A stretch of 64,000 nucleotides of DNA, from the sequence record OM386654.1; one strand, given 5' to 3'. The notes beneath the pieces are model-generated. The model worked only from the letters and a program-made list of their open reading frames with translations. It made no database searches and was not told where the DNA came from. The position numbers were made by a program, and so were the translations under genes. This document shows positions 1-64,000 of the stretch, piece by piece; position 1 is the first letter of the stretch; each line of letters begins with the position of its first letter. The DNA comes from Escherichia phage vB_EcoM_ESCO9.

Positions 1-947
1 TGGGTTGCCGTAGCTTCTTGTCATACTATGCAACAGAGCAAGGTGAAAAATATGATGGTCGTTTCAACTTAGGCGTAGTTTCTTTAAACTTACCTATCAT
101 TGCAGCAGAGTCCCGTGAAAAGGGCATCTTATTTACTGAACTGTTGGAACAACATATGGAGATGGCGTATAAGGCACATATGCTACGTGTTAACCGTATT
201 AGACATACCAAAGCATCTCAAAACCCTACATTGTTTATGGAAGGGGCTTTAGCTCGACTAGAAGCTAATGAAGAGATTGGTAAACTATTCGAAGGTGGTT
301 ATGCCTCTATTAGTATCGGTTATGTAGGTTTAGCAGAAGCTATGGAGATTTTATACCCAGGTAACACCAATCCAAAAGCAATGGGTAAAAACATCCTTCA
401 ATATATGAAGGATATCTGTGGCACATTTAAAGAACGTTCTGGTTTAGCTTTTAGTTTGTATGGAACACCAGCAGAATCCTTGTGCTATAAATTTGCCAAA
501 GCATTAAATGATCGCTATCCTGGTTCTATTGATCGTGACTACTTGACAAACTCTTTCCATCAACCTGTGTGGATGCACACTACCCCGTTCCAAAAGTGGG
601 ATTATGAGGAAGGTTTTGCACAAATCAGTAATGGTGGGAACATAGGCTATGTAGAAACACCAAACCTTAAAAATAACTTGCAAGCACTGGAAACCCTTGT
701 AGATTATGCCTACAACAAAATTCCTTATTTTGGCGTGAACCAACCTGTAGATCAGTGTTTCAAATGTGGTTTTCATGGTGAATTTAAGGCAACAGCTAAA
801 GGCTTCGAGTGTCCAATTTGTGGCAATCATGAGGAAGAATCTATATCTGTAATCAGAAGAGTGTCAGGATACCTGTCTGCCCCTAACTCTCGCCCTTATA
901 ATAAAGGTAAAATGCAAGAGGTATTAGAAAGGGAGAAACATTTTTGA
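1..947 (+). CDS. nrdD: Anaerobic ribonucleoside-triphosphate reductase NrdD, C-terminal part (gene starts upstream of window)
   Basis: Open frame runs to window start; C-terminal Zn-ribbon CFKCGFHGEF...CPICGN and glycyl-radical loop RVSGYLSAP typical of class III RNR. Confidence 0.85.
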   Translation, partial: GCRSFLSYYATEQGEKYDGRFNLGVVSLNLPIIAAESREKGILFTELLEQHMEMAYKAHMLRVNRIRHTKASQNPTLFMEGALARLEANEEIGKLFEGGYASISIGYVGLAEAMEILYPGNTNPKAMGKNILQYMKDICGTFKERSGLAFSLYGTPAESLCYKFAKALNDRYPGSIDRDYLTNSFHQPVWMHTTPFQKWDYEEGFAQISNGGNIGYVETPNLKNNLQALETLVDYAYNKIPYFGVNQPVDQCFKCGFHGEFKATAKGFECPICGNHEEESISVIRRVSGYLSAPNSRPYNKGKMQEVLEREKHF

Positions 948-1414
948 ATTACGCCGGATATGAACCTGTTGACATGCTCAACGGTGATGGTGTAAGATGC
1001 TCTTTGTGGGTGAGCGGTTGTAGCCACGGTTGCCGTGGCTGCTTTAACCAGAAAGCCTGGTCGTATAACTACGGACAAGAGTTCACTACTGAAACATTAG
1101 ATCTTATCTTGAAAGATTTATCTCGACCTTTCATTAAAGGATTAACAGTTTTAGGTGGTGAACCTCTTGACAAAGAGAACATTGACACTGTAGAGTATGT
1201 TCTTGAGAAGGTAAGAGATTGTTTTGGAAACAAAAAAGATATTGTCTTATATACAGGATATCTTTTTGAAGAAATTCCAGAAAAAATTAAAAAACTGGTT
1301 GACATAGTGATAGATGGTAAGTATGATATGAATCAACCAACAACGAAACGTTATAGAGGCTCAGATAATCAACGAATGTGGGTTAAGAAAGACAACATTT
1401 GGGAATCTGACTAA
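944..1414 (+). CDS. nrdG: Anaerobic RNR activating protein NrdG (radical SAM)
   Basis: N-terminus MNYAGYEPVDMLNGDGVRCSLWVSGCSHGCRGCFN matches NrdG pattern with CxxxCxxC cluster; TTG start overlaps nrdD stop, GGGAG RBS upstream. Confidence 0.8.
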   Translation: MNYAGYEPVDMLNGDGVRCSLWVSGCSHGCRGCFNQKAWSYNYGQEFTTETLDLILKDLSRPFIKGLTVLGGEPLDKENIDTVEYVLEKVRDCFGNKKDIVLYTGYLFEEIPEKIKKLVDIVIDGKYDMNQPTTKRYRGSDNQRMWVKKDNIWESD

Positions 1415-1434
1415 ATTAAATAGAGGAGAAAACT

Positions 1435-2595
1435 ATGTTTACAGTATTCGGCAATCAAATCTTTCTGCGTCAGAAATCTGGTACAGATATTGAAGAAATT
1501 CCAGCAGGAACTTTTGGTGTAGGTGTTACTCAAAGTGGTGAGTTCTTCCTGTATCCTAAAAACGATATGGAAGTCCCTTCAGTAACATACGGTGATACTG
1601 ATGATAAATCAGAACGTATTATCAAAACGTTCCTTAGCCGCAAAGGTAAAAACACAGGTGTTCTCCTTGAAGGTACGAAAGGTAGCGGTAAAACTTTGCA
1701 AGCTAAAATGCTGTCTTCTGCTCTTCGTGAAATGGGTATTCCTACTATTTCTATCGGTAGTGCTTTTAATGGTGAAGGCTTTATCAATTTTATGTCTAAA
1801 ATCACACAACCTGTGATGATTATGATCGATGAATTTGATAAACTGTATGCTGAAAAAGATGCACAAGATGGTTTGCTTACCCTGCTGGATGGTGTTGGTG
1901 GCTACGACAAACTGTTTGTATTGACTAAAAATGATGGTTATGTATCAGAATTTTTGCGTAATCGTCCTAGCCGTATTTTCTACAGTTTTAGCTATAAGAA
2001 ACTACCTAAAGCTACTATGGATGATTATCTGGCTAAAAATCTGGAGAACAAAGCCTTCTTACCAGATTTTGAAACGCTTTATAATCTCTCCGTGGATTTG
2101 AACTTTGATATTGTTCAGTCATTAGTAGAAGAACTTAACCGTTACCCTAATGACAAATTCTCTGATGCACTTGCATTGATGGGTATCAGTATTACTGAAC
2201 ACCGCTATGCTGCAAAAGAGGTTAAACTTCTGAAAGTTAACGGTGTAGATCGTACAGGAGATGTTTCGTCAGATACCGATATTGACGGTATGACAGCACA
2301 AGGTTTGTTTAGCGGTAATCGTTATGTTGTAGCTGTAGACCATAAACTAGGTGAAGAGCATCTTCCTGAAATGGAAGGGATTGTTACCGTAGAAGATAAA
2401 GATGAAGAAGGTGATTACTACTGGGGTGTAGACCGTATCTTGCTAACGTATGATGAAAAACACATTCGTACAATGGGTGGTGACGGCTATCACTTTATGT
2501 TCACCGATGATAAAGGTAACAACATTGAAGTTGTTATTAAAAACAAAGAACGTAAAAACTACACAGAGTATGTGTTTGGTGGTCGTTCTTACTAA
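1435..2595 (+). CDS. P-loop ATPase (AAA-like), function unknown
   Basis: Walker A GTKGSGKT and Walker B-like MIMIDEFD; RBS GAGGAG; followed by GAAA-loop hairpin. Confidence 0.5.
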   Translation: MFTVFGNQIFLRQKSGTDIEEIPAGTFGVGVTQSGEFFLYPKNDMEVPSVTYGDTDDKSERIIKTFLSRKGKNTGVLLEGTKGSGKTLQAKMLSSALREMGIPTISIGSAFNGEGFINFMSKITQPVMIMIDEFDKLYAEKDAQDGLLTLLDGVGGYDKLFVLTKNDGYVSEFLRNRPSRIFYSFSYKKLPKATMDDYLAKNLENKAFLPDFETLYNLSVDLNFDIVQSLVEELNRYPNDKFSDALALMGISITEHRYAAKEVKLLKVNGVDRTGDVSSDTDIDGMTAQGLFSGNRYVVAVDHKLGEEHLPEMEGIVTVEDKDEEGDYYWGVDRILLTYDEKHIRTMGGDGYHFMFTDDKGNNIEVVIKNKERKNYTEYVFGGRSY

Positions 2596-2603
2596 GTGAT
2601 AAA

Positions 2604-2628
2604 AGGAGGCGAAAGCCTCCTTTATTTA
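2604..2628 (+). terminator. Stem-loop (AGGAGGC-GAAA-GCCTCCT) followed by T-rich run
   Basis: Perfect 7-bp stem, GNRA-type loop, TTATTTAT downstream of ATPase stop. Confidence 0.45.
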
Positions 2629-2629
2629 T

Positions 2630-2833
2630 ATGGAGGGTATTATGGATCATTATTTTGTTTTTAAAGATAAAGTTGATACCGCAGGTGGTCACGTTGCTAA
2701 AAATGATCGTGACATTAAAGAAGTATTAGGAGATCTGATTAACATTTTAGAACAAAAAGAGTTGCTTTTAGATAAGGATATTGCTAGACTTCTTGGTGTG
2801 GGGATAAGTGACATACAAAGATTACCATTCTAA
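2630..2833 (+). CDS. Hypothetical protein (67 aa)
   Basis: ORF in co-directional gene array; no recognisable motif. Confidence 0.3.
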   Translation: MEGIMDHYFVFKDKVDTAGGHVAKNDRDIKEVLGDLINILEQKELLLDKDIARLLGVGISDIQRLPF

Positions 2834-2845
2834 AGGGGGAAGAAA

Positions 2846-3001
2846 ATGCTTACAGATGATGAATATAAAGCTATCCAAGAAAAACTAACGGAGCTTGAAA
2901 TTCTTGCTGTCAATATTAAAGATCAATCACATGCTGGAAAGTTACTACATCAAGAGATCAATAAAATTAAGCAGATGATATTCTTTTGGACGGAGGATTA
3001 A
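2846..3001 (+). CDS. Small hypothetical protein (51 aa), not in ORF track
   Basis: ATG preceded by strong RBS AAGGGGGAAG; fills otherwise empty gap; stop overlaps next gene region. Confidence 0.3.
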   Translation: MLTDDEYKAIQEKLTELEILAVNIKDQSHAGKLLHQEINKIKQMIFFWTED

Positions 3002-3003
3002 AA

Positions 3004-3660
3004 ATGACTGTTAAGCATATTTCTTTTGATGTATGGAATACTCTTATTACTGCTAATCCTTTGTATGCAGAAGAACGCAACAAGGTTATTGCCGAGTATG
3101 CCTCTTGTTCTGAGGCAGAAGCAGCTACTGTTTATAAAGAGGTAAAAACTCTCTTAGATTTAAAAGCAGAAAAAGGCATTTGTGGAACGTCTAAGGATGC
3201 TTGGGTAACACTTTCTACTCGTTTGAACATTGATCTTGACAAAGTGGATGGGTTAAAAAGAGATTGTTTGGCAATGTTTATAAAACATCCTCCAACATTG
3301 AATCCTGAACTTTGCAAGAAGTTGGAAGAGCTAAGTTCAACCTACTCTTTGAGTATTAAGAGCAATACTAATTTTGTACCAGGTAGTTTCTTAGCTGTAT
3401 ATTCTGGTTTAACAAAATTACCATTCGACTTTATGCATTTTTCTGACGAGTTTTGCTTGTGTAAACCAGATCCTAGGTTTTTTAAACTCTCTTTTGATGA
3501 AATGGTGACGTTTGATCTCGCACCAGAGGAGATTTTACACGTTGGAGATAGTTTGATTTATGATGGAAAAGCTGTTGACATAGGGATGAAGTTCTGTCAT
3601 ATTATTAATCCAGAAGACTTGTTGGCTAAACTTAAAAAAGAGGAACTTATTAATGCGTAA
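3004..3660 (+). CDS. HAD-superfamily hydrolase/phosphatase-like protein
   Basis: FDVWNTL N-terminal motif, CKPDPRFF (HAD motif III KP-D-P) and GDSLIYD (motif IV); RBS GGAGG. Confidence 0.6.
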   Translation: MTVKHISFDVWNTLITANPLYAEERNKVIAEYASCSEAEAATVYKEVKTLLDLKAEKGICGTSKDAWVTLSTRLNIDLDKVDGLKRDCLAMFIKHPPTLNPELCKKLEELSSTYSLSIKSNTNFVPGSFLAVYSGLTKLPFDFMHFSDEFCLCKPDPRFFKLSFDEMVTFDLAPEEILHVGDSLIYDGKAVDIGMKFCHIINPEDLLAKLKKEELINA

Positions 3661-4510
3661 TCAAATTCAACATTTTGCTAATACTTTTACTAACCTGAAG
3701 GAAGCAAAATTTAACATTGCAGATTATTCCAAACTAAAGTTTGGTAGTAACCAGGCAGCAAAAAGAATGGGGCGCATTCTGGCTGAAAGTTTCTTTTCTA
3801 AGTATGAAGAACGACTGGTAAATGAAAGTTTTGTTGTTATTCCATCTCCATATAACTATGTGAAAAATGCAGCTACAGTGTTATCTGAACATTTTGTAGA
3901 TCACCTCAACTACCTAATCTCTATCAAAGGTGGTAAACCAGTGGAGTGGGATATCGTTCATCGTAAAGTGAGCTATATCAATGATTATGGATTTCTTAGC
4001 AAAGAAGATCGTAAGGCTTTGATCGATGGTGACACTTTCTCTATCAATCGTGATTTCTGGGGTAATAAAACTCTGATTTTCATTGATGATGTTAATATTA
4101 CAGGAACGCACGAAGAAAAACTTATTGAAATTTTAGACAAAGAAGGTGTTGAAAACGATACGTTTTTCCTGTACTTTGCAAAGTATGAAGGTACAGAAGC
4201 CAACACCGAAGCTGCACTTAACTTCAACTATATCAATAACCTGGCAGCTTTTATTAAGATGATTAAGCAAGAAACTGATGCTAAATGTTTGGTTCGTCCT
4301 ATTAAGTATCTAATGAGTCAAAGCGAAGTTGATTTTAAAATTGCACTTTCACAGCTTCCTTTGTATTATGTAGAACAACTGTTCTTTGGTTGCCTTGCAG
4401 AAGGCTACAATAACATTGAAAAATATAAAGAGAACTTTGATTTTCTACGTCAATTTTTTGAAAGCAACATTATCAATAAATCTAATGTTAAAGGGGATTA
4501 TTATGTCTAA
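3653..4510 (+). CDS. Phosphoribosyltransferase (PRTase)-domain protein
   Basis: PRPP-binding type motif LIFIDDVNITGTHEE; start overlaps HAD stop (translational coupling). Confidence 0.55.
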   Translation: MRNQIQHFANTFTNLKEAKFNIADYSKLKFGSNQAAKRMGRILAESFFSKYEERLVNESFVVIPSPYNYVKNAATVLSEHFVDHLNYLISIKGGKPVEWDIVHRKVSYINDYGFLSKEDRKALIDGDTFSINRDFWGNKTLIFIDDVNITGTHEEKLIEILDKEGVENDTFFLYFAKYEGTEANTEAALNFNYINNLAAFIKMIKQETDAKCLVRPIKYLMSQSEVDFKIALSQLPLYYVEQLFFGCLAEGYNNIEKYKENFDFLRQFFESNIINKSNVKGDYYV

Positions 4511-5219
4511 TAAAGTAATGACTTTCGGAGATCCTATCACCAATATTACAGAAAAAGATTTTGGGCGTGTAGCAACAGATAAAGATGGTGTCTTAAGAAT
4601 TCGTGTACAAGGTATTACAGCACAGGATGAATATGCTGTGTATGTTTCAGGTCTTAACTATATTGATGATCGCATTACACAAAACTTTGCACTGATCGGT
4701 GGTGTAGAGAAAATGTACTGGGAAGATGAAATTGTAACAAGTTATCCAGCAGGTATCATTGAGGTATACGGTGATCTTTTAGCAGCAGCCGAGAGAGGCG
4801 ATATAGACGCTATAGCACACTGCTGTAACTGTTTTTGCACTATGGGTAGTGGTATTGCACCAAAAATTAAAAGTAAGTGGCCTGGGGCGTTTAAAGCAGA
4901 CTGTGCCACTAAACGTGGTGATTATAAAAAATTAGGTACGTTTACCAAGTATACAGAAAACAATTTGACAATTTATAATTTATATGGACAATATGGTTAT
5001 AGTCGTCGTGAGGAAGGCAAGCGTGACCTGAATTATGAAGCTATCTATAATGCGTTAGATAGTATGGGAGACGATGTTGTATCTTCAGGCGGTAAAATTG
5101 TAGGTTTACCAATGCTTGGTTGTGGTTTGGCTGGAGGTTCTTGGAATATTGTAAAACTTATGATCGAAGAAACTCTAGTAAACAAAGGTTTAAATGTAAT
5201 TGTTTACAAACTGAAATAA
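4503..5219 (+). CDS. Macro-domain-like protein (ADP-ribose binding/processing)
   Basis: DAIAHCCNC...GSGIA and LPMLGCGLAGG resemble macro-domain phosphate-binding loops; start ATG 4503 overlaps PRTase stop; RBS AAAGGGGA. Confidence 0.45.
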   Translation: MSNKVMTFGDPITNITEKDFGRVATDKDGVLRIRVQGITAQDEYAVYVSGLNYIDDRITQNFALIGGVEKMYWEDEIVTSYPAGIIEVYGDLLAAAERGDIDAIAHCCNCFCTMGSGIAPKIKSKWPGAFKADCATKRGDYKKLGTFTKYTENNLTIYNLYGQYGYSRREEGKRDLNYEAIYNALDSMGDDVVSSGGKIVGLPMLGCGLAGGSWNIVKLMIEETLVNKGLNVIVYKLK

Positions 5220-5228
5220 GGAGAAAGT

Positions 5229-5435
5229 ATGGCAGGTGTTTTAGCAGTATTAGGTTGTTTTATTGTTGTGTTCTTGATTGTGTTAATCCCTAGTTGGCTA
5301 CTGCTTTTAGCATACAATTATATGATTGACATTATCGGCTTAGACTGGCATCATGTTCCTGTAACGTTTTGGAGTGTAGTCTGTGTGACGTTCATTCTTG
5401 CGGTACTCCGTGGTATCTTTCAATCTAACAAATAA
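5229..5435 (+). CDS. Small membrane protein (68 aa, 2 predicted TM helices)
   Basis: Hydrophobic stretches VLAVLGCFIVVFLIVLIPSWLLLLAY and VTFWSVVCVTFILAVL; RBS AAGGAGAAAG. Confidence 0.4.
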   Translation: MAGVLAVLGCFIVVFLIVLIPSWLLLLAYNYMIDIIGLDWHHVPVTFWSVVCVTFILAVLRGIFQSNK

Positions 5436-5449
5436 GAGAGGATCTTTAT

Positions 5450-5698
5450 ATGCGTAAAGTAAATGTTGAAGTGCTTGAAAAATTTATAAACACCCGTGAT
5501 TGTACTATCGGCAAGGTTTACGAGGCTATTCTCATTGAAGATGGGGATGAAGTTCCTGCCCCGTATCATGCCTTTAACGGTCAGGTTAGCAAAGTGGAAG
5601 GTGGTCTTGCTATTTGCTTTATTGATGATGTAGGTGATGCTGTAGCTTTCCCTATCATTAACAAAGAAGATAAACTTAAAATTACAGAACTGAACTAG
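5450..5698 (+). CDS. Hypothetical protein (82 aa)
   Basis: ORF with RBS GAGAGGATC upstream; no recognised motif. Confidence 0.4.
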   Translation: MRKVNVEVLEKFINTRDCTIGKVYEAILIEDGDEVPAPYHAFNGQVSKVEGGLAICFIDDVGDAVAFPIINKEDKLKITELN

Positions 5699-5726
5699 TT
5701 GACTTTCTTTAAAAACAGTTTATAGT
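5699..5726 (+). promoter_or_regulatory. Sigma70-like promoter candidate (TTGACT-16-TATAGT) upstream of terC-like gene
   Basis: Near-consensus -35 and -10 hexamers with 16-nt spacer. Confidence 0.35.
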
Positions 5727-5738
5727 ATAAGATATAGA

Positions 5739-5757
5739 GCGGAGGATTGTCCTCCGC
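5739..5757 (+). other. Stem-loop in putative 5' UTR of terC-like gene (GCGGAGG-ATTGT-CCTCCGC), no U-tract
   Basis: Perfect 7-bp inverted repeat between promoter candidate and RBS GAGGAG. Confidence 0.35.
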
Positions 5758-5775
5758 ATTAAAGAGGAGATAAGA

Positions 5776-6753
5776 ATGCAACTGGGTTTCCCAATTATTG
5801 ATGTGGTTGTTTTAGTGGGTATTTTAGTGTTGTCGATTTGTATTGATTTCTTTGGCCACAGAGAAAACAAAGAAATTTCATTTAAATCTGCAATTGGTTG
5901 GTCAATTTTTTGGATTGGGGTATCATTAGCCTACTATGGTTTTGTATACTTCCAGCACGGTGCTGATTTTGCGAGCTTGTTCTTGAGTGGGTATGTGTTG
6001 GAGAAATCTCTTTCTGTAGATAACTTAGTAGTATTTGTGGCAGTATTCGCAAGTTTTGGTATTAAAAGCACACACTTGCAACACAAGATTCTACTTTGGG
6101 GTATTGCAGGTGCGATTGTCTTCCGAGGTGTGTTTGTAGCAGTAGGCACTTACTTGTTGAGTTTGGGTTGGTATGTTAATATCTTCTTCGGTGCTGTCAT
6201 CCTTTTCTGTGCGGCTAAAATGGTATTCGCTGGAGATAATGATGCAGAAGTTGATTACTCTAAACACTGGGCTACTCGCATTGTTCGTAAGCTGTTCCCT
6301 GTATCTGATCAGATGGATGGTGAGAAGTTCTTCACAATCAAAAATGGTGTTCGTGTAGCAACTCCGGCTCTGGTTTGTGTGTTTGTAATGGAAATGGTTG
6401 ACGTAATCTTTGCAGTAGACTCTGTTCCAGCAGTAATTGCAGTGACACAAGAACCTCTGCTGGTGTTCTCTTCGATGCTCTGTGCAATCTTAGGTTTACG
6501 TGCTCTGTTCTTTGTTCTTAGTGTTGCACTGAAGTATTTGGTTCATCTGGAGAAAGCAGTTATCGTAGTCCTGGTATTTGTGGGTGTAAAACTGATGTAT
6601 CATCCGTTTGCAGAAACTCTGCACGCAAAAGTGAGTTTCCTGCCAGCACACATTGATCCGACGATCAGTATGTATATTGTGTTAGGTACTCTTGGGTTGG
6701 GTGTTATTGCAAGTTTAATCTTCCCTGAAAAAGAAGACCAGACTGTTGCTTAA
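5776..6753 (+). CDS. terC: TerC-family integral membrane protein
   Basis: Multi-TM protein with duplicated TerC signature: LEKSLSVDNLVVFVAVF and EMVDVIFAVDSVPAVIAVT. Confidence 0.8.
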   Translation: MQLGFPIIDVVVLVGILVLSICIDFFGHRENKEISFKSAIGWSIFWIGVSLAYYGFVYFQHGADFASLFLSGYVLEKSLSVDNLVVFVAVFASFGIKSTHLQHKILLWGIAGAIVFRGVFVAVGTYLLSLGWYVNIFFGAVILFCAAKMVFAGDNDAEVDYSKHWATRIVRKLFPVSDQMDGEKFFTIKNGVRVATPALVCVFVMEMVDVIFAVDSVPAVIAVTQEPLLVFSSMLCAILGLRALFFVLSVALKYLVHLEKAVIVVLVFVGVKLMYHPFAETLHAKVSFLPAHIDPTISMYIVLGTLGLGVIASLIFPEKEDQTVA

Positions 6754-6760
6754 TTCATTA

Positions 6761-6782
6761 AGCCCCTTCGGGGGCTTTGTTG
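6761..6782 (+). terminator. Intrinsic terminator (AGCCCC-TTCG-GGGGCT + T-run)
   Basis: UUCG tetraloop hairpin followed by TTTGTTG just after terC-like stop. Confidence 0.5.
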
Positions 6783-6985
6783 AGGTGATCTGATGGTAGT
6801 TTTACGTGTTCTTTGGATTCTGTTTGAAAATATTTGTTTTGCTTTAGGGTTATTTTGTTTGATTTTTATCTTGACAACATACATTGATAACCATACAATT
6901 ACTATCAACAGGAACGGAGAACAGATGTATTGTTTCTCTAGGGATTTTAAAAATTGTGTTGAGACTTTAAATGAGAGGGTTACAA

Positions 6986-7576
6986 ATGAAAAACATTAAA
7001 TCTTTTATTGTTGCAGTTGTTTTAGGTAGTGCATTGCTGGTAGGTTGTGATGATTCTGAAAATGTACAAAATCAACGTTACCAACAAACACCAAATCAGA
7101 TGGTAGATGAACAATATGTAAATCAGCCTGCACCTCAAGTTGTTCAAGCAGCACCTGCACAACCTTCAACAGTTGTTGTGCAAGGAGGCGGCAGTGGTTC
7201 TTCTGGTGTAGGTGAGTTTGCTACAGGTATGCTTCTTGGTCATATGTTGAGTGGTAATAGTGGCGGTGGTGGTTATAGAGATGGTGGTAGCAGCACAACA
7301 ATTATTAATAACAACGCTGCTCCTACAACTAACAGTAAAGCATATACAACACAAAAGCATAGTTTTTATGATAAACAAGGAAATACATATACAACCACTA
7401 AACAAAACACAATTAAGCAGCAAAGTGTACAAACGTATTCACGCCCATCAACAACAAAAGTGAATAGTGATTACTCTGCTCGTAAGTCTTACTCAAGCCC
7501 TATTAGCTCTTATAGTAAGTCTTCGAAAAGTTATTCTTCGTCGAAACGTAGTTTTAGTAGCTCACGTCGTCGTTAA
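6986..7576 (+). CDS. Putative lipoprotein, Gly/Ser/Thr-rich
   Basis: Signal peptide with lipobox LLVGC; low-complexity S/T/G-rich mature region; RBS GAGAGG. Confidence 0.5.
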   Translation: MKNIKSFIVAVVLGSALLVGCDDSENVQNQRYQQTPNQMVDEQYVNQPAPQVVQAAPAQPSTVVVQGGGSGSSGVGEFATGMLLGHMLSGNSGGGGYRDGGSSTTIINNNAAPTTNSKAYTTQKHSFYDKQGNTYTTTKQNTIKQQSVQTYSRPSTTKVNSDYSARKSYSSPISSYSKSSKSYSSSKRSFSSSRRR

Positions 7577-7611
7577 TAATTTAATACAGATTAAATAAGA
7601 AGGAGAAACAG

Positions 7612-8463
7612 ATGAAACTAGAAGTTGGTAAAGTATATCGCCTGGAAGGTTGGATCTTTAATCAAGAAATCCTTGAGAAGAATAAAGATGGTTTTGAGTT
7701 TGTTGGTACTACCAAGGAAAGTATGCACGATGACGAATACTGTAAATTCGTTGGTAAAAATACAGGTCAAGAACAATTTTGCTTTAAGAGCGCAATCGGG
7801 GACTATGCTTCTGTAATGCCAACACCAGAAAAGACTTCGAAGCAATATACTGTCTTTGGTGTAAAACTTGAAGAACTTGTAGAACACCCACGTTTTGAAG
7901 AGTTCAAGGTTGCTGCAATGCGCAAGCATTCTGAAATTAAAATACATAATTTGTTTGATTTAGAAGATCGGTTTGATATCTTTATGTATGATCGCAGGGA
8001 AAAGCATTTTGATGCAACGACTTCAAAATTTGCTGCAACAGAGGATATTAAAATCCTTGATGTTGATACCTTTCTTGAGAGTGTATCGTTTGTATTCATT
8101 CCTAAATACAAAAAACGTAGTGATCATAAACGTGTGAAAGGAACTCCTCGTAAGAAACGTACTGTAAACAAAGCAACTTTGCACTTCACTTCTGGTGATA
8201 AATATACTCTCAAAGGGTTTGAAAGTGTTTTATATGATGCTGGAACAGGTAATATCAAGTTTATCATTAAGGCAACCTACAAAGGTACGGTATTGCACGA
8301 AGAGGCTGTTACACTACCTGTATTCGATATCTCTCGTGTTGAGGTACGGGGTGTTAAAGAGTCCTTCGATCTGGATTTCTTAACTACTAATGCTACTGGT
8401 TATGTTAATCTGGAAGCAGATGGAGCATTTATTACTACAAATTATTTAGATATGTTTGTTTAA
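7612..8463 (+). CDS. Hypothetical protein (283 aa)
   Basis: Long ORF with RBS AAGGAGAAA; no motif recognised. Confidence 0.45.
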   Translation: MKLEVGKVYRLEGWIFNQEILEKNKDGFEFVGTTKESMHDDEYCKFVGKNTGQEQFCFKSAIGDYASVMPTPEKTSKQYTVFGVKLEELVEHPRFEEFKVAAMRKHSEIKIHNLFDLEDRFDIFMYDRREKHFDATTSKFAATEDIKILDVDTFLESVSFVFIPKYKKRSDHKRVKGTPRKKRTVNKATLHFTSGDKYTLKGFESVLYDAGTGNIKFIIKATYKGTVLHEEAVTLPVFDISRVEVRGVKESFDLDFLTTNATGYVNLEADGAFITTNYLDMFV

Positions 8464-8531
8464 TACTTAATTTGTGTTATGATGGTGGTACAGAGGTATC
8501 ACCATCTACTAAAGAATATGGAGGAAATTGA

Positions 8532-9635
8532 ATGTCCAGTCCTTTTATCAGTGCCGTAAAAAGCAAACCGTCTGAAATGAGTGTATTCACGGCAACAACA
8601 GAAAAAAGTAAGTCTTTGTTTGCTCCAAGTGCTATGGATGCAAGCCCTGTATATGCCCCTGCTGTTGCACGACCTGTACAAATGCTGCCTCCAATGTCTC
8701 GTGAAGAGATTGAACAGGTTGGTGCTGATGCAGGACTTACTCTTCGTAACCTTAATGCTGAAGTGCTTAAACACCAGCGTTCATCTCAGGGAGATGAAAT
8801 GAGTGAACGTTTAACTGCACTTATTAAGCAAGCAAAGCAACTTGATCCTAACTCTATTAAACAATCTAAAGGCTTAGGTAAACTAGTTAAGAAAGTATTA
8901 GGTATGAAAGAAGATTTGTTTGGTGAATTTGACACCATCAATAATCGTATTGAAGGTTTGGTAAAGACACTACAAACAGACTTGAAAAAAGAAGAAGATT
9001 CTTTACGATATCTGCAACGTTTAGAAGAGGCTATTGCAAAATATGCTCTTAGCTTAAACAGGGATATAGAGCTTCTAACAGCTACTTATGAAAAAGAAGA
9101 AGTTCGCCTTAATACACTACCTGAAAATGAAGTAGAAGAGCGTCAACGTACTCGTGACACTATGGATCTGCTTGAAATTCGTATTGCAGATCTGAAAGCC
9201 TTACGTTTACTGTGCGTTCAGATGGGGCCACGTGTACAAAGTATGCAGAAAGTATCTGCAAGTTTGATGCGATCAGCCCGTAATATTGTGAATAATGTTA
9301 TTCCTGCTTACTCTGCAAACTTTTCTATGTATATTGAAAGTCTACGCCAGAAGAAAGCAGCCGATACGCAGAACAATGTACTGAATGAATTTAATGCTGC
9401 TATTGCAATGGGTAGTGATCTGGCTGCACAAAACCAGATTGAAGCTACACAACTTGCTAATCGTCAAGTATTGGATATTGAAACATTGCGTCGTGATCAA
9501 GAAAACTTAGTTAAAATGTTGGAAGAAACTAACCGAATCAACACTGAAGCCCGTGCTGCTCGTATTGATTACATTCAAGAAGTGCAATCTCTTGAAGATG
9601 GTATGATTCAAACTGTTAAACGTGGTCTACTTTAA
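8532..9635 (+). CDS. Coiled-coil protein, candidate TelA/KlaA-like toxic-anion-resistance family member
   Basis: 367-aa predominantly helical/coiled-coil protein; assignment rests mainly on size, composition and position between terC-like and terD-like genes. Confidence 0.35.
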   Translation: MSSPFISAVKSKPSEMSVFTATTEKSKSLFAPSAMDASPVYAPAVARPVQMLPPMSREEIEQVGADAGLTLRNLNAEVLKHQRSSQGDEMSERLTALIKQAKQLDPNSIKQSKGLGKLVKKVLGMKEDLFGEFDTINNRIEGLVKTLQTDLKKEEDSLRYLQRLEEAIAKYALSLNRDIELLTATYEKEEVRLNTLPENEVEERQRTRDTMDLLEIRIADLKALRLLCVQMGPRVQSMQKVSASLMRSARNIVNNVIPAYSANFSMYIESLRQKKAADTQNNVLNEFNAAIAMGSDLAAQNQIEATQLANRQVLDIETLRRDQENLVKMLEETNRINTEARAARIDYIQEVQSLEDGMIQTVKRGLL

Positions 9636-9648
9636 GGAGAAATATATT

Positions 9649-9855
9649 ATGAATATTAAAATTTACAAACTGTCTGGTTCTATGATTGCTGTTCAGTATG
9701 ACAATGAAGATCGTTATGTTCTCCTCCAGGATGCTTGGTTAGATGATCCTAATGTATTCACTGTCCTGCGAGAACTACGTTCTGTCTATACCTATTCTTC
9801 TAAAGATGGTTTTGACAATTCAACGATGGAATTGGTAAAAGAGGAGAATGTGTAA
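9649..9855 (+). CDS. Hypothetical protein (68 aa)
   Basis: ATG with RBS AAGGAGAAA. Confidence 0.4.
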   Translation: MNIKIYKLSGSMIAVQYDNEDRYVLLQDAWLDDPNVFTVLRELRSVYTYSSKDGFDNSTMELVKEENV

Positions 9856-10055
9856 TGAGTAAAGATATTCACTTAACTCGTGAAGAATTGCAAACCATTA
9901 TGGAAGATGCTTTCATTGATGGTTGGAAACAAGGTCAAGAATCAGATTGGTATGATGCCGAAGATTTTTTGTATTATCATATGACTGCACCTGTAGACGA
10001 GCAAACACACTCTGAAACAACTTTGGCTTTAATTGATCTTAAGGCTGGTGTATAA
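9855..10055 (+). CDS. Hypothetical protein (66 aa)
   Basis: ATG with RBS GAGGAG, start overlaps previous stop. Confidence 0.4.
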   Translation: MSKDIHLTREELQTIMEDAFIDGWKQGQESDWYDAEDFLYYHMTAPVDEQTHSETTLALIDLKAGV

Positions 10056-10618
10056 TGGGGTGTTTTAGTTTCTTGTGCAAAGAGTCTGGTAATGCTGCTC
10101 TTTCTACCTCTTTCGATGGCTCTCCTTGCTACCTATTTCTTTTGAAAGGTGGTAAGGTTGTCGAAGAGATGTATGGGAATTATGATAGCTATGGTAGTGT
10201 TTTCTCTAACGAAGAAGATAAACATGGCAATCGTAAAAGATTTAAGTGGTCTATGCCTTGGGAAGAAGTTTGTAATTTGATGTTCTCTTCCGATCTTGGA
10301 GATGGGATTGCTCTAGTATTAGAAGAGCACTTTACAGGCGAGATCCCAACAGAAAGATCTGAAGAAGACCCTAACCAGGGTTGGGGTGATGGGGAAGAAG
10401 ATCCAGATTGCTTCTTCAGCACTGAAAATAATAAATTTAAACGTGTTGACAATCCTTACCACAAAGTGCATAATACTTGCATTGAGACAGAAGAAGACTC
10501 AAAGCTAGAAATTGAAGATGATTTAGTTGTAACTATCTCTTTAAACGAGTTGCAAAAAATCACTAGAGAGGCTTTCTATTTAGGTTGGAAAGTAGGTAAA
10601 GGAGGAGATAGTGCTTAA
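10055..10618 (+). CDS. Hypothetical acidic protein (187 aa)
   Basis: ORF in coupled array; Asp/Glu-rich. Confidence 0.4.
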   Translation: MGCFSFLCKESGNAALSTSFDGSPCYLFLLKGGKVVEEMYGNYDSYGSVFSNEEDKHGNRKRFKWSMPWEEVCNLMFSSDLGDGIALVLEEHFTGEIPTERSEEDPNQGWGDGEEDPDCFFSTENNKFKRVDNPYHKVHNTCIETEEDSKLEIEDDLVVTISLNELQKITREAFYLGWKVGKGGDSA

Positions 10619-10880
10619 ATTTAATATCAAAGACGACAAATCAGATGAACCTAAATGTTTTGGAGAACTTGACGTAGGTGATACATTTGTATATTATGTT
10701 GCCTATCAAGATTCTGGTTTAGATACATTCAGAAATTTAGTGTTTATTAAGGTTAATACAAACCAAGCAATGTGTCTGAACGGTTCGCAAAGAGGTCAAC
10801 TTAGCTGTATTTCGTATGATACAGAAATGGTAGAAGTGGATTTAGAAGTTACTAACATTACACTCAGAAAGGAGAAATAA
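10611..10880 (+). CDS. Hypothetical protein (89 aa)
   Basis: GTG start with RBS AGGAGGAG. Confidence 0.4.
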   Translation: MLKFNIKDDKSDEPKCFGELDVGDTFVYYVAYQDSGLDTFRNLVFIKVNTNQAMCLNGSQRGQLSCISYDTEMVEVDLEVTNITLRKEK

Positions 10881-10881
10881 T

Positions 10882-11676
10882 ATGTCCAATAAAATCAGTC
10901 TTAAAAAACGTCAAGAAACTCTTACCGTATCTCTGCGTAAGAAAAAGATTAACGATGTTGTTCTTCGTGTCGGTAGTGCCTTAGATATTTCGGGTAGTAT
11001 GTGTGAGCTGTATCGTGATGGCACTGTTAGTGATTTTGTAGGTAAACTGCTGCCGTTTGGTATGAAGTTTGATGATAATGCACAGATTGACATGTGGGCT
11101 TTCAATAGTTCTTCTTTTGAACTGCCTCCTGCAACGGCTGATGTATATGATGATTATGTCGGCTCTTGTATGTCTAATGTTTGCATCAATGGTGGTACAG
11201 CTTATGCCCCAGTAATGCAAGAGATCTATGATACATACTTCGGTAGTGTACCTATGAAAAATATTACACGCGAAGTCGTTGAGTATGAAGAAGTTCCGGC
11301 TAAGGGTTTCCTTGCTAAACTAACTGGTAAAAAAGAACGTGTAGAAGTTACACGTACTGTTGTAGAACAGGTTGTAGATACTGATGCACAAGTTGATCGT
11401 ACTCCTGCAATGATTTTCTTCCAAACTGACGGGGAGAACATGGATACTTCAGCAGTACGTAGTTTGCTGAACAAACACCGCAACACTCCTGTTTACTGGT
11501 TTATGGTTGGTGTAGGCAATGCAAACTTTAAATTCCTGAAAGACTTGGCAAAAGAATACGATAATGTTGATTTTATCGGTATTGCAGATTTGTCCTTGTC
11601 TGACGAAGAACTTTACGATAAACTGCTATCCGAAGAGTTTGGTGAGTGGGTTAAAAAATTTGGAGCAAAAGCGTAA
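10882..11676 (+). CDS. vWA-domain protein (TerY-like) with TerD-like N-terminal segment
   Basis: MIDAS motifs LDISGSM, GGTAYAP and FFQTDGENMD; N-terminus MSNKISLKKRQETLTVSL resembles TerD N-terminus. Confidence 0.55.
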   Translation: MSNKISLKKRQETLTVSLRKKKINDVVLRVGSALDISGSMCELYRDGTVSDFVGKLLPFGMKFDDNAQIDMWAFNSSSFELPPATADVYDDYVGSCMSNVCINGGTAYAPVMQEIYDTYFGSVPMKNITREVVEYEEVPAKGFLAKLTGKKERVEVTRTVVEQVVDTDAQVDRTPAMIFFQTDGENMDTSAVRSLLNKHRNTPVYWFMVGVGNANFKFLKDLAKEYDNVDFIGIADLSLSDEELYDKLLSEEFGEWVKKFGAKA

Positions 11677-11683
11677 AAAACGC

Positions 11684-11711
11684 TTGACTTTGTAGAAAAG
11701 ATTAGTAAAAT
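11684..11711 (+). promoter_or_regulatory. Sigma70-like promoter candidate (TTGACT-16-TAAAAT) upstream of terD
   Basis: Consensus-like hexamers, 16-nt spacer, about 40 nt upstream of terD start. Confidence 0.4.
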
Positions 11712-11748
11712 AGACAACGTAAATTAACAACAAAGGAGATAATAAATT

Positions 11749-12345
11749 ATGACTCAGAAAATTTCCCTGAAAAAAGGTTCTAGCGAAAAAGTTTCTCTGA
11801 AAAAGATTGCACCAGCACTGAAACGCATTCGTCTGGAATTCTCTTGGAAATCTAACGAAAAACTGGATCTGGATGTTAGTGCTCTGATTTGCCGACACAA
11901 TGCATCTGGTCTGCCGGAACTGTTGTCTCCTCGCCACCTGGTGTGCTACGCGCAGAAATTTGATCCTGAACGTTCTACTTTTGCAGGTGAAGATGTTCGT
12001 GATGGTGTAGGACAGATGGAGCAGATTGATGTTACACTGGATAATATCTCTGCTGAAGCACAGGAAATTGCATTCGTAATTACTATTGATGACGAAACGG
12101 GTAAGAAACGCCTTGGTCACGCTACCGAAGGTTTCCTTAAAATCTTCGATGATGAACGTAATGTTGAACTGCTGGATTTTGACTTCTTGGCTCCAGAACT
12201 TGCAGGTAATACCATTTGCCACGTTGCCTCCCTGGTGCGGGAAGATAGCGAATGGAAACTGAAAGCATATGGTGTAGGTAAAGCTGGACTTGACATTTAT
12301 GATGTAGTTAAAGCGTTTGGCGCTGGCGACGATTGGTTCGAGTAA
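11749..12345 (+). CDS. terD: TerD-family protein
   Basis: ISLKKG...KVSLKK, LDLDVSALIC, FVITIDD, EWKLKAYGVG align in order with the TerD family pattern as recalled from E. coli TerD. Confidence 0.85.
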   Translation: MTQKISLKKGSSEKVSLKKIAPALKRIRLEFSWKSNEKLDLDVSALICRHNASGLPELLSPRHLVCYAQKFDPERSTFAGEDVRDGVGQMEQIDVTLDNISAEAQEIAFVITIDDETGKKRLGHATEGFLKIFDDERNVELLDFDFLAPELAGNTICHVASLVREDSEWKLKAYGVGKAGLDIYDVVKAFGAGDDWFE

Positions 12346-12354
12346 TAAATCATA

Positions 12355-12378
12355 GCGCCCTTCGGGGCGCATATTTTA
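12355..12378 (+). terminator. Intrinsic terminator (GCGCCC-TTCG-GGGCGC + AT/T-run)
   Basis: UUCG tetraloop hairpin immediately after terD stop. Confidence 0.5.
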
Positions 12379-12397
12379 AATAGAAGAGGAGAAAACA

Positions 12398-13000
12398 ATG
12401 GGTATTACTTTAGAAGGTCAAAAACTTATTCGTAGCGGTAATTTTCTTGTGGATATTGACAACAATGAAGATTATGCTTTAGAAGTTAGTGATGTACTGT
12501 TTAATGCTTTGCAGTCTGGTTTCAATTTTGAAGTTTATGAAGTAATCCGTGGAACTAAACTCAGAGATACCCTTGGATCAACTAGTGATGTTTATTCGGC
12601 AATCTGGCAATATTTCGGGTTAATGGATGGTAAGACATACCTTACTGATAGTTATTCTGAAGATGTTGTTTATCTTGATATGGAAGAGTTTCGTCGTCTG
12701 TTCAAAAATGAAGAAAATGAAGAAGAGGGTGAACTTTTTGAAGGAATTACTCTCGAAGGTAATGTTGAAATTGTGTATAAAGCAGGAAAAACATTCCACT
12801 TGCGCGAAAACGGTAAAGCAAAAGTTGATTTTGTAAACAAGACAGTAACAACTGAACATAATTATCTTAAAGATGGTCAACCAGCTTTTGAACGTGTAAC
12901 AATTAAATTTAAAGTATTGTCTGCACTAATTACGGATCAAGAACGTATTGATTTTGTAGAAGATGGTGTAGTAACTCATACGAAGGTCTACAACATCTAA
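12398..13000 (+). CDS. Hypothetical protein (200 aa)
   Basis: ORF with RBS AGAGGAG. Confidence 0.45.
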   Translation: MGITLEGQKLIRSGNFLVDIDNNEDYALEVSDVLFNALQSGFNFEVYEVIRGTKLRDTLGSTSDVYSAIWQYFGLMDGKTYLTDSYSEDVVYLDMEEFRRLFKNEENEEEGELFEGITLEGNVEIVYKAGKTFHLRENGKAKVDFVNKTVTTEHNYLKDGQPAFERVTIKFKVLSALITDQERIDFVEDGVVTHTKVYNI

Positions 13001-13010
13001 CAGGGTGTAA

Positions 13011-13029
13011 GAGGGGGATAATCCCCCTC
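13011..13029 (+). other. Stem-loop GAGGGGGA-TAA-TCCCCCTC (no U-tract)
   Basis: Perfect 8-bp inverted repeat after the 12398-13000 gene. Confidence 0.35.
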
Positions 13030-13032
13030 AAC

Positions 13033-13061
13033 TTGCAAAACAGCCTCTTCTGTGTTACAAT
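13033..13061 (+). promoter_or_regulatory. Sigma70-like promoter candidate (TTGCAA-17-TACAAT)
   Basis: Hexamers with 17-nt spacer upstream of cell wall hydrolase gene. Confidence 0.35.
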
Positions 13062-13092
13062 AAAAGTTCGTTTAACAAAATAGGAGGCAAGT

Positions 13093-13602
13093 TTGTCAAT
13101 AAAAACCTTTGTCGCAATTGCGTTACTATCCTTAACTGCTTTTACATTTACACCTGTCGTGGCGCAAGCCGAAGCTGCAAACGTAAAAACTGCTAAAGTA
13201 GTTCACAAGTGTACAAAGCGTGATAGTAAAGAAAATCTATTAGCTTGTGCAATCTATGCAGAAAGTCGTAATCAAGGAAAGCGCGGTATGTCTGCTGTTG
13301 GTAATGTAGTATTAAATAGGGCTAGAGATTCATATTTCCCTGATACTATAAAAGAAGTTTTGTTTCAAAAAGGACAATTCTCTTACACAAAGACATTCAA
13401 CGTTATGGAACGTGATAAGTGGAAGGAAGCTAAGGCTATAGCAGAACGTCTGCTTTATCTCGATACGCATTTTCCAGAATTACGAATTGCATTAGATATT
13501 ACAAAAGGAGCATTATACTTTAAAAAATCTACAATAAGAGCACACTGGGAAAAAGATATGGTTCTAGTGTACCGCTACAAAGAACATCAATTCTATCGCT
13601 AA
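13093..13602 (+). CDS. Secreted cell-wall hydrolase, SleB/Hydrolase_2-like
   Basis: N-terminal signal peptide (…FTPVVAQAEAANV); motif CAIYAESRNQG...GNVVLNRA...FSYTK typical of SleB-type cell wall hydrolases; TTG start with RBS AGGAGG. Confidence 0.6.
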   Translation: MSIKTFVAIALLSLTAFTFTPVVAQAEAANVKTAKVVHKCTKRDSKENLLACAIYAESRNQGKRGMSAVGNVVLNRARDSYFPDTIKEVLFQKGQFSYTKTFNVMERDKWKEAKAIAERLLYLDTHFPELRIALDITKGALYFKKSTIRAHWEKDMVLVYRYKEHQFYR

Positions 13603-13612
13603 GGAGATATAG

Positions 13613-13891
13613 ATGAAAGATGGCGTTATCGTTGCAAGTTATCTTGTTATTGGTCTTACAGAAGAGGATGTACATTACATTAGGAAACATTTAGAACAGT
13701 TTGCAATGATGTTCATCGAAGACGAAGACAATATGGATGTTTATTCAATTGAAATGATCAATGATAACGTCTATCCTTGTATAGCTTTACGAGTCGATGA
13801 AGATGTTTGGGAACGTTTTTCACGTAGTCACGATAATGTTGAATGTTCTATGGTTATGTCACAAAACAACATACTGGGAGTGTTACACTGA
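13613..13891 (+). CDS. Hypothetical protein (92 aa)
   Basis: ORF with RBS AAGGAG. Confidence 0.4.
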   Translation: MKDGVIVASYLVIGLTEEDVHYIRKHLEQFAMMFIEDEDNMDVYSIEMINDNVYPCIALRVDEDVWERFSRSHDNVECSMVMSQNNILGVLH

Positions 13892-14121
13892 TGGCTGATG
13901 TTATTGAGGTTAACTTTAAAACAAAAAAGAAAGTTGATAAGTATACAATCTTAAAAAATATTTGCGTTGTGTGCTTCAATTCTGTAATATATGACTCACG
14001 TAAGGGCGAAAATGAAAATGAACCTTACATCCAGATTTCTAAAGGTAAAGGGCAGTGTATCTGCAAAAACTGTGCTGTAGCAATTAAGGAGGTTGTAGAT
14101 GAAAACCATTGGGATCAATGA
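13891..14121 (+). CDS. Hypothetical small Cys-rich protein (possible zinc ribbon)
   Basis: ATG 13891 overlaps previous stop (ATGA); CVVC...CICKNC pattern. Confidence 0.35.
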   Translation: MADVIEVNFKTKKKVDKYTILKNICVVCFNSVIYDSRKGENENEPYIQISKGKGQCICKNCAVAIKEVVDENHWDQ

Positions 14122-14293
14122 TACTGGTGAAGTTGTAAAATCTTGGGATGATCTTAGTGGTATCCCTACAGATAAGCTGATTAAACTGCGTGATGTTTGT
14201 CGTGATCATCTTAATGAAACATATAAAGAGTATATGGAAGCACGAGATCACAGTTTAGCTATCCAAATGGAACTCGCAAAACGTAATCAATAG
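14099..14293 (+). CDS. Hypothetical protein (64 aa)
   Basis: ORF with RBS AAGGAGG. Confidence 0.35.
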   Translation: MKTIGINDTGEVVKSWDDLSGIPTDKLIKLRDVCRDHLNETYKEYMEARDHSLAIQMELAKRNQ

Positions 14294-14350
14294 GTAAAAC
14301 CATTTGGACTTTTTAGTCTAAAAATGCTAAAGTAATAATACGGAGGGAGT

Positions 14351-14914
14351 ATGATATTTCACATAACTCCCTATCTTTCTGGAGATATTGGAAAAGGTAT
14401 CAATGACACAATAAGTGTCTTACCAGAAGATAGTTGGATTTGCCTAAGAGACATTGATACAATGTTTCTTCTTCCAGAACAACCTGCTTGGCTGGAATCA
14501 ATTGTCCGTTCAAATCCTGATTTTGATGTTCTTGGTGCATCTTGTAACAGATTGGGATCAACATATCAATTATTTAATAATGAAAGAAGTGAAGATCCGA
14601 ATATATTACACCACATTGAGATTGCAAAAAGAGCACATCTAGAATGGGGAAACTCAATAGAGGAAGTACCTACAGATGCTATCTTAGCAGGATTCTTTCT
14701 TCTCTTTCGTAAGAGTCTGTGGAATGAAATTCCTTTTGAGGAAAGATCAATACAGTTTGATATAATTTTCTCTAAAGCATTGCACGCTAACAATAAAAGG
14801 CTAGGTTTACTACGTGGGTTATATTTATTTCACACATACCGTTTAGGTAATGATGATCCTAGAAAAGCTGTTTCACACCTTTTACATTGTCAAGACATGA
14901 ATAAAATTATTTAA
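14351..14914 (+). CDS. Hypothetical protein, possibly glycosyltransferase-related
   Basis: 187-aa ORF with RBS GGAGGGAG directly upstream of three GT-like genes; no firm motif. Confidence 0.35.
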   Translation: MIFHITPYLSGDIGKGINDTISVLPEDSWICLRDIDTMFLLPEQPAWLESIVRSNPDFDVLGASCNRLGSTYQLFNNERSEDPNILHHIEIAKRAHLEWGNSIEEVPTDAILAGFFLLFRKSLWNEIPFEERSIQFDIIFSKALHANNKRLGLLRGLYLFHTYRLGNDDPRKAVSHLLHCQDMNKII

Positions 14915-14923
14915 GGAGTTATT

Positions 14924-15610
14924 TTGGAAAATACAAAAATTGGTGTTGGTGTTATTACTGTAGGTAAGCGTCCTCTTAAAGATTATCTTGTGACTGATCC
15001 TAGTGCTACTTTTGTTGTACAGTATGATCGGGAACGAAAAGGTGTTGCATATGCTCGTAATGAACTGATGAAAAAGTTTTATGATGAAGGATATGATTAC
15101 TGGTTTATTTTTGATGATGATTGCTATCCTGTTGTTCAAGGTTGGGAAACATATTTTGTAAAACAGGCGAAGGAAAATGGTTGGGATTTCTTTGGTATGC
15201 CTGAATACTTTAAAGATAAAGTAAAAGGTATTGAAGGGGAAGTGGTTATTTGGGAGCTAGGAATGTGCCAGTTTGGTATGTATTCCCGTGCAGTTATTGA
15301 GAAAGCTGGCTATTTCCGCTCATACACCCACGGCTATGGGTATGAAGATGCAGAGTGGATTCATCGCGTCCCACTGGCAGGTTTGAACCGAGGTATTCAA
15401 GGCGTACCATGTCCTATTCGAATTATGGCGTTTATCCATCCTGATGATGTATTTGGAGACAATCCTTTACCTTTTGCGAATCTGTCAAAAGAAGAGAAAG
15501 AACAGGGGATTGGTGTAAACTGGGAACAATATAAACAATCCCTGGAGGATCTTCGCAATGGTAAAACTTTTATCTCTTATGAGGAGGCTCAAAAATATGG
15601 TAAATCCTAA
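14924..15610 (+). CDS. Putative glycosyltransferase (GT-A-like, DxD-type)
   Basis: Acidic motif FIFDDDCYP resembling DxD nucleotide-sugar-binding motif; TTG start with RBS AAGGAG. Confidence 0.4.
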   Translation: MENTKIGVGVITVGKRPLKDYLVTDPSATFVVQYDRERKGVAYARNELMKKFYDEGYDYWFIFDDDCYPVVQGWETYFVKQAKENGWDFFGMPEYFKDKVKGIEGEVVIWELGMCQFGMYSRAVIEKAGYFRSYTHGYGYEDAEWIHRVPLAGLNRGIQGVPCPIRIMAFIHPDDVFGDNPLPFANLSKEEKEQGIGVNWEQYKQSLEDLRNGKTFISYEEAQKYGKS

Positions 15611-16571
15611 TACTCCTGTACTTAAGTGTGATAATAAGTTAGGCAGTGGTTGTGATTACCATCGTATTGTAATGCCATTTGCTGGAAATACGTTTAAACC
15701 TAAGAAAGACGTTTTAGTTTTTAATAGAGTGTATTCTCGTGGATCAGACGAAGTTAAACGCCTGAAGGCACAAGGTGTTAAGATTATTGTTGATTTAGAT
15801 GATTTTTATTCGCTTAATCCTGAACATTATATGGCTGGCGTATTTACTAATCACTCAAAGACTATTGTAGAGATGATTAAGTTAGCAGATGTGGTTACTG
15901 TAACAACAGAATACCTAGCTTACAAAATTCGTCATTTAAATCGTAATGTTGTCGTTATTAGAAACGCACTACCTTACGACGAAGGTCAATTTACTTTGAC
16001 AAAAGACCGTTATTCTGACACGCCTATTATTTGGGCGGGAGGAGCAAGCCATGAACCTGATTTATCTCTTGTAGCTAATACATTTGATGATACGCTATTG
16101 ACAATTGCAGGGTATGAAGTGTATCCTTCTGCACCTGTTGGAAATAATAGTCAGTATCTAACTACTGCGGAGTGGGTTAAAGTAAAACGTAAAATTCCAA
16201 ATGCACAGTATAAACCAGCTATTAAAAATTTAGGTGAGTATATGTCTGTGTATGACGGTCACAGTATTGCAATTGCTCCTCTGGTAGATAATGACTTCAA
16301 CAACTGTAAAAGCAATTTGAAGATTTTGGAAGCAGGTGCAAAGGGTCTTCCTATTATCTGTTCTCCTGTGCTGCCGTACTTCAATCCGGTAGATGCAAAG
16401 GCTGTTATCTATGCAGACTCTAAAGCATCTTGGCATTATAAAGTTGTCAAGCTAATGAGGAACCCTAGATACACAGAAGATCGTGGTATGATGCTTGCAG
16501 AACACGTTCGTCTTAATTATAATCTTGCAGATGCTAATGAACTGCGTCGTCAAGTTATTGAAAGTCTTTAA
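15597..16571 (+). CDS. Putative GT-B fold glycosyltransferase (paralog 1)
   Basis: C-terminal motif KSNLKILEAGAKGLPIICSP resembles the GT-B E-x7-E/LEAxAxGxP sugar-donor motif; RBS GAGGAGG. Confidence 0.5.
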   Translation: MVNPNTPVLKCDNKLGSGCDYHRIVMPFAGNTFKPKKDVLVFNRVYSRGSDEVKRLKAQGVKIIVDLDDFYSLNPEHYMAGVFTNHSKTIVEMIKLADVVTVTTEYLAYKIRHLNRNVVVIRNALPYDEGQFTLTKDRYSDTPIIWAGGASHEPDLSLVANTFDDTLLTIAGYEVYPSAPVGNNSQYLTTAEWVKVKRKIPNAQYKPAIKNLGEYMSVYDGHSIAIAPLVDNDFNNCKSNLKILEAGAKGLPIICSPVLPYFNPVDAKAVIYADSKASWHYKVVKLMRNPRYTEDRGMMLAEHVRLNYNLADANELRRQVIESL

Positions 16572-16582
16572 TAAGGAGCTAT

Positions 16583-17527
16583 ATGCCTAATATTATTCTT
16601 GACACACGCGGAAATGAAAAGTATAGTGTATGTGATTTTCATAGAATCATTTTGCCATATAAACGCAAACTGACCATTAATCCTAAGCATAATATTTTTG
16701 TGTTCAATGGAGTACCAACACGTGGAAAGCCAGGTTTCCTGGCTCTTAAACAACTTGGGTTTAAATTGGTAATGGATCTGGATGATTCTTTAATTATTCC
16801 TGAAGGGCATATGCTTGAAGGATTATTTGAAAATCAAATCCGAGATGACCTAAAATGGTTCCTTGAAAGAAGTGATCTTGTAACTACAACAACTCCGGCA
16901 TTAAAGGTTGAATTAAGCCAATACAATGATAATGTACATATTGTGCCTAACGGACTACCTTTTGATGAAGGACAGTTTGTTCTTACTAAAGATCGTTATT
17001 CTAAAAGTCCACTGGTTTGGGCGGGAAGTGAAACACATAAACATGATTTAGCAATTCTTCCTGATTTTGGTAAAGATTTAACTTTATGTGGATTTCGTAG
17101 AGATCACGAAGAGTTAAGTAGTGCTCAATGGTTGCAAATTAAAGAAAATATTCAACCAGATTGTGTTTATGAAGGTATTCGTCCTTATGAGTGTTATATG
17201 GAAGCATACGATGGTCATCAAATCTCCATAGCTCCATTAGTAAATAATCATTTTAATAATGCCAAAAGTAATTTAAAAATTCTTGAAGCTGGTGCTAAAG
17301 GTTTGCCACTCGTTTGTTCGCCACGAGAGAACTATTATACTGAAGAATTTAAAGATCTAATCTTCTTTGCTGATTCAGTTAAAGAGTGGAAAGATATTGT
17401 AGAATACTTAATCGAATCCCCTGATGTTTGTATTGAGAAAGGATTGGCTCTTGCTAAGTATGTAAGAGATAACTACAATATTGATGATTTAAATGAAACC
17501 CGCAGACTGCTTATCGAGGATTTATAA
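16583..17527 (+). CDS. Putative GT-B fold glycosyltransferase (paralog 2)
   Basis: Clear paralog of 15597-16571 (shared FVFNGV/DLDD, LTKDRYS, DGHxISIAPLVNN.FNN.KSNLKILEAGAKGLP blocks); RBS AAGGAG. Confidence 0.5.
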   Translation: MPNIILDTRGNEKYSVCDFHRIILPYKRKLTINPKHNIFVFNGVPTRGKPGFLALKQLGFKLVMDLDDSLIIPEGHMLEGLFENQIRDDLKWFLERSDLVTTTTPALKVELSQYNDNVHIVPNGLPFDEGQFVLTKDRYSKSPLVWAGSETHKHDLAILPDFGKDLTLCGFRRDHEELSSAQWLQIKENIQPDCVYEGIRPYECYMEAYDGHQISIAPLVNNHFNNAKSNLKILEAGAKGLPLVCSPRENYYTEEFKDLIFFADSVKEWKDIVEYLIESPDVCIEKGLALAKYVRDNYNIDDLNETRRLLIEDL

Positions 17528-17796
17528 TGCACACTTTTGATTTTGAGTATAAACAAGATAATAAAGAACCTATTATTGTTGAAGTAGATTACTATTATGA
17601 AGAACCTAACCCTTTCTCACGAGAAAGTGATTGGGATTATTATGGTGGTCTTATTGTTGATGGTATTAGGTTTTATTCTGGTACAAAAGACCTTTTTGAT
17701 ATAGATATTTCCCCATCGGAAATTGTTTACCAATTTAAGAAACATATGGAAGATTTGGAAATGCAATATATTATGGAGACAAACGAATCATTTTAG
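17527..17796 (+). CDS. Hypothetical protein (89 aa)
   Basis: ATG overlapping previous stop. Confidence 0.4.
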   Translation: MHTFDFEYKQDNKEPIIVEVDYYYEEPNPFSRESDWDYYGGLIVDGIRFYSGTKDLFDIDISPSEIVYQFKKHMEDLEMQYIMETNESF

Positions 17797-17808
17797 TAGG
17801 AGAATCCT

Positions 17809-19581
17809 GTGTCTTATGTTGTAAATAAATATGGGTATAACATTGATCTAAGTCAAGAAGGACATACTGGGTGTCCTCGTTGTATGAAAGGAGGGCGTGA
17901 TCGATCACAAAACAATTTGATGGTATATGGCTTAGATGCCGATGAAGACCATCGAGGCGCACATTGTTTTTCTTGTGGCTTTACTATCCCTGATCAAAAA
18001 TGGTTAAATGCACACGGCGAAGAAATTGAAGAGGAGGATATCTTGGGTAGTGAGTTTAATCCAGAAGTACATGATAAACTAAAAGCCAGCACTGGAACTA
18101 ATCCAAAAGGTTATCGCGGTATTCGTGAAGATATCTCTAAGCCTTTCGGTGTACGTTATATGTACGATGAAGCTACTGGCGAAGTAATTTCAACACTATA
18201 CCCTACAACTAAAGATTACAATATTGCTGGGTATAAACAACGTATCGATCCAAAAGATTTCTCACATCCTATCGGTGAAACAGGAAAGGATTGTGATCTT
18301 TTTGGGGAGTTTAAATATCGTAACCACAGCGGTACTATTCTAATCGTTGGTGGTGAACACGATATGCTGGCTGCAACACAGATGCTAAAAGATTATAACA
18401 AGGGTGGTAAATATCCTGTTCCTGCTGTAGTATCTGGTACTTGTGGCGAAACATCTCTGCATAAGCAGCTTCAACATCGTTATAAATTCTTAGATCAATT
18501 TAAAAAGATTGTTCTATGTATGGATAATGATGAAGCTGGACGTGCAGCAGTTGAGAAATGTGTTAAAATCTTACCACGTAATAAAGTTTACGTGATGGAA
18601 CTAACGGATGTTAAAGATCCTAACCAGGCACTAGTAGAAGGAAAAATTGATCATTTTATTGATCGCTTTTTCAAAGCTAAACTGTACACACCTGCTGGTG
18701 TTTACGCTTCTAACGTACTATATGAAGCAGCCTTGGAATGCCTGGAAGCTAAAATGATCACCCTTCCTCCATTCATGCGTGTTGCTTCGAATATGTTAGG
18801 TGGAGGCTTGGTAGAAGAAGAAATTACTGTTATACTTGCAAAAACAAGTATCGGTAAGACACTGTTGGTTAACGAGATTACGAAACACATTATTCTTGCA
18901 CACCCAGAACATACTCTTGGTATTTTATCTTTGGAGGCAACGTATAAGAAGTATTCTCGTAACTTACTGTCTTCATTCTTGCATATCCCTCTTCACCGTA
19001 AAACGAAAGAAGAGAAGGAAAAGATTTTAAAAGATAATGAAGAAAAGATTCGTGATTTTTACGAACGAGAAGATGGAACACCACGTTTCTATGTTTGTGA
19101 TGATCGTGGAGCTAACGTAGATGTGATTAAAGAGAAGGTTCTGGAAATGATTATTTATTTCGGAGTAACCATTCTTGTTATCGACCCTTATTCTGACTTG
19201 CTTTCTGGTATGGACGTGTCACAACAAGAGGAACTTGCGACGTGGCTGAAACGCATTATGAAAGAGTATGCAATAACCATTGTTGTAATTTCACACGTTA
19301 AAAAGTCTTCTAACAATAGTAATGAACATATTGTAGAAGATGATGCAATGGGTAGTAGCTTCCTTGCTAAAGGTGCTGGTATCACAATTGCGCTGGAGCG
19401 TGATAAACAAGCTGAAGATCCTATGGAACGTAACCGCACATATTGCTACATTCTAAAGAACCGTGAGTTCTCAGAGACTGGTGCAGCAGGTAGTTTCTTC
19501 TATGAGATTAAAACAGCTACACTTCACGATTACGATCAATACACAAGTAACCCAGAGAATATTCCTGATGGTTCTTATTAA
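17809..19581 (+). CDS. DNA primase-helicase (Zn-ribbon/TOPRIM primase fused to DnaB-like helicase, T7 gp4-type)
   Basis: N-terminal CPRC...CFSCGF zinc ribbon; central acidic TOPRIM-like region; C-terminal P-loop LAKTSIGKT and Walker B LVIDPYSD; GTG start with RBS AGGAG. Confidence 0.7.
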   Translation: MSYVVNKYGYNIDLSQEGHTGCPRCMKGGRDRSQNNLMVYGLDADEDHRGAHCFSCGFTIPDQKWLNAHGEEIEEEDILGSEFNPEVHDKLKASTGTNPKGYRGIREDISKPFGVRYMYDEATGEVISTLYPTTKDYNIAGYKQRIDPKDFSHPIGETGKDCDLFGEFKYRNHSGTILIVGGEHDMLAATQMLKDYNKGGKYPVPAVVSGTCGETSLHKQLQHRYKFLDQFKKIVLCMDNDEAGRAAVEKCVKILPRNKVYVMELTDVKDPNQALVEGKIDHFIDRFFKAKLYTPAGVYASNVLYEAALECLEAKMITLPPFMRVASNMLGGGLVEEEITVILAKTSIGKTLLVNEITKHIILAHPEHTLGILSLEATYKKYSRNLLSSFLHIPLHRKTKEEKEKILKDNEEKIRDFYEREDGTPRFYVCDDRGANVDVIKEKVLEMIIYFGVTILVIDPYSDLLSGMDVSQQEELATWLKRIMKEYAITIVVISHVKKSSNNSNEHIVEDDAMGSSFLAKGAGITIALERDKQAEDPMERNRTYCYILKNREFSETGAAGSFFYEIKTATLHDYDQYTSNPENIPDGSY

Positions 19582-19591
19582 GGAGAGAAAT

Positions 19592-19987
19592 ATGAAAGAC
19601 AACGAAAATATCCTTTATGGGGTATCCCCTTCTGCGTTAGGGTATGATTATACGAAAACTGTTGCTAAGTTTAAATTTCAAGATGGATCGGAGTTAGAAC
19701 CATACGGTTATGCTTATGGTGAACATTTGTGGTTTGAGGATGGTTGCCTATACCTTCTCATTCAAACTACCAGTGGTTTTGTGGGAGAGCTTGTAGATCG
19801 TATGCTGAAAAATGTTAGTGATAAAGTTGTTCTTGATATCGCTAGTAAGGATGAAAACATTAATAACATTGTTTCCACTTTTAATGGTTTGACAGGCACT
19901 GTTAAAATTGAACGTGTAGGCTTGAGAAATACCAATGGTGTCCCTAATTGCCTTATTAAAGTACAACTAAGTGCTGACAATAAATAA
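19592..19987 (+). CDS. Hypothetical protein (131 aa)
   Basis: ATG with RBS AGGAGAG; in-frame upstream extension in ORF track overlaps primase and is unlikely. Confidence 0.45.
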   Translation: MKDNENILYGVSPSALGYDYTKTVAKFKFQDGSELEPYGYAYGEHLWFEDGCLYLLIQTTSGFVGELVDRMLKNVSDKVVLDIASKDENINNIVSTFNGLTGTVKIERVGLRNTNGVPNCLIKVQLSADNK

Positions 19988-19991
19988 CAAG

Positions 19992-20010
19992 AAGGGGCGA
20001 AAGCCCCTTT
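19992..20010 (+). terminator. Stem-loop AAGGGGC-GAAA-GCCCCTT
   Basis: GNRA-loop hairpin between genes; weak T-run. Confidence 0.4.
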
Positions 20011-20077
20011 ACAAAACAATTAATTTGTGGTACAGTATTAACAAATTAAGACTTTAGAAATATTTTAAGGAGGGAGA

Positions 20078-22657
20078 ATGGGAGCTTTTACTTTCGACAT
20101 TGAAAGTAACAACTTGCTTAATGACGAAAGTGTAGATTACTTGGCAAGTCCATATCGTTTAAAAGATAGTTTTGCAATGCACTGTATTGTGTGCGAAAGT
20201 CATGATACTGGAGAGATTATTGCTTTCCATGATGGTGATAAATATCTTTTCGATGGTCGTCCGTATATTGAGACTGACGGAAAGTATGAATACCGACTGG
20301 AGGAATATGAGCATTTAGAATATACCCATTTCCCTCTTAAAGATTTTCCTGATTTTGTAAATGGAACAGGTAAATTTAAAGGTAATTCAAACTATAAAAT
20401 TACCAAAGTAGTTGGACATAACATCATTAACTTTGACTTACTGGCAATTAAATTATTTTTTAAACTCAACTACAGTATTAAGTACAATACTTGGGGTAAT
20501 AGTAACATTGAAATTTGTGATACTATGATCTTAAGTAAGACACTAAACCCTGATCGCTTCGGTGGTCATAGTCTGGCAGAGTTATCTAAGAAAGCTGGAG
20601 GGGATGTTAAAATTGATTTTAGAAAAAACATCCCTGAAACTGAAAGATTTAAAACATTTGCAGCAGATATGCTGTATTACTGTATTTACGATAACAAAGC
20701 TAACACCGCAGTGTTCCGTTATTTGATGGAAGAGTGGGGTGATTATAATAAGTGGTCTGAACCATTTAACTTAGAACAACGTGTAGCTGATATTATTACA
20801 CGTCAAGAGCACCGTGGCTTTGCTTTCAATATGAAGCAAGCAGAAGATAATATTCGTGATCTGGATGCTCGAATGGAAGCATGTCGTTTAGAGGCAGAAC
20901 CTGTGCTACCTCCTAAACCTGCTACTAAAGGTTATTTGAAATCATTCATTCCACCTAAACTACAGTTTAAAAAGAATGGTGAACCTTCAAGTAACATGAT
21001 AAAGTTTGCAGAGAAACATTCTGGTGAACTTGTACAAAAAGAAGATGGTTGGTGGTTATTTGCATTAGGTAAAGAGTTTAAACTGCCTATTCCAGCAGAA
21101 GAACCTATTTGTGATCCTACAGTACCTGCTACTTTAGACGACACTACACATATTAAAAATTGGTTAGTTGGTTTAGGTTGGAGTCCATCTGAATATAAAG
21201 ATAAAGATATCACTCTTAAATCTGGCACTAAGATTAAGAAAGATGAAGCACAAATGGAGAAAGCTATTCGTGACTATGTTGATCAAACATTAGCATCTAA
21301 CTTCTGCCAGGATAGATGTGATCATCTGGAGTGCACACCAGAAACTTTGGAATGGAAACTAAGAGATCGTATTGCTAAAGCTAAAGGTCGTGGTGTTAAG
21401 GTGCTTACTAACCCTTCCTTTACAAAAGGGCAAGAGAAGGATATTTGTCCTAACTTGGAAGCACTAGGTGAAAAGTTTCCTTATGCTACGCAGATTGTGC
21501 AGTATCTTACGTATAAACATCGTAGAAACTCTATTCTAGGCGGTGGTGCTGATTGGGAAGAGGATGAAGAGGATTACGATAAAGGTTATCTGGCGGCAGT
21601 AAGGGCTGATGGTCGTATACCGACTCCTGCTGCAACGTGTGATGCAGCTACGTCTCGTATGAAACATAGGTTAGTAGCAAATATCCCACGTGTAACATCT
21701 CTGTACGGATATGAAATGCGTAACTTATTTGGTGTAGAAGTTCCAAAATACTTCCAAATTGGTTATGACTTTGATTCTCTTGAGGCAAAAATAGAATCAC
21801 ACTACTGTTGGCGGTACGAGCAGGAACCACATGAATATTGTAATGCTCTATTATTGGAAAAACCTAATGATGTTCATACAATGATGGCTCGACGTATTTC
21901 TGACACTATTGGTCGTAAGTTTGAACGAAGCCCTGCTAAATCTGTTAAGTATGGTATTACTTATGGTGCTCAAGCTGCAAAAGTAGCAAAAACTATAGGT
22001 AGTGATATGTATACAGGACAGCTTGTATACGATGCTTTCTGGGAAGCTGCAAAACCTCTTGCGCTTCTTAAAGAACGTCTGCATGATTTTTGGGTTAAAA
22101 CAGGTAAGAAATACATTCTTGGTATTGATGGTAGGAAAGTACCTACACGATCTGCACACGCAATACTTAACTCTCTGTTCCAGAGTGGTGGTGTTATTTG
22201 TGCAAAAAGAGCAATGGTTATCTACGACGATCTTATCGAAGAAGAAGGATTAGCTGTTGACTTTTTTGTTGATGACTGGAAAAATAAGTCATTCGTTCAA
22301 CAAATGATTGCATATCACGATGAAGCACAGCTTGAAGTAACTCGTGATCTGGTGCATTTTAAATGGTTCTCTAAAGAATCTTTAGGTTGGACTCAAGTTG
22401 ATGATCCAGAAGAACAAAAGAAAATTGATAAAGAATGTTTGGATAAGGTTAATGCCTGGAAAGAAGAGGAAGAGAAACGTACTGGCAAGATTTGGGCTAA
22501 CGTACATGAATCTCCGAAAGGTGGTTGGTTTACAGCCTACAGTCGTGCTGGAGAATTAGCATCTATCGCTGTTAATAAAGCTGGTGAGTATTACAATCTT
22601 AATGTACCTCTCACTGCTGGTTACGATGTTGGTAGTTCATGGTCAACTTGTCACTGA
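20078..22657 (+). CDS. DNA polymerase, family A (Pol I-like) with N-terminal 3'-5' exonuclease region
   Basis: Motif B-like RRISDTIGRKFERSPAKSVKYGITYGAQ and motif C YHDEAQLEV; 859 aa; RBS AAGGAGGGAG. Confidence 0.8.
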   Translation: MGAFTFDIESNNLLNDESVDYLASPYRLKDSFAMHCIVCESHDTGEIIAFHDGDKYLFDGRPYIETDGKYEYRLEEYEHLEYTHFPLKDFPDFVNGTGKFKGNSNYKITKVVGHNIINFDLLAIKLFFKLNYSIKYNTWGNSNIEICDTMILSKTLNPDRFGGHSLAELSKKAGGDVKIDFRKNIPETERFKTFAADMLYYCIYDNKANTAVFRYLMEEWGDYNKWSEPFNLEQRVADIITRQEHRGFAFNMKQAEDNIRDLDARMEACRLEAEPVLPPKPATKGYLKSFIPPKLQFKKNGEPSSNMIKFAEKHSGELVQKEDGWWLFALGKEFKLPIPAEEPICDPTVPATLDDTTHIKNWLVGLGWSPSEYKDKDITLKSGTKIKKDEAQMEKAIRDYVDQTLASNFCQDRCDHLECTPETLEWKLRDRIAKAKGRGVKVLTNPSFTKGQEKDICPNLEALGEKFPYATQIVQYLTYKHRRNSILGGGADWEEDEEDYDKGYLAAVRADGRIPTPAATCDAATSRMKHRLVANIPRVTSLYGYEMRNLFGVEVPKYFQIGYDFDSLEAKIESHYCWRYEQEPHEYCNALLLEKPNDVHTMMARRISDTIGRKFERSPAKSVKYGITYGAQAAKVAKTIGSDMYTGQLVYDAFWEAAKPLALLKERLHDFWVKTGKKYILGIDGRKVPTRSAHAILNSLFQSGGVICAKRAMVIYDDLIEEEGLAVDFFVDDWKNKSFVQQMIAYHDEAQLEVTRDLVHFKWFSKESLGWTQVDDPEEQKKIDKECLDKVNAWKEEEEKRTGKIWANVHESPKGGWFTAYSRAGELASIAVNKAGEYYNLNVPLTAGYDVGSSWSTCH

Positions 22658-22684
22658 CATCTCTTTGATTTTAAAGGAGTTTTT

Positions 22685-23281
22685 ATGCTTACCGTATATG
22701 GTGAAGGTATTAATGATTTGGAAGGCGAGAGTACGCTACCTGGTAGTAAGAAACTAACGCCGCATTATATGAAATGGATGGCTATGTTGGGGAGGTGTTA
22801 CTCCCCTTGTCAACAAGAACGTGATCCTTGTTATAATGGGGTGACGGTTTGTGAAGAATGGAAACTGTTCTCCAATTTCTACTCTTGGTTGCAAACTTGG
22901 GATAACTGGGAAAACTTAGAACTTGATAAAGATATTATAGGAGGGAGAGTTTACTCTCCCGATACCTGTCTTTTAGTAACAGGAGATCTTAACAAGTTCT
23001 TAGCTTATAGAGTAAGTAAAAGATCTCATGGGACTATGGTAGGATGTAGTTACGAAAAAGATCGTAAAAAGTATAAAGCCCATATTCAACGTGATGGACG
23101 TGTTATAACACTGGGACGTTTTAATACTGAAATTGAAGCGCATCTTTGTTGGTTGAAGGCTAAGGCAGAACAGCTTACAAAATTCTTTGAAACTGAAGAT
23201 GAAAGAGTTGTTCCACATCTTAAAGCACTATATAATGAAATGCTTGAGCATGTAGAACAACACAAAGAGTGGACACGATAG
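22685..23281 (+). CDS. AP2-domain protein, possible HNH/homing-endonuclease-like
   Basis: YKAHIQRDGRVITLGRFNTEIEAHLCW resembles AP2 DNA-binding domains found in phage homing endonucleases; Cys/His-rich N-terminal half. Confidence 0.4.
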   Translation: MLTVYGEGINDLEGESTLPGSKKLTPHYMKWMAMLGRCYSPCQQERDPCYNGVTVCEEWKLFSNFYSWLQTWDNWENLELDKDIIGGRVYSPDTCLLVTGDLNKFLAYRVSKRSHGTMVGCSYEKDRKKYKAHIQRDGRVITLGRFNTEIEAHLCWLKAKAEQLTKFFETEDERVVPHLKALYNEMLEHVEQHKEWTR

Positions 23282-23289
23282 GAGAAAAT

Positions 23290-23883
23290 ATGAATATTGA
23301 AGATCAAAAAGTACGAGCTTTAGAAGTATTACGTATGTGCCAACTGGTAGATCCGTTTGCAATTGTAGCTGGCGGCGCTGTACGTGACTGGCGATTAGAG
23401 AAACCTGCGCAAGATATTGACATTTACTTGCGTATGCCTAACCACAATACACTCGTGCTAGTAGAGAAGTTTTTGATGTTGGGTGTTGGTGCACGTAATG
23501 TTAAACAACTTACTAAGCAAACAGAACACACTTATGCCGAACTACCACATTTGAAATGGGTATTTGAAGCATACTATAAAGACCTTAAGTTTAACTTTAT
23601 GATCATGGAAGAAGGTGTACGCAGTGAAATCGTATGGAACTTTGATGTAGCTATTTGCCTGTGTTACTGGGATGGTCAAAATTATGTATATCATCCAGAT
23701 TTTGAATTTGCACTGAAAACTAATATTTGTACTATTAATCACCGCTACACAGGTAAAGAAGCACACGTCCGTAAAATGGCAGAACGTTTCCCTATGTTCC
23801 GCTTTGTAAAAGACGTTTTCATTCCCAAAGAACCAGAAGTACGTACACTGGATTCATTTAACAACGAAGAATTTAAGATTTAA
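23290..23883 (+). CDS. Nucleotidyltransferase, polymerase-beta/CCA-adding-enzyme head-domain-like
   Basis: GGAVRDW...DIDIY matches the GGxVRD...DxD head motif of class II tRNA nucleotidyltransferases/poly(A) polymerases; only ~200 aa (no obvious body/tail domains). Confidence 0.5.
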   Translation: MNIEDQKVRALEVLRMCQLVDPFAIVAGGAVRDWRLEKPAQDIDIYLRMPNHNTLVLVEKFLMLGVGARNVKQLTKQTEHTYAELPHLKWVFEAYYKDLKFNFMIMEEGVRSEIVWNFDVAICLCYWDGQNYVYHPDFEFALKTNICTINHRYTGKEAHVRKMAERFPMFRFVKDVFIPKEPEVRTLDSFNNEEFKI

Positions 23884-23886
23884 GTG

Positions 23887-23916
23887 TTGACAAACATTAT
23901 AATTATGTGTTATTAT
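23887..23916 (+). promoter_or_regulatory. Sigma70-like promoter candidate (TTGACA-18-TATTAT)
   Basis: Consensus -35, acceptable -10, upstream of 23927 ORF. Confidence 0.35.
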
Positions 23917-23926
23917 TAGGACTTGA

Positions 23927-24325
23927 ATGACAGATAATCGTTCTAAAATCTTAGTCGAGACGTTCTACAGTAGAGAAACTAATCGTCTTGAGCTAACTAA
24001 AAAAGATGTTGAACCTCAAGATAATACCTTTTTTATTCAAATACTATGTCTCTTTGGTGGATACAATCGTTTAACAGTGAGAGTAGAAAACAAAGAGATA
24101 TCTGAAACCACTATCACAAAACGTGAACTAATGCTACTACAGGATACAATACGAGATGTTTTGGATAATCCTGGAAAAGCAAAAGTAATTAACCTTGGTG
24201 GAGAAAAGATACAAATCCTCCATTTCGAAAGTGGTGAAATAGGATTTGGTATTGGTCTTGGTAAATACCTGTTGGAAGAAACTGACGCTACTCTTTTACG
24301 AGAGTTTTGTGTTAAAGTAATGTAA
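23927..24325 (+). CDS. Hypothetical protein (132 aa)
   Basis: ORF after promoter candidate. Confidence 0.4.
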   Translation: MTDNRSKILVETFYSRETNRLELTKKDVEPQDNTFFIQILCLFGGYNRLTVRVENKEISETTITKRELMLLQDTIRDVLDNPGKAKVINLGGEKIQILHFESGEIGFGIGLGKYLLEETDATLLREFCVKVM

Positions 24326-24341
24326 TTATAGAGGAGAATTT

Positions 24342-25289
24342 ATGCCAGTAATTAATTCTGAAATCGATCGTCGTACTAAAAAAGAAGCATTCTGGGCTGA
24401 AGGTATCGTTGAATATGTCAAACTAGATAAGTTTGATGAAATGAAAGTCTCTTATATTAAGGTTGCAGGTCAGCCAGATAAGAAAATTGAATCAACTCAC
24501 AAAGCATCCCTGCTTATTAAAGAGAAAGGTGCTGGTGCTGATGATAAAGGTGTTTGGGTTAGCCTAGGTGAAGTTAAACTGCACCCAGAACATGAAAACC
24601 TGCAAGTTAAAGATGGTGATAAGTGGATTACTATCGAAAAAGGTGTAGAAGTAACTATGGATGTTAAACCTTCCGAATGGAATGGCAAAACATACTACAA
24701 CTCCTCTAAAGGTAAAATCACTGTTCTTTCAACAGAAGGTGTTCAGCAAGCACAATCTTCTTCAAAAGGTGGAAATAAGCCATCTAATAACGAAGGTAGC
24801 AAGCCTAACTACAAAAAACGTGATACCGTAGGGATTGAAACAGGACACGCTGTAAACGGCGCTCTGGAGCTTCTACGTGCTGGTGTGAAAGGTGATGCTT
24901 TCGACTTGGCTGGTGTGGTACAATCTGCAACTGTTAATCTGAAAGCAGAAATTGCTAAAGATCGTGGCGTTGATGTGACTGACTATGATCTTGGTGCTTC
25001 AGTTGGACACGCAATTCTTAACGCTTGTCGTGATCATACAGGTAAAACTGTAACGGCAGAAGAGATTATTGAAGCTGCTCGTGAAGTTCTTGCTTTGTCT
25101 GATAAAGTAGCTGCTGCTATCCGTGGAATGTCTACCCCAGTACAAGAAGTTAAGAAAGAAACTAAAAAAGTAGAGAAAAAAGAGCCAGCACCGAAAGAAC
25201 CAGAACCTGTTGTTCAAGATTTCGATGATGATATCCCATTTGCTCCTATTGGTTTGCAGTATGGTCGAAATTTCCTGCACTGTTTCTAA
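24342..25289 (+). CDS. Hypothetical protein (315 aa), possible DNA-binding protein
   Basis: ORF with RBS GAGGAG in replication module; C-terminal acidic tail (DFDDDIPF) reminiscent of SSB-type tails but no firm motif. Confidence 0.4.
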   Translation: MPVINSEIDRRTKKEAFWAEGIVEYVKLDKFDEMKVSYIKVAGQPDKKIESTHKASLLIKEKGAGADDKGVWVSLGEVKLHPEHENLQVKDGDKWITIEKGVEVTMDVKPSEWNGKTYYNSSKGKITVLSTEGVQQAQSSSKGGNKPSNNEGSKPNYKKRDTVGIETGHAVNGALELLRAGVKGDAFDLAGVVQSATVNLKAEIAKDRGVDVTDYDLGASVGHAILNACRDHTGKTVTAEEIIEAAREVLALSDKVAAAIRGMSTPVQEVKKETKKVEKKEPAPKEPEPVVQDFDDDIPFAPIGLQYGRNFLHCF

Positions 25290-25312
25290 TAGTTAAATAT
25301 TGTGTGAATATA

Positions 25313-25337
25313 AGGAGCCTAACGGCTCCTTTTCTTT
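25313..25337 (+). terminator. Intrinsic terminator (AGGAGCC-TAAC-GGCTCCT + TTTCTTT)
   Basis: Perfect 7-bp stem followed by T-run. Confidence 0.5.
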
Positions 25338-25349
25338 GAAGGAGATATA

Positions 25350-26081
25350 ATGAGCGAATTTGTAAACAACACCGCATTAAACTACCTGCAAACCCTCGAA
25401 AGCAATAGTGTAGATTTGATTCTTACTGACCCACCATATGCTATTTCTCGTGACACAAATTTTCAGTCTGGAGAGCCTACTGGAAAAGATACGGATAGAT
25501 TCCGTGTATCTTACAACTTCGGTGATTGGGATGTTGTAGATATTCCTTACTTTAAAGAAGTATTCAAAGAAGCCTACAGGGTGCTTAGAAAAGGTGGTAC
25601 TTGCATAGTTTGGTATGATATCTGGAAGATCCAGGAACTACGTGAAATCCTTGAACCGCTTGGTTTTCGTATGTTCCGTACCATCGAATGGATTAAAACA
25701 AACCCTGTACCCATCAACAGTGGTGTTAACTACCTTAGTAACGCTAAAGAGATGGCTATTGTTTGTGTTAAAGGTTCGAAACCAACCTTCAATGCTTCCT
25801 ACCATAAGGGTGTGTTTGAGTATCCTATCTATCAAGGAGCAGATCGTTTTCATCCAACACAAAAACACTTGACTTTGTTTTGTGACCTTATTAATATACA
25901 CACCAACGAAGGAGATGTAGTCTTAGACTTCTTCTCTGGAAGTGCAACAACACAAGTTGCGGCACTTTTAACAGGTAGAGAATACTTAGGCTGTGAAGCC
26001 GATGTAAATATTTTTAAGCAAGCGGAGGAACGACTAAATGAGTACACTGAACAGCAAAATCACCCTGAAAGCACTGATTAA
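25350..26081 (+). CDS. DNA methyltransferase, beta-class amino-MTase (N6-adenine or N4-cytosine)
   Basis: Motif IV DPPY (LILTDPPYAI) precedes motif I-like VLDFFSGSATT; no adjacent restriction endonuclease recognised. Confidence 0.75.
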   Translation: MSEFVNNTALNYLQTLESNSVDLILTDPPYAISRDTNFQSGEPTGKDTDRFRVSYNFGDWDVVDIPYFKEVFKEAYRVLRKGGTCIVWYDIWKIQELREILEPLGFRMFRTIEWIKTNPVPINSGVNYLSNAKEMAIVCVKGSKPTFNASYHKGVFEYPIYQGADRFHPTQKHLTLFCDLINIHTNEGDVVLDFFSGSATTQVAALLTGREYLGCEADVNIFKQAEERLNEYTEQQNHPESTD

Positions 26082-26469
26082 CAATGGTATGAACCTGGAC
26101 TCTGGTCTGTCTCCAAAGATTTCTATGGCACGACTGGAACAAGTTACTGGTCTTCGTCAAGTAAGTAATGGCGGTAAGATTATTCGTGATGACGCTGTAC
26201 CTTTTAATAAGTTTCAGATTGAACGTCATTACGATCCTGTAACTGCAAGCCTCACTGGTGTAACTTTCTCAGGTTATCGTACTGCCGGATACCAGCGTAA
26301 AGTTGTAGCTGAACGTATTAAGAGTCGCAAACAGAAAATTGCGACATTGAAGAAACTGGTAGAGAAAGATGTTTCAGAACTTCTTAACCTGTATGAAACT
26401 CTTGAGACAAAAGGTGAAGATCATAAACTCTTCTCTAAAGAAGATGTAAGCGTAATTTTCACTGATTAA
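26038..26469 (+). CDS. Hypothetical protein (143 aa)
   Basis: ATG overlapping MTase 3' end; RBS GGAGGAACG. Confidence 0.4.
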   Translation: MSTLNSKITLKALINNGMNLDSGLSPKISMARLEQVTGLRQVSNGGKIIRDDAVPFNKFQIERHYDPVTASLTGVTFSGYRTAGYQRKVVAERIKSRKQKIATLKKLVEKDVSELLNLYETLETKGEDHKLFSKEDVSVIFTD

Positions 26470-26473
26470 GATA

Positions 26474-26506
26474 AAAGAAAAGGAGCCTAATGGCTCCTTT
26501 TTGTTT
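26474..26506. terminator. Bidirectional intrinsic terminator at convergent junction (A-run, AAGGAGCC-TAAT-GGCTCCTT, T-run)
   Basis: Perfect 8-bp stem flanked by A-tract and T-tract between last plus-strand gene and first minus-strand gene. Confidence 0.6.
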
Positions 26507-28391
26507 ATGTAACATTGACTGTAAATCTGACAAGAGGTGATAACACGTCATTATCAGCATCATAGTGTGCAACATCAAACACTGTTGTACCTGCTGCAAA
26601 TCCATATTGTTCAACCTGATCTGCATAAGTAAATGTGTAAGTGTTAGTATCCAGGGTTTGTTCTGTAAGAATTGCTGCTGTGAGGACGTTTACATTTCGG
26701 AAGTAATGTTTAGTATATCCTGCTGGTTCCCAAGAGACAATTGCATCTTGGTTAGCTTGTCTTACAGCGGCTCCTCCTGTTGGAACAGACATATCAACCC
26801 AAACAGGTGACGCTGATGTTAAGTCTGTACCGTCTGCTGCCGATTTAGCAAGTTTTGTAGCTGCTGTTTGATATACAGAAGAAATATAATGGATACGACC
26901 ATCAATACCTTCTTCATAAACATAACCACTGTAACGTTCAGCACCATCTACCCAAGAACCAATTATAACATCATCACGTGCTGTAGAGATGGTTCTTTGT
27001 ACATTTCTGTACTTCTGCCAATCCACACCATTAACTTCTACACCATATAAATAAGAACGTCCTAGGATCTGCCAAACAATTTTTGCTTGAGAAGCAGGAA
27101 CTATTGTACGCATCTTATCAAAGATAGCTATCGTAGCATCATGGTAACGTGTAGTGTTACTGTACCTACCTGCAACAGTCGAAGATGCTGATACAGCATC
27201 ATTTTCACCTTGTCCCCAAATAATTGCTTTAACCTTACTTGCATAAGGTGTGACTTTAGTGATAAAGTTAGTTAAGCATGGCCCATCTGCTGTGTTATCC
27301 AGATCATACCAGTAGTTGTCTGGTGTTCCTGTTCCGGCTTTATCATCTGCATATTTATCTGCTGCTGATGATCCAGAAGCTGCATTTAACGGAAGAACTT
27401 CAGCATTTGCTAAACCACGTTGCGTAGCATATGCATTACGGGCTGTTGTGCTACTCATTGCTGCTTTATTTGCACCAGATAGTTCTGTAAAGTGTGCATT
27501 TACGTTATCTTGTCCAGCAAAGACAATAACTTCTTTAATGAATGAATCATCTGTAGCTATTGAGCTATTAAAGATAACGGCTGCTGCTTTGGTGCTCTTA
27601 ACGCTAATTTTAAGGTATGTTGGAGCAAACCCATAAAGAGGAATAGAGTCAGAGATATCAAAGTAGGCGTAAGTATTTGTGGTTGTTGTAGTCCACTGGA
27701 CACTATTATCACTTAAATCTAATACTTCTACAGTATAAGTATCACCATCTAGCGGATCAGTTACATCCCAAGCAACACGAACGTCTCCATAACTGTTTGC
27801 CACGGCTGTTACATTAGAAATAACAGGAATAGCATTAACACCTAAATAAGAACTATCAGAGGCCACAACTGTTCCTTGATACGTTGCAGTACAACCTATA
27901 CGGCAATTACCATCTTTAAGAGCAGTTATTAATCCTGTAGGGCTTACAGTAGCTACTTCTGGATCTGTTGTGGTGTACGTAATTACCATGTCTGGAAGAT
28001 CTTTAGCACCTTCTGGACTGATTGTAGCAACCAACTGTTGAGTAGTGCCTACATCCATAGCTGATAGACTTTCAGTGTACACGCTTAATTCTGAAGCATA
28101 ACCACCAGATTGATCAGTTAAGACAGCACCTAAATTATTTTTAGCTGTCATTATTGCATCAAAACCACCTTCGGCAACAAACTCCATCATACCACTATTA
28201 TCTATAACCATTTTGGTATTATCTGAAGATGAAAAAGCTATATCAAATAACGCACCATCTTCCGGTGAAACTGTGTATGTCAGTTGCTTTTTACTACCAA
28301 CTATTGCAATACCAATAGAGGAAGTGGTTATAGATGTAGCTGTTACTACTGAAGCTGATGTTGTTGACATAAATAAAGGAATAGGATACAT
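26505..28391 (-). CDS. Tail fiber/structural protein with Ig-like (Big_2-type) domain and possible SGNH/SASA-type carbohydrate esterase domain
   Basis: TYTTTDPEVATVSPTGLITALKDGNCRIGCTATYQG resembles Big_2; AIIWGQGENDA resembles sialate-O-acetylesterase-type motif; position at start of late structural block. Confidence 0.45.
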   Translation of the reverse strand: MYPIPLFMSTTSASVVTATSITTSSIGIAIVGSKKQLTYTVSPEDGALFDIAFSSSDNTKMVIDNSGMMEFVAEGGFDAIMTAKNNLGAVLTDQSGGYASELSVYTESLSAMDVGTTQQLVATISPEGAKDLPDMVITYTTTDPEVATVSPTGLITALKDGNCRIGCTATYQGTVVASDSSYLGVNAIPVISNVTAVANSYGDVRVAWDVTDPLDGDTYTVEVLDLSDNSVQWTTTTTNTYAYFDISDSIPLYGFAPTYLKISVKSTKAAAVIFNSSIATDDSFIKEVIVFAGQDNVNAHFTELSGANKAAMSSTTARNAYATQRGLANAEVLPLNAASGSSAADKYADDKAGTGTPDNYWYDLDNTADGPCLTNFITKVTPYASKVKAIIWGQGENDAVSASSTVAGRYSNTTRYHDATIAIFDKMRTIVPASQAKIVWQILGRSYLYGVEVNGVDWQKYRNVQRTISTARDDVIIGSWVDGAERYSGYVYEEGIDGRIHYISSVYQTAATKLAKSAADGTDLTSASPVWVDMSVPTGGAAVRQANQDAIVSWEPAGYTKHYFRNVNVLTAAILTEQTLDTNTYTFTYADQVEQYGFAAGTTVFDVAHYDADNDVLSPLVRFTVNVT

Positions 28392-28410
28392 TTAATCTCC
28401 TTAAATAATA

Positions 28411-28426
28411 AGCCCCCGAAGGGGCT
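28411..28426. other. Stem-loop AGCCCC-CGAA-GGGGCT between tail fiber genes
   Basis: Perfect 6-bp inverted repeat; T-run on plus side. Confidence 0.35.
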
Positions 28427-28430
28427 TTGA

Positions 28431-30392
28431 TTATGTGCGTTTAGCAACAATAGCATCTACGTAATCGCCAACACCACAATATGTTAGTTGTAGTATTGTT
28501 ACTCCGTTAGGATCTGTATTAATATCACTAGAACCAATTACTTTGTAAGATGGATCTAAAGTAACAGTACGACCTCCAGTGGCATCTTGGATAAGATAAA
28601 CTATTGCAGAGAATGGTTTAGGTTTTGTGCTATCTTCGACACCAGGCCATGCTTTTATAGTAGAGTTACCAGTAAGATTCAACACATTCATGTTATGTGT
28701 TCCTGGAGGTGTCCAGTCACCTGTAACAGAGTTGTTGGTGTATGCTGTAACCTCTATAAAATTAGTTGTTACTTTTGTTGGAACTATATCTTGACCATCT
28801 ACAGAACTAGTGAGTTCTTCCCATGCTCCATCTTTACGAGCATAGATCTTACCGTCACTAGGTGCATCTGTGATGCTAGGCAGTGTACCTTGAGAAGTCC
28901 AGGCAGTTGCAGATGTTTTTAAGAACACCTCACCAGTGGAGATATTAAAGGCATAATCACCTTGTTTACCATCACTAGAAATTGGATCTGTTGTTTTAAC
29001 AATCCAAGTTGCACCGTCTGTACCGTTAGTACCAGCGTCACCTTTTTCACCCTTATCACCTTTCAAACTACCCATATCTACATATTCAGCAGTTTGAGTT
29101 TGTTCATCATAGGTGTAAATGTAAAGATGACCTGTATCTTCCGTCAGATAAGCATCACCGTAATTGGCTGTAGGAGGAAGTGCACTTGCAGACGCAACGT
29201 GTCCTTTTGCAGTGATTGGAGTACCAGCTAAACGACCAACATTTGTCCACTGTGTGGCTCCTTGCAACCAAACCCAAAGTTCATTATTGATCAGATAACC
29301 ATCACCATCTTCTCCAGTTTGTGGTAGTTCAGAAGTGTCAGTCAGAATATCAATAATTGTCAACCCTGCACCAGTTGGCCCCGTCAAGCCTTGTATACCC
29401 TGCTCACCTTGATCACCCTTGTCTCCCTTATCACCTTTTTCTCCTTTCAGAGAGGCAATATATTCATCAATAGTACCAACGTTACCAGCATTTAACCAGA
29501 CTTGATAAGCAGAATCACCAGTGTTACCCTTATCTCCTTTGTCGCCTTTATCTCCTTTTGGCCCCACTATAGCGCCCATATTGATCCATTCTACACCGTT
29601 TGACACGTATAGATATGTACCAATACTCCATGCTTGAGATGTGTTTCCAGGAGATGCAGAAGGAAGATCTGAAACAGAATTAGCTGCACCTTGGTAATCA
29701 AAACCATTAGCATTATTACCTGGTACACCTTGTGGCCCCTCTGGGCCAGGTTCCCCTTTATCACCTTTAATTGAAGCAAGATAATCTAGTTCTGTACCTT
29801 CATTTCCTGCTGCAAGCCATACTTCATAAGCAGATTTACCTTCTGGCCCCTGTGAGTTTACTTTTCTCCAAGCAGTGCCATCCCAAGCATACATATTCTC
29901 GCCTACAATCCATGCGTCACCTGCATTGTTTCCAGTTGTAGGTAATTGGTTGGTATTAGACAGCGTTCCTAATAGCTTTAATGGAGCACCTGGATCGCCT
30001 TTTAAAGAAGCCAACCACTCTGCCTCAGTACCTTGGAAACCATTGTCTACGGCAATCTGGTAAGCTGATTTACCAGCTTCTGGAATGGACTCTCTAAGAT
30101 CTTCAATTTCAGCTTCAATAGCATCTAATTCTGATTCTATTTGAGCAATGTCATCTGCATTACCCACATTTTTCCAAGCTGTATCTGAAATCCCTCCAGT
30201 AGATGTAGGAGTAGAGTTAGCAGGTACAACTTTAGGTAGAGAACCTTTCCACTGATAGTAGTTACCGTCAGTTTCAAAGAGCAATGCTTCACGAGCATCT
30301 CTTAAGGTAAAACCACTTGCAAAACTTCTACGCTTTCTATAGCGAGACTCTACCATGTCTGCAATGGCACTATTTGGACGTGTTAAAATCAC
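28431..30392 (-). CDS. Tail fiber protein with collagen-like Gly-X-Y repeats
   Basis: Multiple GxY tracts (GPKGDKGDKGDKG, KGEKGDKGDKGDQGEQGIQGLTGPTG, KGDKGEKGDAGTNG) and a thrice-repeated SAYxVW...LASxKG module. Confidence 0.6.
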   Translation of the reverse strand: MILTRPNSAIADMVESRYRKRRSFASGFTLRDAREALLFETDGNYYQWKGSLPKVVPANSTPTSTGGISDTAWKNVGNADDIAQIESELDAIEAEIEDLRESIPEAGKSAYQIAVDNGFQGTEAEWLASLKGDPGAPLKLLGTLSNTNQLPTTGNNAGDAWIVGENMYAWDGTAWRKVNSQGPEGKSAYEVWLAAGNEGTELDYLASIKGDKGEPGPEGPQGVPGNNANGFDYQGAANSVSDLPSASPGNTSQAWSIGTYLYVSNGVEWINMGAIVGPKGDKGDKGDKGNTGDSAYQVWLNAGNVGTIDEYIASLKGEKGDKGDKGDQGEQGIQGLTGPTGAGLTIIDILTDTSELPQTGEDGDGYLINNELWVWLQGATQWTNVGRLAGTPITAKGHVASASALPPTANYGDAYLTEDTGHLYIYTYDEQTQTAEYVDMGSLKGDKGEKGDAGTNGTDGATWIVKTTDPISSDGKQGDYAFNISTGEVFLKTSATAWTSQGTLPSITDAPSDGKIYARKDGAWEELTSSVDGQDIVPTKVTTNFIEVTAYTNNSVTGDWTPPGTHNMNVLNLTGNSTIKAWPGVEDSTKPKPFSAIVYLIQDATGGRTVTLDPSYKVIGSSDINTDPNGVTILQLTYCGVGDYVDAIVAKRT

Positions 30393-30410
30393 TTTACTAC
30401 TCCTTTTATA

Positions 30411-30428
30411 AAGGGGCTTTCGCCCCTT
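30411..30428. other. Stem-loop AAGGGGC-TTTC-GCCCCTT
   Basis: Perfect 7-bp inverted repeat between two minus-strand fiber genes, T-run on plus side. Confidence 0.35.
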
Positions 30429-30433
30429 TTTAA

Positions 30434-32848
30434 TTAAGCATTATTGACAGTAACAAAAGTAACAGGGTTCAGAGCTTTAATTTGTGTATTCTCTGCTGTA
30501 GGTGTTACAATTGGATCTGCAATATCTATTGTGTACAAACTATTTGTCACATATGTAGCACGTGCTATAGTTGTCACAAGATCGCCGCCATTTGCACCTG
30601 CACCTGGAATAACAATCTTAGTACCTGCTGCTTTAGCGTAGCCATTACTAGCCCAGTTTAAAGCATTAGACTGTAGATAGGTTTGACCTGTAACAGTTGC
30701 TTTTATTTTCTCGTTGGCACTAAAGAAAGCACCACCTACTGTAACAACATGTTTTTTACCGCTTGCACAATGAATAACTGTTCCAGTAGGGAATTCACGC
30801 CCACCTGGGAATTCATCATAAGCTGTAAAATATTGTTCAGAGATAGTAGTTAAAACTGGCCCACGATGACCTGTTCCATCAACAGCAGTTGGAACACCAA
30901 AGTTATTTCCAACCTGATCGCAACGATCCGTGTAGATTTTAGCAAAAGAAACTGTTGTTTCATCTCCGCTAAGTGCTGTACATCCTACCCACTTCATATA
31001 CGTGAATTGGCTGCGAGTATAGAAACCGCCACCACTTCCTTCTCCGCTTCCGTGTTGACCAATAAAGTCAATACTACGGCAACGAATATTATTAAAGGTA
31101 GAGCTAGATGGTAGCCCACGCCATTTAAAAACATTACAATTGATATTACTAACAATTGTAGAGTTTTCCCAGTCATCTGATCCAGATGTTGCAATCTCAA
31201 TTGAAGATTCTGGAATATCCAAATTCTTAATTGTAAAGTTAATTGGTGGCCCCGCATATCTTCCACTGTTAACACCCCAGTCAATAAAGACCATGCGTGT
31301 TGAAACAGACGGATCATTAAGCAGATAACCAGTTAAACCATCAACTTCAAAATCTTGGCATCCGTATAATGCAACACCACAAGTAGTTAAACCTGTACCT
31401 GTTGAAACTGCTGTGTTAGGATAAACTTCATTATCACGTATTGTGAAGTTTTTACCCATTTCAACGTGTAAACATTGACGGCAATTGTAAACCCTATTCC
31501 CAACGATACTGAAATTACGTACATATTGTGAATCAGGAACATCAACACCATATGGGCCACTACCTGCTACACCAATACCAATACCCCAGTTTGCACCTTG
31601 TCCAGAAGCATCTACGTTAGCAATGTGGTTATTCTCGATAATCAAACCTTCAGTGTAGTGTTTTTGAACTACGTTAAGTTCAATAGCATCACCTTTAATA
31701 TCGTGAATATAGTTGTTAGAGTAACGCCCGTAGGTCATTACTTCTCCAGTACCTTGTTGCAGGATCGCATATTTACAACCATACATTTCGTTGTAACTGA
31801 AGTCCAACGTACCTTCACTTGTCATTGCTTGCATTAAGAATGCTGCTGTAGATGTTGCGTTGGAGAAGATATTACGATAGAATCGGCAATCGCCACCTAA
31901 CATCTTAACATAACATTTTTCAAAGCGAACGTTTTCCATCCAACAGGACACAGTAGAAATCATTGTTCCACCGTTACCAGTGAATGTACCACCATACCAA
32001 CGAATACCAGACATAGCAATTGAGCTTGTGAATCTATAATTCTTATCTGCACGTACTTGAATGTTATTCGTGTTAGCGAAAGTAATGGTTTTTAAAATTG
32101 CTTGGGTATCATCGGTAACTCCATCACCAATTGCACCAAACTGCTCAGGCGTTACAAAGTATTGAGCTTGTAACAGGTTGCCTCCAGATGGAAGACCAAC
32201 CATTGCTGCACCAGTGGTAGATGACAAAAGGTTTTTCTCTACGTAAGAAGTAGAGGCTGTTGTTTTACCAATAAAAGCAAACAATTTGTTAGGTAGACCA
32301 GTAGACGGATCTAAACCTAATGGTTCTGCCAGAATAATTTTACTATCTTTGATAGTAAATGCTTCACCTTGAATCTGAATTACACCGTTAATGGTGACAA
32401 TAGCATTATCAAAGATATAAGGAGGACTGATTTCTGTTTCATATCCTGTAGCACCTTTAAAATACCAAGGATACACATCTGAAGCTAACTGTTCAGTTTT
32501 AAGAGCGTACAGAGTCCAGTTACTATCTCCTACAGGTGTACCCTGCATAGGTACAGGGTTAGCAGTAGTGGCAGATGGGGCATAATAGTATCCACTCAAG
32601 ATACCGTTTTCAAAATAACGTAACTGGTTAAATACAGTTTCAGTTGATCCTGCTGACCAAGCAACAGGACTCTTAAAGAAGAAGTTATCAACAAGTGCTT
32701 TACGCAGTGTAGGTATTAAACCTGTTTCGGTTTCTACAGTTGCTGTAGCATCCCCATTAATAACATCATGCATCTGGTTAGACGAGAATATAACCAGATC
32801 AACACCTTGTTCTAGTGTCGTAGCAGGATATGTTGGAAAATTCGCCAT
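30434..32848 (-). CDS. Tailspike-like protein, probable right-handed beta-helix (pectate-lyase fold) domain
   Basis: 804 aa; repetitive N/G/T-rich segments (NNYIHDIKGDAIELN, VGNRVYNC) typical of parallel beta-helix repeats. Confidence 0.5.
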   Translation of the reverse strand: MANFPTYPATTLEQGVDLVIFSSNQMHDVINGDATATVETETGLIPTLRKALVDNFFFKSPVAWSAGSTETVFNQLRYFENGILSGYYYAPSATTANPVPMQGTPVGDSNWTLYALKTEQLASDVYPWYFKGATGYETEISPPYIFDNAIVTINGVIQIQGEAFTIKDSKIILAEPLGLDPSTGLPNKLFAFIGKTTASTSYVEKNLLSSTTGAAMVGLPSGGNLLQAQYFVTPEQFGAIGDGVTDDTQAILKTITFANTNNIQVRADKNYRFTSSIAMSGIRWYGGTFTGNGGTMISTVSCWMENVRFEKCYVKMLGGDCRFYRNIFSNATSTAAFLMQAMTSEGTLDFSYNEMYGCKYAILQQGTGEVMTYGRYSNNYIHDIKGDAIELNVVQKHYTEGLIIENNHIANVDASGQGANWGIGIGVAGSGPYGVDVPDSQYVRNFSIVGNRVYNCRQCLHVEMGKNFTIRDNEVYPNTAVSTGTGLTTCGVALYGCQDFEVDGLTGYLLNDPSVSTRMVFIDWGVNSGRYAGPPINFTIKNLDIPESSIEIATSGSDDWENSTIVSNINCNVFKWRGLPSSSTFNNIRCRSIDFIGQHGSGEGSGGGFYTRSQFTYMKWVGCTALSGDETTVSFAKIYTDRCDQVGNNFGVPTAVDGTGHRGPVLTTISEQYFTAYDEFPGGREFPTGTVIHCASGKKHVVTVGGAFFSANEKIKATVTGQTYLQSNALNWASNGYAKAAGTKIVIPGAGANGGDLVTTIARATYVTNSLYTIDIADPIVTPTAENTQIKALNPVTFVTVNNA

Positions 32849-33189
32849 TAATTTTTGTCCTTACTTTGTGTGCGCTTCGTAATCTCCTCTAACATTAATT
32901 GAACAGGAGCATTTTTTAAATCCATTATTTTTTCAATCTTCTGTTCTAAGGCAGTGTTATTTGCCATTAATGTAGAGTTGATCTGGTTAAGCATTTGAGC
33001 AAGTTCTGCTTTGGTAGCATAAGTGGATTCAACAAACACCAACTTCTTTTCTAGTTCGCGGTATTTGTCTTCCATTTTATCCAAATCACTTGCCATATCA
33101 TCTATCTTCTGTTTGAAGACCACCCAGATTACGCCAATAAGAGGGATAATCGCCTCTTTAGCGATATCCCATACTTCTGTTAGCTCCAT
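32848..33189 (-). CDS. Hypothetical protein with one TM helix and coiled coil (113 aa)
   Basis: IIPLIGVIWVVF hydrophobic helix then charged coiled-coil. Confidence 0.4.
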   Translation of the reverse strand: MELTEVWDIAKEAIIPLIGVIWVVFKQKIDDMASDLDKMEDKYRELEKKLVFVESTYATKAELAQMLNQINSTLMANNTALEQKIEKIMDLKNAPVQLMLEEITKRTQSKDKN

Positions 33190-33198
33190 ACATTGCCC

Positions 33199-33750
33199 CT
33201 ATTTCTTAGGTCTTGTAGGCCAAGTTATATTAGGTGCATCTTCAACGTTAATTTGAATTAATGTTGCACGATAGAGTTTAACTTTTCCTAACCAATCTTT
33301 TTGTTCTTCAGATAAACCTTGTAATTCCTCTAAATCTTGAATCGCAGACACTTGATTCGTAGCCCAAGTTAGCTCCTTTTCTAACTTAAGAGTAGCATCT
33401 TCAATAGCAAGATTATTGTGAGGAACAAACTTACCTTCAACATATTGCCAAGAGCCAATATTACTTTCATCTTCTATTTTATCTGGTACATTATATGTAA
33501 CTAAAATAGATTGTCCGGCAGGGAAATAGGTAGTAACATCTTTAGTAGCACCACGTACAATATTATTATCATCTAAGGTAATAAAATAAGCGTCGGGATA
33601 TTCTACCATCAAAGTTTTTTGAAGCTGATACCAGTCGTTACCATCTTTGTCTTGCAAAAAACCACCACCAACAGAAAGATAAAGAATATTTTCTTCTGTT
33701 AATTCTGGTTCATACAATTCAAAACCTGTAAAAATAACGTCTTTTTTCAT
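33199..33750 (-). CDS. Hypothetical tail-associated protein (183 aa)
   Basis: ORF within fiber gene cluster. Confidence 0.35.
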   Translation of the reverse strand: MKKDVIFTGFELYEPELTEENILYLSVGGGFLQDKDGNDWYQLQKTLMVEYPDAYFITLDDNNIVRGATKDVTTYFPAGQSILVTYNVPDKIEDESNIGSWQYVEGKFVPHNNLAIEDATLKLEKELTWATNQVSAIQDLEELQGLSEEQKDWLGKVKLYRATLIQINVEDAPNITWPTRPKK

Positions 33751-33759
33751 AGACTCTCC

Positions 33760-34743
33760 TTACGAAACGTTGGTTACTGTTATCCAGCTACCATTAATAT
33801 AATATTGTAGCGGGGCTGACCAATACCAAGCACCACGAAGTTCTTTCTTGTCACCAAAACCCCAACCTGTGATCACGTGACCAGCATAGAAACGAGACTC
33901 AGACACACCAGCTTGGATACGTGTTCCAAGACGGATAGCAGACACAACAGAAGAAACTCTATTGTTAATGCTATTAATTTGGCCTTGCAAGTTACTATTA
34001 ACGTTGTTAATATTATTTTGCAGTGTGCTTTGCAATGAGTTTAGTCTGGAGTTAAGATAATCTAATCTTACAAGAGCATTACCATTACCAGTATCTTGAC
34101 CAGAATTAGAGCGAGGGTTGTCTATTAAAACATAACCTGCATCATATAAACGGACTGCACAAGATGTTCCTCCAGTCGATGGGTTCATTCTATAAATATA
34201 GAGTTGACCACCTGCACCTGGTTCAGAGGACATATTACCTACTGTTTGTCCGTTGTAGTTTCTAAAAAATAATGTTGCAGGATCTGTAGCACCTGTACCA
34301 CAAGTGTAAATATCACCTGCATAGATAGCACCACCATTATCACGCTTAACAAGAACATTCCCTACAACTTGGTTTGATGTTGCGTCTGTAATGTTAGCTG
34401 ATAAGTGATTATGGCTGTTATCTACGACTTGAATAGATAATGTTACAGCAGCATTACCATTCCATGTAACTTCACCTGTAGCATCACCTGCCATTGTAAT
34501 TTTAGTACCGACTATAGGAAGATATGTAGTAGGCAATGTTGGGAAGAATTCATCTTGCATATAGCGAATCCAAGACCCAATATTGTTTAAGATCCAGTTC
34601 ATTTCTTCACAAGTCATAATCTGACCAAAGTCCATACCAACATTACGGATGGTTTCTTTTGGTCTAATCTTGTTTGTGTTTCCCGTTCCTGGGAGGGTTA
34701 CTGTTTGTGTCGCCCAGTCAGGGTAGTATTGTGGCTTTGCCAT
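33760..34743 (-). CDS. Tail fiber protein (327 aa)
   Basis: N/Q/S-rich coiled segment (NINNVNSNLQGQINSINN) typical of fiber shafts. Confidence 0.45.
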   Translation of the reverse strand: MAKPQYYPDWATQTVTLPGTGNTNKIRPKETIRNVGMDFGQIMTCEEMNWILNNIGSWIRYMQDEFFPTLPTTYLPIVGTKITMAGDATGEVTWNGNAAVTLSIQVVDNSHNHLSANITDATSNQVVGNVLVKRDNGGAIYAGDIYTCGTGATDPATLFFRNYNGQTVGNMSSEPGAGGQLYIYRMNPSTGGTSCAVRLYDAGYVLIDNPRSNSGQDTGNGNALVRLDYLNSRLNSLQSTLQNNINNVNSNLQGQINSINNRVSSVVSAIRLGTRIQAGVSESRFYAGHVITGWGFGDKKELRGAWYWSAPLQYYINGSWITVTNVS

Positions 34744-34756
34744 TAAGAGTAACTCC

Positions 34757-35386
34757 TTATTCTATTTGAGCTATCAGCATAGTCATTCGCCCTGTATCAT
34801 CTCCTTCAGCCTCTGTGTAAAGAGAACCTAAACCACCTATACCATGAGGTGGAGTTGTGGCATAATAGGAAGTGAAACCAAAGGCTGCACCAGCTTTCGC
34901 ACCTAAGCGATAACTACTTAGGATCGGGAAAACGTTAAGTAACTGTGCTACTGCCTGATCGGATTGTAGACACAAATTATAAAAGAATACGTCGAATGTT
35001 TTATTTAATCCAACGTATGTATTGATCGTTTCTTTTTCTGTTCCTGTAAAACGAGCGAACATATCAATGATATCATCTCGCGTACCAGAAGACGCAACAC
35101 GATAAGCCCTGATTTTTAATATTGTACGATACTCTTCATCTGTAGCACCATTTCTTTCCATCCCCATCTCTTCACCAATAAGATCTAAATACTTACCAGT
35201 TGCAGTAGAGATTAAGCGGTGTTTGGCAAGATAGATCATTGCCTGATCTATCTTTTGTTTTTCGCTAGAAATGATATAGAGTAGTTTGACAATGTTCGGA
35301 GAAGATTTAAAATCTTCAATCAGTAGGTCTTTAACATCTTCATTGATACTATCCCACGTTGTCACATGGTCAACACTCACTGCCAT
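34757..35386 (-). CDS. Baseplate-associated protein (209 aa)
   Basis: Position adjacent to baseplate J-like gene. Confidence 0.35.
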   Translation of the reverse strand: MAVSVDHVTTWDSINEDVKDLLIEDFKSSPNIVKLLYIISSEKQKIDQAMIYLAKHRLISTATGKYLDLIGEEMGMERNGATDEEYRTILKIRAYRVASSGTRDDIIDMFARFTGTEKETINTYVGLNKTFDVFFYNLCLQSDQAVAQLLNVFPILSSYRLGAKAGAAFGFTSYYATTPPHGIGGLGSLYTEAEGDDTGRMTMLIAQIE

Positions 35387-35388
35387 TT

Positions 35389-36876
35389 TTAGACTCCGTA
35401 CTCGTAGGAAATATTATCAAGGTCAAAGGATGGTACAACATTGTACGCTGGAGTGATATCTCCCTCATTATATTTACTGTCATCCTCAGTATTAAGTTTA
35501 ACATAAACACGGAGAGAAGTCAAGCGTCCGAACGCAAGTGCAGAATAAATTACACCTTTTATCTGATCGTTAGTTACTGTTGACCCTAGCTCAAAATAAG
35601 CCTGTAAGTTTGCAAGAGCAGAAACAATATTTTCCCTTTCTGTTGTACTTAGCACACTACCATTGCCAGTTTGATACACCAGTTTAAGTGAATATTCAGC
35701 ATTGTCACCAGGAGAAAAACGAATTACTTCTTGACCGCCATCTTCTGTTACGATAGTAATTGCTGTTGTACCATAGGTTAAGGTGTTAATAGGCTTAGTA
35801 TTATAAATAACCTGTGCAACTTCTTCTGCTGTACCACCATACACAATAGTCTGGAATGTCATAGCTGGAGCATGTTCCTGATCATGTAATGTAGGGTTAT
35901 CATAAATCTTAACCTTTGTCACACCATCTGTCAGTAGCAGGGCTTTAACAATAGCAGCACGAGTAGCAGCATTAGCTTCATCCATATTATCATTGAAACG
36001 AGAACGGAATTCTGCATCTGTTTCAACATCTGTACCTGGAGAGAATGGATAGAAGTTACCTGTATCTAAAAAGCCTGTAAACGTTGAAGAAATACCTGTG
36101 ATACTTTCTGTACCTACTGGATTATAACCAACGTCTGAACACGTAACTGGAATTTCACTCCATTTTGTACCAATTGCAATAGATGCGTAAAATTTCACTG
36201 GTGTTACTAGACCTATTGGGTTAACATTATCTTCTGGATTATAACCCATATAAACATTACTAGCATCATTCCATACTAAAGCACGATCTGTTGTTGATAC
36301 GTTAGCTTTAATGAAATTCGTGAGATCTAAAATAAAGTTTGTATTGCTAGGACTTAATGTTTTACTGTTAAGACCACCATCAATAGCACTTTGAATGTAG
36401 AAAGTAATAGAAGTTTCACCAGAAGCTGTTGCGTTTGCTTTAGAAATGGTGTATGCTCCAATCTTAGCATTCAACATTGTTGGTGCACTGACATAATATG
36501 TCAAATCGTTATCGGCATTAAAATAAACATCTGTGCTTAGTTCATAAGTCCAAGCTGCCTTATTGTTAGATTTAACATAAGCATAACCACTACCAGCAGA
36601 AGCAGCTTTACGATAAAAACCTCTTTTAGAGAAGATTTCATCAAGGTAAATACCTTCTGCACCATCTAAGGTTTGGGTATTGTAAACACCTTGCATACCT
36701 TCCCAAAGGGTGTAATCTGTATATGCAATAATACGAAACAGTTGACCAAAGACAGTATCTTCAGATGTAGCTGTATCTGCACCGAAAGTGTTTTTCAATG
36801 CTGTCATATAATTATTTAAAATATCATCAAACGTTGGAATTACAAAACCAGCATCTGTTAAACCATAATCTGCCAT
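35389..36876 (-). CDS. Baseplate wedge protein (gpJ-like), tentative
   Basis: 495 aa; size and position in baseplate cluster. Confidence 0.4.
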   Translation of the reverse strand: MADYGLTDAGFVIPTFDDILNNYMTALKNTFGADTATSEDTVFGQLFRIIAYTDYTLWEGMQGVYNTQTLDGAEGIYLDEIFSKRGFYRKAASAGSGYAYVKSNNKAAWTYELSTDVYFNADNDLTYYVSAPTMLNAKIGAYTISKANATASGETSITFYIQSAIDGGLNSKTLSPSNTNFILDLTNFIKANVSTTDRALVWNDASNVYMGYNPEDNVNPIGLVTPVKFYASIAIGTKWSEIPVTCSDVGYNPVGTESITGISSTFTGFLDTGNFYPFSPGTDVETDAEFRSRFNDNMDEANAATRAAIVKALLLTDGVTKVKIYDNPTLHDQEHAPAMTFQTIVYGGTAEEVAQVIYNTKPINTLTYGTTAITIVTEDGGQEVIRFSPGDNAEYSLKLVYQTGNGSVLSTTERENIVSALANLQAYFELGSTVTNDQIKGVIYSALAFGRLTSLRVYVKLNTEDDSKYNEGDITPAYNVVPSFDLDNISYEYGV

Positions 36877-37121
36877 TAGTTATCCTCCTTATCAGGGGCA
36901 GGTGATCTGCCCCAACGTAAATCTATTAAATTCTTCATTAGTCTGGATGGTGTGATCATAAAAACAAAAGCCCAGCCCATCCATTCAGGAATTTCTTTAT
37001 CAATTCCCAAATAAATAAACATACTGGACATAACAATCATACCAATAGCATTCCAAACTTTAGTAGAACTGACTTTATTATCAGGATATGTACAGAACAT
37101 ACCTATTAAAAATTTTCTCAT
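36876..37121 (-). CDS. Small membrane protein with two TM helices (holin-like topology)
   Basis: VWNAIGMIVMSSMFIYLGI and WMGWAFVFMITP hydrophobic segments; charged C-terminus. Confidence 0.35.
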   Translation of the reverse strand: MRKFLIGMFCTYPDNKVSSTKVWNAIGMIVMSSMFIYLGIDKEIPEWMGWAFVFMITPSRLMKNLIDLRWGRSPAPDKEDN

Positions 37122-37630
37122 GGTGCGTTCTCATTACTTTTTAAATCACGATATACAGCTAATTCCCCAAGGTCTACAGAACCCGCTGAATGCACAAGTA
37201 CAGCAGCACTAAGACTAATGGCAGTAGTACCTGGGGCAATATCAGCAGGTAGGGAAAGCGGGGTTTCTGTTACCAACTTGCATCTATATAAAACGTTGGA
37301 GATGTAGTTGTGGACCCTTCAATCGATATTTGTCCTGTTGAAGCATTAATGGTGGCCATTGCCATGCCAAATGAAACGCCATCAGCAGTGAACGGTACAG
37401 GGACATTTTTGGTTACTTTTGGTCTGCACCACCTTGGCAGCGTTGGAATTATCATAACTTGGTATTTTTGTAATCGACTGTAGAGTAAGGTCAGTGGCTA
37501 AAACCACTCCAGTGTCAGTAAGAAAGTTGGAAACTGTGCTTTTAACAGTCTTATCAGGTTGGTCTAAAACCAGGTAATCTGAACCATTAACTTTTGATGT
37601 TTCGGGTAAATTAGTAATTGTAGTTGACAT
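37119..37630 (-). pseudogene. Tail-fiber-related gene apparently disrupted by two frameshifts
   Basis: Three consecutive overlapping reading frames (37630-37382, 37455-37270, ~37280-37118) each encode protein-like sequence; first segment shares N-terminal motif with 42683-43156 gene. Confidence 0.35.
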
Positions 37631-37638
37631 TTTTACTC

Positions 37639-39798
37639 CTATATATAAAATTTTTGTGTTGTTACTAAATCTTCTCCAGATTTAGTGGCTAATGTAATTC
37701 CACTTATGGTGGCAATCGTAACATTTACCTGTTTAAGAGTGATATCTTGCAAATAGCAATTCAAAGGCACATTACCCATATAAAAAACTTGGGATTTTGA
37801 ATTAAGAACAGTTATTGAATCATGCATTATTTGTGGATAAGCCCATATGTATTGATATAAACCAACAAACTTCTGGTCATTCAATACAATATTACCTATA
37901 ATCATTTTCCACAAATATGTCCTATAGTTTGATTCAGGATCAAAGCCATATAATGGTGCTAGAGTTGCATCTGGAACAAACCCTGCAAGATAATGTATCT
38001 TATCATAACTAAAACCTAGTTGCTCATTAGGTATTGTGATAGCGTCAAAAGATCTTTCCATCTTACCTTCCAACAACCAATCATAACATTCTGAACAATA
38101 AAAATCAAAGTTTTCTGGGATATAATAATCTTTAGGGAAGTTAACAAATTCCATCATACCGTTACCTAAGATGGATGGTACAAATGGTAACAATGTAACT
38201 TTTGCCCCAGGATATGCTAATCTAGTATCTGTTGCAAATTTAGCAACACGCAGTCCTAATGTTTTAGATAGGAATGCATAATATTCATCATATGGTGTAC
38301 CAGTTTTATAATTCTTAACTGTACCAACATCTTGTGCATATAATCCAGTTTCATTATTAAATGCAACTTTGGTTGTATAATCATAAATACACGGTAGATT
38401 GGTAGCTGTATTATACCACCACCACGGTTCACCAACCTGAATAATAACCGGAAGATCATTAGCAGCGGATATAGAAGCTATCTTATTTATTACACCTTGT
38501 AAATAATTCATCCCTTCATCAATTGAAGGAGATAAAACATAACTTGGTGGCTCATAACCTGTAGCAGCCAGATCATCATTCCAAGTATGTTGTACCCATT
38601 CTACAGGACACACTGTACTCATAAGTTCAAAACTTAAGGAGTTCATTACTGTGTAGCCCATAGCTTTTGCATTAGCGTGGAAGTTATCAAACCAGGCTTC
38701 TGTTGCTGGGTTTAAATATTCTGTTCTGTTCAAAGCCCATTTATTAGAGCCAGCGTCCCAACTAAATTGATAATAATGTGACATACCATTATAGTGGTTA
38801 ATCATATCCCTATAACCTAATCTGTAGGTGTTAGAAATAACTCGCTCTGGGGTAAGGTTATACATATCATCATAAGATGTACACATTCTTATGGTGTGTG
38901 CTGGAACATTTAAATTACCCATATTCATCATACTATAACCCGTATCAGGTTCCAGTATGGTAAACTTAAAGGAAAGATCCTCATTGTCTACAGGAATAAT
39001 ATCTTCAATTTCTTGATACCTTGTGGAGATCAAGGAGAAGAACATATTATCTATCTGTGTAGTGTCAACAACAATATCATTTTCTGGCCCAGATTTTAAA
39101 TTTGAGAAATCTAATTTTATTGTTGCTGTTTTACCATCCTCTGAAACTTCTTCTGCATAAAAGTTTAGAGATACATAATGAACTGTTTCATCCTTCAGTG
39201 TCACTGTTAAGGATGGCAATAATTTTTCTTCTTTTAATCCAGGAACACCTTGACTAAGTTCCATTTTAAACCAAAGTTTCTCTTTACTTAAGTCAGAATG
39301 TTCTTGGTAGCCTAATCCTTTGTGATCATATTTATCGTAAGTTGACCAAATAATCCCAGCAAGACCAGCCACTGTCCTATTAACCATTCTTGCTGTGAAA
39401 GAATCACCATTAGAGATAATAGAACAACTTTCTGTTGCTTGAGAATCTATTGTCCAAAACTTAGGATCAAACATTCTAGACTTCACAACAGGCCAAGTTA
39501 GCGGGGTTGTATTCGATTGATCAGTCGTAATAACACAACGAATTTCTTCATTGATCATCATGTTATTTTGACTTATGCTAGTAATCTCAAGAGTAAAATA
39601 AAGATCTAAAGAGTTTGCCGGACGTTCATATACATCAACCACTACAGTAGCAGAATCTGCATCAGAAGGGAACGTTACTGTTCCCTGTTTAGCTACATAA
39701 TCTCTACCAGCGACCGCCGTTCCATCGACGGTCTTATAGCTGAATGAACTGGCATTTACTCTCGTATTTCGAGTTACAGTAAAAATAGCCTGTTTCAT
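37639..39798 (-). CDS. Tail/baseplate protein with N-terminal Calx-beta-like domain
   Basis: FSYKTVDGTAVAGRDYVAKQGTVTFPSDADSATVVVDV resembles Calx-beta motif. Confidence 0.45.
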   Translation of the reverse strand: MKQAIFTVTRNTRVNASSFSYKTVDGTAVAGRDYVAKQGTVTFPSDADSATVVVDVYERPANSLDLYFTLEITSISQNNMMINEEIRCVITTDQSNTTPLTWPVVKSRMFDPKFWTIDSQATESCSIISNGDSFTARMVNRTVAGLAGIIWSTYDKYDHKGLGYQEHSDLSKEKLWFKMELSQGVPGLKEEKLLPSLTVTLKDETVHYVSLNFYAEEVSEDGKTATIKLDFSNLKSGPENDIVVDTTQIDNMFFSLISTRYQEIEDIIPVDNEDLSFKFTILEPDTGYSMMNMGNLNVPAHTIRMCTSYDDMYNLTPERVISNTYRLGYRDMINHYNGMSHYYQFSWDAGSNKWALNRTEYLNPATEAWFDNFHANAKAMGYTVMNSLSFELMSTVCPVEWVQHTWNDDLAATGYEPPSYVLSPSIDEGMNYLQGVINKIASISAANDLPVIIQVGEPWWWYNTATNLPCIYDYTTKVAFNNETGLYAQDVGTVKNYKTGTPYDEYYAFLSKTLGLRVAKFATDTRLAYPGAKVTLLPFVPSILGNGMMEFVNFPKDYYIPENFDFYCSECYDWLLEGKMERSFDAITIPNEQLGFSYDKIHYLAGFVPDATLAPLYGFDPESNYRTYLWKMIIGNIVLNDQKFVGLYQYIWAYPQIMHDSITVLNSKSQVFYMGNVPLNCYLQDITLKQVNVTIATISGITLATKSGEDLVTTQKFYI

Positions 39799-39806
39799 TA
39801 TTTTCC

Positions 39807-42683
39807 TTATTTGGTTACATCAACACTAATATCATTCATAGTTAGAACAGTTAGTGTTGGTATGTTACTATTATCCAAAATTGGTAAAGCGTTTTGAGGG
39901 TTTAGTTTACGATACAAGGCATATAAACCAAAACCACGTAATAGTTCTCCAGCATGGAAACCAAAGAACATTCCGTTATCTGAATCTGGGCGTGGTGCAA
40001 CACTCCAGCAACCATTCATCGGATGGTTAGGGGAAAGCACAATATAGTTTTGCTGAATCAGATCAAAACATCTGTCTGCTACAATACCAATGTTTGGAAT
40101 TTGTGAATCATAACCTGCCAAGCCCATGATTGAACAACCAGCCATAAACAGTGCAGACATATGACTAGTAAAGTCATCAATAGGTGCAAGAACTGTACCA
40201 TCTGGGTTAAAGATAGTTGGTGTTCTTCCATCATTATTGTCTTGGAACCATTTAAGGTAGTTGATCCAATTTTTACAAACAGTTACTAGTTTTTCAGGAG
40301 GTGTTTCTCCTCTTTGTACAAGTTCGTATACAGTATGACAAGCACAGTAGAATGCACGAGCTTCATAACCATCCCACGCTTTTTCATTCCAGTGTTTCAT
40401 TGTAAACGTATTAGGTTCACCGTATTTTCTTGCATCCCAACGATCCCACACATATGCTTGTGCCATAGGCCCAGGCATCACAGGATCAAACGTGTTATAA
40501 AACCACATTTGAGCATCATACAAGAAATCAATACTGTTGTTTAAACGTGTCCAATCAATATCCCTACCTGCGAAACAGTATAAGGAAGGATACTGGTATC
40601 CTGGGTATGGAATACCACGCCATCCATCGTATAATGCAGTGTTTGGGTCACTGATATTAGAGAATGGAATTATTCCTGGTGTGTAATTAAGACTATTTAA
40701 CTTATAGTCAATAATAGTACAATCACCTAACTTAGCAGTATGAGGACTTGAAGCCTGTACAGTAATACGGAAGTACATGGTATAATCATCACCAGAAGAT
40801 GACGAATATCTTTCAGGTACATCGTTAATACAATAGAAATCTATTGTTCCTGTTAAACCATTGACAGGAGCCGTATCAAGAACTAAATTTACCTGATCTA
40901 CAGCAGTAAGATTTATTGCTGAAGGTTTAGGATCTGTTTCTGGATGATTAGGCTGGTAAGCACTTAACTTAAAAGCAGAGGCTGATAAAGTCTTCGTACT
41001 CCATGCCCCTTGCGTTTTAGGCAGCATAGCCCACCATCTCCAACCTTGATCATCCGTGATAGTCATGTTAAAGTCATCTTCATATGTTCTATATGTAATA
41101 GACTTAACATTAGCTTTTGATGTAGGAGTTAACCAAAAACCAACAGTAACACCACCATCCGTATCCATTGATGCAGTAACAATCTGGTCATTATTAGTTC
41201 CAGCAATACCTGTTACATACTTATATTGTACCACAGTATTGTCACCCCAGTCAACAATAATTCGCGGATCTGCGATAATATATGTTCCACCACTAGGAGG
41301 GGTACTTCTCATAAAGCTGGATAGTGGAATATCCATGCTTGTCATATTAGCTGTACCTAGTGGTAAGCCACAGCGGTAAGTTACTGTGTTATTTTCATCT
41401 TTGGTCTTACTTAATTCCAACTCTGGACGGAAAAGAATACCATGTCCTGCGTCATCTACACCTTGAAACTGGACTCGTAACTTAGAGTTCTGATCAACTT
41501 TAAACCAAATGGCTTGCTGTTCTAATGTTGTTTGAGCAGCAACATCTTGTCTAATAACAATATAGCCTAAAGTATCTCTTGAATATTTAGGTATTGCTGT
41601 AGATGGATACGAATAATCGTAAGAGATGCCATCTGTAAACGGGATAGTTGCATATGTAGACTTACGGAAGAATTTATCAAACATATCAATGTTTGAGTAA
41701 TCTTGACACACTAACAGTGAAGACTGCCAGCATAGCCAATATTTTCTTTCTCCTGTAATTTGGTACATCAGGTAATTAGCATCACACCACCAAGTTTCAG
41801 CATCTGACGCATTATCCTGAAAGCCCATTTCTACCGGAACGTTAACTGGTCTGTTATGCCACATAGTGTTACGCTCCATTAAATAACCACCGTGTTCAAC
41901 AGGGTTACAAGTCGCGTAGTTAAATTTATATGTACCGTTTACAGAAGTATTTTTTAGTTGAACTGTTCCGTATTGAGATGTTGGAAAACCTTCTTCTAAG
42001 ATATTCCCATCCCAGTCAACTTTACGTCCTAGACGATCAATGATCCAATCAACATCCCATTGATCTCCCTTCTTAGACCAATCTGTTGTACCATCTGCAT
42101 TAACAGCATACACTGTAGCGTTTACAGAGTTCCATCCTAGATTACCATTAAAAGCAAACCATGCTTTGTCAAGGTATTCTCCCCAATGAGGAGCACCATG
42201 AGGAATAACTGTTCTGCCGTTAGTCCACGTCATTAAGCTACCCTTAAAACCTCCGTGTGTAGGGTAGCCATCATCTGTAAGAGGATAGTGCGCAAGACGT
42301 GGTTCTTTACCGTTAATAATCCAGTTAGGGCGATATTTTGCTGGCGGATCTGGGATAGGTTGACCACCAAAGAAGTAATCTATATAGGCTTGCCAATATT
42401 TTTTAGCAGAGTCTAAATACTTTGTATCGCCGGAAGCCAGGTATGCATAAGCGCAACCAAGAATAAGCACGGATTGACCTTCTGTTGTAGCATCCCCGTT
42501 TGGTTGCCCTTCTTGAGCAGTCCAGTTTATAAAGTGTCTGTTATTAGCTAGAACGTTTTGTGGGTTTAATACATAGTGTTGCACTGTAGGATCTACAGTT
42601 AAACCTGTATTACGATCTAAGAACTGAATATGTCCATCGATCAGTTGAAAAACATTGTCAATTCTGTGCTTAATTCTTGACAT
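39807..42683 (-). CDS. Large tail/baseplate-associated protein (958 aa), possible carbohydrate-active domain
   Basis: Size and position; aromatic-rich segments; no definitive motif. Confidence 0.45.
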   Translation of the reverse strand: MSRIKHRIDNVFQLIDGHIQFLDRNTGLTVDPTVQHYVLNPQNVLANNRHFINWTAQEGQPNGDATTEGQSVLILGCAYAYLASGDTKYLDSAKKYWQAYIDYFFGGQPIPDPPAKYRPNWIINGKEPRLAHYPLTDDGYPTHGGFKGSLMTWTNGRTVIPHGAPHWGEYLDKAWFAFNGNLGWNSVNATVYAVNADGTTDWSKKGDQWDVDWIIDRLGRKVDWDGNILEEGFPTSQYGTVQLKNTSVNGTYKFNYATCNPVEHGGYLMERNTMWHNRPVNVPVEMGFQDNASDAETWWCDANYLMYQITGERKYWLCWQSSLLVCQDYSNIDMFDKFFRKSTYATIPFTDGISYDYSYPSTAIPKYSRDTLGYIVIRQDVAAQTTLEQQAIWFKVDQNSKLRVQFQGVDDAGHGILFRPELELSKTKDENNTVTYRCGLPLGTANMTSMDIPLSSFMRSTPPSGGTYIIADPRIIVDWGDNTVVQYKYVTGIAGTNNDQIVTASMDTDGGVTVGFWLTPTSKANVKSITYRTYEDDFNMTITDDQGWRWWAMLPKTQGAWSTKTLSASAFKLSAYQPNHPETDPKPSAINLTAVDQVNLVLDTAPVNGLTGTIDFYCINDVPERYSSSSGDDYTMYFRITVQASSPHTAKLGDCTIIDYKLNSLNYTPGIIPFSNISDPNTALYDGWRGIPYPGYQYPSLYCFAGRDIDWTRLNNSIDFLYDAQMWFYNTFDPVMPGPMAQAYVWDRWDARKYGEPNTFTMKHWNEKAWDGYEARAFYCACHTVYELVQRGETPPEKLVTVCKNWINYLKWFQDNNDGRTPTIFNPDGTVLAPIDDFTSHMSALFMAGCSIMGLAGYDSQIPNIGIVADRCFDLIQQNYIVLSPNHPMNGCWSVAPRPDSDNGMFFGFHAGELLRGFGLYALYRKLNPQNALPILDNSNIPTLTVLTMNDISVDVTK

Positions 42684-43156
42684 TAAATCACTCCTGCCAT
42701 CACTAAACTACCTATCCAGGTAGCTCCATTATCATAACTAACAAATTCAAAAATATCTGTAGCTCCCTGTTTATAACTCAAAACAGGAGCGCGACCAAAA
42801 CTCCATTTAACAGATTGAGGCCACGTTACTTTATTTGCTCCACTGCCTTGACGTAGGGATAGAGTAAAGTTTTGAACAATGTTAGTTGTAACTGGAACAT
42901 TACTAAATGAAATACTGCAAGTTGGACTAGATAAAGTGGCAGAGAAATACTCTGCCGTGCTAATATCTAAAGCTAGGGTATTTGTAACAGTACCCCTTGC
43001 AGAAAGACGATTTCGTGTAACACCAGCACCCGCAAGAAGAACACGTAATGATGTTTTCTTAGTGATGCCTGATTGATCTGTTACAAAATAATCTGTGTCT
43101 GAAACAGATGTTGTTACAGGTAGATCAGACACCTTGATTGTAGTTAAATCAGCCAT
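42683..43156 (-). CDS. Small tail-fiber-related protein (157 aa)
   Basis: N-terminal motif TIKVSDLPVTTSVSDTDYFVTDQSGITKKTSL shared with 37382-37630 segment. Confidence 0.45.
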   Translation of the reverse strand: MADLTTIKVSDLPVTTSVSDTDYFVTDQSGITKKTSLRVLLAGAGVTRNRLSARGTVTNTLALDISTAEYFSATLSSPTCSISFSNVPVTTNIVQNFTLSLRQGSGANKVTWPQSVKWSFGRAPVLSYKQGATDIFEFVSYDNGATWIGSLVMAGVI

Positions 43157-43784
43157 TATTATTTGTAGCTCCCATTGTTGCTGTTATAGCATAGTTGTAA
43201 TTGGTTGCAAGACCTTTATTGGCTTCGTTAACAAGGTATTTTTCAATCAATGCCTCGTTAGACCACTCATTCCACCAAGTAGAATAAGTATCTTTAGGAA
43301 GACCAACAATGTTAATAAAGCGATAGAGTCTATTTGCAGATTCAACAATTTCAAATGCTTCACAAGTGATTGCTGCATTATCATCACCAGCTTCTGGATA
43401 AATATATTCTTCAGACGGCTGTGTACTGAATAGCGCACTAACAACTTGTTCACCAACTGTAACAGTAACGTTCATTGAGTAATACCTATCATCTCTATCA
43501 TAAGAGGAAGTGTAGGAATTAATATTATCTATATAAACATTACTTGCGATAGTTGATAAGAAAATGCGATCAACAATCTCTTTCTTCTTGGCAACACCAA
43601 TAATCTCTTGCAGATATGGAACCCCAAAATTAGAATTGAGGAACCATTCTCCACGGAAAGTTCTAAGTGTTATTCCAAGCGTCTGTGCTGCAATTTCACT
43701 TTTAGTTGTGGTTAGTGTTAAATCACCATCCACCATTACTAAATCGTTAGAACCATCAAGTTTTAAATCAAATGGTATTCCCAT
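43149..43784 (-). CDS. Baseplate protein (211 aa)
   Basis: Position in baseplate cluster. Confidence 0.4.
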   Translation of the reverse strand: MGIPFDLKLDGSNDLVMVDGDLTLTTTKSEIAAQTLGITLRTFRGEWFLNSNFGVPYLQEIIGVAKKKEIVDRIFLSTIASNVYIDNINSYTSSYDRDDRYYSMNVTVTVGEQVVSALFSTQPSEEYIYPEAGDDNAAITCEAFEIVESANRLYRFINIVGLPKDTYSTWWNEWSNEALIEKYLVNEANKGLATNYNYAITATMGATNNNG

Positions 43785-43787
43785 CTG

Positions 43788-44525
43788 TTAACCTCCATTT
43801 GGTTTGTCGGAAGTAACAGTGCTACCACCAGTTTCAACACCGCGCACAGGGTGTGTATGTGTGTGTAAACCAATGCCACCACTATCTTTCATACGACCGT
43901 CAGGTGTGATTGTTAAACCGTTTAAATTTACAGTACCACCTTTATATGTCATAGTCCCACCTTGCAGTGTAAGTTTTCCTCCTCCTGCATCAGTAAGAAC
44001 GATACTGTTTGGTGTCATATCTATTTTCATACCTTGTGTGTTGTACACAGATATATTACCGTTAGGATCAAACGAAGCGTAAGTTTGCTTATTATTTGAG
44101 ATAACAACTTTTTCAGAATCTACTTCTTCTGAAGAATCTGTAGCTGTTGCTATCTTAGGAATAAAACAGGCTGGATACAAACCACAAGGTTGAATTAATG
44201 TTCCGCTGCTGGCTGTATCTCCGTCTGTCTGGAAAGCATTCGACGGATCTCTTTCTGAAAAGACAACAACACCAATATCTCCTGCTTTAATTGGAAATGA
44301 AATTCTACCTGTACCACCACCATTTACCATAAAAGGAACATCGTGGAATGTTGGGTAATCTATTTCATCTTCAGTAGATCTGGTATTTTTTACGATAGAT
44401 TCTAAAGTTACTGTCTTAGATCCATAATCTACACCAATTACCCTTACAGGTAAAGATGTATGTACTTCCGCAACTTGCTCGTTGATTAGTCCACGGATTG
44501 CTGTTACAAAATTTAAAGCATCCAT
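43788..44525 (-). CDS. Baseplate hub/spike protein (gpV-like), tentative
   Basis: Gly-rich beta-structure-like C-terminus (GGTVNLNGLTITPDG...HTHTHP). Confidence 0.4.
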   Translation of the reverse strand: MDALNFVTAIRGLINEQVAEVHTSLPVRVIGVDYGSKTVTLESIVKNTRSTEDEIDYPTFHDVPFMVNGGGTGRISFPIKAGDIGVVVFSERDPSNAFQTDGDTASSGTLIQPCGLYPACFIPKIATATDSSEEVDSEKVVISNNKQTYASFDPNGNISVYNTQGMKIDMTPNSIVLTDAGGGKLTLQGGTMTYKGGTVNLNGLTITPDGRMKDSGGIGLHTHTHPVRGVETGGSTVTSDKPNGG

Positions 44526-44527
44526 TT

Positions 44528-45538
44528 CTAGCCCTTCTTAATAATTGCAGATACAGATACAGACTCTACTTCAGTTGTCCAGTCTTTACCTTCCCTATCA
44601 CCTGTATGAACAACAGACACCACCTTAAAACCACCATCGTAGTTATGGCTCTTGAGCCAAACAGTTTTTTCTGGTAAGATAGCACCGTTCATTTCACATC
44701 TGAACTTAACACCATCTGTAGGCTTTTTAGCTTTCTTAGAAGATTTAGTTACTTTTTGTGTCGGTTTAATATCGTTGTGGAAAGGTTCTGGACTACCAAT
44801 TAAACCTGTTTCTGCACTAATATATGCGCATCTTGCACTAGACATTTGTGATCTTGGTGTCACGTAAACAGATCCATCTTGTATCGACACATTGTGATCA
44901 ATACCTTTACAGATACTTTCTAAGTAATGTGATGTGTTACCACACATAGCTGTTGCAGATGATAAAGTTTTCTCTGTGTCTACGTGAATATTACCTTCTG
45001 TAGTACCTAAATCTTTAACTAAGTCTTTAACAACCTTACTTACTTTTGTACCTTTCGGATAACTTCGGCTTGTCCTTGCTTCGGAGATGTTAATACCACC
45101 ATCCAGACAATGTAACACTGTACGTCTGTCTGTATTGTTAAAAGTATCACTCACCCATTGCACCGTTCCCTTAAAGATCATAATTAACTCTTGACCTTCA
45201 TAACCTACTGCCAAAGCAACAGCCAAGTTGTTACGAATACCTTTGTTAATATAATTAACAGTATCATCACTTAGGTTATAAATAGTTATCTCGGCTTGAT
45301 TAGGATCTTTATTATTATCTTTTCTTATTGTGAAAGATATTTGGTGCTCCGTAATAACATACAAATTAGGGGTTGATTTTTTAGCATCCCCTAGTTTAGT
45401 ATCTAAGTCTACTGTAGATTTGAAAGAGGAATTTTTTGTCCTTTTTTCTTTAGTATTAGTAGCTGTACCTATTAATAGTTTGTATGCTCTGTTTAGATTG
45501 GGTGCAGGAGCTTTTGTGTAATTTCTTTCTTCTGCCAT
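44528..45538 (-). CDS. Baseplate/tail protein (336 aa)
   Basis: Position between spike and tape measure. Confidence 0.4.
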   Translation of the reverse strand: MAEERNYTKAPAPNLNRAYKLLIGTATNTKEKRTKNSSFKSTVDLDTKLGDAKKSTPNLYVITEHQISFTIRKDNNKDPNQAEITIYNLSDDTVNYINKGIRNNLAVALAVGYEGQELIMIFKGTVQWVSDTFNNTDRRTVLHCLDGGINISEARTSRSYPKGTKVSKVVKDLVKDLGTTEGNIHVDTEKTLSSATAMCGNTSHYLESICKGIDHNVSIQDGSVYVTPRSQMSSARCAYISAETGLIGSPEPFHNDIKPTQKVTKSSKKAKKPTDGVKFRCEMNGAILPEKTVWLKSHNYDGGFKVVSVVHTGDREGKDWTTEVESVSVSAIIKKG

Positions 45539-45554
45539 TTAAAAACTCCTTTTA

Positions 45555-45974
45555 TCATGCTTGATATGGAAGAGCGTCGATATAAACCAAAGCAAATCTT
45601 TTATCTACACCTGTGTCATAGTAATTAGGTCTACCGTTTATTTTAACAGTATCTACCAAATAGAGTTGACCATCCGGCACAGATTCTATATACTTATATG
45701 GTTCTAGAAGATCTAAACCATTGGTTACTTTAAAAGTTACACTAGGATTGTCTCCTGATAATCCTAATTGCATTTGCCACGCTTGATCTCTTGTGTTCCA
45801 TCTCAAACGTATATCATAATCTACTCCATCGAGAGTTACTGTATATGTTTGGTCTGGGTACTGTTCTGTAGGTAAGTACCAAGAATAATAACCTAAATTT
45901 CGATCAATAAATACTGCATTGTAGCCACTATTAGATGTGCTTCTACTGATCTTTGAATAAGATGAAATAGCCAA
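45555..45974 (-). CDS. Hypothetical tail protein (139 aa)
   Basis: ORF in tail cluster. Confidence 0.4.
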   Translation of the reverse strand: MAISSYSKISRSTSNSGYNAVFIDRNLGYYSWYLPTEQYPDQTYTVTLDGVDYDIRLRWNTRDQAWQMQLGLSGDNPSVTFKVTNGLDLLEPYKYIESVPDGQLYLVDTVKINGRPNYYDTGVDKRFALVYIDALPYQA

Positions 45975-45985
45975 AAATTTTCTCC

Positions 45986-46696
45986 TTATTTTTTACCATC
46001 TGCACTGTGATCACTAAGATGTTCTGTACCAGTTGCTTTCCCTGTTCTTGCATCCAAATCAGCATCTGGACTAGTACCTTTCTTGTTTTTAACACCTGTA
46101 TTCTTATTTGGTTTTGTCTTAAGTGCAATAGCATTTGTTTCCCCGTAAGAAACTAATCTTACTTGTTCAAATTCCAAGTCAAATTGCATTGCATATTCTG
46201 TTTGATATTCATATGATATGCCTTTCAAAATAACATTCTCATACACCTTATGTTCTGTTATTAAAATAATAGGCTGTCTTTCATCAAATATTTTATCTAA
46301 GTAAGTAATTGCTTGACTGATACGAGTACCGTTAACACCAGCACTATATAGCATATCTCGCATTAATCTTACAGGTGTCTCTGTAATCATTCCTGATAAA
46401 GAGAAAGTATTATTCTTAACTTGAACGTGATCCGATACATTAGCACCATTTTCTACAGGATAGCTAGTAACATCTGCTTGACGTTTTACACCGATATTTG
46501 GAACAGCATCAAAAACTATAGCTTGGTAGTTTTGAATATATTGATCACTTGCACTATTGTAAACACTTGCTAAAATACAAAAACCATTCTCCCCTTTCAC
46601 AGTAGAGGCAGAGTTATTTGTGTTTTTTGTAGAATTTATATCTTGTTCCGCTTTATAAACCGCTTGAACGTGTTGTTCTGGAGTGTTTGCTGCCAT
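45986..46696 (-). CDS. Hypothetical tail protein (236 aa)
   Basis: ORF downstream of tape measure. Confidence 0.4.
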   Translation of the reverse strand: MAANTPEQHVQAVYKAEQDINSTKNTNNSASTVKGENGFCILASVYNSASDQYIQNYQAIVFDAVPNIGVKRQADVTSYPVENGANVSDHVQVKNNTFSLSGMITETPVRLMRDMLYSAGVNGTRISQAITYLDKIFDERQPIILITEHKVYENVILKGISYEYQTEYAMQFDLEFEQVRLVSYGETNAIALKTKPNKNTGVKNKKGTSPDADLDARTGKATGTEHLSDHSADGKK

Positions 46697-46780
46697 ATAA
46701 TTTTACCTCTTAATGTGATAAGAAACATTCTCCCTTATCACTCATTTTATCACGAAAAACAACTCTTTGTCAAGACAAAT

Positions 46781-46805
46781 AAAAAGCCCCGCCGAAGCGA
46801 GGCTT
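46781..46805 (-). terminator. Intrinsic terminator on minus strand after tape measure gene (GCCUCGC-UUCG-GCGGGGC + U-tract)
   Basis: Hairpin with G-U pair and UUCG loop followed on the minus strand by TTTTTATTT. Confidence 0.5.
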
Positions 46806-46811
46806 TATGCA

Positions 46812-48791
46812 TTAACCACCAGTAGAAGATTGTCCACTGCTTAACTGAAGAGTTAAACCTTGTGAGAAGTTACTAAAACTGGTATTCATTGTCGCATCTA
46901 GATAATTACTAAAACCATAGCCATCTGGAATAACATTAATCTGGAATGCGTTATCTGGGATAACAACCGTATTCTCTACACTTAATGGTACTGGAACACC
47001 TTGGCGTGGTGTTAGCATAGATGCTGTTAAATCAGGTCTATTGTAACCGATACTAGAAGCACTTGGGTTTAAGGCACTAGTTAAGAAACTACTATCAAAG
47101 TCACCTAAAGGTTGATTTTCAGGTTTATATTGATCTCTTCCAATAGGCCAATAAGCCCAAGGATTACCACCAACCTGTGCATCGTACCCATACTGCGTAC
47201 CATTATAATAATCTCTTACAGCTTCTTTAGTATTGTTTTTTGGCCCAACCTTATTTGAAAAATCAAGGAAATATTTCGCAATTTTTGCAAGGCTACTTAC
47301 AATACTACCAGACATTTCACCAAGACCACGAGCAGCTTCTTGGAAAGTTTTCATATTCTCTGCAAAATCTGGTGCAGATTTTAAACCATCCATGAATCCT
47401 ATAAGTAAGTTATTGGTAAAACCTTCTCCTGCTGCACTAATTTGTGCTCTTAGCTTAACAAAATCTTGTGCTGCTTTGATGTTTTCATCGTTAAGAGTTG
47501 CTCCTGAATTTTTTAACATATCCAAGACTTTCATGTACTCTTTACCGTTATCCAAAAACATACGTTGGTAGTGCATTAAGTCATCACCAAGGTTTTCCAT
47601 CAAACGACCAATTTGCGCGGAGTTCATTCCTCTTTTTTGACCTTCATTAACAAGTGCTTGAACAAAGTCTAAAGGTCTGTTCTGGAATTTAGCAACGTCT
47701 TCTTTTGACCAACCAAATTGGTTCATGATTTCATTAATACCACTATCTCCACCTTTCCATTTACCTGATTTTTCATCAAATTCAGAGTGGAGTACAGTAT
47801 TACCTAAACGTTCACGAACGTCTTTAATATTGTCAATGGCTTTAATAATGCTGGCAGAGTCTACACCGTTCATCTCACCCCAAGTACGCATTGTTAAAAT
47901 TGCATTAGGGTTTACCTGTACGTTCTGACCACCTTTACTAACCATATTAATACGTTCTGCCGCAGTTGTGATACTTTCAGCTATTTTGCTTATACCTTGA
48001 TATAAACCAGCACCTAAAAGAGCAGCACCAAACATAGCAGGGTTAAGAGCAATAGCAGCATTACCTACACCAGATAGCTTACGTTGTCTATCTCGTTGTC
48101 TTGCTTCTTTCTCTCTTCTTTGCTGACGTTCGAAATCCTTTCTTTCTCTTTCTCGGATACGCTGTCTTCTTTTATCTTCTGCTTCTTGCAGACGGGCAAT
48201 TCTACGTCTAGCTCTCTCTTCATCAAGAAGTTGTGCATTCTTCTCTCTATGAGATCTGCGTAGTTCTTCTAACTGTCTAGCCAAAGTATTATTCATTTGT
48301 TGGCTAGTGATTACACCTTTACGATAAAGTTCAACAGTTTCTTCTACAATCTTTTTAGATTTTTCTAGAATTCTGCTGTCTGCTTTTGTAAAAGGCATAG
48401 CTTTAAAACTAAAATCGTCTTGCTTCATATTAGCAAGTGCTGCACGTTTAGCGGCGGCTTCTGCGGCTCTTTCCTCTGGTGTCTTACGTCCTCCAGAAGA
48501 TCCAGAACCACCTCTACCACTTCCTCCTTTTCCACCACCACTTGAACCTCCGGTTGGTGGGATTGGTGGAGGATTACCGCCGCCAAGACCTGACATTTGC
48601 TGCCTTATTCTTTTAGCATACTCTTCCATACTTTTAAACTGACGACGCATTTTAGTCATATTTAAAGATGGTTCAATAGATTCTGTAAAAGTTTTAAGGT
48701 TTTTAATTGCGTCTTTAGTATTTTTTAAACTGTCTTTATCTACAGTAAACGTTACTGTATTCTTAATCTTGGAAGTGTTAATTTCTAACAA
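46812..48791 (-). CDS. Tail tape measure protein
   Basis: 659 aa; Gly-rich tract (GGGNPPPIPPTGGSSGGGKGGSGRGG) and Arg/Glu coiled-coil region; position after tail assembly chaperones. Confidence 0.6.
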   Translation of the reverse strand: MLEINTSKIKNTVTFTVDKDSLKNTKDAIKNLKTFTESIEPSLNMTKMRRQFKSMEEYAKRIRQQMSGLGGGNPPPIPPTGGSSGGGKGGSGRGGSGSSGGRKTPEERAAEAAAKRAALANMKQDDFSFKAMPFTKADSRILEKSKKIVEETVELYRKGVITSQQMNNTLARQLEELRRSHREKNAQLLDEERARRRIARLQEAEDKRRQRIRERERKDFERQQRREKEARQRDRQRKLSGVGNAAIALNPAMFGAALLGAGLYQGISKIAESITTAAERINMVSKGGQNVQVNPNAILTMRTWGEMNGVDSASIIKAIDNIKDVRERLGNTVLHSEFDEKSGKWKGGDSGINEIMNQFGWSKEDVAKFQNRPLDFVQALVNEGQKRGMNSAQIGRLMENLGDDLMHYQRMFLDNGKEYMKVLDMLKNSGATLNDENIKAAQDFVKLRAQISAAGEGFTNNLLIGFMDGLKSAPDFAENMKTFQEAARGLGEMSGSIVSSLAKIAKYFLDFSNKVGPKNNTKEAVRDYYNGTQYGYDAQVGGNPWAYWPIGRDQYKPENQPLGDFDSSFLTSALNPSASSIGYNRPDLTASMLTPRQGVPVPLSVENTVVIPDNAFQINVIPDGYGFSNYLDATMNTSFSNFSQGLTLQLSSGQSSTGG

Positions 48792-48810
48792 GGGTAATCC
48801 TCCGTATTAC

Positions 48811-49038
48811 TTATGAATCTGGAATTAATTTTTTCATAGCCGTATCCAGTTCTCTTATTGTTCTCTGTTGACCACGTTTAATATCCGCATCTTTAACGTG
48901 AAGATCTTGTACATAATCTTCGAATGTTAAATATTCATAAATTTTAAGTAGATAATCTACACCATAATTATCTAACGAGGACAAGGTTTCGGAGGTATTC
49001 TTAATTACCTTACAAAGAATTACTTCATACCATGTCAA
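48811..49038 (-). CDS. Tail assembly chaperone-like small protein (75 aa)
   Basis: Position between tube/chaperone and tape measure. Confidence 0.35.
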   Translation of the reverse strand: MTWYEVILCKVIKNTSETLSSLDNYGVDYLLKIYEYLTFEDYVQDLHVKDADIKRGQQRTIRELDTAMKKLIPDS

Positions 49039-49085
49039 GCTAAGGGTTTGTGAGGCAATTTCAATTGCTGATTTAATTGCCGGAC

Positions 49086-49568
49086 TTAACTCTTCGCTAG
49101 AGTCTCTATTCCTTGAAATTGGGTCAACAGTTTTCCGAAACCTCGTTTGAAAAAAGGGGCATAGTTCACCTCAAGAACTTTTGCAGCTAAGTCAACAACT
49201 AATTCTGGGTGAGCAAAAAACAATTCATCAAAATTATCGGAAACACTGTGACCTGCTTCTGTGTAAACTTCATCTAAAATTTTACGTAAGAATGCGGCTA
49301 AGTTTTTTTCTTCCAGACCACTGAATAACTGGATCAGCGCCATAGCAATACGAGCTTCTAGATCTTCATCTGCTGACATAAGAGCAGTATTATACATTGT
49401 CATAGGAACAGCTAGTACACTACCTAGTTCTGGAATCCTTTCAAAAACTTTAGTTGGACTCCACTTGAGAACTCTAAATTTTACACTGCGTCCTTCATCC
49501 AGATCAATTTCAACCATTACTTCTGGACGAGCAAATTTTGCAATAGTATTATCTTTTTGTTGTTCCAT
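49086..49568 (-). CDS. Tail assembly chaperone (160 aa), tentative
   Basis: Acidic protein immediately upstream of tape measure. Confidence 0.4.
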   Translation of the reverse strand: MEQQKDNTIAKFARPEVMVEIDLDEGRSVKFRVLKWSPTKVFERIPELGSVLAVPMTMYNTALMSADEDLEARIAMALIQLFSGLEEKNLAAFLRKILDEVYTEAGHSVSDNFDELFFAHPELVVDLAAKVLEVNYAPFFKRGFGKLLTQFQGIETLAKS

Positions 49569-49585
49569 TATTTCCTCTCTCTTTA

Positions 49586-49612
49586 AAAATAAAGGGCATT
49601 TCTGCCCTTTTT
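49586..49612 (-). terminator. Intrinsic terminator after tail tube gene (AAGGGCA-GAAA-TGCCCTT with flanking A/T runs)
   Basis: Perfect 7-bp hairpin immediately downstream of tube stop, U-tract on minus strand. Confidence 0.5.
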
Positions 49613-49613
49613 A

Positions 49614-50093
49614 TTACTGAATAGTTAGAGCACTAATAGAGTTAAGTGCGTTAACACCAACACCTACAGTAGAACGAAGTAGGCTTGCATCTTTAAGACC
49701 AATTACCCATTGGTTTTCTTGAATAGTTTCACCAATAGTATCGTCCGGTTGGCTTTGAATCCAACCAATTGTGCTGATATAATATCCGCGAGGGTCTTCT
49801 AGATATACGCTAAATGCTACTTGACGAGTAGAATACATCGTTTGTGCATAAGCAGCAAGAACTTCGTTTGCTGGGGAAGTACGTTGCAGTGACATTGTTA
49901 GCGTACCTAAGCGGTTACGACTAAGCGCCAAGGAAACGTCACCATCAGTACCTGAATATGGGTTGATGATATCGTTAGTTTTGTTAATAACAATTTTGGT
50001 ATCTGCGGCGAAACCCCAAGGTTCCCAACCACCCAAAGACAGGATTACTTGAGAAGGATCATAGGCCATTACGCCAGTAAGCATTTTATCCAA
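49614..50093 (-). CDS. Tail tube protein
   Basis: 159 aa ORF directly downstream of sheath gene. Confidence 0.5.
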   Translation of the reverse strand: MDKMLTGVMAYDPSQVILSLGGWEPWGFAADTKIVINKTNDIINPYSGTDGDVSLALSRNRLGTLTMSLQRTSPANEVLAAYAQTMYSTRQVAFSVYLEDPRGYYISTIGWIQSQPDDTIGETIQENQWVIGLKDASLLRSTVGVGVNALNSISALTIQ

Positions 50094-50125
50094 AGTGGAT
50101 CTCCTTTTATACTACTTTTCATATA

Positions 50126-50150
50126 AGCGGGGTTGCCCCCGCTGCTTTTA
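50126..50150. other. Stem-loop AGCGGGG-TTGC-CCCCGCT between sheath and tube genes
   Basis: Perfect 7-bp inverted repeat; T-run only on plus side. Confidence 0.35.
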
Positions 50151-50151
50151 A

Positions 50152-51558
50152 TTATGAAGATACAGTAGAGCTATTGGAATTCTGGCTATTTGCAGTGCGG
50201 TTCGTCAGAACGTTTACCTGCACTTTAACATAGTGGAAGAATCCAGCATATACGTATTCAATAACCATACCATCAACCAAACGTGCATTGATTTGAGCAT
50301 CAGTCATATCTGCACGAGATGGGATATAGATAGTAGGTTTAAGGCTTACCAGAAGTCCTGTTTCCTCTGAAGTTACTACCTCATTGGCAATAGAACCATT
50401 GTTAATACCTACTTGGATTGGGTTTGCAGTAACAGCCTGACGAATCAAAGCAAGACCAGCAGAAGTTGCTCTAACACCGCTACCAAGCATAGATTGCTGT
50501 TTAAATAGAGTGAACAGAGATTCTTCTACGCGAGCTTTGAACCACAGAGCGTGTACCACATAGTCAACATAGAAACCACTAACCATGAAACCATCACGGT
50601 AGAACAGAACACCGTGTTCTTTACGGTAAATATTACCATTCTGTTGAACGATAAAGTTTTCTGCTGTCTGACCAAGTTTTTCAATCTCGATACCAACAAG
50701 GGTTTTACCATGCAGGGTAGTAGTACCTGGTGTTGCAGAGCAGATAGAACCAACTACAGCAGCCTCTGGGAACACTGTATCAGCGTTAGTCATCCACAAT
50801 GCCATACAAGTGTTATTGTAGCCCATATCACCTAAGCGTTCTAGAATGTTATCTTCTTCTTTAGTTAGAACACCTGGTTGCGAGGTAGAGAAGAAATACA
50901 CTTTATCATGCTCTTCTACATAACCTGCTAGATCGATAATATCTTGTTCTGCGTGAGAATCAGATAGTAACCAGAACCAACTGTTTTCATAATCTGCAAT
51001 TTTAGTAATATCTTCTAAGATATCATTTGCATATTCTACTTTAGTTGTGAATCCTGAACTATCCATAGTAGCGTATTTACCTGCAACTGGGGTTACAGTG
51101 ATAACACTACCATCATTTGATACAGTGAAGAATTCTTTATACACTGTGTCTGCGTTGATCATTTCTGTTAAACCAACAACAATCTCTTGCGCAGTTGCAG
51201 TATCATCGGCAACAAACTTGAAGTCCTTGCTTTTTGAATTTGCTTTAATAGTGATAACGTAAGTTGCACTATCTTCAACTACTGGAGTTAGAGTCGTTTT
51301 AGAAACATCACGCTTACCGACGATAACTTGTTCTGGTGCGAACAGACCGTCAAATAGTAGTTTTGCCATTTTATAAGCTGGATCGGCAGTGCCAAAACCT
51401 GCTTGCAGAAGTGCGTCTGAAGAAGTGAAATAATCTACAAGATTGCCAGTAACGTTATGCCCTGTAAGAATTAGAGGGATATCAAACTGTGTTTCACTAA
51501 TTGAAGTAGCACCGTAGGTAAGGGTTACGGAAACTACCTTATCACGAAAAGTTGCCAT
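50152..51558 (-). CDS. Tail sheath protein
   Basis: 468 aa ORF upstream of tube; sheath-tube-chaperone-tape measure order. Confidence 0.55.
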   Translation of the reverse strand: MATFRDKVVSVTLTYGATSISETQFDIPLILTGHNVTGNLVDYFTSSDALLQAGFGTADPAYKMAKLLFDGLFAPEQVIVGKRDVSKTTLTPVVEDSATYVITIKANSKSKDFKFVADDTATAQEIVVGLTEMINADTVYKEFFTVSNDGSVITVTPVAGKYATMDSSGFTTKVEYANDILEDITKIADYENSWFWLLSDSHAEQDIIDLAGYVEEHDKVYFFSTSQPGVLTKEEDNILERLGDMGYNNTCMALWMTNADTVFPEAAVVGSICSATPGTTTLHGKTLVGIEIEKLGQTAENFIVQQNGNIYRKEHGVLFYRDGFMVSGFYVDYVVHALWFKARVEESLFTLFKQQSMLGSGVRATSAGLALIRQAVTANPIQVGINNGSIANEVVTSEETGLLVSLKPTIYIPSRADMTDAQINARLVDGMVIEYVYAGFFHYVKVQVNVLTNRTANSQNSNSSTVSS

Positions 51559-51578
51559 TTATGCTCCTGTTAGAAACT

Positions 51579-52280
51579 TTATTCCAATGAATTATCCGTT
51601 GGGATATACTTAATTAATGATCCATCATCAGTCGTCGTAAAGTAATAAGTTTTACTTCTGTGAGCAACAATGTAAATCTTATCCAAAGGAAGATCTATTG
51701 GAGTAGGATCATCGTAATCATCTCTGAACGAATGAATGTTCATATTAATTGCTTCAATTTCGGTAGTTACTAAATCCTCAATAACCATCGTAGTATTGAA
51801 TGTAAGAAATATTCTCGCTCTTTGTTCAGTTTTATCTCCATCCAGAACAGTGTTAGCCTGTGCAACATTTGTTGCAGATAAGAAGCTAATACCTTTGGAA
51901 TAAAGATACTGGTATTTTAATTCATCTGCACCACGAAGTGCCGCAAGAACATAACTTAAAAGTGTCATGGGTCTTCCTCTAAAAGCCATAAGTTCTATTT
52001 CATACTTATTGTCCATTAGATAGGAAAACGCATCTTCACTAAAAGAATATTTTTGTGACCAACCACCTGAATCATCAGATGATACAATACGTAATGTCAG
52101 ATATGGGGTTGTTGGTTTAACAAATGGTTTATCCATAGCATAAACCGGAAGCCCCACTAGTCTTTGTAAGAACTTAGCGATATTTAATAATATCGTATTT
52201 TCATACAATTCAATTTGTTCATAGATATTAGCCAAAATTACCACCCTCCTCAGAATATGAATAGGTGTTATTCTGGTCAT
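51579..52280 (-). CDS. Head-tail joining/tail completion protein (233 aa), tentative
   Basis: Position between head genes and sheath. Confidence 0.35.
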   Translation of the reverse strand: MTRITPIHILRRVVILANIYEQIELYENTILLNIAKFLQRLVGLPVYAMDKPFVKPTTPYLTLRIVSSDDSGGWSQKYSFSEDAFSYLMDNKYEIELMAFRGRPMTLLSYVLAALRGADELKYQYLYSKGISFLSATNVAQANTVLDGDKTEQRARIFLTFNTTMVIEDLVTTEIEAINMNIHSFRDDYDDPTPIDLPLDKIYIVAHRSKTYYFTTTDDGSLIKYIPTDNSLE

Positions 52281-52644
52281 CTAGAATAGCAACACAATGT
52301 GTGTGTATTAAGAAAGATGTTCTTGTCCAGTCTTTCAAAGAATAAATGGAAAACCATTGTCCATCTATTAGTATTTGGTCAGATAATTGATCTGATCCTT
52401 GCTGGATGCCTCTGATTTCTGTTTTTGTCCAGAAGCTATATTGTGCCTTAGATCTGTATCCTTCTGGCAGTGCTTGAAGTGTTCTACCTGATATTGGTTG
52501 CAAACTTGCAGCCTCTATTGTAAAGTCTTCGTATGCTACTGTATTACCCATATTGGAAATTGGCGAATCAGGATCTTGAACATAGGTTCTTTTACGACCC
52601 TGATACGTTGTAAGATCAAGGAGAGTAAATTGGTCTAATAGCAT
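52228..52644 (-). CDS. Hypothetical head-tail protein (138 aa)
   Basis: ORF; 3' end overlaps next gene start. Confidence 0.35.
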   Translation of the reverse strand: MLLDQFTLLDLTTYQGRKRTYVQDPDSPISNMGNTVAYEDFTIEAASLQPISGRTLQALPEGYRSKAQYSFWTKTEIRGIQQGSDQLSDQILIDGQWFSIYSLKDWTRTSFLIHTHCVAILDDQNNTYSYSEEGGNFG

Positions 52645-52688
52645 TGTATCTCCTTTTTAGTATACATCAAAAACAGACTTATTGCAAG

Positions 52689-53177
52689 TTATTTTTTAGA
52701 ACGACCCTTCTTGATTTCTGATTCAATACTGTTAATTAAGTGTCCAGTATCAATAAGAATATGAGAAGAGTAGTTACCTTTATCTCTACGGATTTTAATA
52801 GTCACAGGAGATAGTGGTCTATAACGTTGCAGAGCAATCGCTTTAGCAATAGATTCTCGTGAAACTTTTGCAATAGGTTCAAAGGCAGCTAAACCCCTTC
52901 CACGAAGTAAATAATTTCTAAACACTTCATCAAAATGTTTAGGTATTTCTTTGCTGGCGTGGACTGCACCATCTGTTAAAAACGGACGTGCAGGAGTATT
53001 GTTTGTTTCATTACCAAATTGTTGTATGGCAGCAATTGCAGGGATAGTGAGATCTGATTCTGGATGGCGAACAGCAGTAAGAAAACCAGCATCTATTTCT
53101 ATATTATCCAGAGCCAGCATTTTACTAAAATATTCATCTAACGACATATCATCGCCACGTTTGATCTCACATTTCAT
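52689..53177 (-). CDS. Hypothetical head-tail protein (162 aa)
   Basis: ORF in connector region. Confidence 0.35.
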   Translation of the reverse strand: MKCEIKRGDDMSLDEYFSKMLALDNIEIDAGFLTAVRHPESDLTIPAIAAIQQFGNETNNTPARPFLTDGAVHASKEIPKHFDEVFRNYLLRGRGLAAFEPIAKVSRESIAKAIALQRYRPLSPVTIKIRRDKGNYSSHILIDTGHLINSIESEIKKGRSKK

Positions 53178-53725
53178 TATTTATCCCTTCTGTAGTAACC
53201 AATGGGGCCATAGTTTCTGGCATACTTGATATTTCTCGTGTGTCGATCTACACTGCCAACACCACCTAAACCATTTACTGAATTAGGATCACTGTTGACA
53301 CGATCAATTTCACGAGCATCAACACCACCAACTAATACTTTACTCGTTACACCTCTACCAGAAGTACAACCAGGTATCATCATATCACCATCAAGATATC
53401 CTTTATAGATATTTTCCCAAGGTGAGATGTATTCTGTCTGTCCAGTACCAAAGGTTACTTCAACCTGTACTTCGCCAACTTTCTCTTTTCTAGAAAGAGC
53501 ACCACCTGTCTGTGTATTATGATTTAGTACGTCTGTATTCCACAAATATTCAAGTACAGAGATCAGACTGTTCCACAATACGGCACATTTATTGGCATCA
53601 TCATTTCCTAGCACATCTATCCACGTTTGAATGATCTGTTCAATCATTGCATCAGGAAGCGTTTCTTGTGAAGGATTAAACACCAATATGCGGATCATAG
53701 GTACAAGGTCACTAGCTACAAGCAT
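53177..53725 (-). CDS. Hypothetical head-tail protein (182 aa)
   Basis: ORF in connector region. Confidence 0.35.
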   Translation of the reverse strand: MLVASDLVPMIRILVFNPSQETLPDAMIEQIIQTWIDVLGNDDANKCAVLWNSLISVLEYLWNTDVLNHNTQTGGALSRKEKVGEVQVEVTFGTGQTEYISPWENIYKGYLDGDMMIPGCTSGRGVTSKVLVGGVDAREIDRVNSDPNSVNGLGGVGSVDRHTRNIKYARNYGPIGYYRRDK

Positions 53726-53737
53726 GTAAACCTCCTG

Positions 53738-54106
53738 TTACTTTTTAGTGCGCTGTGCACGTTTCTTTGCTGGTGTGTCTACTGCTTTAACTTCAATTTT
53801 ATCTTGCGTTTTTAATTCTACAGGGGCATAATCTTCATAGCTAACGAGATAGTAGCCAGGATGTTCTTCACTTCCGAAAGGATGAACCTGAATCCCTGTC
53901 TCTTCACGTAGACGAACTAAGAAGTGAATAAAGTTACCGCCAAGGGCTACTCTACCATCTGTAGTATAGAATGACATAGGTGGAGCAACACTAAGTGTCT
54001 TACCTGCATCTAAGGCAGGAGATAGTGAAGCAAAATCCATAATCATTTCATGGTAGCTAAAATATGTTTTCAGTACAGCGTTACCCATAATCGTGTTTCC
54101 TCTCAT
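53738..54106 (-). CDS. Hypothetical head completion protein (122 aa)
   Basis: ORF immediately downstream of capsid gene terminator. Confidence 0.35.
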   Translation of the reverse strand: MRGNTIMGNAVLKTYFSYHEMIMDFASLSPALDAGKTLSVAPPMSFYTTDGRVALGGNFIHFLVRLREETGIQVHPFGSEEHPGYYLVSYEDYAPVELKTQDKIEVKAVDTPAKKRAQRTKK

Positions 54107-54124
54107 TGTTAGTGGGACACATAA

Positions 54125-54158
54125 TAAAAAAGCCCACCCGCAAGGGGCAGGCTTTTTA
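54125..54158 (-). terminator. Intrinsic terminator after major capsid gene
   Basis: GC-rich imperfect hairpin (GCCTGCCCC-TTGC-GGGTGGGC on minus strand) followed by TTTTTTATTAT. Confidence 0.5.
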
Positions 54159-54173
54159 GAATCCCGTTAAGGA

Positions 54174-55175
54174 TTAAGCAGTAGTCAGTTTAACTACCAG
54201 TTCTGGACGGGTATTAACCGCCAGCAGGGAGAATTCAGACTGTAGCTGTACAGTGCGGTGTTCAGATACCATAAAGGTATACAGATCACGAGCAACAGTG
54301 TTAGCCAGTTCTGGAGTATCCGCTGGAGCATAGTGCGCCTGGAACATATCTGGAATACCCATTGGCAGAACAAACGCTTCACCAGCAGGGATGTTACCGT
54401 GGATATCTTCGATGTAGGTTACACCATTCCATTCGAATACCTGAACGTCCATATTACCGCTTAGGCGGTCACGCAGAAGGTTCGGAGTACCTTGGAAGTA
54501 TTGATAAGCCTGGCGAACAAACGGAGAGTTAACCAGAGAAGCAAAGAACTCACGAGAGCACAGAGCAACGATACGAGTAGCGGTAGAACCGTCTTGTTTC
54601 TGATCGATGATGTATGCACGAGCTTCTTTCTCAATGGTAGCAGCCGGAGAAACAGTAGTAGAAGCGAAATCTACAGATACTGATTTCTGGGTAGCACCCC
54701 ATTCGGTGTACCAGTTGTATGCAGAGTTAGCTGCACCACCAACACCATTGTATGCACGACCCATTACTGCTTCTGCAAAGATTTTTTCTTTAGTTTTTGC
54801 AACATCACGCAGGATTTGAGTCATATAGCGGTTAACAACTTCCGCTTCGGTACGCAGGTTATCATTGATGCCACCCATAGCGAAGCTACGGAAGGATTGA
54901 ATATCCTGTGCCTTAATGTTCTTATCCAGAGGGAAGAACGGAATACGGAAGACTTTAACGCTTGGAGCGTCCATAGTCAGGAAGTTACGCTCACCACCAC
55001 GTTCACGTGCTGGGATCAGACCATCTGCATTTTTCTGTCTGCCAATTTCGATAGCAGTGGTAGCATGATACTGAACATCAAACAGGTTCAGACTTGCGAT
55101 AAGTGTATCAGGAGTTTCTTGTAGCTCAATCATTGGGCTAAAGTCAACAACCTGATCTAAGATAATAGCTGGCAT
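54174..55175 (-). CDS. Major capsid protein (tentative)
   Basis: 333 aa ORF downstream of scaffold/decoration genes, followed by strong terminator; order portal-scaffold-capsid. Confidence 0.55.
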   Translation of the reverse strand: MPAIILDQVVDFSPMIELQETPDTLIASLNLFDVQYHATTAIEIGRQKNADGLIPARERGGERNFLTMDAPSVKVFRIPFFPLDKNIKAQDIQSFRSFAMGGINDNLRTEAEVVNRYMTQILRDVAKTKEKIFAEAVMGRAYNGVGGAANSAYNWYTEWGATQKSVSVDFASTTVSPAATIEKEARAYIIDQKQDGSTATRIVALCSREFFASLVNSPFVRQAYQYFQGTPNLLRDRLSGNMDVQVFEWNGVTYIEDIHGNIPAGEAFVLPMGIPDMFQAHYAPADTPELANTVARDLYTFMVSEHRTVQLQSEFSLLAVNTRPELVVKLTTA

Positions 55176-55196
55176 GTATAAATCTCCTATTAAAAA

Positions 55197-55589
55197 TTAA
55201 GAAGTGAAAACAACTTTTTCAGTCAGTTTCAGATCGTGAGTTTCCAGTGCTGCAACGCCAGCGTCATCAATCAGATCACCACTCTTGTAGTAAACTGCAT
55301 AACGGTTGAGAGTCAGGTCACGTACACCAACAACTGCGGTGAAAGTGTCACCTACTGCAACATCATCGATCCCGAACAGTGCGTCAGTCCACAGCAGAAC
55401 TTTAACAGCTTCACCAGCAGAAGCAGCTTCTGTGTTGTCAGCTTTCAGTACAGAACCAATTTTCATGGTTGCAGTTTTAACCAGGTTCACTTCACGAACA
55501 CAGTGACCTAGGTCAGAACTAAATACTCCACCCAGAACAAGGTGTCCAAATTCCTGGCGGTAGTTTGATAAAGAAATTCCAGTTGCCAT
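55197..55589 (-). CDS. Capsid accessory/decoration protein (tentative)
   Basis: 130 aa ORF between scaffold and capsid genes. Confidence 0.3.
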   Translation of the reverse strand: MATGISLSNYRQEFGHLVLGGVFSSDLGHCVREVNLVKTATMKIGSVLKADNTEAASAGEAVKVLLWTDALFGIDDVAVGDTFTAVVGVRDLTLNRYAVYYKSGDLIDDAGVAALETHDLKLTEKVVFTS

Positions 55590-55607
55590 TAATTAAATCT
55601 CCTTAGA

Positions 55608-63567: not shown

Positions 63568-64000
63568 ATAAATTACTTCAGTGTTACCACAAAGTGACGA
63601 ACTGCTTTTCGTGCAGCAGAAGCCAGAGGCTTAGCATACTTAAGTTCATCTTTTTCCATTATAAATTCTCTTTTAAATGAAAATGCAGGACTTATTGGCA
63701 TTGCCTGCGCAAGCCCTCAAGGGGAACATAGGTTTTTGTATATTTAACGACCAGGATAACCATAAACCCGTCATCATTCACATTCAAGAGGTACACCATA
63801 AAACTGCCGGGGTCTTAAAACTATAATGATTCGCAAATCATTAATCAGACAGTTCGATGGCTCCTCGATTTTAGCTCACACTAAGGCAGTGAATCTCCAA
63901 TAAACTAAAAAATCACTTAAAAAGAACCGCTAGAGTTTGAAGGAGAAAACCATGAGCGAAAAGAGAAATTTTCTCTAGCGATTCCATTTAAATAATCTTG

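Follow-up and report, generated by a model that had tools for sequence, protein, structure and literature searches.

What does a phage gain from carrying genes of the bacterial Ter stress system? This question is raised by Escherichia phage vB_EcoM_ESCO9 (OM386654.1), in which a first-pass annotation of the window analyzed here (a stretch of 64,000 nucleotides) had placed genes for TerC, TelA-like, TerY-like von Willebrand factor A (vWA) and TerD proteins next to a coupled HAD hydrolase/phosphoribosyltransferase (PRTase)/macro-domain trio. We asked whether these genes are what they seem, whether they belong together, and what they might do.

A co-oriented Ter block in a phi92-like coliphage

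The source is a lytic phi92-like myophage (Justusliebigvirus), a non-jumbo coliphage with a 146-kb genome; the window shows 98.7% identity to phage Paula. Profile searches (Pfam and NCBIfam) support all seven family assignments, with the HAD protein just under the Pfam cut-off, and confirm that Ter genes occur together in a phage. HAD, PRTase_3, macro, TerC, TelA, TerF-type vWA and TerD genes are all on the + strand, flanked by two terminator-like hairpins. The features of the block are as follows.

2602-2623, + strand: terminator-like hairpin, 9-bp stem followed by a T-run; upstream limit of the block
2630-2833, + strand: small ORF of 67 aa (phi92 gp189 homologue), first of the block; no Pfam family
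3004-3660, + strand: HAD-superfamily hydrolase (phi92 gp187); Pfam PF00702, 26.3 bits; phrog_14393
3653-4510, + strand: PRTase_3 ("ComF-like") type I phosphoribosyltransferase (phi92 gp186); Pfam PF15610, 1.5e-41
4503-5219, + strand: macro-domain protein (phi92 gp185); Pfam Macro, 2e-7
5229-5435, + strand: predicted small membrane protein of 68 aa with two hydrophobic segments (phi92 gp184); no Pfam family
5699-5757, + strand: predicted sigma-70-like promoter TTGACT-16-TATAGT with a 5'-UTR hairpin (5739-5757), 5' of terC
5776-6753, + strand: TerC/Alx-family integral membrane protein (phi92 gp182); Pfam TerC, 1.2e-38
6793-6999, + strand: protein of 68 aa whose N terminus includes a hydrophobic segment (phi92 gp181); weak DUF6693 match below cut-off
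6986-7576, + strand: predicted lipoprotein (phi92 gp180), with Asp after the lipobox LVGC; phrog_21570; no Pfam family
7612-8463, + strand: 283-aa protein (phi92 gp179); no Pfam, NCBIfam or PADLOC family
8532-9635, + strand: all-helical TelA-family protein (phi92 gp178); Pfam TelA, 5e-34; phrog_5890
9649-10880, + strand: four small ORFs between telA and the vWA gene (phi92 gp177, gp176, gp175 and gp174); no Pfam family
10882-11676, + strand: vWA protein, TerF C-terminal type (phi92 gp173); Pfam PF10138, 7e-39
11684-11711, + strand: predicted sigma-70-like promoter TTGACT-16-TAAAAT in the vWA-terD gap; consensus match only
11749-12345, + strand: TerD-domain protein with acidic Ca2+-site motifs (phi92 gp172); Pfam TerD, 5e-28
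12355-12370, either strand: GC-rich bidirectional hairpin (GCGCCCTTCGGGGCGC), 3' of terD; downstream limit of the block

The upstream hairpin closes an nrdD/nrdG/AAA unit 5' of the block, and the Paula record has a terminator annotated at the matching position. The -35 and -10 elements upstream of terC are kept in phAPEC8 and in L030, as is the structure of the 5'-UTR hairpin (dG -15 kcal/mol, z -4.4; no Rfam family matched), whose sequence differs; the phAPEC8 record has a host-dependent promoter annotated at this site. The bracketing hairpins and the promoter-like sites 5' of terC and terD argue for one expression block. Since none of 5,426 complete E. coli genomes contains it, the block is a phage gene set rather than recent host DNA.

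Several of the remaining ORFs are kept in phAPEC8: the 67-aa ORF, located there just 5' of the HAD region (1.2e-18), the gp184 (3.5e-24) and gp181 homologues, and the four gp177-gp174 ORFs, which are missing from distant Ter modules. The gp179 homologue is restricted to Stephanstirmvirinae and weakly kept in phAPEC8 (1.3e-13). The predicted lipoprotein, whose start codon is taken as annotated in Paula, has a low-complexity body rich in Q, P, G and S. Interleaved with the Ter genes are a predicted lipoprotein and two predicted small membrane proteins, which give the block an envelope theme. About 750 bp downstream of its end (13093-13602) is a SleB-type lysin gene with a signal peptide.

The Ter core proteins have intact metal-binding motifs

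The TerC protein belongs to the Alx subfamily (TIGR03718, 322.8 bits against a cut-off of 246.4), and its translation contains the SLSVDN and AVDSVPA signatures pointed out previously. The coiled-coil protein proposed to be TelA-like, on account of its size and position, is indeed of the TelA family (118 bits against a Pfam cut-off of 30), and its AF2 model consists of long helices throughout, at a confidence (pLDDT 59) too low for any membrane-binding claim. In the vWA protein, the MIDAS site is intact (DISGS...GGT...TDG), with its motifs kept in 11 homologues. This protein had been called TerY-like, but it is of the TerF type, and PADLOC returned no TerY-P match for it. We rejected the TerD-like N terminus ascribed to it: 11 of 20 N-terminal residues are alike (E 0.086), and there is no TerD domain. 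The clear TerD-family protein is just that, and its acidic motifs, DLD and GEDxxDG...E, line up over 24 homologues. It is the only TerD of the block, in which a Pfam search found neither TerB nor the TerZ/A/E paralogues known from classical operons; Pfam and PADLOC found no kinase or phosphatase signaling parts either.

HAD and PRTase form a gene pair, next to a probably separate macro gene

The HAD protein is marginally below the PF00702 cut-off of 26.4 bits, matches phrog_14393 ("hydrolase") at 7e-119, and has weak NCBIfam IA-subfamily matches. Its motif I reads DVWNT, where Trp replaces the usual second Asp. The motifs are kept across 44 homologues, and Trp at +2 is family-wide; because the general acid/base Asp is missing, simple phosphomonoesterase chemistry is not assured. 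The PRTase_3 protein, which bears an extra C-terminal helical domain, has a PRPP loop (DDVxITGTHE) that is invariant in 64 sequences. Structure prediction, of little help for TelA, was informative here: with a pLDDT of 91.8 and HGXPRT, ComF and PyrR as top Foldseek matches (prob 1.0), the model confidently points to a type I PRTase fold.

The coupling that had been described for HAD, PRTase and macro genes is real in that both junctions overlap by 8 nt (3653 vs. 3660, and 4503 vs. 4510), but the trio resolves into a pair plus an unrelated gene. HAD and PRTase genes adjoin and overlap in 46 of 48 loci, and hence are a nearly invariant overlapping gene pair. The macro gene is near them in just 4 of 19 phage lineages and travels independently, which does not fit a third member of a metabolite pathway. 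Its macro domain spans residues ~86-238 of the gp185 homologue, after a unique N-terminal region of ~85 residues that T4 Tk.4 and the phAPEC8 homologue lack. The protein matches DarG in PADLOC and NCBIfam (1e-13), SCO6735, BT1257 and TARG1 in the PDB, and T4 Tk.4/AdfM with 30% identity over the macro domain (E 9e-18), both proteins falling in phrog_335. Tk.4/AdfM is a reported macrodomain anti-DarTG2 factor, which likewise resembles DarG and TARG1-class macrodomains. The macro gene is thus probably a separate AdfM-like counter-defense gene, most likely encoding an ADP-ribosyl hydrolase that reverses DarT-type ADP-ribosylation of phage DNA.

HAD-PRTase and Ter genes cluster beyond chance

Among 50,697 phage records, TelA is found in 245 and PRTase_3 in 156. 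Despite this rarity, synteny comparison showed Ter genes at most 10 kb away in 10 of the 19 independent PRTase-carrying phage lineages, with all four in six, which means that the clustering exceeds chance. Gene order is shuffled among these lineages (L032, L036, L038 and L040), and in at least eight lineages the pair directly adjoins TerC, TerD or TelA, again in shuffled orders. The linkage of Ter genes to a PRTase plus HAD in bacteria, to which the first-pass annotation had pointed, was found as well: on a Hymenobacter plasmid three TerD, two vWA, PP2C, kinase and DUF475 genes are divergent from a HAD-PRTase_3 pair, and in two Bacteroidota metagenome-assembled genomes the pair adjoins TerD/TerC. 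As judged from gene order, this recurrent linkage (the pair in 46 of 48 loci, the shuffled arrangements in 10 of 19 lineages and the Bacteroidota TerD clusters) shows that HAD-PRTase and Ter genes form a real functional module.

A working model and its alternatives

Our tentative reading is that the phage has in this block its own, self-contained version of the bacterial Ter stress system, one that protects the infected cell. Its most likely role, we infer, is that of a small-molecule-linked inner-membrane and ion-homeostasis system. The core would comprise TerC (with Alx-type ion transport), a helical TelA probably under the membrane, the MIDAS-bearing TerF-type vWA and a Ca2+-binding TerD, and the translationally coupled HAD and PRTase_3 enzymes would be linked to this membrane-associated core. 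In this scheme, 1) the PRTase would attach a base to PRPP, 2) the HAD enzyme would turn its product into a small molecule resembling a nucleoside, and 3) this molecule would act on or through an inner-membrane assembly of TerD, vWA, TelA and TerC. Homeostasis of the membrane and of ions (Ca2+/Mn2+) would be altered, leaving the infected cell refractory to later membrane insults such as rival-phage DNA entry, pore-forming colicins or abortive-infection effectors that target the membrane. The original interpretation, a phage-adapted stress, membrane or metabolite system, is partly supported.

Might the genes have no joint function? Phage accessory regions are mosaic, and the ~10 interleaved ORFs are mostly subfamily-restricted, but every family is present in <0.5% of phage records, and all six families are found together inside 10 kb in six independent lineages that differ in gene order, and co-clustering is seen in bacteria too; chance juxtaposition is disfavored and scarcely credible. 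It is more plausible, although still distinctly unlikely, that HAD-PRTase is a stand-alone nucleotide-metabolism or counter-defense device near a Ter cassette in some phages, which might, for example, synthesize a nucleoside analogue, or deplete or redirect either PRPP or a nucleotide of host immunity. Ter genes are missing within 10 kb of the pair in 9 of the 19 phage lineages and in every Rhizobiaceae locus, so that in about half of the lineages it can function with no Ter gene next to it, and in XaC1 and CcrColossus TerD genes are 28-165 kb away. Moreover, PRTases act as effectors in the defense systems ShosTA, retrons and Ophion, and validated defense systems include HAD phosphatases. Yet genomes that separate the two gene sets still encode both, the phage PRTase matched no PADLOC defense model, and the direct adjacency in shuffled orders, also next to Bacteroidota TerD clusters, would be difficult to account for if the genes were not functionally coupled.

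Other alternatives concern what the membrane proteins do. Unlikely, but the strongest of the rivals, is a set of auxiliary metal-homeostasis genes, in which TerC/Alx would export or deliver Mn2+ (or Ca2+/Zn2+) while TerD and the vWA MIDAS buffer divalent cations, to the benefit of phage enzymes (e.g., the anaerobic ribonucleotide reductase encoded next to the block) or of phage proteins that are exported, with no part played by rival-phage exclusion. Alx, the TerC relative whose subfamily includes the phage protein, moves Mn2+ and, in E. coli, exports it (PMC10197570); in Bacillus subtilis, the TerC proteins MeeF and MeeY metalate exoenzymes, with Mn2+ efflux also shown for MeeF, whose gene is in the yceCDE-meeF operon (PMC10550928); and terC affects Zn resistance in Klebsiella pneumoniae (PMC12054061). 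The Mn2+ transport by Alx and MeeF speaks for the working model as well. Phage TerD homologues carry the annotation yceD-like, terD genes are combined with a Ca2+ ATPase in Jug jumbo phages, and the signal-peptide-bearing SleB-type lysin adjoins the block, with SleB also near the module in L036. This explanation, however, leaves TelA and the tightly linked HAD-PRTase pair without a role, the host already has Alx, and no metal-sensing riboswitch was found 5' of the phage terC. The same SleB genes would fit a function in lysis timing or host killing, where TelA and TerC perturb the inner membrane to set holin/endolysin firing or host shutdown. Components of the R478 ter cluster expressed alone are toxic or cause filamentation, and TelA is a homologue of KlaB of the RK2 kilA operon, a telA/kilA link known from the literature. 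We regard this as improbable: most distant modules lack a neighboring lysis gene, the host sigma-70-type promoter-like sites suggest early rather than late expression, and no holin-like partner was identified.

Comparison with known Ter systems

The classical terZABCDEF/terWXY clusters of R478 (IncHI2) and E. coli O157 have TerC, TerD-domain and TerF-type vWA families in common with the phage, and their phenotypes are tellurite resistance, phage inhibition (Phi) and colicin resistance (PacB). For R478, papers citing Whelan 1995 attribute phage inhibition and colicin resistance to the cluster. It is because of Phi and PacB that exclusion enters our hypothesis. Unlike R478, the phage has no TerB and no TerZ/A/E set, has a single TerD, and has a TelA, a member of the telAB/kilA determinant that is separate from the R478 ter cluster. 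In addition, a tblastn search of 72,556 plasmids with PRTase_3 returned no IncHI2 plasmid among its matches, which implies that the PRTase of R478 belongs to a different family and that classical-operon phenotypes may not transfer. The authors describing phiPsa374 considered tellurite resistance unlikely from such a subset of ter genes.

The B. subtilis yceCDE-meeF(yceF)-yceGH envelope-stress operon has, like the phage, a TerD (three copies), TerC and TelA hub, but neither a vWA protein nor the HAD-PRTase pair. We take YceC, YceD and YceE to be the TerD-like proteins and YceH to be the TelA-like one. Closer in its enzymes is the Hymenobacter monticola plasmid (NZ_CP094537), whose overlapping HAD-PRTase_3 pair is 29-35% identical to that of the phage and directly adjoins TerD genes and the TerC-related DUF475 membrane protein. 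This locus has two TerY-type vWA proteins, a PP2C phosphatase, a kinase and no TelA, whereas the phage lacks kinase and phosphatase.

A phage Ter plus PRTase/HAD module is not new. The phi92 genes have long been annotated with these families and the Paula record is so annotated too, terC/terD/terF/telA sets were reported earlier in phiPsa374 and phiKp34, and comparative genomics by Iyer, Anantharaman, Krishnan, Burroughs and Aravind (2021; PMC7824862) described phage Ter systems with PRTase plus HAD and proposed superinfection exclusion. The novelty claimed for this composition therefore stands only in that the literature searched held no experimental characterization of any phage Ter gene or module. 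The cases of Iyer et al. are Acinetobacter phage ME3 (PRTase plus HAD) and Caulobacter jumbo phages (TerD/TerC/TerF/TelA), with an extension to "certain other related smaller tailed phages." Their gene families are those of the phi92-like block, and their logic is the one followed here: PRTase plus HAD would make a nucleoside-type signal, TerD would bind ligand or metal, TerC would be in the membrane, and TelA and the TerF vWA beneath it. Unlike these cases, the phi92-like block assembles six families in one ~9.5-kb co-oriented stretch of a 146-kb non-jumbo coliphage, with small membrane proteins and a lipoprotein interleaved and an AdfM-like macro gene adjoining.

A co-oriented Ter block in phi92-like phages

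The module is made up of six protein families with intact motifs, all encoded in one co-oriented block, and their linkage recurs in many phage lineages and in bacteria. Over its full length, the 9.5-kb region shares 98.0-98.7% identity with Paula, phi92, alia, VEcB, and ~50 other Justusliebigvirus genomes (Stephanstirmvirinae); its identity to ~50 phAPEC8-like Phapecoctavirus genomes is 80-90%. Its genes are named gp189 to gp172 in Paula and phi92, and every gene within the first ~26 kb of the window is on the + strand. The block is preceded by nrdD, nrdG, and an AAA ATPase gene and followed by genes for a SleB-type lysin and glycosyltransferases. A recent acquisition from the host was ruled out by a megablast search of 5,426 complete E. 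coli genomes, which gave no match. Five "Campylobacter phage" records (host C. jejuni; MG065645, MG065689, MG065639, MG065650) are 99-100% identical in the block genes to phi92-/phAPEC8-like coliphages and likely reflect a mislabeled host or a contaminating coliphage; "Acinetobacter phage ABPW7" and "Pseudomonas phage PsgM04F" are apparently similar cases.

Features of the block (window positions; scores are Pfam matches unless stated otherwise)
2602-2623, terminator-like hairpin at the 5' limit of the block; a terminator is also annotated in Paula
3004-3660, + strand, HAD; PF00702, borderline, 26.3 bits vs. cut-off 26.4
3653-4510, + strand, PRTase_3; PF15610, 1.5e-41, 143 bits
4503-5219, + strand, macro; 2e-7
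5699-5726, sigma-70-like promoter in the gap 5' of terC; consensus match
5739-5757, stable 5'-UTR hairpin between this promoter and terC; dG -15 kcal/mol, z -4.4
5776-6753, + strand, TerC; 1.2e-38, 133 bits vs. cut-off 27.8
8532-9635, + strand, TelA; 5e-34, 118.3 bits vs. cut-off 30, profile positions 13-330 of 332
10882-11676, + strand, TerF-like vWA; PF10138, 7e-39, 134.5 bits vs. cut-off 29.4
5' of terD, second promoter-like site; consensus match
11749-12345, + strand, TerD; 5e-28, 98.2 bits vs. cut-off 25.3
12355-12370, terminator-like hairpin at the 3' limit of the block

The Ter, HAD, PRTase, and macro assignments of the first-pass annotation are backed by Pfam for all seven proteins, with HAD falling just short of its cut-off, and each protein also has a matching phage family in PHROGs. 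All the components of the Ter core hub as defined by Anantharaman, Iyer, and Aravind (TerD, TerC, TelA, and a TerF-type vWA protein) are present. The TerC protein belongs to the NCBIfam Alx subfamily (322.8 vs. a curated cut-off of 246.4), the acidic Ca2+-site motifs DLD and GEDxxDG...E of TerD align with 24 homologs, and the MIDAS of the vWA protein is intact, with DxSGS/GGT/TDG conserved among homologs. Two details of the vWA protein had been read differently. It had been called TerY-like, which we correct to the TerF C-terminal type, and it had been given a TerD-like N-terminus, which we reject as a domain: the match to TerD covers 11 residues among the N-terminal 20 (E 0.086) and amounts to a short shared motif. 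For TelA, the AF2 model (16-sequence alignment) is unreliable, consisting entirely of long helices with a pLDDT of 59 and a pTM of 0.37; a Foldseek search of the PDB with this model returned generic long-helix bundles (BAR domains, AhlC/ClyA) and nothing at E<=0.001. Sequence searches of the PDB found no relatives of either TelA or PRTase_3.

Several other genes lie in or next to the block. Between terC and telA, gp180 (6986-7576) encodes a predicted lipoprotein with an LVGC lipobox followed by Asp, a body formed by a long Q/P/G/S-rich low-complexity stretch, and a basic, Ser-rich tail. In E. coli, Asp after the lipobox Cys as a rule means retention in the inner membrane. Together with the small membrane proteins interspersed in the block, this predicted lipoprotein fits an envelope function. 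The neighboring gp176 and gp175 (9855-10055 and 10055-10618), which have no assigned function, have one small module in common, a 27-residue motif ELQxIxxxAFxxGWKxG at the N terminus of gp176 and the C terminus of gp175 (41% identity, E 2e-5). Directly past the block, the SleB-type cell-wall hydrolase (13093-13602) has an N-terminal signal-like hydrophobic segment; its phAPEC8 homolog is annotated as an endolysin, and the unrelated contig L036, one of the loci collected below, also has a SleB homolog 2 kb from its Ter module.

The HAD-PRTase pair

The PRTase is a type I enzyme of the Ter-linked family, which adjoins TerD clusters in bacteria, and its PRPP-binding loop, DDVxITGTHE, is invariant. 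Its AF2 model is confident (pLDDT 91.8), and the core is closest to 6-oxopurine PRTases (HGXPRT), ComF, and PyrR (Foldseek probability 1.0, TM 0.35-0.5), while an extra C-terminal helical domain (residues about 185-277) has no counterpart in the Foldseek matches.

The partner protein has the HAD fold, with the nucleophile Asp of motif I, the Ser/Thr of motif II, the Lys of motif III, and the acidic motif IV (FDVWNT, SNT, KP, and GDxxxxD) conserved among 44 homologs. Its motif I (residues 7-15) reads DVWNT in place of the canonical DxDxT, and the nucleophile+2 position is occupied by Trp (Tyr in one) in 42 of the 43 homologs aligning across this motif. In HAD phosphatases, a second Asp at this position is the general acid/base. 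With Trp in its place, phosphomonoesterase chemistry (the "HAD phosphoesterase" step) is an assumption in the proposed pathway. The enzyme may process a substrate that has a good leaving group or catalyze a different chemistry, and the Ter-linked HAD "phosphoesterase" family may be something other than a canonical phosphatase.

The pair is linked to Ter genes across phage lineages

We gathered PRTase homologs from GenBank phages, plasmids, IMG/VR, GTDB genomes, and metagenome contigs and searched 48 loci, with flanks of up to 10 kb, using iterated profiles made from the window proteins. HAD lies directly 5' of PRTase, mostly overlapping it, in 46 of these loci, whose hosts range from Escherichia to Xanthomonas, Rhizobium, Caulobacter, and Bacteroidota. 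When phage PRTases were clustered at 70% identity into 19 lineages, at least one Ter gene was found within 10 kb in 10 lineages and at least three in 8; in 6, TerC, TelA, TerF-type vWA, and TerD were all this close to HAD-PRTase. Gene order varies among lineages, as illustrated by three of the collected loci: TelA-vWA...TerC-HAD-PRT-TerD (L032), TerC-vWA-TerD-TerD-TelA-HAD-PRT (L036), and TelA-HAD-PRT-vWA-TerC-TerD (L040). These families are rare in phages, with TelA in 245 and PRTase_3 in 156 of 50,697 records. That proximity is kept despite rearrangement among such rare families is strong evidence of functional coupling. Jumbo phages in which the pair stands apart from Ter genes still encode Ter proteins, with TerD 28 kb away in CcrColossus and a TerD also in XaC1; Ter operons have been reported in Caulobacter phages (Iyer et al. 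2021, PMC7824862).

The bacterial association of Ter genes with PRTase and HAD, which the first-pass annotation had put forward, is seen on a Hymenobacter plasmid, where HAD-PRTase is divergent from three TerD, two vWA, PP2C, kinase, and DUF475 genes, and in two Bacteroidota MAGs, where it adjoins TerD/TerC. On Rhizobiaceae plasmids and chromids (collected loci L011 and L014-L025), HAD-PRTase occurs alone, with no Ter gene nearby. On one of these, pRL10 of Rhizobium johnstonii (L011:11370-12843), a phage-type pair adjoins repA. The Rhizobiaceae PRTase falls within phage-like diversity (41-49% identity; about 29% for the Bacteroidota copy) and is closer to the phage copies than to the Bacteroidota one (~30%), which suggests phage-plasmid exchange of HAD-PRTase. 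PRTase_3 was expected on R478-type plasmids, which carry a classical ter cluster, and is absent there; its plasmid matches are Rhizobiaceae and Hymenobacter only.

Some modules carry additional genes. A ~300-aa family with no Pfam match lies directly 3' of terD in three divergent modules (L007:1574-2557, L032:11436-12386, and L038:11515-12465) and may be a further component of the Ter module, one that the phi92-type block lacks. In phAPEC8, gp056 (L002:16250-16822), a SprT-like metalloprotease-domain protein, is inserted just 5' of telA and has no equivalent in the phi92-type block. It was the only hit when TerB, PspA, and ATP-grasp proteins were sought among ORFs without known function in the phage, phAPEC8, and the distant modules.

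The macro gene is a separate unit

The stop/start codon overlaps in the HAD, PRTase, and macro genes are real, and the three had been taken as a trio. Among the 19 phage lineages, only 4 have a macro gene no more than 10 kb from HAD-PRTase, 2 of these 4 being Stephanstirmvirinae, so the coupling between the macro and PRTase genes reflects local gene packing. Of the original grouping, the link between Ter genes and HAD-PRTase stands, and the macro gene drops out.

Its product has the macro fold by homology to both T4 Tk.4 and the DarG/TARG1 class. It is 30% identical to Tk.4 (E 9e-18), both belonging to PHROG family 335, and its macro domain (residues ~86-238) matches DarG models at 1e-13 (PADLOC, NCBIfam) and the solved TARG1-class macrodomains SCO6735 (5e3b), BT1257 (2fg1), and human TARG1. 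The cut-off for the full-length DarG equivalog is missed (48.9 vs. 250) because the C-terminal domain of DarG is absent. In a 2025 preprint, Tk.4, renamed AdfM, is the anti-DarTG2 factor of T4, a phage that has neither HAD-PRTase nor Ter genes. From this homology, the macro gene is best read as encoding a probable ADP-ribosyl hydrolase for counter-defense, removal of DarT-made ADP-ribose from DNA and protection against DarTG2 having been shown for T4 AdfM only. Setting it apart as a probable anti-DarTG2 factor averts a misleading three-enzyme pathway model.

Expression signals

The -35 and -10 elements of the terC promoter are kept in phAPEC8, where the authors' annotation places a host-dependent promoter at the matching site, and in a third lineage (an IMG/VR relative). 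Together with the site 5' of terD, these consensus matches suggest early transcription of the block by host RNA polymerase. The hairpin before terC is kept in the same two relatives with a different stem sequence (compensatory changes) and may be an mRNA-stabilizing 5' stem-loop or a processing site. A yybP-ykoY/Alx-type riboswitch 5' of terC was ruled out, as Rfam gave no match at E<=1 across 2400-13200, Mn2+ riboswitches included; at the gathering score, Rfam found only tRNAs in the whole window. Six tRNA genes (Ile-GAT, Met-CAT, Leu-TAG, Phe-GAA, Pro-TGG, and Gln-TTG) cluster at 62852-63567 on the - strand. GC skew flips from positive to negative at ~26000-28000, consistent with a change of transcription direction between two large gene blocks.

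Possible function of the module

In what we consider the most likely mechanism, the HAD-PRTase pair would make a nucleoside-like molecule, and TerD, vWA, TelA, and TerC would come together at the inner membrane as a metal-dependent assembly. Enzymes and assembly would together shift the membrane and ion homeostasis of the infected cell, which could then withstand later membrane insults such as DNA entry by rival phages, colicin pores, or the pore effectors of abortive infection. While the identity of the module is close to certain, its role in membrane/ion-homeostasis protection of the infected cell is tentative and open to considerable doubt; identity and protective role, taken as a single reading, come close to an even call without reaching it. 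That a nucleoside-like signal made by HAD-PRTase switches an assembly of TerC, TelA, vWA, and TerD, hardening the inner membrane and ion balance against rival DNA entry, pore-forming colicins, and Abi depolarizers, is a further proposal and rather unlikely. If true, the module would serve as a broad anti-exclusion and anti-Abi device acting at the membrane and would offer the first handle on Ter function in any organism.

Bacterial TerC relatives act in Mn2+ transport and in the metalation of exported enzymes (PMC10197570, PMC10550928). Among the rival explanations, a pure metal-homeostasis function leaves TelA and the HAD-PRTase pair without a part, and we regard it as unlikely. The enzyme pair might instead act independently of the Ter proteins, as its solitary occurrence in Rhizobiaceae would allow and its repeated proximity to Ter genes in phages would not predict, which leaves this reading distinctly improbable. 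A role in lysis timing or host killing, for a block with a lysin gene just beyond its 3' hairpin, is very improbable, and chance juxtaposition, given the rarity of these families, is scarcely credible.

Ter genes are common in bacteria, on pathogen plasmids, and in large phages, and the classical ter cluster has since the 1990s been associated with inhibition of phages and resistance to colicins. In phi92-like phages the set is compact, lacks TerB, and has six families in one block. The BASEL phages EmilieFrey, JohannJBalmer, and PaulScherrer have identical block genes, and phi92-like phages grow on E. coli K-12, which together with the compact block makes them convenient for deletion genetics, metabolomics, and membrane physiology. 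The phi92-like group is therefore a tractable place for testing what Ter systems do, and a clear phenotype there would bear on phage competition as well as on the long-standing question of Ter function.

Comparison with known systems

The literature we searched contains no experiments on any phage Ter gene or module. Comparative genomic work has described Ter systems in jumbo "and certain other related smaller tailed phages," among them a nearly complete system of Acinetobacter phage ME3 that includes PRTase and HAD; it assigned the same roles to the parts and proposed competition against superinfecting phages (Iyer et al. 2021, PMC7824862). Sets of terC/terD/terF/telA have been published for phiPsa374 and phiKp34, and in gut Jug phages terD operons are highly transcribed, one of them next to a pspA-like gene. 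The ter cluster of plasmid R478 confers phage inhibition and colicin resistance, as cited in the phiPsa374 and phiKp34 papers.

Whereas the classical terZABCDEF operon has TerB together with TerZ/TerA/TerD/TerE, the phage block lacks TerB (20 ORFs scanned) and has a single TerD-domain protein; it is a subset of that operon and not the operon itself. It differs also from TerY-P, which combines a TerY vWA protein with PP2C and a Ser/Thr kinase, in lacking PP2C and kinase Pfam domains and any PADLOC TerY-P match. Membership in this or another defense system was rejected, the only PADLOC match being DarG for the macro protein. The block genes are already named in phi92-like GenBank records, and phage Ter systems with PRTase and HAD were already in print. 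Both the phage and this kind of system were known before, so the novelty of the module is low.

Follow-up and report, generated by a model that had tools for sequence, protein, structure and literature searches.

Do three consecutive phage genes that encode a HAD hydrolase, a phosphoribosyltransferase (PRTase) and a macro domain protein, and that overlap one another stop-to-start, serve a single pathway? The question is raised by a locus of Escherichia phage vB_EcoM_ESCO9, a Justusliebigvirus (phi92-like), from whose sequence record (OM386654.1) a stretch of 64,000 nucleotides, here called the window, was analysed. An initial sequence-only reading had treated the three as coupled enzymes that act on one (ADP-)ribosylated small molecule. 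The explanation favored here, at a probability of about 0.6, is that the locus is one early transcription unit carrying two functionally independent units, a Ter-linked HAD–PRTase pair and a macro domain protein of the AdfM/Tk.4 type. Both units are of kinds that have already been described.

Gene arrangement and the transcription unit

All three open reading frames were found on the plus strand, and their overlaps are real. The HAD gene (3004–3660; ATG at 3004, TAA at 3658–3660) corresponds to phi92 gp187 and encodes 218 amino acids, the PRTase_3 gene (3653–4510; ATG at 3653, TAA at 4508–4510) corresponds to gp186 and encodes 285 amino acids, and the macro gene (4503–5219; ATG at 4503, TAA at 5217–5219) corresponds to gp185. 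Both junctions consist of an 8-nt ATGNNTAA overlap, which reads ATGCGTAA between the HAD and PRTase genes (3653–3660, plus strand) and ATGTCTAA between the PRTase and macro genes (4503–4510, plus strand), the latter being lineage-specific. Each start is preceded by a Shine–Dalgarno-like sequence: GGAGG at 2992–2996 for the HAD gene, GAGGA at 3640–3644 for the PRTase gene and AGGGGA at 4492–4497 for the macro gene. An in-frame ATG at 4485, which has no Shine–Dalgarno sequence, is an alternative start for the macro gene and is used in some GenBank records; the macro start of the relative P0122 is in register with 4503. The domain assignments made from the sequence alone also stand, as profile matches were obtained for all three proteins and the macro and PRTase folds were recovered by structure modelling.

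A terminator-like hairpin on the plus strand (2602–2623), located 3′ of an AAA ATPase gene at the place where a terminator is annotated in phage Paula, probably bounds the three-gene transcription unit on its upstream side. Its probable downstream limit is a GC-rich hairpin (5739–5757, no strand assigned) that separates orf5450 from terC; a promoter-like site lies at 5699–5726. The macro gene is flanked by the PRTase gene on one side and by a gene for a 68-aa membrane protein on the other, for which no Vequintavirinae match was obtained by tblastn. Downstream of the HAD–PRTase pair, the Ter genes span 5776–12345 on the plus strand, starting with the membrane protein TerC (5776–6753; PF03741, 1.2e-38) and continuing with TelA (8532–9635; PF05816, 5e-34), a vWA-TerF-like protein (10882–11676; PF10138, 7e-39) and TerD (11749–12345; PF02342, 5e-28).

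The stop-to-start overlaps had been taken as a mark of coupled function, an argument that loses its force when the rest of the genome is considered. Of 45 successive same-strand gene junctions annotated in the near-identical phage Bas62, 16 are overlaps, four of these 8 nt long, and since overlapping junctions are thus routine in this genome, they are no sign of a functional link.

The HAD–PRTase pair and its linkage to Ter genes

The first protein is a HAD-superfamily hydrolase of the subfamily IA-like type, with matches to NCBIfam HAD-IA families and to PHROG 14393 (7e-119), and with a Pfam Hydrolase match (1.1e-5) whose 26.3 bits fall just under the cut-off of 26.4. Motifs I (FDVWNTL, with the nucleophile D9), II (SNTN), III (CKPD) and IV (GDSLIYD) are kept across 22 homologues, so that the nucleophilic Asp, the Ser/Thr, the Lys and the acidic residues are all present. 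In HAD phosphatases and mutases, a second Asp two residues after the nucleophile (D+2) serves as the general acid/base. The D+2 residue of the window protein is Trp11, not Asp; of the 21 sequences in the family alignment with a residue at this position, 20 have Trp and one has Tyr, and the FDVWNTL motif recurs in 2om6, the best match in the PDB. This replacement of the general acid/base Asp by Trp in a HAD family is a new point. The phosphatase step may therefore be atypical, and because the general acid/base Asp is missing, a simple nucleotide 5′-phosphatase role for this protein is uncertain.

The second protein is a type I phosphoribosyltransferase of the ComF-like PRTase_3 family, which matches PF15610 at 1.5e-41 with 143 bits (gathering score 28.7) over model positions 14–264 of 264. 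Its PRPP loop, LIFIDDVNITGTHEEK, has two acidic residues followed by xxTGxT within a PRTase fold and is invariant among the homologues, which favors a catalytic protein. The structure model is confident and places ComFC as the closest fold, while a profile search of the PDB matched the PRPP loop only. Identity to ComFC is only 13%, and the present family differs from it in being always paired with a HAD protein and in having its own, family-specific C-terminal helical domain. ComFC of H. pylori reportedly binds single-stranded DNA, and PRTase activity is said not to have been demonstrated for it. A role in NAD salvage was considered and rejected. The phage NAD+ reconstitution pathways NARP1 and NARP2 employ either a Nampt/NadV-type PRTase with Nmnat or Adps with Namat. 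No Nampt/NadV or Nmnat domain was found among the cluster products scanned, and the PRTase itself is of the wrong class for a NARP-like pathway, being a ComF-like type I PRTase_3 only.

The association of the two proteins was followed in 35 non-redundant loci from E. coli, Klebsiella, Xanthomonas, Rhizobium and Caulobacter phages, uncultivated viral contigs, Rhizobiaceae and Bacteroidetes, whose PRTases are 31% to 81% identical to that of the window. The HAD gene lies directly upstream of the PRTase_3 gene in 35 of the 35, mostly overlapping it, and this overlap or near-abutment is kept across phyla; such tight coupling is retained solely between HAD and PRTase, not between PRTase and macro. 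The sole recurrent neighbours of the pair are TerC, TerD, TelA and vWA-TerF, which are present in 11–14 of the 35 loci, and the linkage recurs in independent lineages including the Bacteroidetes, with the pair of a Hymenobacter plasmid lying in a classical cluster of three TerD, two vWA, PP2C and kinase genes. Within 10 kb of the pair, no Ter genes were detectable in about half of the distant phage loci (XaC1, Rhizobium phages, CcrColossus and several viral contigs among them) or in any Rhizobiaceae locus, and neighbour clustering returned no third partner beyond the Ter genes. In Rhizobium phage TM21B the pair stands beside NMN adenylyltransferase/Nudix, PurA and DHFR genes. The gene of about 250 aa that follows the pair in Rhizobiaceae encodes a ClpP-like protease and is probably of prophage origin. 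The scan of bacterial genomes yielded 15 loci and used peptide patterns of the phage type, by which divergent cellular PRTase_3 genes are undersampled. When plasmids were searched by tblastn, the PRTase matched only Rhizobiaceae and Hymenobacter and none of the classical enterobacterial ter plasmids, so the window PRTase differs from that of the classical IncHI ter clusters.

ATP-grasp proteins are a component of the classical Ter cluster; neither an ATP-grasp protein nor TerB was detected among the window products scanned. A Ter biosynthetic module composed of PRTases and HAD enzymes was proposed by Anantharaman, Iyer and Aravind in 2012 (as summarised in PMC7824862 and PMC5512222), and was described as an arm for the biosynthesis of nucleoside or nucleotide derivatives, with its presence in phages noted, by Iyer et al. 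in 2017 (PMC5512222) and in 2021 (PMC7824862). The window locus resembles this module in that a PRTase_3 and a HAD protein are paired and clustered with TerC, TelA, vWA-TerF and TerD, an arrangement also seen in other phages and in Bacteroidetes, and differs from it in having one PRTase and a HAD protein with Trp at D+2. Judged by gene order and family membership, the pair thus appears to be an obligate two-enzyme unit that fits the “nucleoside-like metabolite” module published for Ter systems. In the chemistry envisaged, the PRTase, a ComF-like type I enzyme, would join PRPP to a nucleobase-like acceptor, giving a ribosyl-5′-phosphate compound from which the HAD protein would then take off the phosphate. 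The resulting nucleoside-like product might act together with the TerC, TelA, vWA-TerF and TerD proteins encoded downstream, for which signalling and envelope remodelling have been proposed, leading to exclusion of rival phages or to stress tolerance of the infected cell.

The macro domain protein

The macro domain (4758–5219, plus strand) belongs to the ALC1-like class of TARG1, DarG and SCO6735, and carries Asn109, Gln163 and a GCGLAGG loop at residues 206–212. It matches PF01661 (2e-7, 31.3 bits, cut-off 22), the PADLOC DarG model (1.1e-13, model residues 6–144) and, at 5.5e-13, positions 4–147 of the 338 of the NCBIfam DarG model NF048014, where its 48.9 bits stand against a cut-off of 250. 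The best sequence match in the PDB is SCO6735 (5e3b, 3e-15). In the AF2 model, residues 85–238 have a pLDDT above 90, and Foldseek matched this model to TARG1 (4j5r; target-normalised TM-score 0.91, E 5e-12), BT1257 (0.82) and DarG (0.80).

Gln163 aligns with Gln85 of SCO6735 and Asn109 with its Asn27, and both residues are invariant in 67 macro homologues. The position of the catalytic Lys of TARG1 (K84) and DarG (K80) is occupied by Gln163, and that of TARG1 D125 by the Ala of GCGLAGG, a combination that places the protein in the SCO6735 subclass. With SCO6735 and BT1257 it shares the Gln at the catalytic Lys site, the positioning Asn, the GCGLAGG diphosphate loop and a long basic mobile loop; it differs from SCO6735 in the replacement of Val25 by Cys and of Lys34 by Ser, in its phage rather than bacterial origin and in an N-terminal extension. 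In SCO6735, Gln85 and Asn27 are needed for the removal of thymidine-linked ADP-ribose, and the protein rescues cells from DarT, and also de-modifies ADP-ribosylated proteins (PMC9411070).

Among phage proteins, T4 Tk.4 is 30% identical to the window protein (BLASTP, 9e-18) and matches the macro family HMM at 1e-35, and PhiKZ gp104 matches that HMM at 5e-10, with its catalytic N23 aligned to N109. Tk.4, now AdfM, is required for growth of T4 on DarTG2 hosts (bioRxiv 10.1101/2025.11.20.689424), and PhiKZ AdfM takes off DarT2 marks in vitro (PMC13309987). Like these, the window protein is a stand-alone macrodomain from a phage, falls into the DarG/TARG1-like class, keeps the catalytic Asn and has no adjacent DarT gene; unlike them, it adjoins Ter genes and has an N-terminal module of about 85 aa, which is also lacking in the phAPEC8 orthologue. 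The macro domain matches the N-terminal macro part of the DarG models of DarTG2, but the protein lacks the C-terminal DarT-binding domain and an adjacent darT, and has Gln for the catalytic Lys. Its DarG score is also far below the cut-off. A phage-borne DarTG system was rejected, as the DarG C-terminal domain is missing and no darT is present.

On these residues and relatives, the protein is most likely an orphan antitoxin, with the predicted activity of stripping thymidine-linked ADP-ribose from DNA. It would hydrolyse the ADP-ribose that host DarT2 puts on thymidine in single-stranded phage DNA, and the loss of these marks would restore phage replication. DNA need not be its sole substrate if it behaves like the SCO6735-type macrodomains that also de-modify proteins. 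The setting is compatible with such a role in that phages Bas60–62 of the same genus carry a validated NADAR anti-DarTG1 factor, AdfN (PMC11825919), which indicates that the lineage is under DarTG selection. AdfN was not found in the window by a motif regular-expression search, and no NADAR gene is annotated in the stretch examined of the near-identical phage Eryne, which is equivalent to most of what remains of the window.

The N-terminal module (4503–4757, plus strand) has the motif D.GR[IV]A...dG..RI ... F.L[IV]GG...M[FY]WED. Its AF2 model is rich in beta strands and of low confidence (pLDDT 34–61), and an exhaustive search of 1.84 billion representatives gave six weak-to-moderate matches, two of them on short contigs, and no named domain. 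In the relatives L015 and L016, the module is fused to a MazG-like pyrophosphatase instead of a macro domain, which is a further new point.

Competing explanations and their bearing

That the three enzymes form one stoichiometric pathway for the synthesis or breakdown of an (ADP-)ribosylated small molecule, for instance to neutralise NAD-derived immune signals, we regard as quite improbable. The case for it is that ribose-phosphate chemistry is common to all three, that the consecutive genes with their 8-nt overlaps lie between two hairpins, and that the HAD–PRTase–macro order is kept in all Stephanstirmvirinae-like loci, where the gene directly after the PRTase always encodes a nucleotide-derivative hydrolase, either macro or N-module plus MazG-like, so that the module occurs on two different hydrolases at this place. 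The constancy of this adjacency may point to some weaker functional connection. Yet macro stands beside the pair only in this one subfamily, in loci whose PRTase shares 65% identity or more with the window protein; it is not in the neighbourhood in 25 of the 27 more distant or cellular loci, and in the other two it lies within 10 kb, 6–8 kb away, and adjacent in neither. Even among the close relatives, the PRTase–macro junction is not conserved, being an overlap, a 13-nt gap (phAPEC8), a 1-nt gap (L012) or interrupted by an intervening gene (L015, L016), and, as noted, overlaps are commonplace in the genome. Macro homologues are also about 20 times more frequent in phage records (2,972 versus 156 for the PRTase) and usually stand alone, as in the Vequintavirinae, whose macro proteins are 43–45% identical and whose loci contain no HAD, PRTase or Ter genes within about 6 kb on each side. 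Finally, the macro class is that of the DNA-ADP-ribose hydrolases. Of the alternatives that the sequence-only reading had listed, the “metabolite arm of the Ter module” is retained for the HAD–PRTase pair only, and opposition to DarT-like toxins for the macro protein only.

Each half of the two-unit explanation has its own rival. The macro substrate might not be DNA but a soluble ADP-ribose derivative (ADPr-1″-phosphate, O-acetyl-ADPr or a Thoeris-type signal) or ADP-ribosylated proteins, which we consider rather unlikely. Iyer et al. proposed that phage macro domains degrade soluble ADP-ribose signals (PMC7824862), SCO6735 acts on proteins as well, Poa1p is one of the folds matched, and the family is labelled “phosphatase” in GenBank and PHROG, after the A1pp motif; however, SCO6735, BT1257, TARG1 and DarG match best, with the Poa1p and MacroD types ranked below them, the Gln and Asn for dT-ADPr hydrolysis are conserved, and T4 needs the homologue Tk.4 specifically on DarTG2 hosts. 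It is likewise doubtful that the pair is not a Ter component, and serves instead in self-contained nucleotide or cofactor salvage or PRPP manipulation, or that the PRTase is a non-catalytic, ssDNA-binding protein like ComFC. The loci without Ter genes within 10 kb and the TM21B neighbourhood speak for the former and the closeness of the ComFC fold for the latter; set against them are the Ter genes as sole recurrent neighbours across independent lineages, the possibility that Ter genes lie beyond the 10-kb flanks of the Ter-less loci, the invariant PRPP-binding motif, and a Pfam scan of the PRTase that matched no family other than PRTase_3, giving no tie to Nampt/NadV-type enzymes. A long shot is that the HAD(Trp)–PRTase_3 pair is an autonomous generator of a riboside or ribotide signal, or of an antimetabolite, in many large phages with or without Ter, that the N-module is an adaptor through which various hydrolases acting on nucleotide derivatives are brought to the PRTase or to what it makes, and that the three genes together are a regulated make-and-erase unit for a nucleotide signal.

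With one transcription unit and two independent functions as the preferred explanation, the locus is a test case, and none of it overturns current understanding. Should the macro protein prove to be an AdfM, phi92-like phages considered for therapy would possess matched countermeasures, AdfN against DarTG1 and macro against DarTG2, and this anti-DarT pairing, if true, would bear on the prediction of host range. For the Ter system, we know of no enzymatic product that has been identified, though one was predicted as early as 2012. Reduced to one PRTase and one HAD protein in an obligate and highly conserved pair, the phage version offers a convenient minimal system for the predicted metabolite, and the HAD protein, in which a conserved Trp stands where the catalytic Asp would be expected, presents a concrete biochemical oddity.

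Gene layout and transcription unit

The HAD (3004–3660, 218 aa), PRTase (3653–4510, 285 aa) and macro (4503–5219) genes, all on the plus strand, and both of their 8-nt overlaps, ATGCGTAA at 3653–3660 and ATGTCTAA at 4503–4510, were found exactly as the sequence-only reading had described them. Pfam and PHROG profiles showed that its three domain calls were also correct: the HAD protein matched PHROG 14393 (7e-119) and, slightly below the cut-off, Pfam Hydrolase (1.1e-5), the PRTase matched PRTase_3 (1.5e-41), and the macro protein matched PF01661 (2e-7). The region is 98–99% identical to that of many Escherichia phages of Justusliebigvirus (phi92-like, subfamily Stephanstirmvirinae), e.g., AV123, Paula and JohannJBalmer/Bas62; the phi92 counterparts are gp187 (HAD), gp186 (PRTase) and gp185 (macro), and some GenBank records already label the products “putative HAD-like superfamily protein”, “putative phosphoribosyltransferase” and “putative macrodomain protein”. 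Three records stating C. jejuni as the host, “Campylobacter phage” A145, A110a and B15 (MG065645, MG065689, MG065650), encode similar proteins: A145 and A110a proteins are 98–99.6% identical to those of phi92-like E. coli phages, and the B15 PRTase is 64.7% identical to the window's, the same similarity as that of phAPEC8. Probably these host labels are wrong or the preparations were contaminated.

The significance that had been attached to the stop–start overlaps was not supported, since 16 of the 45 consecutive junctions in the Bas62 annotation overlap and those of HAD–PRTase–macro are therefore uninformative. Each of the three genes has its own Shine–Dalgarno-like sequence at its start. In a consensus scan, a terminator-like hairpin (2602–2623) and a second hairpin (5739–5757) bracketed seven genes (2630–5698), which form one probable unit. 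On the upstream side, the window carries an AAA ATPase (1435–2595) and two small ORFs where phAPEC8-like phages have a 201-aa gene. This gene, directly upstream of HAD in phAPEC8-like and related phages (L003 7745–8350; L016 1924–2529; L015; L018), belongs to PHROG 22504, has no Pfam match, and encodes the motifs HFHLTL and HIKT, reminiscent of 2H phosphoesterases. Upstream of the window start, the UvrD/Rep helicase of Bas62 (L001 3439–6213) is annotated with an intein, which is missing from Paula.

The HAD–PRTase pair and the Ter module

PRTase_3 loci were gathered from GenBank phages, contigs behind protein matches, IMG/VR viral contigs, plasmids and representative bacterial genomes. The pairing of the two enzymes proved obligate, with a HAD homologue immediately upstream of the PRTase on the same strand in 35/35 non-redundant loci. 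The spacing is usually an overlap or at most ~25 nt, and the overlaps span 1–32 nt (XaC1, 1; phAPEC8, 8; pRL10, 14; CcrColossus, 17; a Hymenobacter plasmid, 29; a Rhizobium phage, 32).

All HAD motifs I–IV are present. Motif I (3028–3042), FDVWNTL, has a Trp two positions past the nucleophile Asp, the position of the second Asp that serves as general acid/base in HAD phosphatases. Among the 21 family members aligned there, 20 have Trp at D+2 and the other has Tyr, and the closest solved structure, 2om6 (archaeal, uncharacterised and labelled “probable phosphoserine phosphatase”), has the same FDVWNTL motif. The metal-binding motif IV (GDxxxxD) is phosphatase-like, not dehalogenase-like; the predicted pathway's phosphatase step is thus plausible but not secure. 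The unusual Trp is a minor new feature; beyond it and a minor architectural variant, the locus adds little to known families.

Clustering of all ORFs neighbouring the pair in the 35 loci returned TerC (14), TerD (11), TelA (11) and vWA-TerF (11) and no other recurrent partner; the window has all four (TerC 5776–6753, TelA 8532–9635, vWA-TerF 10882–11676, TerD 11749–12345). On a Hymenobacter plasmid the pair lies beside three TerD, two vWA, a PP2C phosphatase, a kinase and a DUF475 protein, and in two Bacteroidetes MAGs beside TerD and TerC. The link is frequent, not universal: several phages and every Rhizobiaceae locus have no Ter genes within 10 kb of the pair. In six rhizobial loci without Ter genes nearby (L038, L040, L042, L043, L046, L047) a ClpP-like protease follows the pair, which makes them probably prophage-derived and suggests that the “bacterial” Rhizobiaceae copies sit in prophage remnants. 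In the account of Ter systems by the Aravind group, which noted such systems in phages, PRTases and HAD phosphoesterases form an arm making a nucleoside or nucleotide derivative (PMC7824862; PMC5512222), and the pair with its recurrent Ter neighbours agrees with it. The pair belongs to this computationally defined Ter biosynthetic module.

Three genes are interleaved with the Ter genes of the window (6971–7576, 7612–8463, 10055–10618); one product is Ser/Gly-rich with a lipoprotein-type signal (LVGC), and the other two (283 and 187 aa) have no Pfam match. Their shared conservation in phAPEC8 makes them candidates for accessory Ter components specific to phages. In automated annotation, the genes where phage Eryne has the TerD and vWA-TerF homologues (PQ529420.1 47620–49083 and 54750–55463) are labelled “HNH endonuclease”, and a “Zot-like toxin” feature lies under the PRTase/macro match (PQ529420.1, PP895363); both labels are likely errors that will propagate.

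Independence of the macro gene

The macro gene is a unit separate from the pair. It adjoins the PRTase only in loci where the latter shares 65% identity or more with its counterpart in the window, i.e., Stephanstirmvirinae-like genomes, and even the junction there varies from the 8-nt overlap of the window to a gap of 13 nt (phAPEC8) or 1 nt (L012), or an extra gene (L015, L016). In 2 of the 27 remaining loci a macro gene lies within 10 kb, non-adjacent, at 6 and 8 kb. By tblastn, 2,972 phage records contain macro homologues versus 156 for the PRTase, and Vequintavirinae (GAP31, phiTE) have an early-region macro gene (43–45% identity) whose flanks, over about 6 kb on either side, lack HAD, PRTase and Ter genes. 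The proposal of a single pathway uniting all three enzymes is not supported; of the roles suggested with it, two each fit one part, a metabolite arm of the Ter module for the pair and opposition to ADP-ribosylating toxins for the macro protein. The locus as an NAD-reconstitution pathway was rejected, the PRTase being of another class and the cluster products scanned showing no Nampt/NadV or Nmnat domain.

The one remaining sign of a weak link from the PRTase to the downstream hydrolase is the N-terminal module of the macro protein (residues 1–85, 4503–4757; D.GR[IV]A...RI...GG...M[FY]WED). It is poorly modelled, missing from phAPEC8, T4 and most other homologues, and has a handful of relatives among 1.84 billion representatives. 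In L015 (9502–10062) and L016 (4024–4590) it begins a 188-aa protein that has a MazG-like pyrophosphatase as its C-terminal half (PHROG 1247, 2e-22); the gene for this protein separates the PRTase gene from a plain macro gene of 162 aa. From this arrangement, the phi92-type protein looks as if the MazG half had been lost and the module joined to the macro domain; a 53%-identical relative (P0122/L012) shares this fusion, which has thus been maintained. The module also occurs alone (P0246, 71 aa) and on a 264-aa protein (P0244). An unrelated short contig (L033 192–986 and 1525–2700) encodes a module protein and, separated from it by two gene positions on the downstream side, a protein closely homologous (3e-98) to the window AAA ATPase, which hints that the two travel together.

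Class and predicted function of the macro protein

Residues 85–238 were modelled at pLDDT >90, and superposition confirmed the macro fold (target-normalised TM: TARG1 0.91, BT1257 0.82, DarG 0.80, SCO6735 0.77). DarG proper was rejected, the NCBIfam and PADLOC DarG models matching the protein across the models' macro parts only. The best solved sequence relative is SCO6735 (3e-15). Where TARG1 and DarG have their catalytic Lys, the window protein has Gln163, which, like Asn109, is invariant in 67 homologues; these are the equivalents of SCO6735 Gln85 and Asn27, both needed to hydrolyse thymidine-linked ADP-ribose on DNA, and SCO6735 rescues cells from DarT (PMC9411070). A direct homologue, T4 Tk.4 (30% identity, 9e-18), received the name AdfM once its deletion had sensitised T4 specifically to DarTG2 (2025 preprint, bioRxiv 10.1101/2025.11.20.689424). 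PhiKZ gp104, likewise named AdfM, strips DarT2 marks in vitro and is impaired by N23A (PMC13309987); its match to the macro family HMM (5e-10) places N23 opposite N109. The macro protein thus belongs to the AdfM/SCO6735-type family.

Bas60–62, of the same genus, have a validated NADAR anti-DarTG1 factor, AdfN(Bas60) (PMC11825919), whose gene was not located in the window. The most economical reading is that the macro protein would be the anti-DarTG2 counterpart of this factor, and the two together would arm these phages against DarTG on two fronts, as in T4.

Follow-up and report, generated by a model that had tools for sequence, protein, structure and literature searches.

Escherichia phage vB_EcoM_ESCO9 is a phi92-like phage, that is, a virulent myovirus of the Stephanstirmvirinae (genus Justusliebigvirus) with a genome of ~146 kb. 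Within the 64,000-nucleotide stretch of this genome analysed here (sequence record OM386654.1; the window), a terC gene is accompanied by a set of candidate control elements that lie on the same strand in the following order.

5699..5726, + strand: putative sigma-70-type promoter, with -35 TTGACT (5699-5704), a 16-nt spacer and -10 TATAGT (5721-5726)
5727..5738, + strand: 12-nt stretch from the -10 to the hairpin, ATAAGATATAGA, related to the family consensus (G)TATCACATAG
5739..5757, + strand: 5'-proximal RNA stem-loop, GCGGAGG(A)-TTG-(T)CCTCCGC, supported by folding, covariation and model R1
5765..5769, + strand: Shine-Dalgarno AGGAG, ending 6 nt ahead of the ATG and annotated as a ribosome-binding site in phi92
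5776..6753, + strand: terC, with an ATG start, encoding a 325-aa TerC/Alx-family integral membrane protein, the orthologue of phi92 gp182
6760..6782, + strand: terminator-type hairpin downstream of terC, AAGCCCC-TTCG-GGGGCTT followed by TGTTG

The gene itself is not new, having been annotated since the phi92 genome, in which gp182 is listed as a putative tellurium-resistance protein. A homologue is present in 176 phage records, and the protein belongs to PHROG 7180 ('moron/auxiliary metabolic gene'). In the related phage vB_EcoM_EP57 the gene is broken into two pieces, which suggests that it is non-essential. In the literature searched, phi92-, phAPEC8- and rV5-like phages came up with no account of the promoter/stem-loop cassette or of what terC does in them.

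The TerC protein and its Ter-gene neighbourhood

TerC proteins have been connected with several traits: resistance to tellurite, to phages and to colicins, the export of Mn, and the metalation of exoenzymes. The original prediction had taken the 325-aa ORF for a TerC-family membrane protein, and profile searches bore this out: Pfam TerC (PF03741) matched with E = 1.2e-38 and 133.1 bits against a cutoff of 27.8, across profile positions 2-177 of 178, and the NCBIfam model TIGR03718 ('TerC/Alx family') gave a full-length match over residues 10-318, with 322.8 bits against a curated cutoff of 246.4. The YkoY and YjbE subfamily models scored under their cutoffs. The AF2 model of the protein (pLDDT 79.6, pTM 0.78) has nine long helices, at residues 7-27, 36-61, 63-94, 99-128, 132-151, 197-224, 227-251, 258-285 and 295-315, and a crude hydropathy scan is consistent with these forming about nine transmembrane helices. 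A search of the PDB, by sequence and by Foldseek with the AF2 model (best E = 0.23), found no solved relative.

Five acidic residues of the phage protein, E76, D82, E206, D209 and D215, show no variation among the 24 homologues aligned. In E. coli Alx, the intramembrane acidic residues E86, D92, E213, D216 and D222 are essential for Mn export (PMC10197570), and the 6/3/6 spacing of the two sets is identical; because E. coli Alx is absent from the alignment, their equivalence is drawn by motif and spacing. As judged from these sequence features, the phage protein is an Alx/TerC-type, nine-helix inner-membrane protein, and most plausibly a working metal exporter, with the metal as its presumed transport substrate, or a metalation factor.

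The gene has further Ter-linked genes, recognised by profile matches, on both sides.

2986-3660, + strand: HAD hydrolase, upstream
3653-4510, + strand: PRTase_3 ComF-like protein, upstream
4503-5219, + strand: Macro domain protein, upstream
8532-9635, + strand: TelA, downstream
10882-11676, + strand: vWA-TerF-like protein, downstream
11749-12345, + strand: TerD, downstream

Together with terC these genes occupy less than 10 kb of one strand (2986-12345), so that TerC stands with TerD, TelA, a TerF/TerY-type vWA protein, a PRTase and a HAD protein, with ORFs of unknown function interspersed between the downstream Ter genes (8532..12345). TerB, TerZ, TerA, TerE and ATP-grasp proteins were not detected in the window, and searches of the neighbouring ORFs for further Ter proteins, such as TerB or a second TerD, returned none (Pfam at E<=5, and BLASTP). 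The gene had originally been assigned to a phage early region, an assignment that its position contradicts: it lies within the Ter module, in a nucleotide-metabolism/replication block, and not in the small-ORF early cluster. The closest cellular homologues of the phage protein (~49-50% identity) adjoin TerY/TerD genes, and TerC with TerD (and in some cases TerB) also recurs in unrelated virulent phages.

A conserved putative promoter and stem-loop ahead of terC

The -35 of the putative terC promoter begins immediately after the TAG stop codon of the upstream ORF (5696-5698). A promoter match of this kind is by itself at chance level, with 72 bare sigma-70-like sites in positions 1-20000 against 66.6 +/- 7.3 in shuffled sequence; the terC match gains its significance from being conserved and recurrent. 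The TTGACT-16-TATAGT element, which had been proposed from the letters alone, is retained in the orthologous terC leaders as TTGAC(A/T)-16-TA(A/T)(A/G)(A/G)T, and in the phAPEC8 record the equivalent site already carries the label 'putative host dependent promoter'. From the usual spacing of 6-8 nt after a -10, transcription is predicted to start at about A5732-A5734 (range to 5735), giving a leader of ~42 nt up to the ATG.

The perfect 7-bp leader stem-loop that had likewise been pointed out (arms GCGGAGG at 5739-5745 and CCTCCGC at 5751-5757, loop ATTGT; 8 bp with the A-T closing pair included) has a folding energy of -13.4 kcal/mol and is the best match of model R1 in the window, with 29.5 bits and E = 4.7e-6 on the + strand. 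The minimum-free-energy fold adds flanking A-U pairs that are not kept in other copies of the cassette. The same geometry of promoter, 12 nt and hairpin is found 5' of terC in phAPEC8, Mt1B1_P17, a Klebsiella phage and two metagenomic relatives, although the stems themselves differ in sequence. Promoter and hairpin are kept upstream of terC across the Stephanstirmvirinae, with compensatory changes in the stem. To count pairs we used loop-centred, ungapped windows of the cassettes, since in a whole-cassette MAFFT alignment the gaps fell in one arm only. In these windows, pairing is retained in 94.1% of cells, whereas shuffles give 74% and sliding gives ~57%; double-sided changes occur at all nine of the nine stem pairs, and the wobbles, four cells in total, are each G.U when read in the sense orientation, none being A.C. 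On this comparative evidence, the leader stem-loop is under structural selection.

Downstream of the gene, the terminator hairpin is kept with compensatory changes (GCCTCC/GGAGGC) in phAPEC8, Mt1B1_P17, the Klebsiella phage and L010-L012. The genes that flank the cassette-terC-terminator unit are non-homologous on both sides between ESCO9 and phAPEC8, and homology at the locus starts at the -35. More distant relatives (58-67% identity) carry terC without an intergenic cassette, which is therefore dispensable for terC as such. As a separate matter, a leader mini-ORF (TTG at 5747 to TAA at 5771-5773) was rejected on its Shine-Dalgarno spacing of 1-2 nt, its location within the stem and its lack of conservation in phAPEC8.

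The cassette recurs elsewhere in these genomes. The sister genome Justusliebigvirus alia has at least 14 members, 12 of them at 81-90 kb, and Phapecoctavirus DIJ07P1 has about ten; a raw scan for promoter+hairpin composites yielded 17 and 12, respectively, counts that take in unrelated composites, against 0.35-0.4 (maximum 2) in shuffled genomes. The ORFs that follow are 56-136 aa long, most members standing before small early ORFans of 56-130 aa, and the hairpins start 9-13 nt past the -10, beyond the predicted +1. Within the window the terC copy is the only cassette, and terC is one of only two genes with a cassette outside the small-ORF early cluster. Its hairpin has only the outer GCGG/CCGC in common with the early-cluster copies. 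Five paralogous copies in one genome are identical (GGCGGGAAATGGTTTCCCGCC). The exact early-cluster hairpin behind a promoter was found in IMG/VR in Justusliebigvirus contigs only, and searches at the sequence level thus miss the other genera. The promoter-like element and stem-loop that the original prediction had described as the gene's own are real and conserved, but they are not specific to TerC. They make up a single instance of a cassette that this phage subfamily uses for its early genes in general, and which also stands ahead of 12 or more small early ORFs in other parts of the genome.

Readings of the leader stem-loop

We think it probable that the terC locus is an autonomous early unit, in which the generic promoter/5'-stem-loop cassette drives an Alx/TerC exporter-type protein that acts with the Ter module. 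The unit would be read in the order host sigma-70 promoter, short 5'-proximal RNA stem-loop, Shine-Dalgarno sequence, terC and UUCG-loop terminator hairpin. Host RNA polymerase would fire the cassette promoter straight after infection, and the hairpin, lying 3-7 nt from the 5' end of the mRNA, would most likely shield the transcript from 5'-end-dependent decay and insulate the ribosome-binding site. TerC and the phage Ter module (HAD/PRTase/Macro, TelA, vWA-TerF and TerD) may then change the infected cell's envelope and its metal status, with the exclusion of competing phages or stress tolerance as possible roles for such modules. For the stem-loop, 5'-end protection is probably the function. 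A start at A5732-5734 would, however, leave an unpaired 5' tail of 5-7 nt, which from the ompA work of the Belasco laboratory is reportedly at or past the limit for protection by a 5' hairpin.

The stem-loop could instead be mainly a transcription attenuator or terminator for upstream read-through, each cassette resetting transcription, a possibility that we regard as real if rather unlikely. Little space separates the genes upstream of terC, so that read-through is to be expected, and a composite of promoter, stem-loop, Shine-Dalgarno sequence and ATG repeated before ORFans is the description of the PeSL elements of T4-type phages. For the stem-loops of those elements such a function has been proposed and in part demonstrated, one of them having cut lacZ expression like a strong terminator (PMC2839356). 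Yet the sense strand after every cassette hairpin is A-rich and has no U tract, and a hairpin downstream of the promoter would attenuate the cassette's own transcripts equally. The terminator role is moreover already taken by hairpins of another class, which carry a U tail (AAAGCCCC...GGGGCTTT) and one of which directly follows terC.

Less probable still, the inverted repeat might act as double-stranded DNA, forming an operator (about +5 to +25) through which a dimeric phage regulator shuts off early promoters. Perfect palindromes lie directly downstream of promoters, several paralogous copies are identical in one genome, as noted above, and a gene for an HTH 'transcriptional regulator' (phi92 gp189) is found 3 kb upstream of terC. 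Against an operator, the stems vary widely among copies and genera while pairing is retained, all the wobbles are G.U on the sense strand and would not pair in a DNA palindrome or in the antisense strand, and the terC hairpin shares so little with the early-cluster copies.

That the stem-loop is an element specific to TerC, either a riboregulator (riboswitch-like, or an sRNA target) or an RNase III site controlling terC, as the original prediction had offered, is now largely refuted, and we rate it as very improbable. The hairpin is conserved, and cellular alx/TerC-family genes are classically under a 5' Mn riboswitch (NCBIfam 'R_switched_Alx'; PMC10197570). In the phage, however, a search of positions 5000-7500 against Rfam at the permissive threshold of E<=10 returned chance-level matches only, with no riboswitch and no yybP-ykoY among them, the leader is only ~42 nt long, and terC shares the element with unrelated ORFans. 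A riboswitch is likewise missing upstream of the nearest cellular homologues (E<=0.1), and Rfam searches of their terC loci and of those in phAPEC8 and the Klebsiella phage turned up no relevant match, which leaves the idea that the phage has replaced a riboswitch unsupported for the closest homologues. As to RNase III, its substrates have about two helical turns (~20 bp) of double-stranded RNA, often with an internal loop; the conserved stem of 7-10 bp is well under this, and the extra flanking pairs of the predicted fold are not conserved.

An intrinsic terminator on the minus strand, suggested by a pattern scan and annotated as such in the phage Paula record (GCGGAGGACAATCCTCCGC and TCTATATCTT), is barely credible and was rejected on the G.U wobbles, which favour a + strand RNA, and on the model R1 scores (29.5 bits on the + strand, 18.8 on the -), given also that every gene for more than 20 kb is on the + strand and that the T-rich tail is not kept in the phAPEC8 or Klebsiella orthologues.

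Returning to the autonomous early unit with a 5'-protective stem-loop, a bolder extension of it can be put forward tentatively. The Stephanstirmvirinae cassettes may be a distinct, undescribed class of mobile early-gene regulatory cassette, whose transcribed hairpin is read by a host or phage factor (the decay machinery, an RNA-binding protein or the polymerase) that times the early programme, terC having been recruited to the immediate-early regulon as a self-contained 'moron'. If so, the phage would rewire the Mn2+ and envelope status of its host, and exclude rivals with the Ter module, from the first minutes of infection.

Comparison with known systems

The phage protein resembles E. coli Alx and the TIGR03718 family in size (~325 aa against 321 aa), in having about nine transmembrane helices, and in its five identically spaced acidic residues. 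It differs in that the gene has no yybP-ykoY Mn/pH riboswitch, but a constitutive-looking promoter and a short hairpin in its place, and in lacking a loop insertion of ~15 residues found in cellular homologues.

In the terZABCDEF/Ter operons of IncHI2 R478, Klebsiella and Pasteurellaceae, as in the phage, terC lies near genes for TerD, TerF/TerY-like vWA, TelA, PRTase and HAD phosphatase proteins. There, terC is an internal operon gene, whereas the phage copy has a putative promoter and a terminator of its own, and the phage genes are found in a virulent myovirus, interspersed with ORFans and with no TerB, TerZ, TerA or TerE in the window. The Ter stress-response system is reportedly the subject of work by Anantharaman, Iyer and Aravind in 2012. 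For phage Ter systems, a role against superinfecting phages has been proposed by Iyer, Anantharaman, Krishnan, Burroughs and Aravind in 2021 (PMC7824862), and the PRTase and HAD proteins, TerC, TerD, TerF-vWA and TelA of those systems are also present in ESCO9. That study covers jumbo phages and not regulation, with a mention of 'certain other related smaller tailed phages', whereas the genome considered here is of ~146 kb. Among the Ter genes of this phage, terC alone has an early-class cassette; together with a conserved terminator of its own, this predicts immediate terC expression driven by the host polymerase. The phage therefore offers a compact system in which to ask what TerC and the Ter module do.

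The 5'-terminal stabilising stem-loops reportedly described by the Belasco laboratory, hp1 of the ompA 5' UTR and that of papA, are similar to the terC leader in placing a stable hairpin a few nucleotides from the (here predicted) mRNA 5' end, followed by an A/U-rich single strand and the Shine-Dalgarno sequence. The two differ in that the predicted unpaired tail at terC, of 3-7 nt, may exceed what allows full protection.

The PeSL (promoter-early stem-loop) cassettes of T4-type phages (Arbiol et al. 2010, PMC2839356; Comeau et al. 2014, PMC4122927) have in common with those described here the compact order of upstream stop codon, strong sigma-70 promoter, GC stem-loop, Shine-Dalgarno sequence and ATG, the many copies placed mostly before small ORFans, and the gene content that varies among relatives on either side of the cassette borders. 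PeSL elements are associated with recombination or modular shuffling, seen as indels bounded by cassettes and as mini-circles. The host lineage is different, being Stephanstirmvirinae and not T4-type, and no U tract follows the hairpin in the Stephanstirmvirinae. PeSL stem-loops are found inside the promoter, across its edge or 5' of it, or else immediately ahead of the start codon, whereas here the hairpin keeps a fixed place 9-13 nt past the -10 and is thus predicted to be transcribed at the 5' end of the mRNA. PeSL-like cassettes therefore occur outside the T4-type phages, in a geometry that would set the hairpin at the 5' end of the mRNA, and they offer a covariation-supported RNA element open to testing.

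The promoter-hairpin cassette of the terC leader

The 77-nt gap upstream of terC (ORF 5776-6753, +) is wholly occupied by signal elements, including the TTGACT-16-TATAGT promoter candidate and 7-bp stem-loop, which lie where the original prediction had placed them:

5696-5698, TAG stop of the upstream ORF
5699-5704, -35 element TTGACT, then 16 nt
5721-5726, -10 element TATAGT, then 12 nt
5739-5757, hairpin GCGGAGG-ATTGT-CCTCCGC, then 7 nt
5765-5769, Shine-Dalgarno (SD) AGGAG, then 6 nt and the ATG

This observation on the locus is confirmed, and its interpretation partly supported. By consensus alone the promoter is unremarkable (72 such sites in 20 kb vs 66.6 expected); the isolated hairpin folds at -13.4 kcal/mol, and the 102-nt leader region gives a folding z of -2.55 vs shuffles. 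Among relatives with 68-72% protein identity, the geometry TTGAC(A/T)-16-TAnnnT-12 nt-hairpin is common to the terC leaders of phAPEC8, Mt1B1_P17, a Klebsiella phage and two metagenomic relatives, the stem reading GCGGAGG/CCTCCGC in the window and GCGGGGA/TCCCCGC, AGAGGGGG/CTCCCTCT, AGGGAGAG/CTCTCCCT or AGAGGGAG/CTCCCTCT elsewhere. Similarity between genera upstream of terC starts at the -35, and the phAPEC8 GenBank record annotates a 'putative host dependent promoter determined with MEME' at the homologous site.

The element is real but generic, not terC-specific. A composite scan, which required a GC stem of 7 bp or longer 5-17 nt beyond a strong sigma-70 match, returned 17 promoter-hairpin composites in the complete genome of the sister phage Justusliebigvirus alia, vs 0.35 (maximum 2) in shuffled genomes, and 12 in the Phapecoctavirus genome DIJ07P1, vs 0.4 in shuffles. 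Fourteen alia sites, two of them from the hairpin scan, form one sequence family: AT-rich upstream, TTGACA, 16-17 nt, TAnnnT, (G)TATCACATAG, then (G)GCGGG(G)AA(A)-TGG/TAG-(T)TTCCCGC(C), an A-rich stretch, a weak SD and ATG. Twelve lie in an 8-kb cluster outside the window, preceding ORFs of 56-130 aa; of the others, one precedes a 136-aa ORF and one is the terC leader, which has the junction CATAGAGCGG in common with the cassette at alia+87450. The 136-aa ORF (alia 125990, -; DIJ07P1 124775, -) is conserved (sequence MSLINTTIWATVSMST...) and, apart from terC, is the only cassette-bearing gene outside the early cluster. Early clusters of small cassette-led ORFans were seen at loci L013-L015 (alia 81.2-89.5 kb) and L026 (DIJ07P1 78.5-83.5 kb), where several hairpins are identical within one genome (GGCGGGAAATGGTTTCCCGCC), which suggests gene conversion or duplication.

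When six terC leaders and nine paralogues are aligned without gaps and centred on the loop, pairing is kept in 94.1% of cells (vs 74% shuffled and ~57% slid), double-sided changes occur in 9/9 pairs of the stem, and the wobble cells are G.U in the sense orientation in 4/4 cases, with 0 A.C cells; on this comparative evidence, the cassette hairpin is an RNA-level structure of the sense strand. A covariance model built from the alignment finds its best match in the window at the terC copy (29.5 bits, + strand), the only other notable match being a palindrome at ~13011-13029, upstream of a promoter. This perfect palindrome, GAGGGGGAT-A-ATCCCCCTC, directly follows the stop of ORF 12398-13000; next come TTGCAA-17-(TGt)TACAAT and then the cell-wall hydrolase gene (13093-13602). 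The composite (13011-13061, +) has hairpin before promoter, the opposite order to the terC cassette. A further succession of promoter, hairpin and SD was seen at ~46700-46780 (-), where TTGACA-18-TAAAAT, an AT-rich hairpin TGATAAG...CTTATCA and ATTAAGAGG...ATG precede ORF 45986-46696 of the structural block.

Other readings of the hairpin fared poorly. The record of phage Paula annotates it as a minus-strand terminator, which conservation, wobble pairs and model scores do not support, and the A-rich sequence 3' of the cassette hairpin argues against a canonical sense-strand intrinsic terminator. The riboregulatory or RNase III role originally suggested was not supported: the leader, from predicted start to ATG, is only ~42 nt, the conserved stem of 7-10 bp is far short of RNase III substrate length, and the leader gave no Rfam match, yybP-ykoY included. 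This Mn riboswitch, which governs cellular alx, was not found at the closest cellular terC genes either.

The TerC protein and its Ter neighbours

The gene itself is already known. Over bases 5400-7000, the best 30 of 54 near-full-length matches to phi92-like coliphages (95-99% identity band; phiWec187, PaulScherrer and phi92 included) reach 97.6-98.5% identity and place the phage in genus Justusliebigvirus, subfamily Stephanstirmvirinae. The phi92 orthologue is gp182, annotated as a 'putative membrane bound tellurium resistance protein', and the group, PHROG 7180, falls under 'moron, auxiliary metabolic gene and host takeover'; tblastn found TerC homologues in 176 phage records from several families. 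In vB_EcoM_EP57 (OR544956.1) the terC match falls into two pieces, each a separate CDS labelled 'integral membrane protein', which suggests disruption in one relative and hence dispensability. The host labels of 'Campylobacter phage A145' (MG065645.1 and relatives; terC 99.7% identical to the coliphage version), 'Pseudomonas phage PsgM04F' (OR584014.1; 94.4%) and 'Acinetobacter phage ABPW7' (OP562383.1; 71.3%, same as phAPEC8), all non-enterobacterial, look doubtful.

The strong TerC signature was borne out for the 325-aa, ATG-initiated product by Pfam PF03741 (E=1.2e-38) and NCBIfam TIGR03718 'TerC/Alx family metal homeostasis membrane protein' (322.8 bits vs cutoff 246.4), and its membrane nature by nine long helices in an AlphaFold2 model (pLDDT 79.6, pTM 0.78), consistent with a hydropathy scan and like the nine predicted segments of E. 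coli Alx. Aligned with 23 phage and cellular homologues, E76, D82, E206, D209 and D215 are invariant, in motifs EKSLSVDN and E-x2-D-x2-F-x2-DSVP, with the spacing of Alx E86/D92/E213/D216/D222, whose substitution abolishes Mn2+ export (PMC10197570). Neither sequence nor fold search found a solved structure for any TerC relative. The nearest cellular homologues (~49-50% identity), 'TerC/Alx' proteins of Pasteurellaceae and Moraxella, adjoin TerY-type vWA or TerD genes.

Nor is terC an isolated cargo gene; its neighbours are a 'Ter system' component set. On its strand, NrdD/NrdG and an AAA ATPase are followed by:

2986-3660, same strand as terC, HAD hydrolase
3653-4510, same strand, ComF-like PRTase_3
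4503-5219, +, Macro-domain protein (phi92 gp185)
8532-9635, same strand, TelA
10882-11676, same strand, vWA-TerF-like protein
11749-12345, same strand, TerD

Two small ORFs separate the Macro-domain gene from terC, small membrane and lipoprotein-like ORFs lie between terC and TelA, and past TerD come a cell-wall hydrolase, glycosyltransferases, primase-helicase and DNA polymerase, on the terC strand. The Macro-domain gene comes directly 3' of the HAD and PRTase genes, and its product matches the DarG antitoxin ADP-ribosyl glycohydrolase below threshold (NCBIfam E=5.5e-13). Possible roles for this protein are the processing of a nucleotide metabolite linked to Ter or protection against ADP-ribosylating defences. 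At 6793-7576 (+), a 68-aa TM ORF, weakly matched by DUF6693, runs into the beginning of a Ser/Gly-rich lipoprotein-like ORF (lipobox MKNIKSFIVAVVLGSALLVGC) and contains a promoter-type site, TTGACA-17-TACAAT (6871-6899). TerC again occurs with TerD and TerB in Grimontviridae and Schitoviridae. Ter systems occur in jumbo 'and certain other related smaller tailed phages', with a suggested use against superinfecting phages (Iyer et al., PMC7824862), a point also made in a Klebsiella phage paper.

Boundaries of the terC unit

Downstream, a second, terminator-like hairpin class, common in the genome, is represented by:

6760-6782, 7 nt past the terC stop, terminator-type hairpin AAGCCCC-TTCG-GGGGCTT, then TGTTG

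At the same place phAPEC8, Mt1B1_P17, the Klebsiella phage and loci L010-L012 have GAGCCTCC-TTCG-GGAGGCT(C) or AAAGCCCC-...-GGGGCTTT with T-rich tails, so that conserved start and stop signals bracket terC. Between this phage and phAPEC8 no homology was found among the ORFs flanking the cassette-terC-terminator unit on either side; in the Klebsiella phage, the upstream ORF does have a distant homologue. By sequence, the unit behaves like a module. In relatives at 58-67% identity terC abuts the preceding ORF without an intergenic cassette, which makes the cassette a lineage-specific addition. Two of these, L017 and L018 (~1400-1490 in each), have a promoter-like TTGACA-16/17-TA(C/G)AAT site ~60 nt ahead of terC, in the 3'-terminal part of the preceding ORF, with a short hairpin in L017; neither has an intergenic cassette.

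Proposed working and comparison with PeSL cassettes

Because of the consensus promoter and the association with small early ORFans, we infer that host sigma-70 polymerase would initiate at ~A5732-5734 right after infection, as at other cassettes, giving a terC transcript with 3-7 unpaired nt before the hairpin. An arrangement of this kind is known to shield mRNAs of E. coli against RNase E/RppH decay that depends on the 5' end (the ompA and papA paradigm), and this is the proposed role here. In read-through transcripts the hairpin may also insulate the SD from sequence further upstream, and termination would fall largely at the UUCG hairpin 3' of terC. With its acidic residues intact, TerC would move Mn2+ or another divalent metal across the inner membrane, as demonstrated in cells for Alx, MeeF/MeeY and Klebsiella TerC. 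TelA, TerD, the vWA protein and the PRTase/HAD/Macro enzymes would be its partners, and rival-phage exclusion, stress tolerance and metalation are candidate pay-offs.

The Stephanstirmvirinae cassette resembles, in look and probably in working, the promoter-early stem-loop (PeSL) cassettes of T4-type phages. However, it belongs to another phage lineage and has its stem-loop at a fixed post-promoter position, and terminator activity and mini-circles are traits of the PeSL cassettes. We therefore call it 'PeSL-like', not 'a PeSL'; such a family in Stephanstirmvirinae appears undescribed in the literature searched.

Follow-up and report, generated by a model that had tools for sequence, protein, structure and literature searches.

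A TelA-family gene within a conserved, abbreviated Ter-type module of Escherichia phage vB_EcoM_ESCO9

Ter systems and TelA proteins in cells, plasmids and phages

The terZABCDEF operon of the IncHI2 plasmid R478 and of E. coli O157 has historically been tied to phage inhibition and colicin resistance (PMC8386662, PMC9796965). Ter systems encoded by phages have been described by Iyer, Anantharaman, Krishnan, Burroughs and Aravind (Viruses 2021; PMC7824862). In their scheme, PRTase and HAD proteins synthesise a nucleotide-like signal, TerB and TerD sense the ligand and TerC mediates the response at the membrane, while TelA and the TerF von Willebrand A (vWA) protein are proposed to form sub-membrane structures. 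The same authors propose that phage Ter systems are used against superinfecting phages, and mention possible xenobiotic resistance during pseudolysogeny. A set consisting of terC, terF-vWA, terD and telA is known in Klebsiella phage phiKp34 (PMC8386662) and is also carried by Pseudomonas phage phiPsa374, whose authors call its functions unknown (PMC9796965). Experiments on a TelA protein or Ter module encoded by a phage did not come to light in a literature search.

Cellular TelA proteins, namely KlaB/TelA of plasmid RK2, YceH and YaaN of Bacillus subtilis and Lmo1967 of Listeria monocytogenes, share with the phage protein described here the Pfam family PF05816, a similar length and an all-helical build. 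They are about 20–28% identical to it and belong to host stress regulons, whereas the present gene is that of a lytic phage. From the kilA/telAB nomenclature and the order of the operon, the TelA protein of RK2 is presumably KlaB. That order reads klaA-klaB-telB in the title of a paper. An earlier note on this DNA had spoken of a ‘TelA/KlaA' partner; the first name holds but the second does not, the RK2 counterpart being KlaB on the grounds just given. The partners of RK2 TelA are KlaA and TelB, and homologs of neither surfaced in a general scan of the ORFs of the phage locus. In Listeria, the sensitivity of an lmo1967 (telA) mutant is raised 4-fold for nisin and 2-fold for tellurite, according to Collins 2010, a study cited in PMC12791056, and the citing text describes the mechanism as unknown.

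The gene analysed here lies in a window of 64,000 nucleotides, that is, the whole stretch of sequence record OM386654.1 under study. Its source is a phi92-like lytic myovirus (Stephanstirmvirinae, genus Justusliebigvirus), and the DNA of the window is 98–99% identical to that of Escherichia phages Paula, VEcB, alia and phi92. Orthologs in phi92, Justusliebigvirus and Phapecoctavirus are the same gene, with identical position and neighbours and the same PHROG assignment (5890), and their products are 99–100% (Justusliebigvirus records) or about 78% (Phapecoctavirus) identical to TelA; labels aside, there is no difference of substance between Phi92_gp178 or its orthologs and the present protein. 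Those labels vary: Phi92_gp178 is a ‘putative stress / toxic anion resistance protein', RefSeq and many GenBank records give ‘tellurite resistance', ‘TelA-like protein' or ‘toxic anion resistance protein', and many other records of the same gene still read ‘hypothetical protein'. Since GenBank and RefSeq already annotate the gene in this way, the inference of a TelA protein is correct but re-derives a known annotation.

Family membership and predicted fold of the phage TelA protein

When compared with its orthologs in phage nepoznato (79% amino-acid identity) and Klebsiella phage KP13-26 (75%), telA yields dN/dS values of about 0.09–0.10; dS is near saturation and the ratio therefore approximate, but its direction is clear, and the gene thus codes for a protein under purifying selection. 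The product (41.3 kDa, pI 5.9) is rich in Leu, Ala and Glu, contains a single Cys, a single His and no Trp, and has no transmembrane segment (maximum Kyte-Doolittle mean of 1.08 over 19 residues). Its length, its all-α build and this lack of a transmembrane segment are typical of the PF05816 family, whose members have about 350–400 residues. No enzymatic motif is obvious in it, as the earlier note had remarked in describing a helical protein of 367 residues; the ORF proves exact and the AlphaFold2 models are helical.

The gene encodes a TelA-family protein, a reading to which a probability of about 0.97 is given. The Pfam TelA profile PF05816 matches with an E-value of 5.1e-34 and 118.3 bits, compared with a gathering score of 30, and the alignment places residues 57–362 on profile positions 13–330 of 332. 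PHROG 5890 (‘tellurite resistance') matches over the full length (E = 9.5e-137). All homologs retrieved from a database of 5.8 billion proteins contain PF05816 (42/42), and among 1.84 billion cluster representatives a profile search returns 4,140 related clusters at E ≤ 0.001, mostly of 350–400 residues; plasmid homologs carry the annotation ‘toxic anion resistance protein'. In an alignment of 134 diverse homologs, the columns conserved at 90% or more include G64, L147, D220, L221, Q230, P258, T318, I336 and R344 (numbering of the present protein), and neither the lone Cys nor the lone His falls in such a column. No NCBIfam model matches TelA, and the searches run gave no confident match to an unrelated family.

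The structural model adopted was computed with AlphaFold2 from the alignment of 134 sequences (pLDDT 68.5, pTM 0.58), an earlier one from 18 sequences (pLDDT 57.9) being too poor for use. Both runs give an essentially all-helical protein from residue 57 to the C terminus. Confidence is mostly 70–96 over residues 50–270 and falls below 50 at residues 13–48 and 277–323. Short helices within residues 57–111 are followed by helices 125–195 and 201–281, which in the model pack as a very long antiparallel hairpin, then by the low-confidence stretch 277–323 and a last long helix (318–366). Residues 1–56 are probably disordered according to the model, save for a conserved MSSPF start. The term ‘coiled-coil' used in the earlier note fits the model less well than that of a bundle around the long hairpin.

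In BFVD, a database of predicted viral structures, the best non-identical fold matches of this model are TelA proteins of other, unrelated phages, among them those of phiPsa397 and Lactobacillus phage Semele, with TM-scores of 0.59–0.65 despite sequence identities of 15–17% (for the phiPsa397 and Semele proteins, TM-scores of 0.61–0.65 and E-values between 2e-8 and 2e-7). These matches confirm family membership at the level of the fold. Against solved structures, a Foldseek search with the model gives nothing at E ≤ 0.001, the PDB fold matches being generic helical hairpins, and sequence searches of the PDB with the single protein or with the 18- and 134-sequence profiles return coiled-coil or low-complexity noise only; no solved TelA structure was detected in the PDB by either route. 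SNAP-29, ZW10 and haemagglutinin HA2 are examples of the proteins returned by the sequence searches. The PspA/Vipp1/ESCRT-III superfamily of membrane-remodelling proteins was also considered for TelA and was not adopted.

Such noise is what a generic coiled-coil protein would give, with a resemblance to TelA that comes from helical composition alone. However, the Pfam match reaches four times its gathering threshold and spans the profile from end to end, the residues that are near-invariant throughout the family (those listed above, apart from L147) are present, every homolog found is a TelA protein, the BFVD matches are specifically to TelA and the gene context is conserved. The Pfam, homolog, conserved-residue and BFVD evidence effectively refutes the generic reading. 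The two checks on the protein itself that the earlier note had put forward, a Pfam TelA search and a structure prediction, are therefore both positive, and its suggestion of a TelA partner is upheld.

Between the short N-terminal helices and the hairpin, residues 110–124 (KQSKGLGKLVKKVLG) form a basic, amphipathic linker with a net charge of +5 and a helical hydrophobic moment of 0.63, compared with a mean of 0.31 (s.d. 0.16) over the whole protein. The aligned segment has a net charge of at least +2 in 82% of the 134 homologs. From its sequence, this linker is a plausible candidate for a membrane-docking amphipathic helix.

Organization, conservation and origin of the Ter-type module

The telA region forms part of a replication and nucleotide-metabolism arm, with NrdD/NrdG encoded upstream and a primase-helicase and a DNA polymerase downstream, and all genes in this part of the window lie on the + strand (Table 1). 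Within it, telA belongs to a conserved, abbreviated Ter-type module with the order HAD, PRTase_3, Macro, TerC (Alx), three small envelope-type genes, TelA, four small genes, TerF-type vWA and TerD. Two further small ORFs lie between the Macro and TerC genes. Eight other ORFs are interspersed among the four Ter-type genes, which extend over 6.6 kb and do not form a tight operon. The earlier note had placed telA between terC-like and terD-like genes; it does lie between them and on the same strand, but it adjoins neither, being separated from TerC by three ORFs and from TerD by five, the vWA gene among them. Two GC-rich hairpins may delimit the block, the one ahead of TerC as a possible boundary of a transcription unit and the one after TerD as a possible terminator closing the TerC-to-TerD block.

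Table 1. Features of the telA region (positions in the 64,000-nucleotide window)
Feature	Position	Strand	Details
AAA ATPase	1435..2595	+	
HAD-fold hydrolase, candidate phosphatase of Ter-linked metabolite-synthesis module	2986..3660	+	PF00702, 26.2 bits, just below gathering score 26.4
PRTase_3, ComF-like phosphoribosyltransferase	3653..4510	+	PF15610, 143 bits
Macro-domain protein	4503..5219	+	PF01661, 31.3 bits; start overlaps PRTase gene end
GC-rich hairpin directly upstream of TerC	5739..5757	.	Consensus scan; terminator annotation in phage Paula
TerC-family integral membrane protein, Alx subfamily	5776..6753	+	PF03741, 133 bits
Small hydrophobic protein	6793..6999	+	Weak DUF6693 match
Putative lipoprotein	6986..7576	+	LVGC lipobox and Gly/Ser-rich tail, from sequence features
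283-aa protein, no assigned function	7612..8463	+	
Shine-Dalgarno GGAGG, a strong ribosome-binding site	8520..8524	+	7 nt 5' of the ATG at 8532, by eye from the letters
TelA-family gene, ortholog of Phi92_gp178	8532..9635	+	ATG start, 367 aa
TerF-C-terminal-type von Willebrand A (vWA) protein	10882..11676	+	PF10138 vWA-TerF-like, 134.5 bits
TerD-domain protein	11749..12345	+	PF02342, 98.2 bits
GC-rich hairpin GCGCCCTTCGGGGCGC directly after TerD	12355..12370	.	Consensus scan

In the terms of the extended Ter system of Anantharaman, Iyer and Aravind (2012), the locus contains TerC and TerD linked on the + strand, the accessory proteins TelA and TerF-type vWA and, as candidate synthesis enzymes, PRTase_3 and a HAD protein with a sub-threshold score; a Macro-domain protein accompanies them. 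Neither TerB nor ATP-grasp was matched when 20 ORFs lying between 944 and 13602 were compared with Pfam, so that the module is abbreviated, like other phage Ter sets. The ‘complete Ter-type module' of the earlier note is accordingly real as a module but not complete. Compared with terZABCDEF, the phage shares TerC, TerD and a vWA domain like that at the C terminus of TerF, but it has no TerB, no TerW, TerX or TerY and one TerD paralog instead of several, and its TelA is not among the terZABCDEF genes.

This gene content bears on the function after which the family is named. Both the name and the database annotations are in keeping with a true tellurite or toxic-anion resistance moron that helps the host during infection or pseudolysogeny, a setting for which Iyer et al. 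mention xenobiotic resistance. It is very unlikely that this is what the module does. The carriers are virulent, tellurite seldom acts as a selective agent, TerB was not found among the ORFs scanned, and the authors of the phiPsa374 study consider tellurite resistance unlikely given an incomplete operon (PMC9796965).

The TerC protein points to metals in another way. It matches the NCBIfam TerC/Alx model TIGR03718, a ‘metal homeostasis membrane protein', with 322.8 bits (cut-off 246.4), a Klebsiella terC is linked to zinc and tellurite resistance in the title of PMC12054061, and metal-dependent enzymes, the anaerobic ribonucleotide reductase NrdD and its radical-SAM activase, are encoded nearby. 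The module could thus adjust metal homeostasis, for instance to supply metals for phage or envelope enzymes, with TerC/Alx exporting Mn2+ or another cation, TerD binding Ca2+ and TelA serving as a regulatory or scaffolding accessory. This seems improbable: nothing ties TelA to metal binding, given its single non-conserved Cys and His, and a simple transporter model leaves vWA and TelA unexplained. Moreover, an Rfam search of window positions 1–14000 (E up to 1) found nothing, and thus no riboswitch upstream of the Alx-type TerC, where cellular alx genes have one of the yybP-ykoY type.

None of the defence models in PADLOC-DB v2 matches TelA, TerC, vWA or TerD, and the sole PADLOC resemblance in the module is that of the Macro protein to a DarG-type macro domain (E = 1e-13).

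Conservation of the module was surveyed in 21 loci, whose six-frame ORFs were searched with HMMs and phmmer starting from proteins verified with Pfam; a profile search with the 18-sequence alignment had given 14 related loci. The order HAD, PRTase, Macro, TerC, small protein, lipoprotein, 283-aa protein, TelA, vWA, TerD is kept in seven loci, those of Paula, nepoznato (Phapecoctavirus), Klebsiella phage KP13-26 and four IMG/VR contigs. A distant group of metagenomic relatives, with TelA about 50% identical, keeps Macro, TerC, the lipoprotein, the 283-aa protein, TelA, vWA and TerD. In every related locus the vWA gene keeps its synteny with TelA and TerD, and the three genes grouped as small envelope-type proteins occupy the same position between TerC and TelA in all Stephanstirmvirinae-like loci examined. 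Phage records with a homolog at least 60% identical are nearly equal in number for the four proteins (TelA 131, TerD 131, vWA 132, TerC 132).

Beyond the subfamily, TelA, vWA, TerC and TerD recur in phiPsa374 (Otagovirus), in Caulobacter phage CcrSC (Bertelyvirus), on an IMG/VR contig and on pBVIE01, a conjugative plasmid of Burkholderia vietnamiensis. On the plasmid the four genes are contiguous, and in the two phages, where they were verified with Pfam, they are contiguous or almost contiguous. The phiPsa374, CcrSC and pBVIE01 cassettes have the four Pfam families in common with the present locus, likewise on one strand, and a phiPsa-type TelA fold superimposes on the present model with a TM-score of 0.65, but their TelA proteins are only 22–28% identical to that described here. 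These cassettes are also compact, whereas the present module is spread out with TerC first and, unlike them, is accompanied by HAD, PRTase_3 and Macro; TerC itself is of the DUF475 type in CcrSC and pBVIE01 and of the Alx type here. An independent 78-kb viral contig (L017), with a TelA 22% identical, links TerC, HAD, PRTase_3, TelA and TerD, and its HAD gene adjoins the PRTase gene as it does here. The co-occurrence proposed as a third check in the earlier note is therefore observed across the subfamily and again in unrelated phages and a conjugative plasmid.

In jumbo phage GAP32 and three other contigs, TelA has no such partners within the flanks examined (up to about 10 kb per side), and from its occurrence in some jumbo phages away from TerC, TerD and vWA it evidently can act without them. 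Phages that carry TelA by itself are in line with a stand-alone protector against membrane stress, similar in spirit to PspA/Vipp1, which would keep the inner membrane intact and energised until lysis and whose nearness to TerC, TerD and vWA would reflect no physical complex. As an account of the present gene, this seems rather unlikely.

No plasmid or cellular TelA found exceeds 28% identity to the phage protein, and TelA proteins of other phage lineages are 22–25% identical. The GC content of the telA region (0.37) is the same as in the rest of the window and shows no anomaly. A recent horizontal capture from the host is ruled out by the low cellular identity, the matching GC content and the subfamily-wide synteny, which together argue for an old module inherited vertically within the phage subfamily. 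From these sequence comparisons, the module looks ancestral to the subfamily; of the two origins offered in the earlier note, ‘captured or evolved', recent capture does not stand.

A possible envelope-guarding role in the infected cell

With the alternatives weighed above, the account tentatively favoured, at a little less than even odds, is that TelA, vWA and TerD form a sub-membrane assembly beside TerC that guards the envelope of the infected cell. TelA, a soluble, all-helical protein with a long helical hairpin, would be made in the infected cell and may dock on the inner membrane from the cytoplasmic side, by way of its basic amphipathic residues 110–124. Together with the vWA protein and TerD it would build the assembly alongside the TerC membrane protein, which would change or stabilise the envelope of the cell that the phage occupies. 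Plausible benefits would be the exclusion of superinfecting phages and colicin-like agents and the tolerance of envelope stress until lysis. A small ribose-linked compound sensed by the module may be the product of the PRTase, HAD and Macro proteins encoded upstream. Selection would not have acted on tellurite resistance, a side effect from which the family took its name.

The conserved TelA-TerC-vWA-TerD linkage, the basic 110–124 segment, the model of Iyer et al. (PMC7824862) and the phenotype of the Listeria telA mutant support this joint mechanism. The moderate pLDDT of the structural model, the merely generic fold matches in the PDB, the partnerless TelA proteins of jumbo phages, the interspersed ORFs and the lack of a PADLOC match count against it.

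A more specific form of the joint mechanism, unlikely as it stands, is that TelA polymerises with vWA and TerD under the inner membrane into a lattice controlled by a ribose-linked signal made by PRTase, HAD and Macro, and that this superinfection-exclusion or membrane-guarding device is common to lytic phages and conjugative plasmids. If true, such a signal-controlled TelA lattice would be the first defined cellular mechanism for the long-enigmatic Ter/TelA system.

The telA gene, its family and the Ter modules of phages are already annotated and discussed in the literature, so the finding is a known one; it confirms the existing annotation, and its remaining value is practical. In phi92-like phages grown on E. 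coli K-12, the module is compact and universally conserved and could be deleted or expressed one part at a time, which makes it a convenient system in which to study the roles of TelA, vWA, TerD and TerC.

Candidate control elements of the Ter block

The phage TerC is assigned to the Alx subfamily by a full-length match to TIGR03718 (322.8 bits). Cellular alx genes are controlled by a yybP-ykoY-type riboswitch; such an element is absent at the phage TerC gene, because an Rfam search of window 1-14000, including the region upstream of TerC (5400-5775), matched zero families at E values up to 1. The block that extends from TerC to TerD is flanked by two perfect, GC-rich hairpins, GCGGAGGATTGTCCTCCGC on the TerC side and GCGCCCTTCGGGGCGC on the TerD side, which may define the limits of a transcription unit. 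The annotation of phage Paula, another Justusliebigvirus, lists the counterpart of the TerC-side hairpin as an opposite-strand terminator. TelA is preceded by a 68-nt gap that contains a 7-bp inverted repeat (arms GATGGTG and CACCATC), located just upstream of the Shine-Dalgarno sequence, as well as an extended -10-like motif, TGTTATGAT. Either the repeat or the motif could be a promoter acting locally or an element that controls translation.

Positions of the features described in the text (window coordinates)
Feature	Position	Strand
HAD, PRTase_3 and Macro genes	2986-5219	
TerC-side hairpin	5739-5757	
TerC	5776-6753	+
Three genes between TerC and TelA	6793-8463	+
Extended -10-like motif	8475-8483	
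Inverted repeat, left arm	8481-8487	
Inverted repeat, right arm	8500-8506	
187-aa gene (PHROG 14928)	10055-10618	+
TerD-side hairpin	12355-12370	
Six-tRNA cluster (Ile-GAT, Met-CAT, Leu-TAG, Phe-GAA, Pro-TGG, Gln-TTG)	62852-63567	-

Conserved and variable genes within the block

Three genes occupy a conserved position between TerC and TelA. The first encodes a protein that is small, hydrophobic and weakly similar to DUF6693, the second a putative lipoprotein in which a MKNIKSFIVAVVLGSALLVGC lipobox is followed by a low-complexity tail rich in Gly and Ser, and the third a 283-aa protein of unknown function. The subfamily carries all three throughout, and a clade whose TelA is ~50% identical also has the putative lipoprotein and the 283-aa protein. 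Within the Ter block, these genes may encode as yet uncharacterised envelope components that are specific to the lineage.

The 187-aa gene lying between TelA and the vWA gene is missing from an otherwise nearly identical IMG/VR contig (L007, 11524-11585), and no copy of it was detected in Klebsiella phage KP13-26. Between its vWA and TerD genes, the Phapecoctavirus nepoznato has a relative of the 89-aa ORF as a second copy. The small interspersed genes of the block are therefore variable and the four Ter genes fixed.

Matching records and the wider window

Five GenBank records titled 'Campylobacter phage' (host Campylobacter jejuni), including MG065645.1, have matches to this region of the phi92-like E. 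coli phage, and the TelA protein of 'Campylobacter phage' A145 is 100% identical. It appears that these records carry wrong labels or stem from coliphage contaminants. Near position 26,000 the GC skew changes sign and coding moves from the + to the - strand.

Enzyme genes upstream of TerC

TerC lies just downstream of a compact run of three genes whose adjoining ends overlap; they encode a HAD hydrolase, a PRTase_3 (ComF-like) and a Macro-domain protein. An unrelated viral contig also has HAD and PRTase_3 as neighbours beside TelA (L017, 8127-9681). PADLOC shows a resemblance of the Macro protein to DarG's macro domain (E = 1e-13). The set of three enzyme genes suggests that a ribose-phosphate-linked small molecule is made or processed. 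In Pseudomonas phage phiPsa374 (L004, 1776-6343), genes for a PRPP synthetase, a nicotinamide phosphoribosyltransferase and a homolog of the window Macro protein all lie a few kb upstream of a TelA-vWA-TerC-TerD cassette, a further example of genes of ribose-phosphate and NAD-type metabolism close to a phage Ter set.
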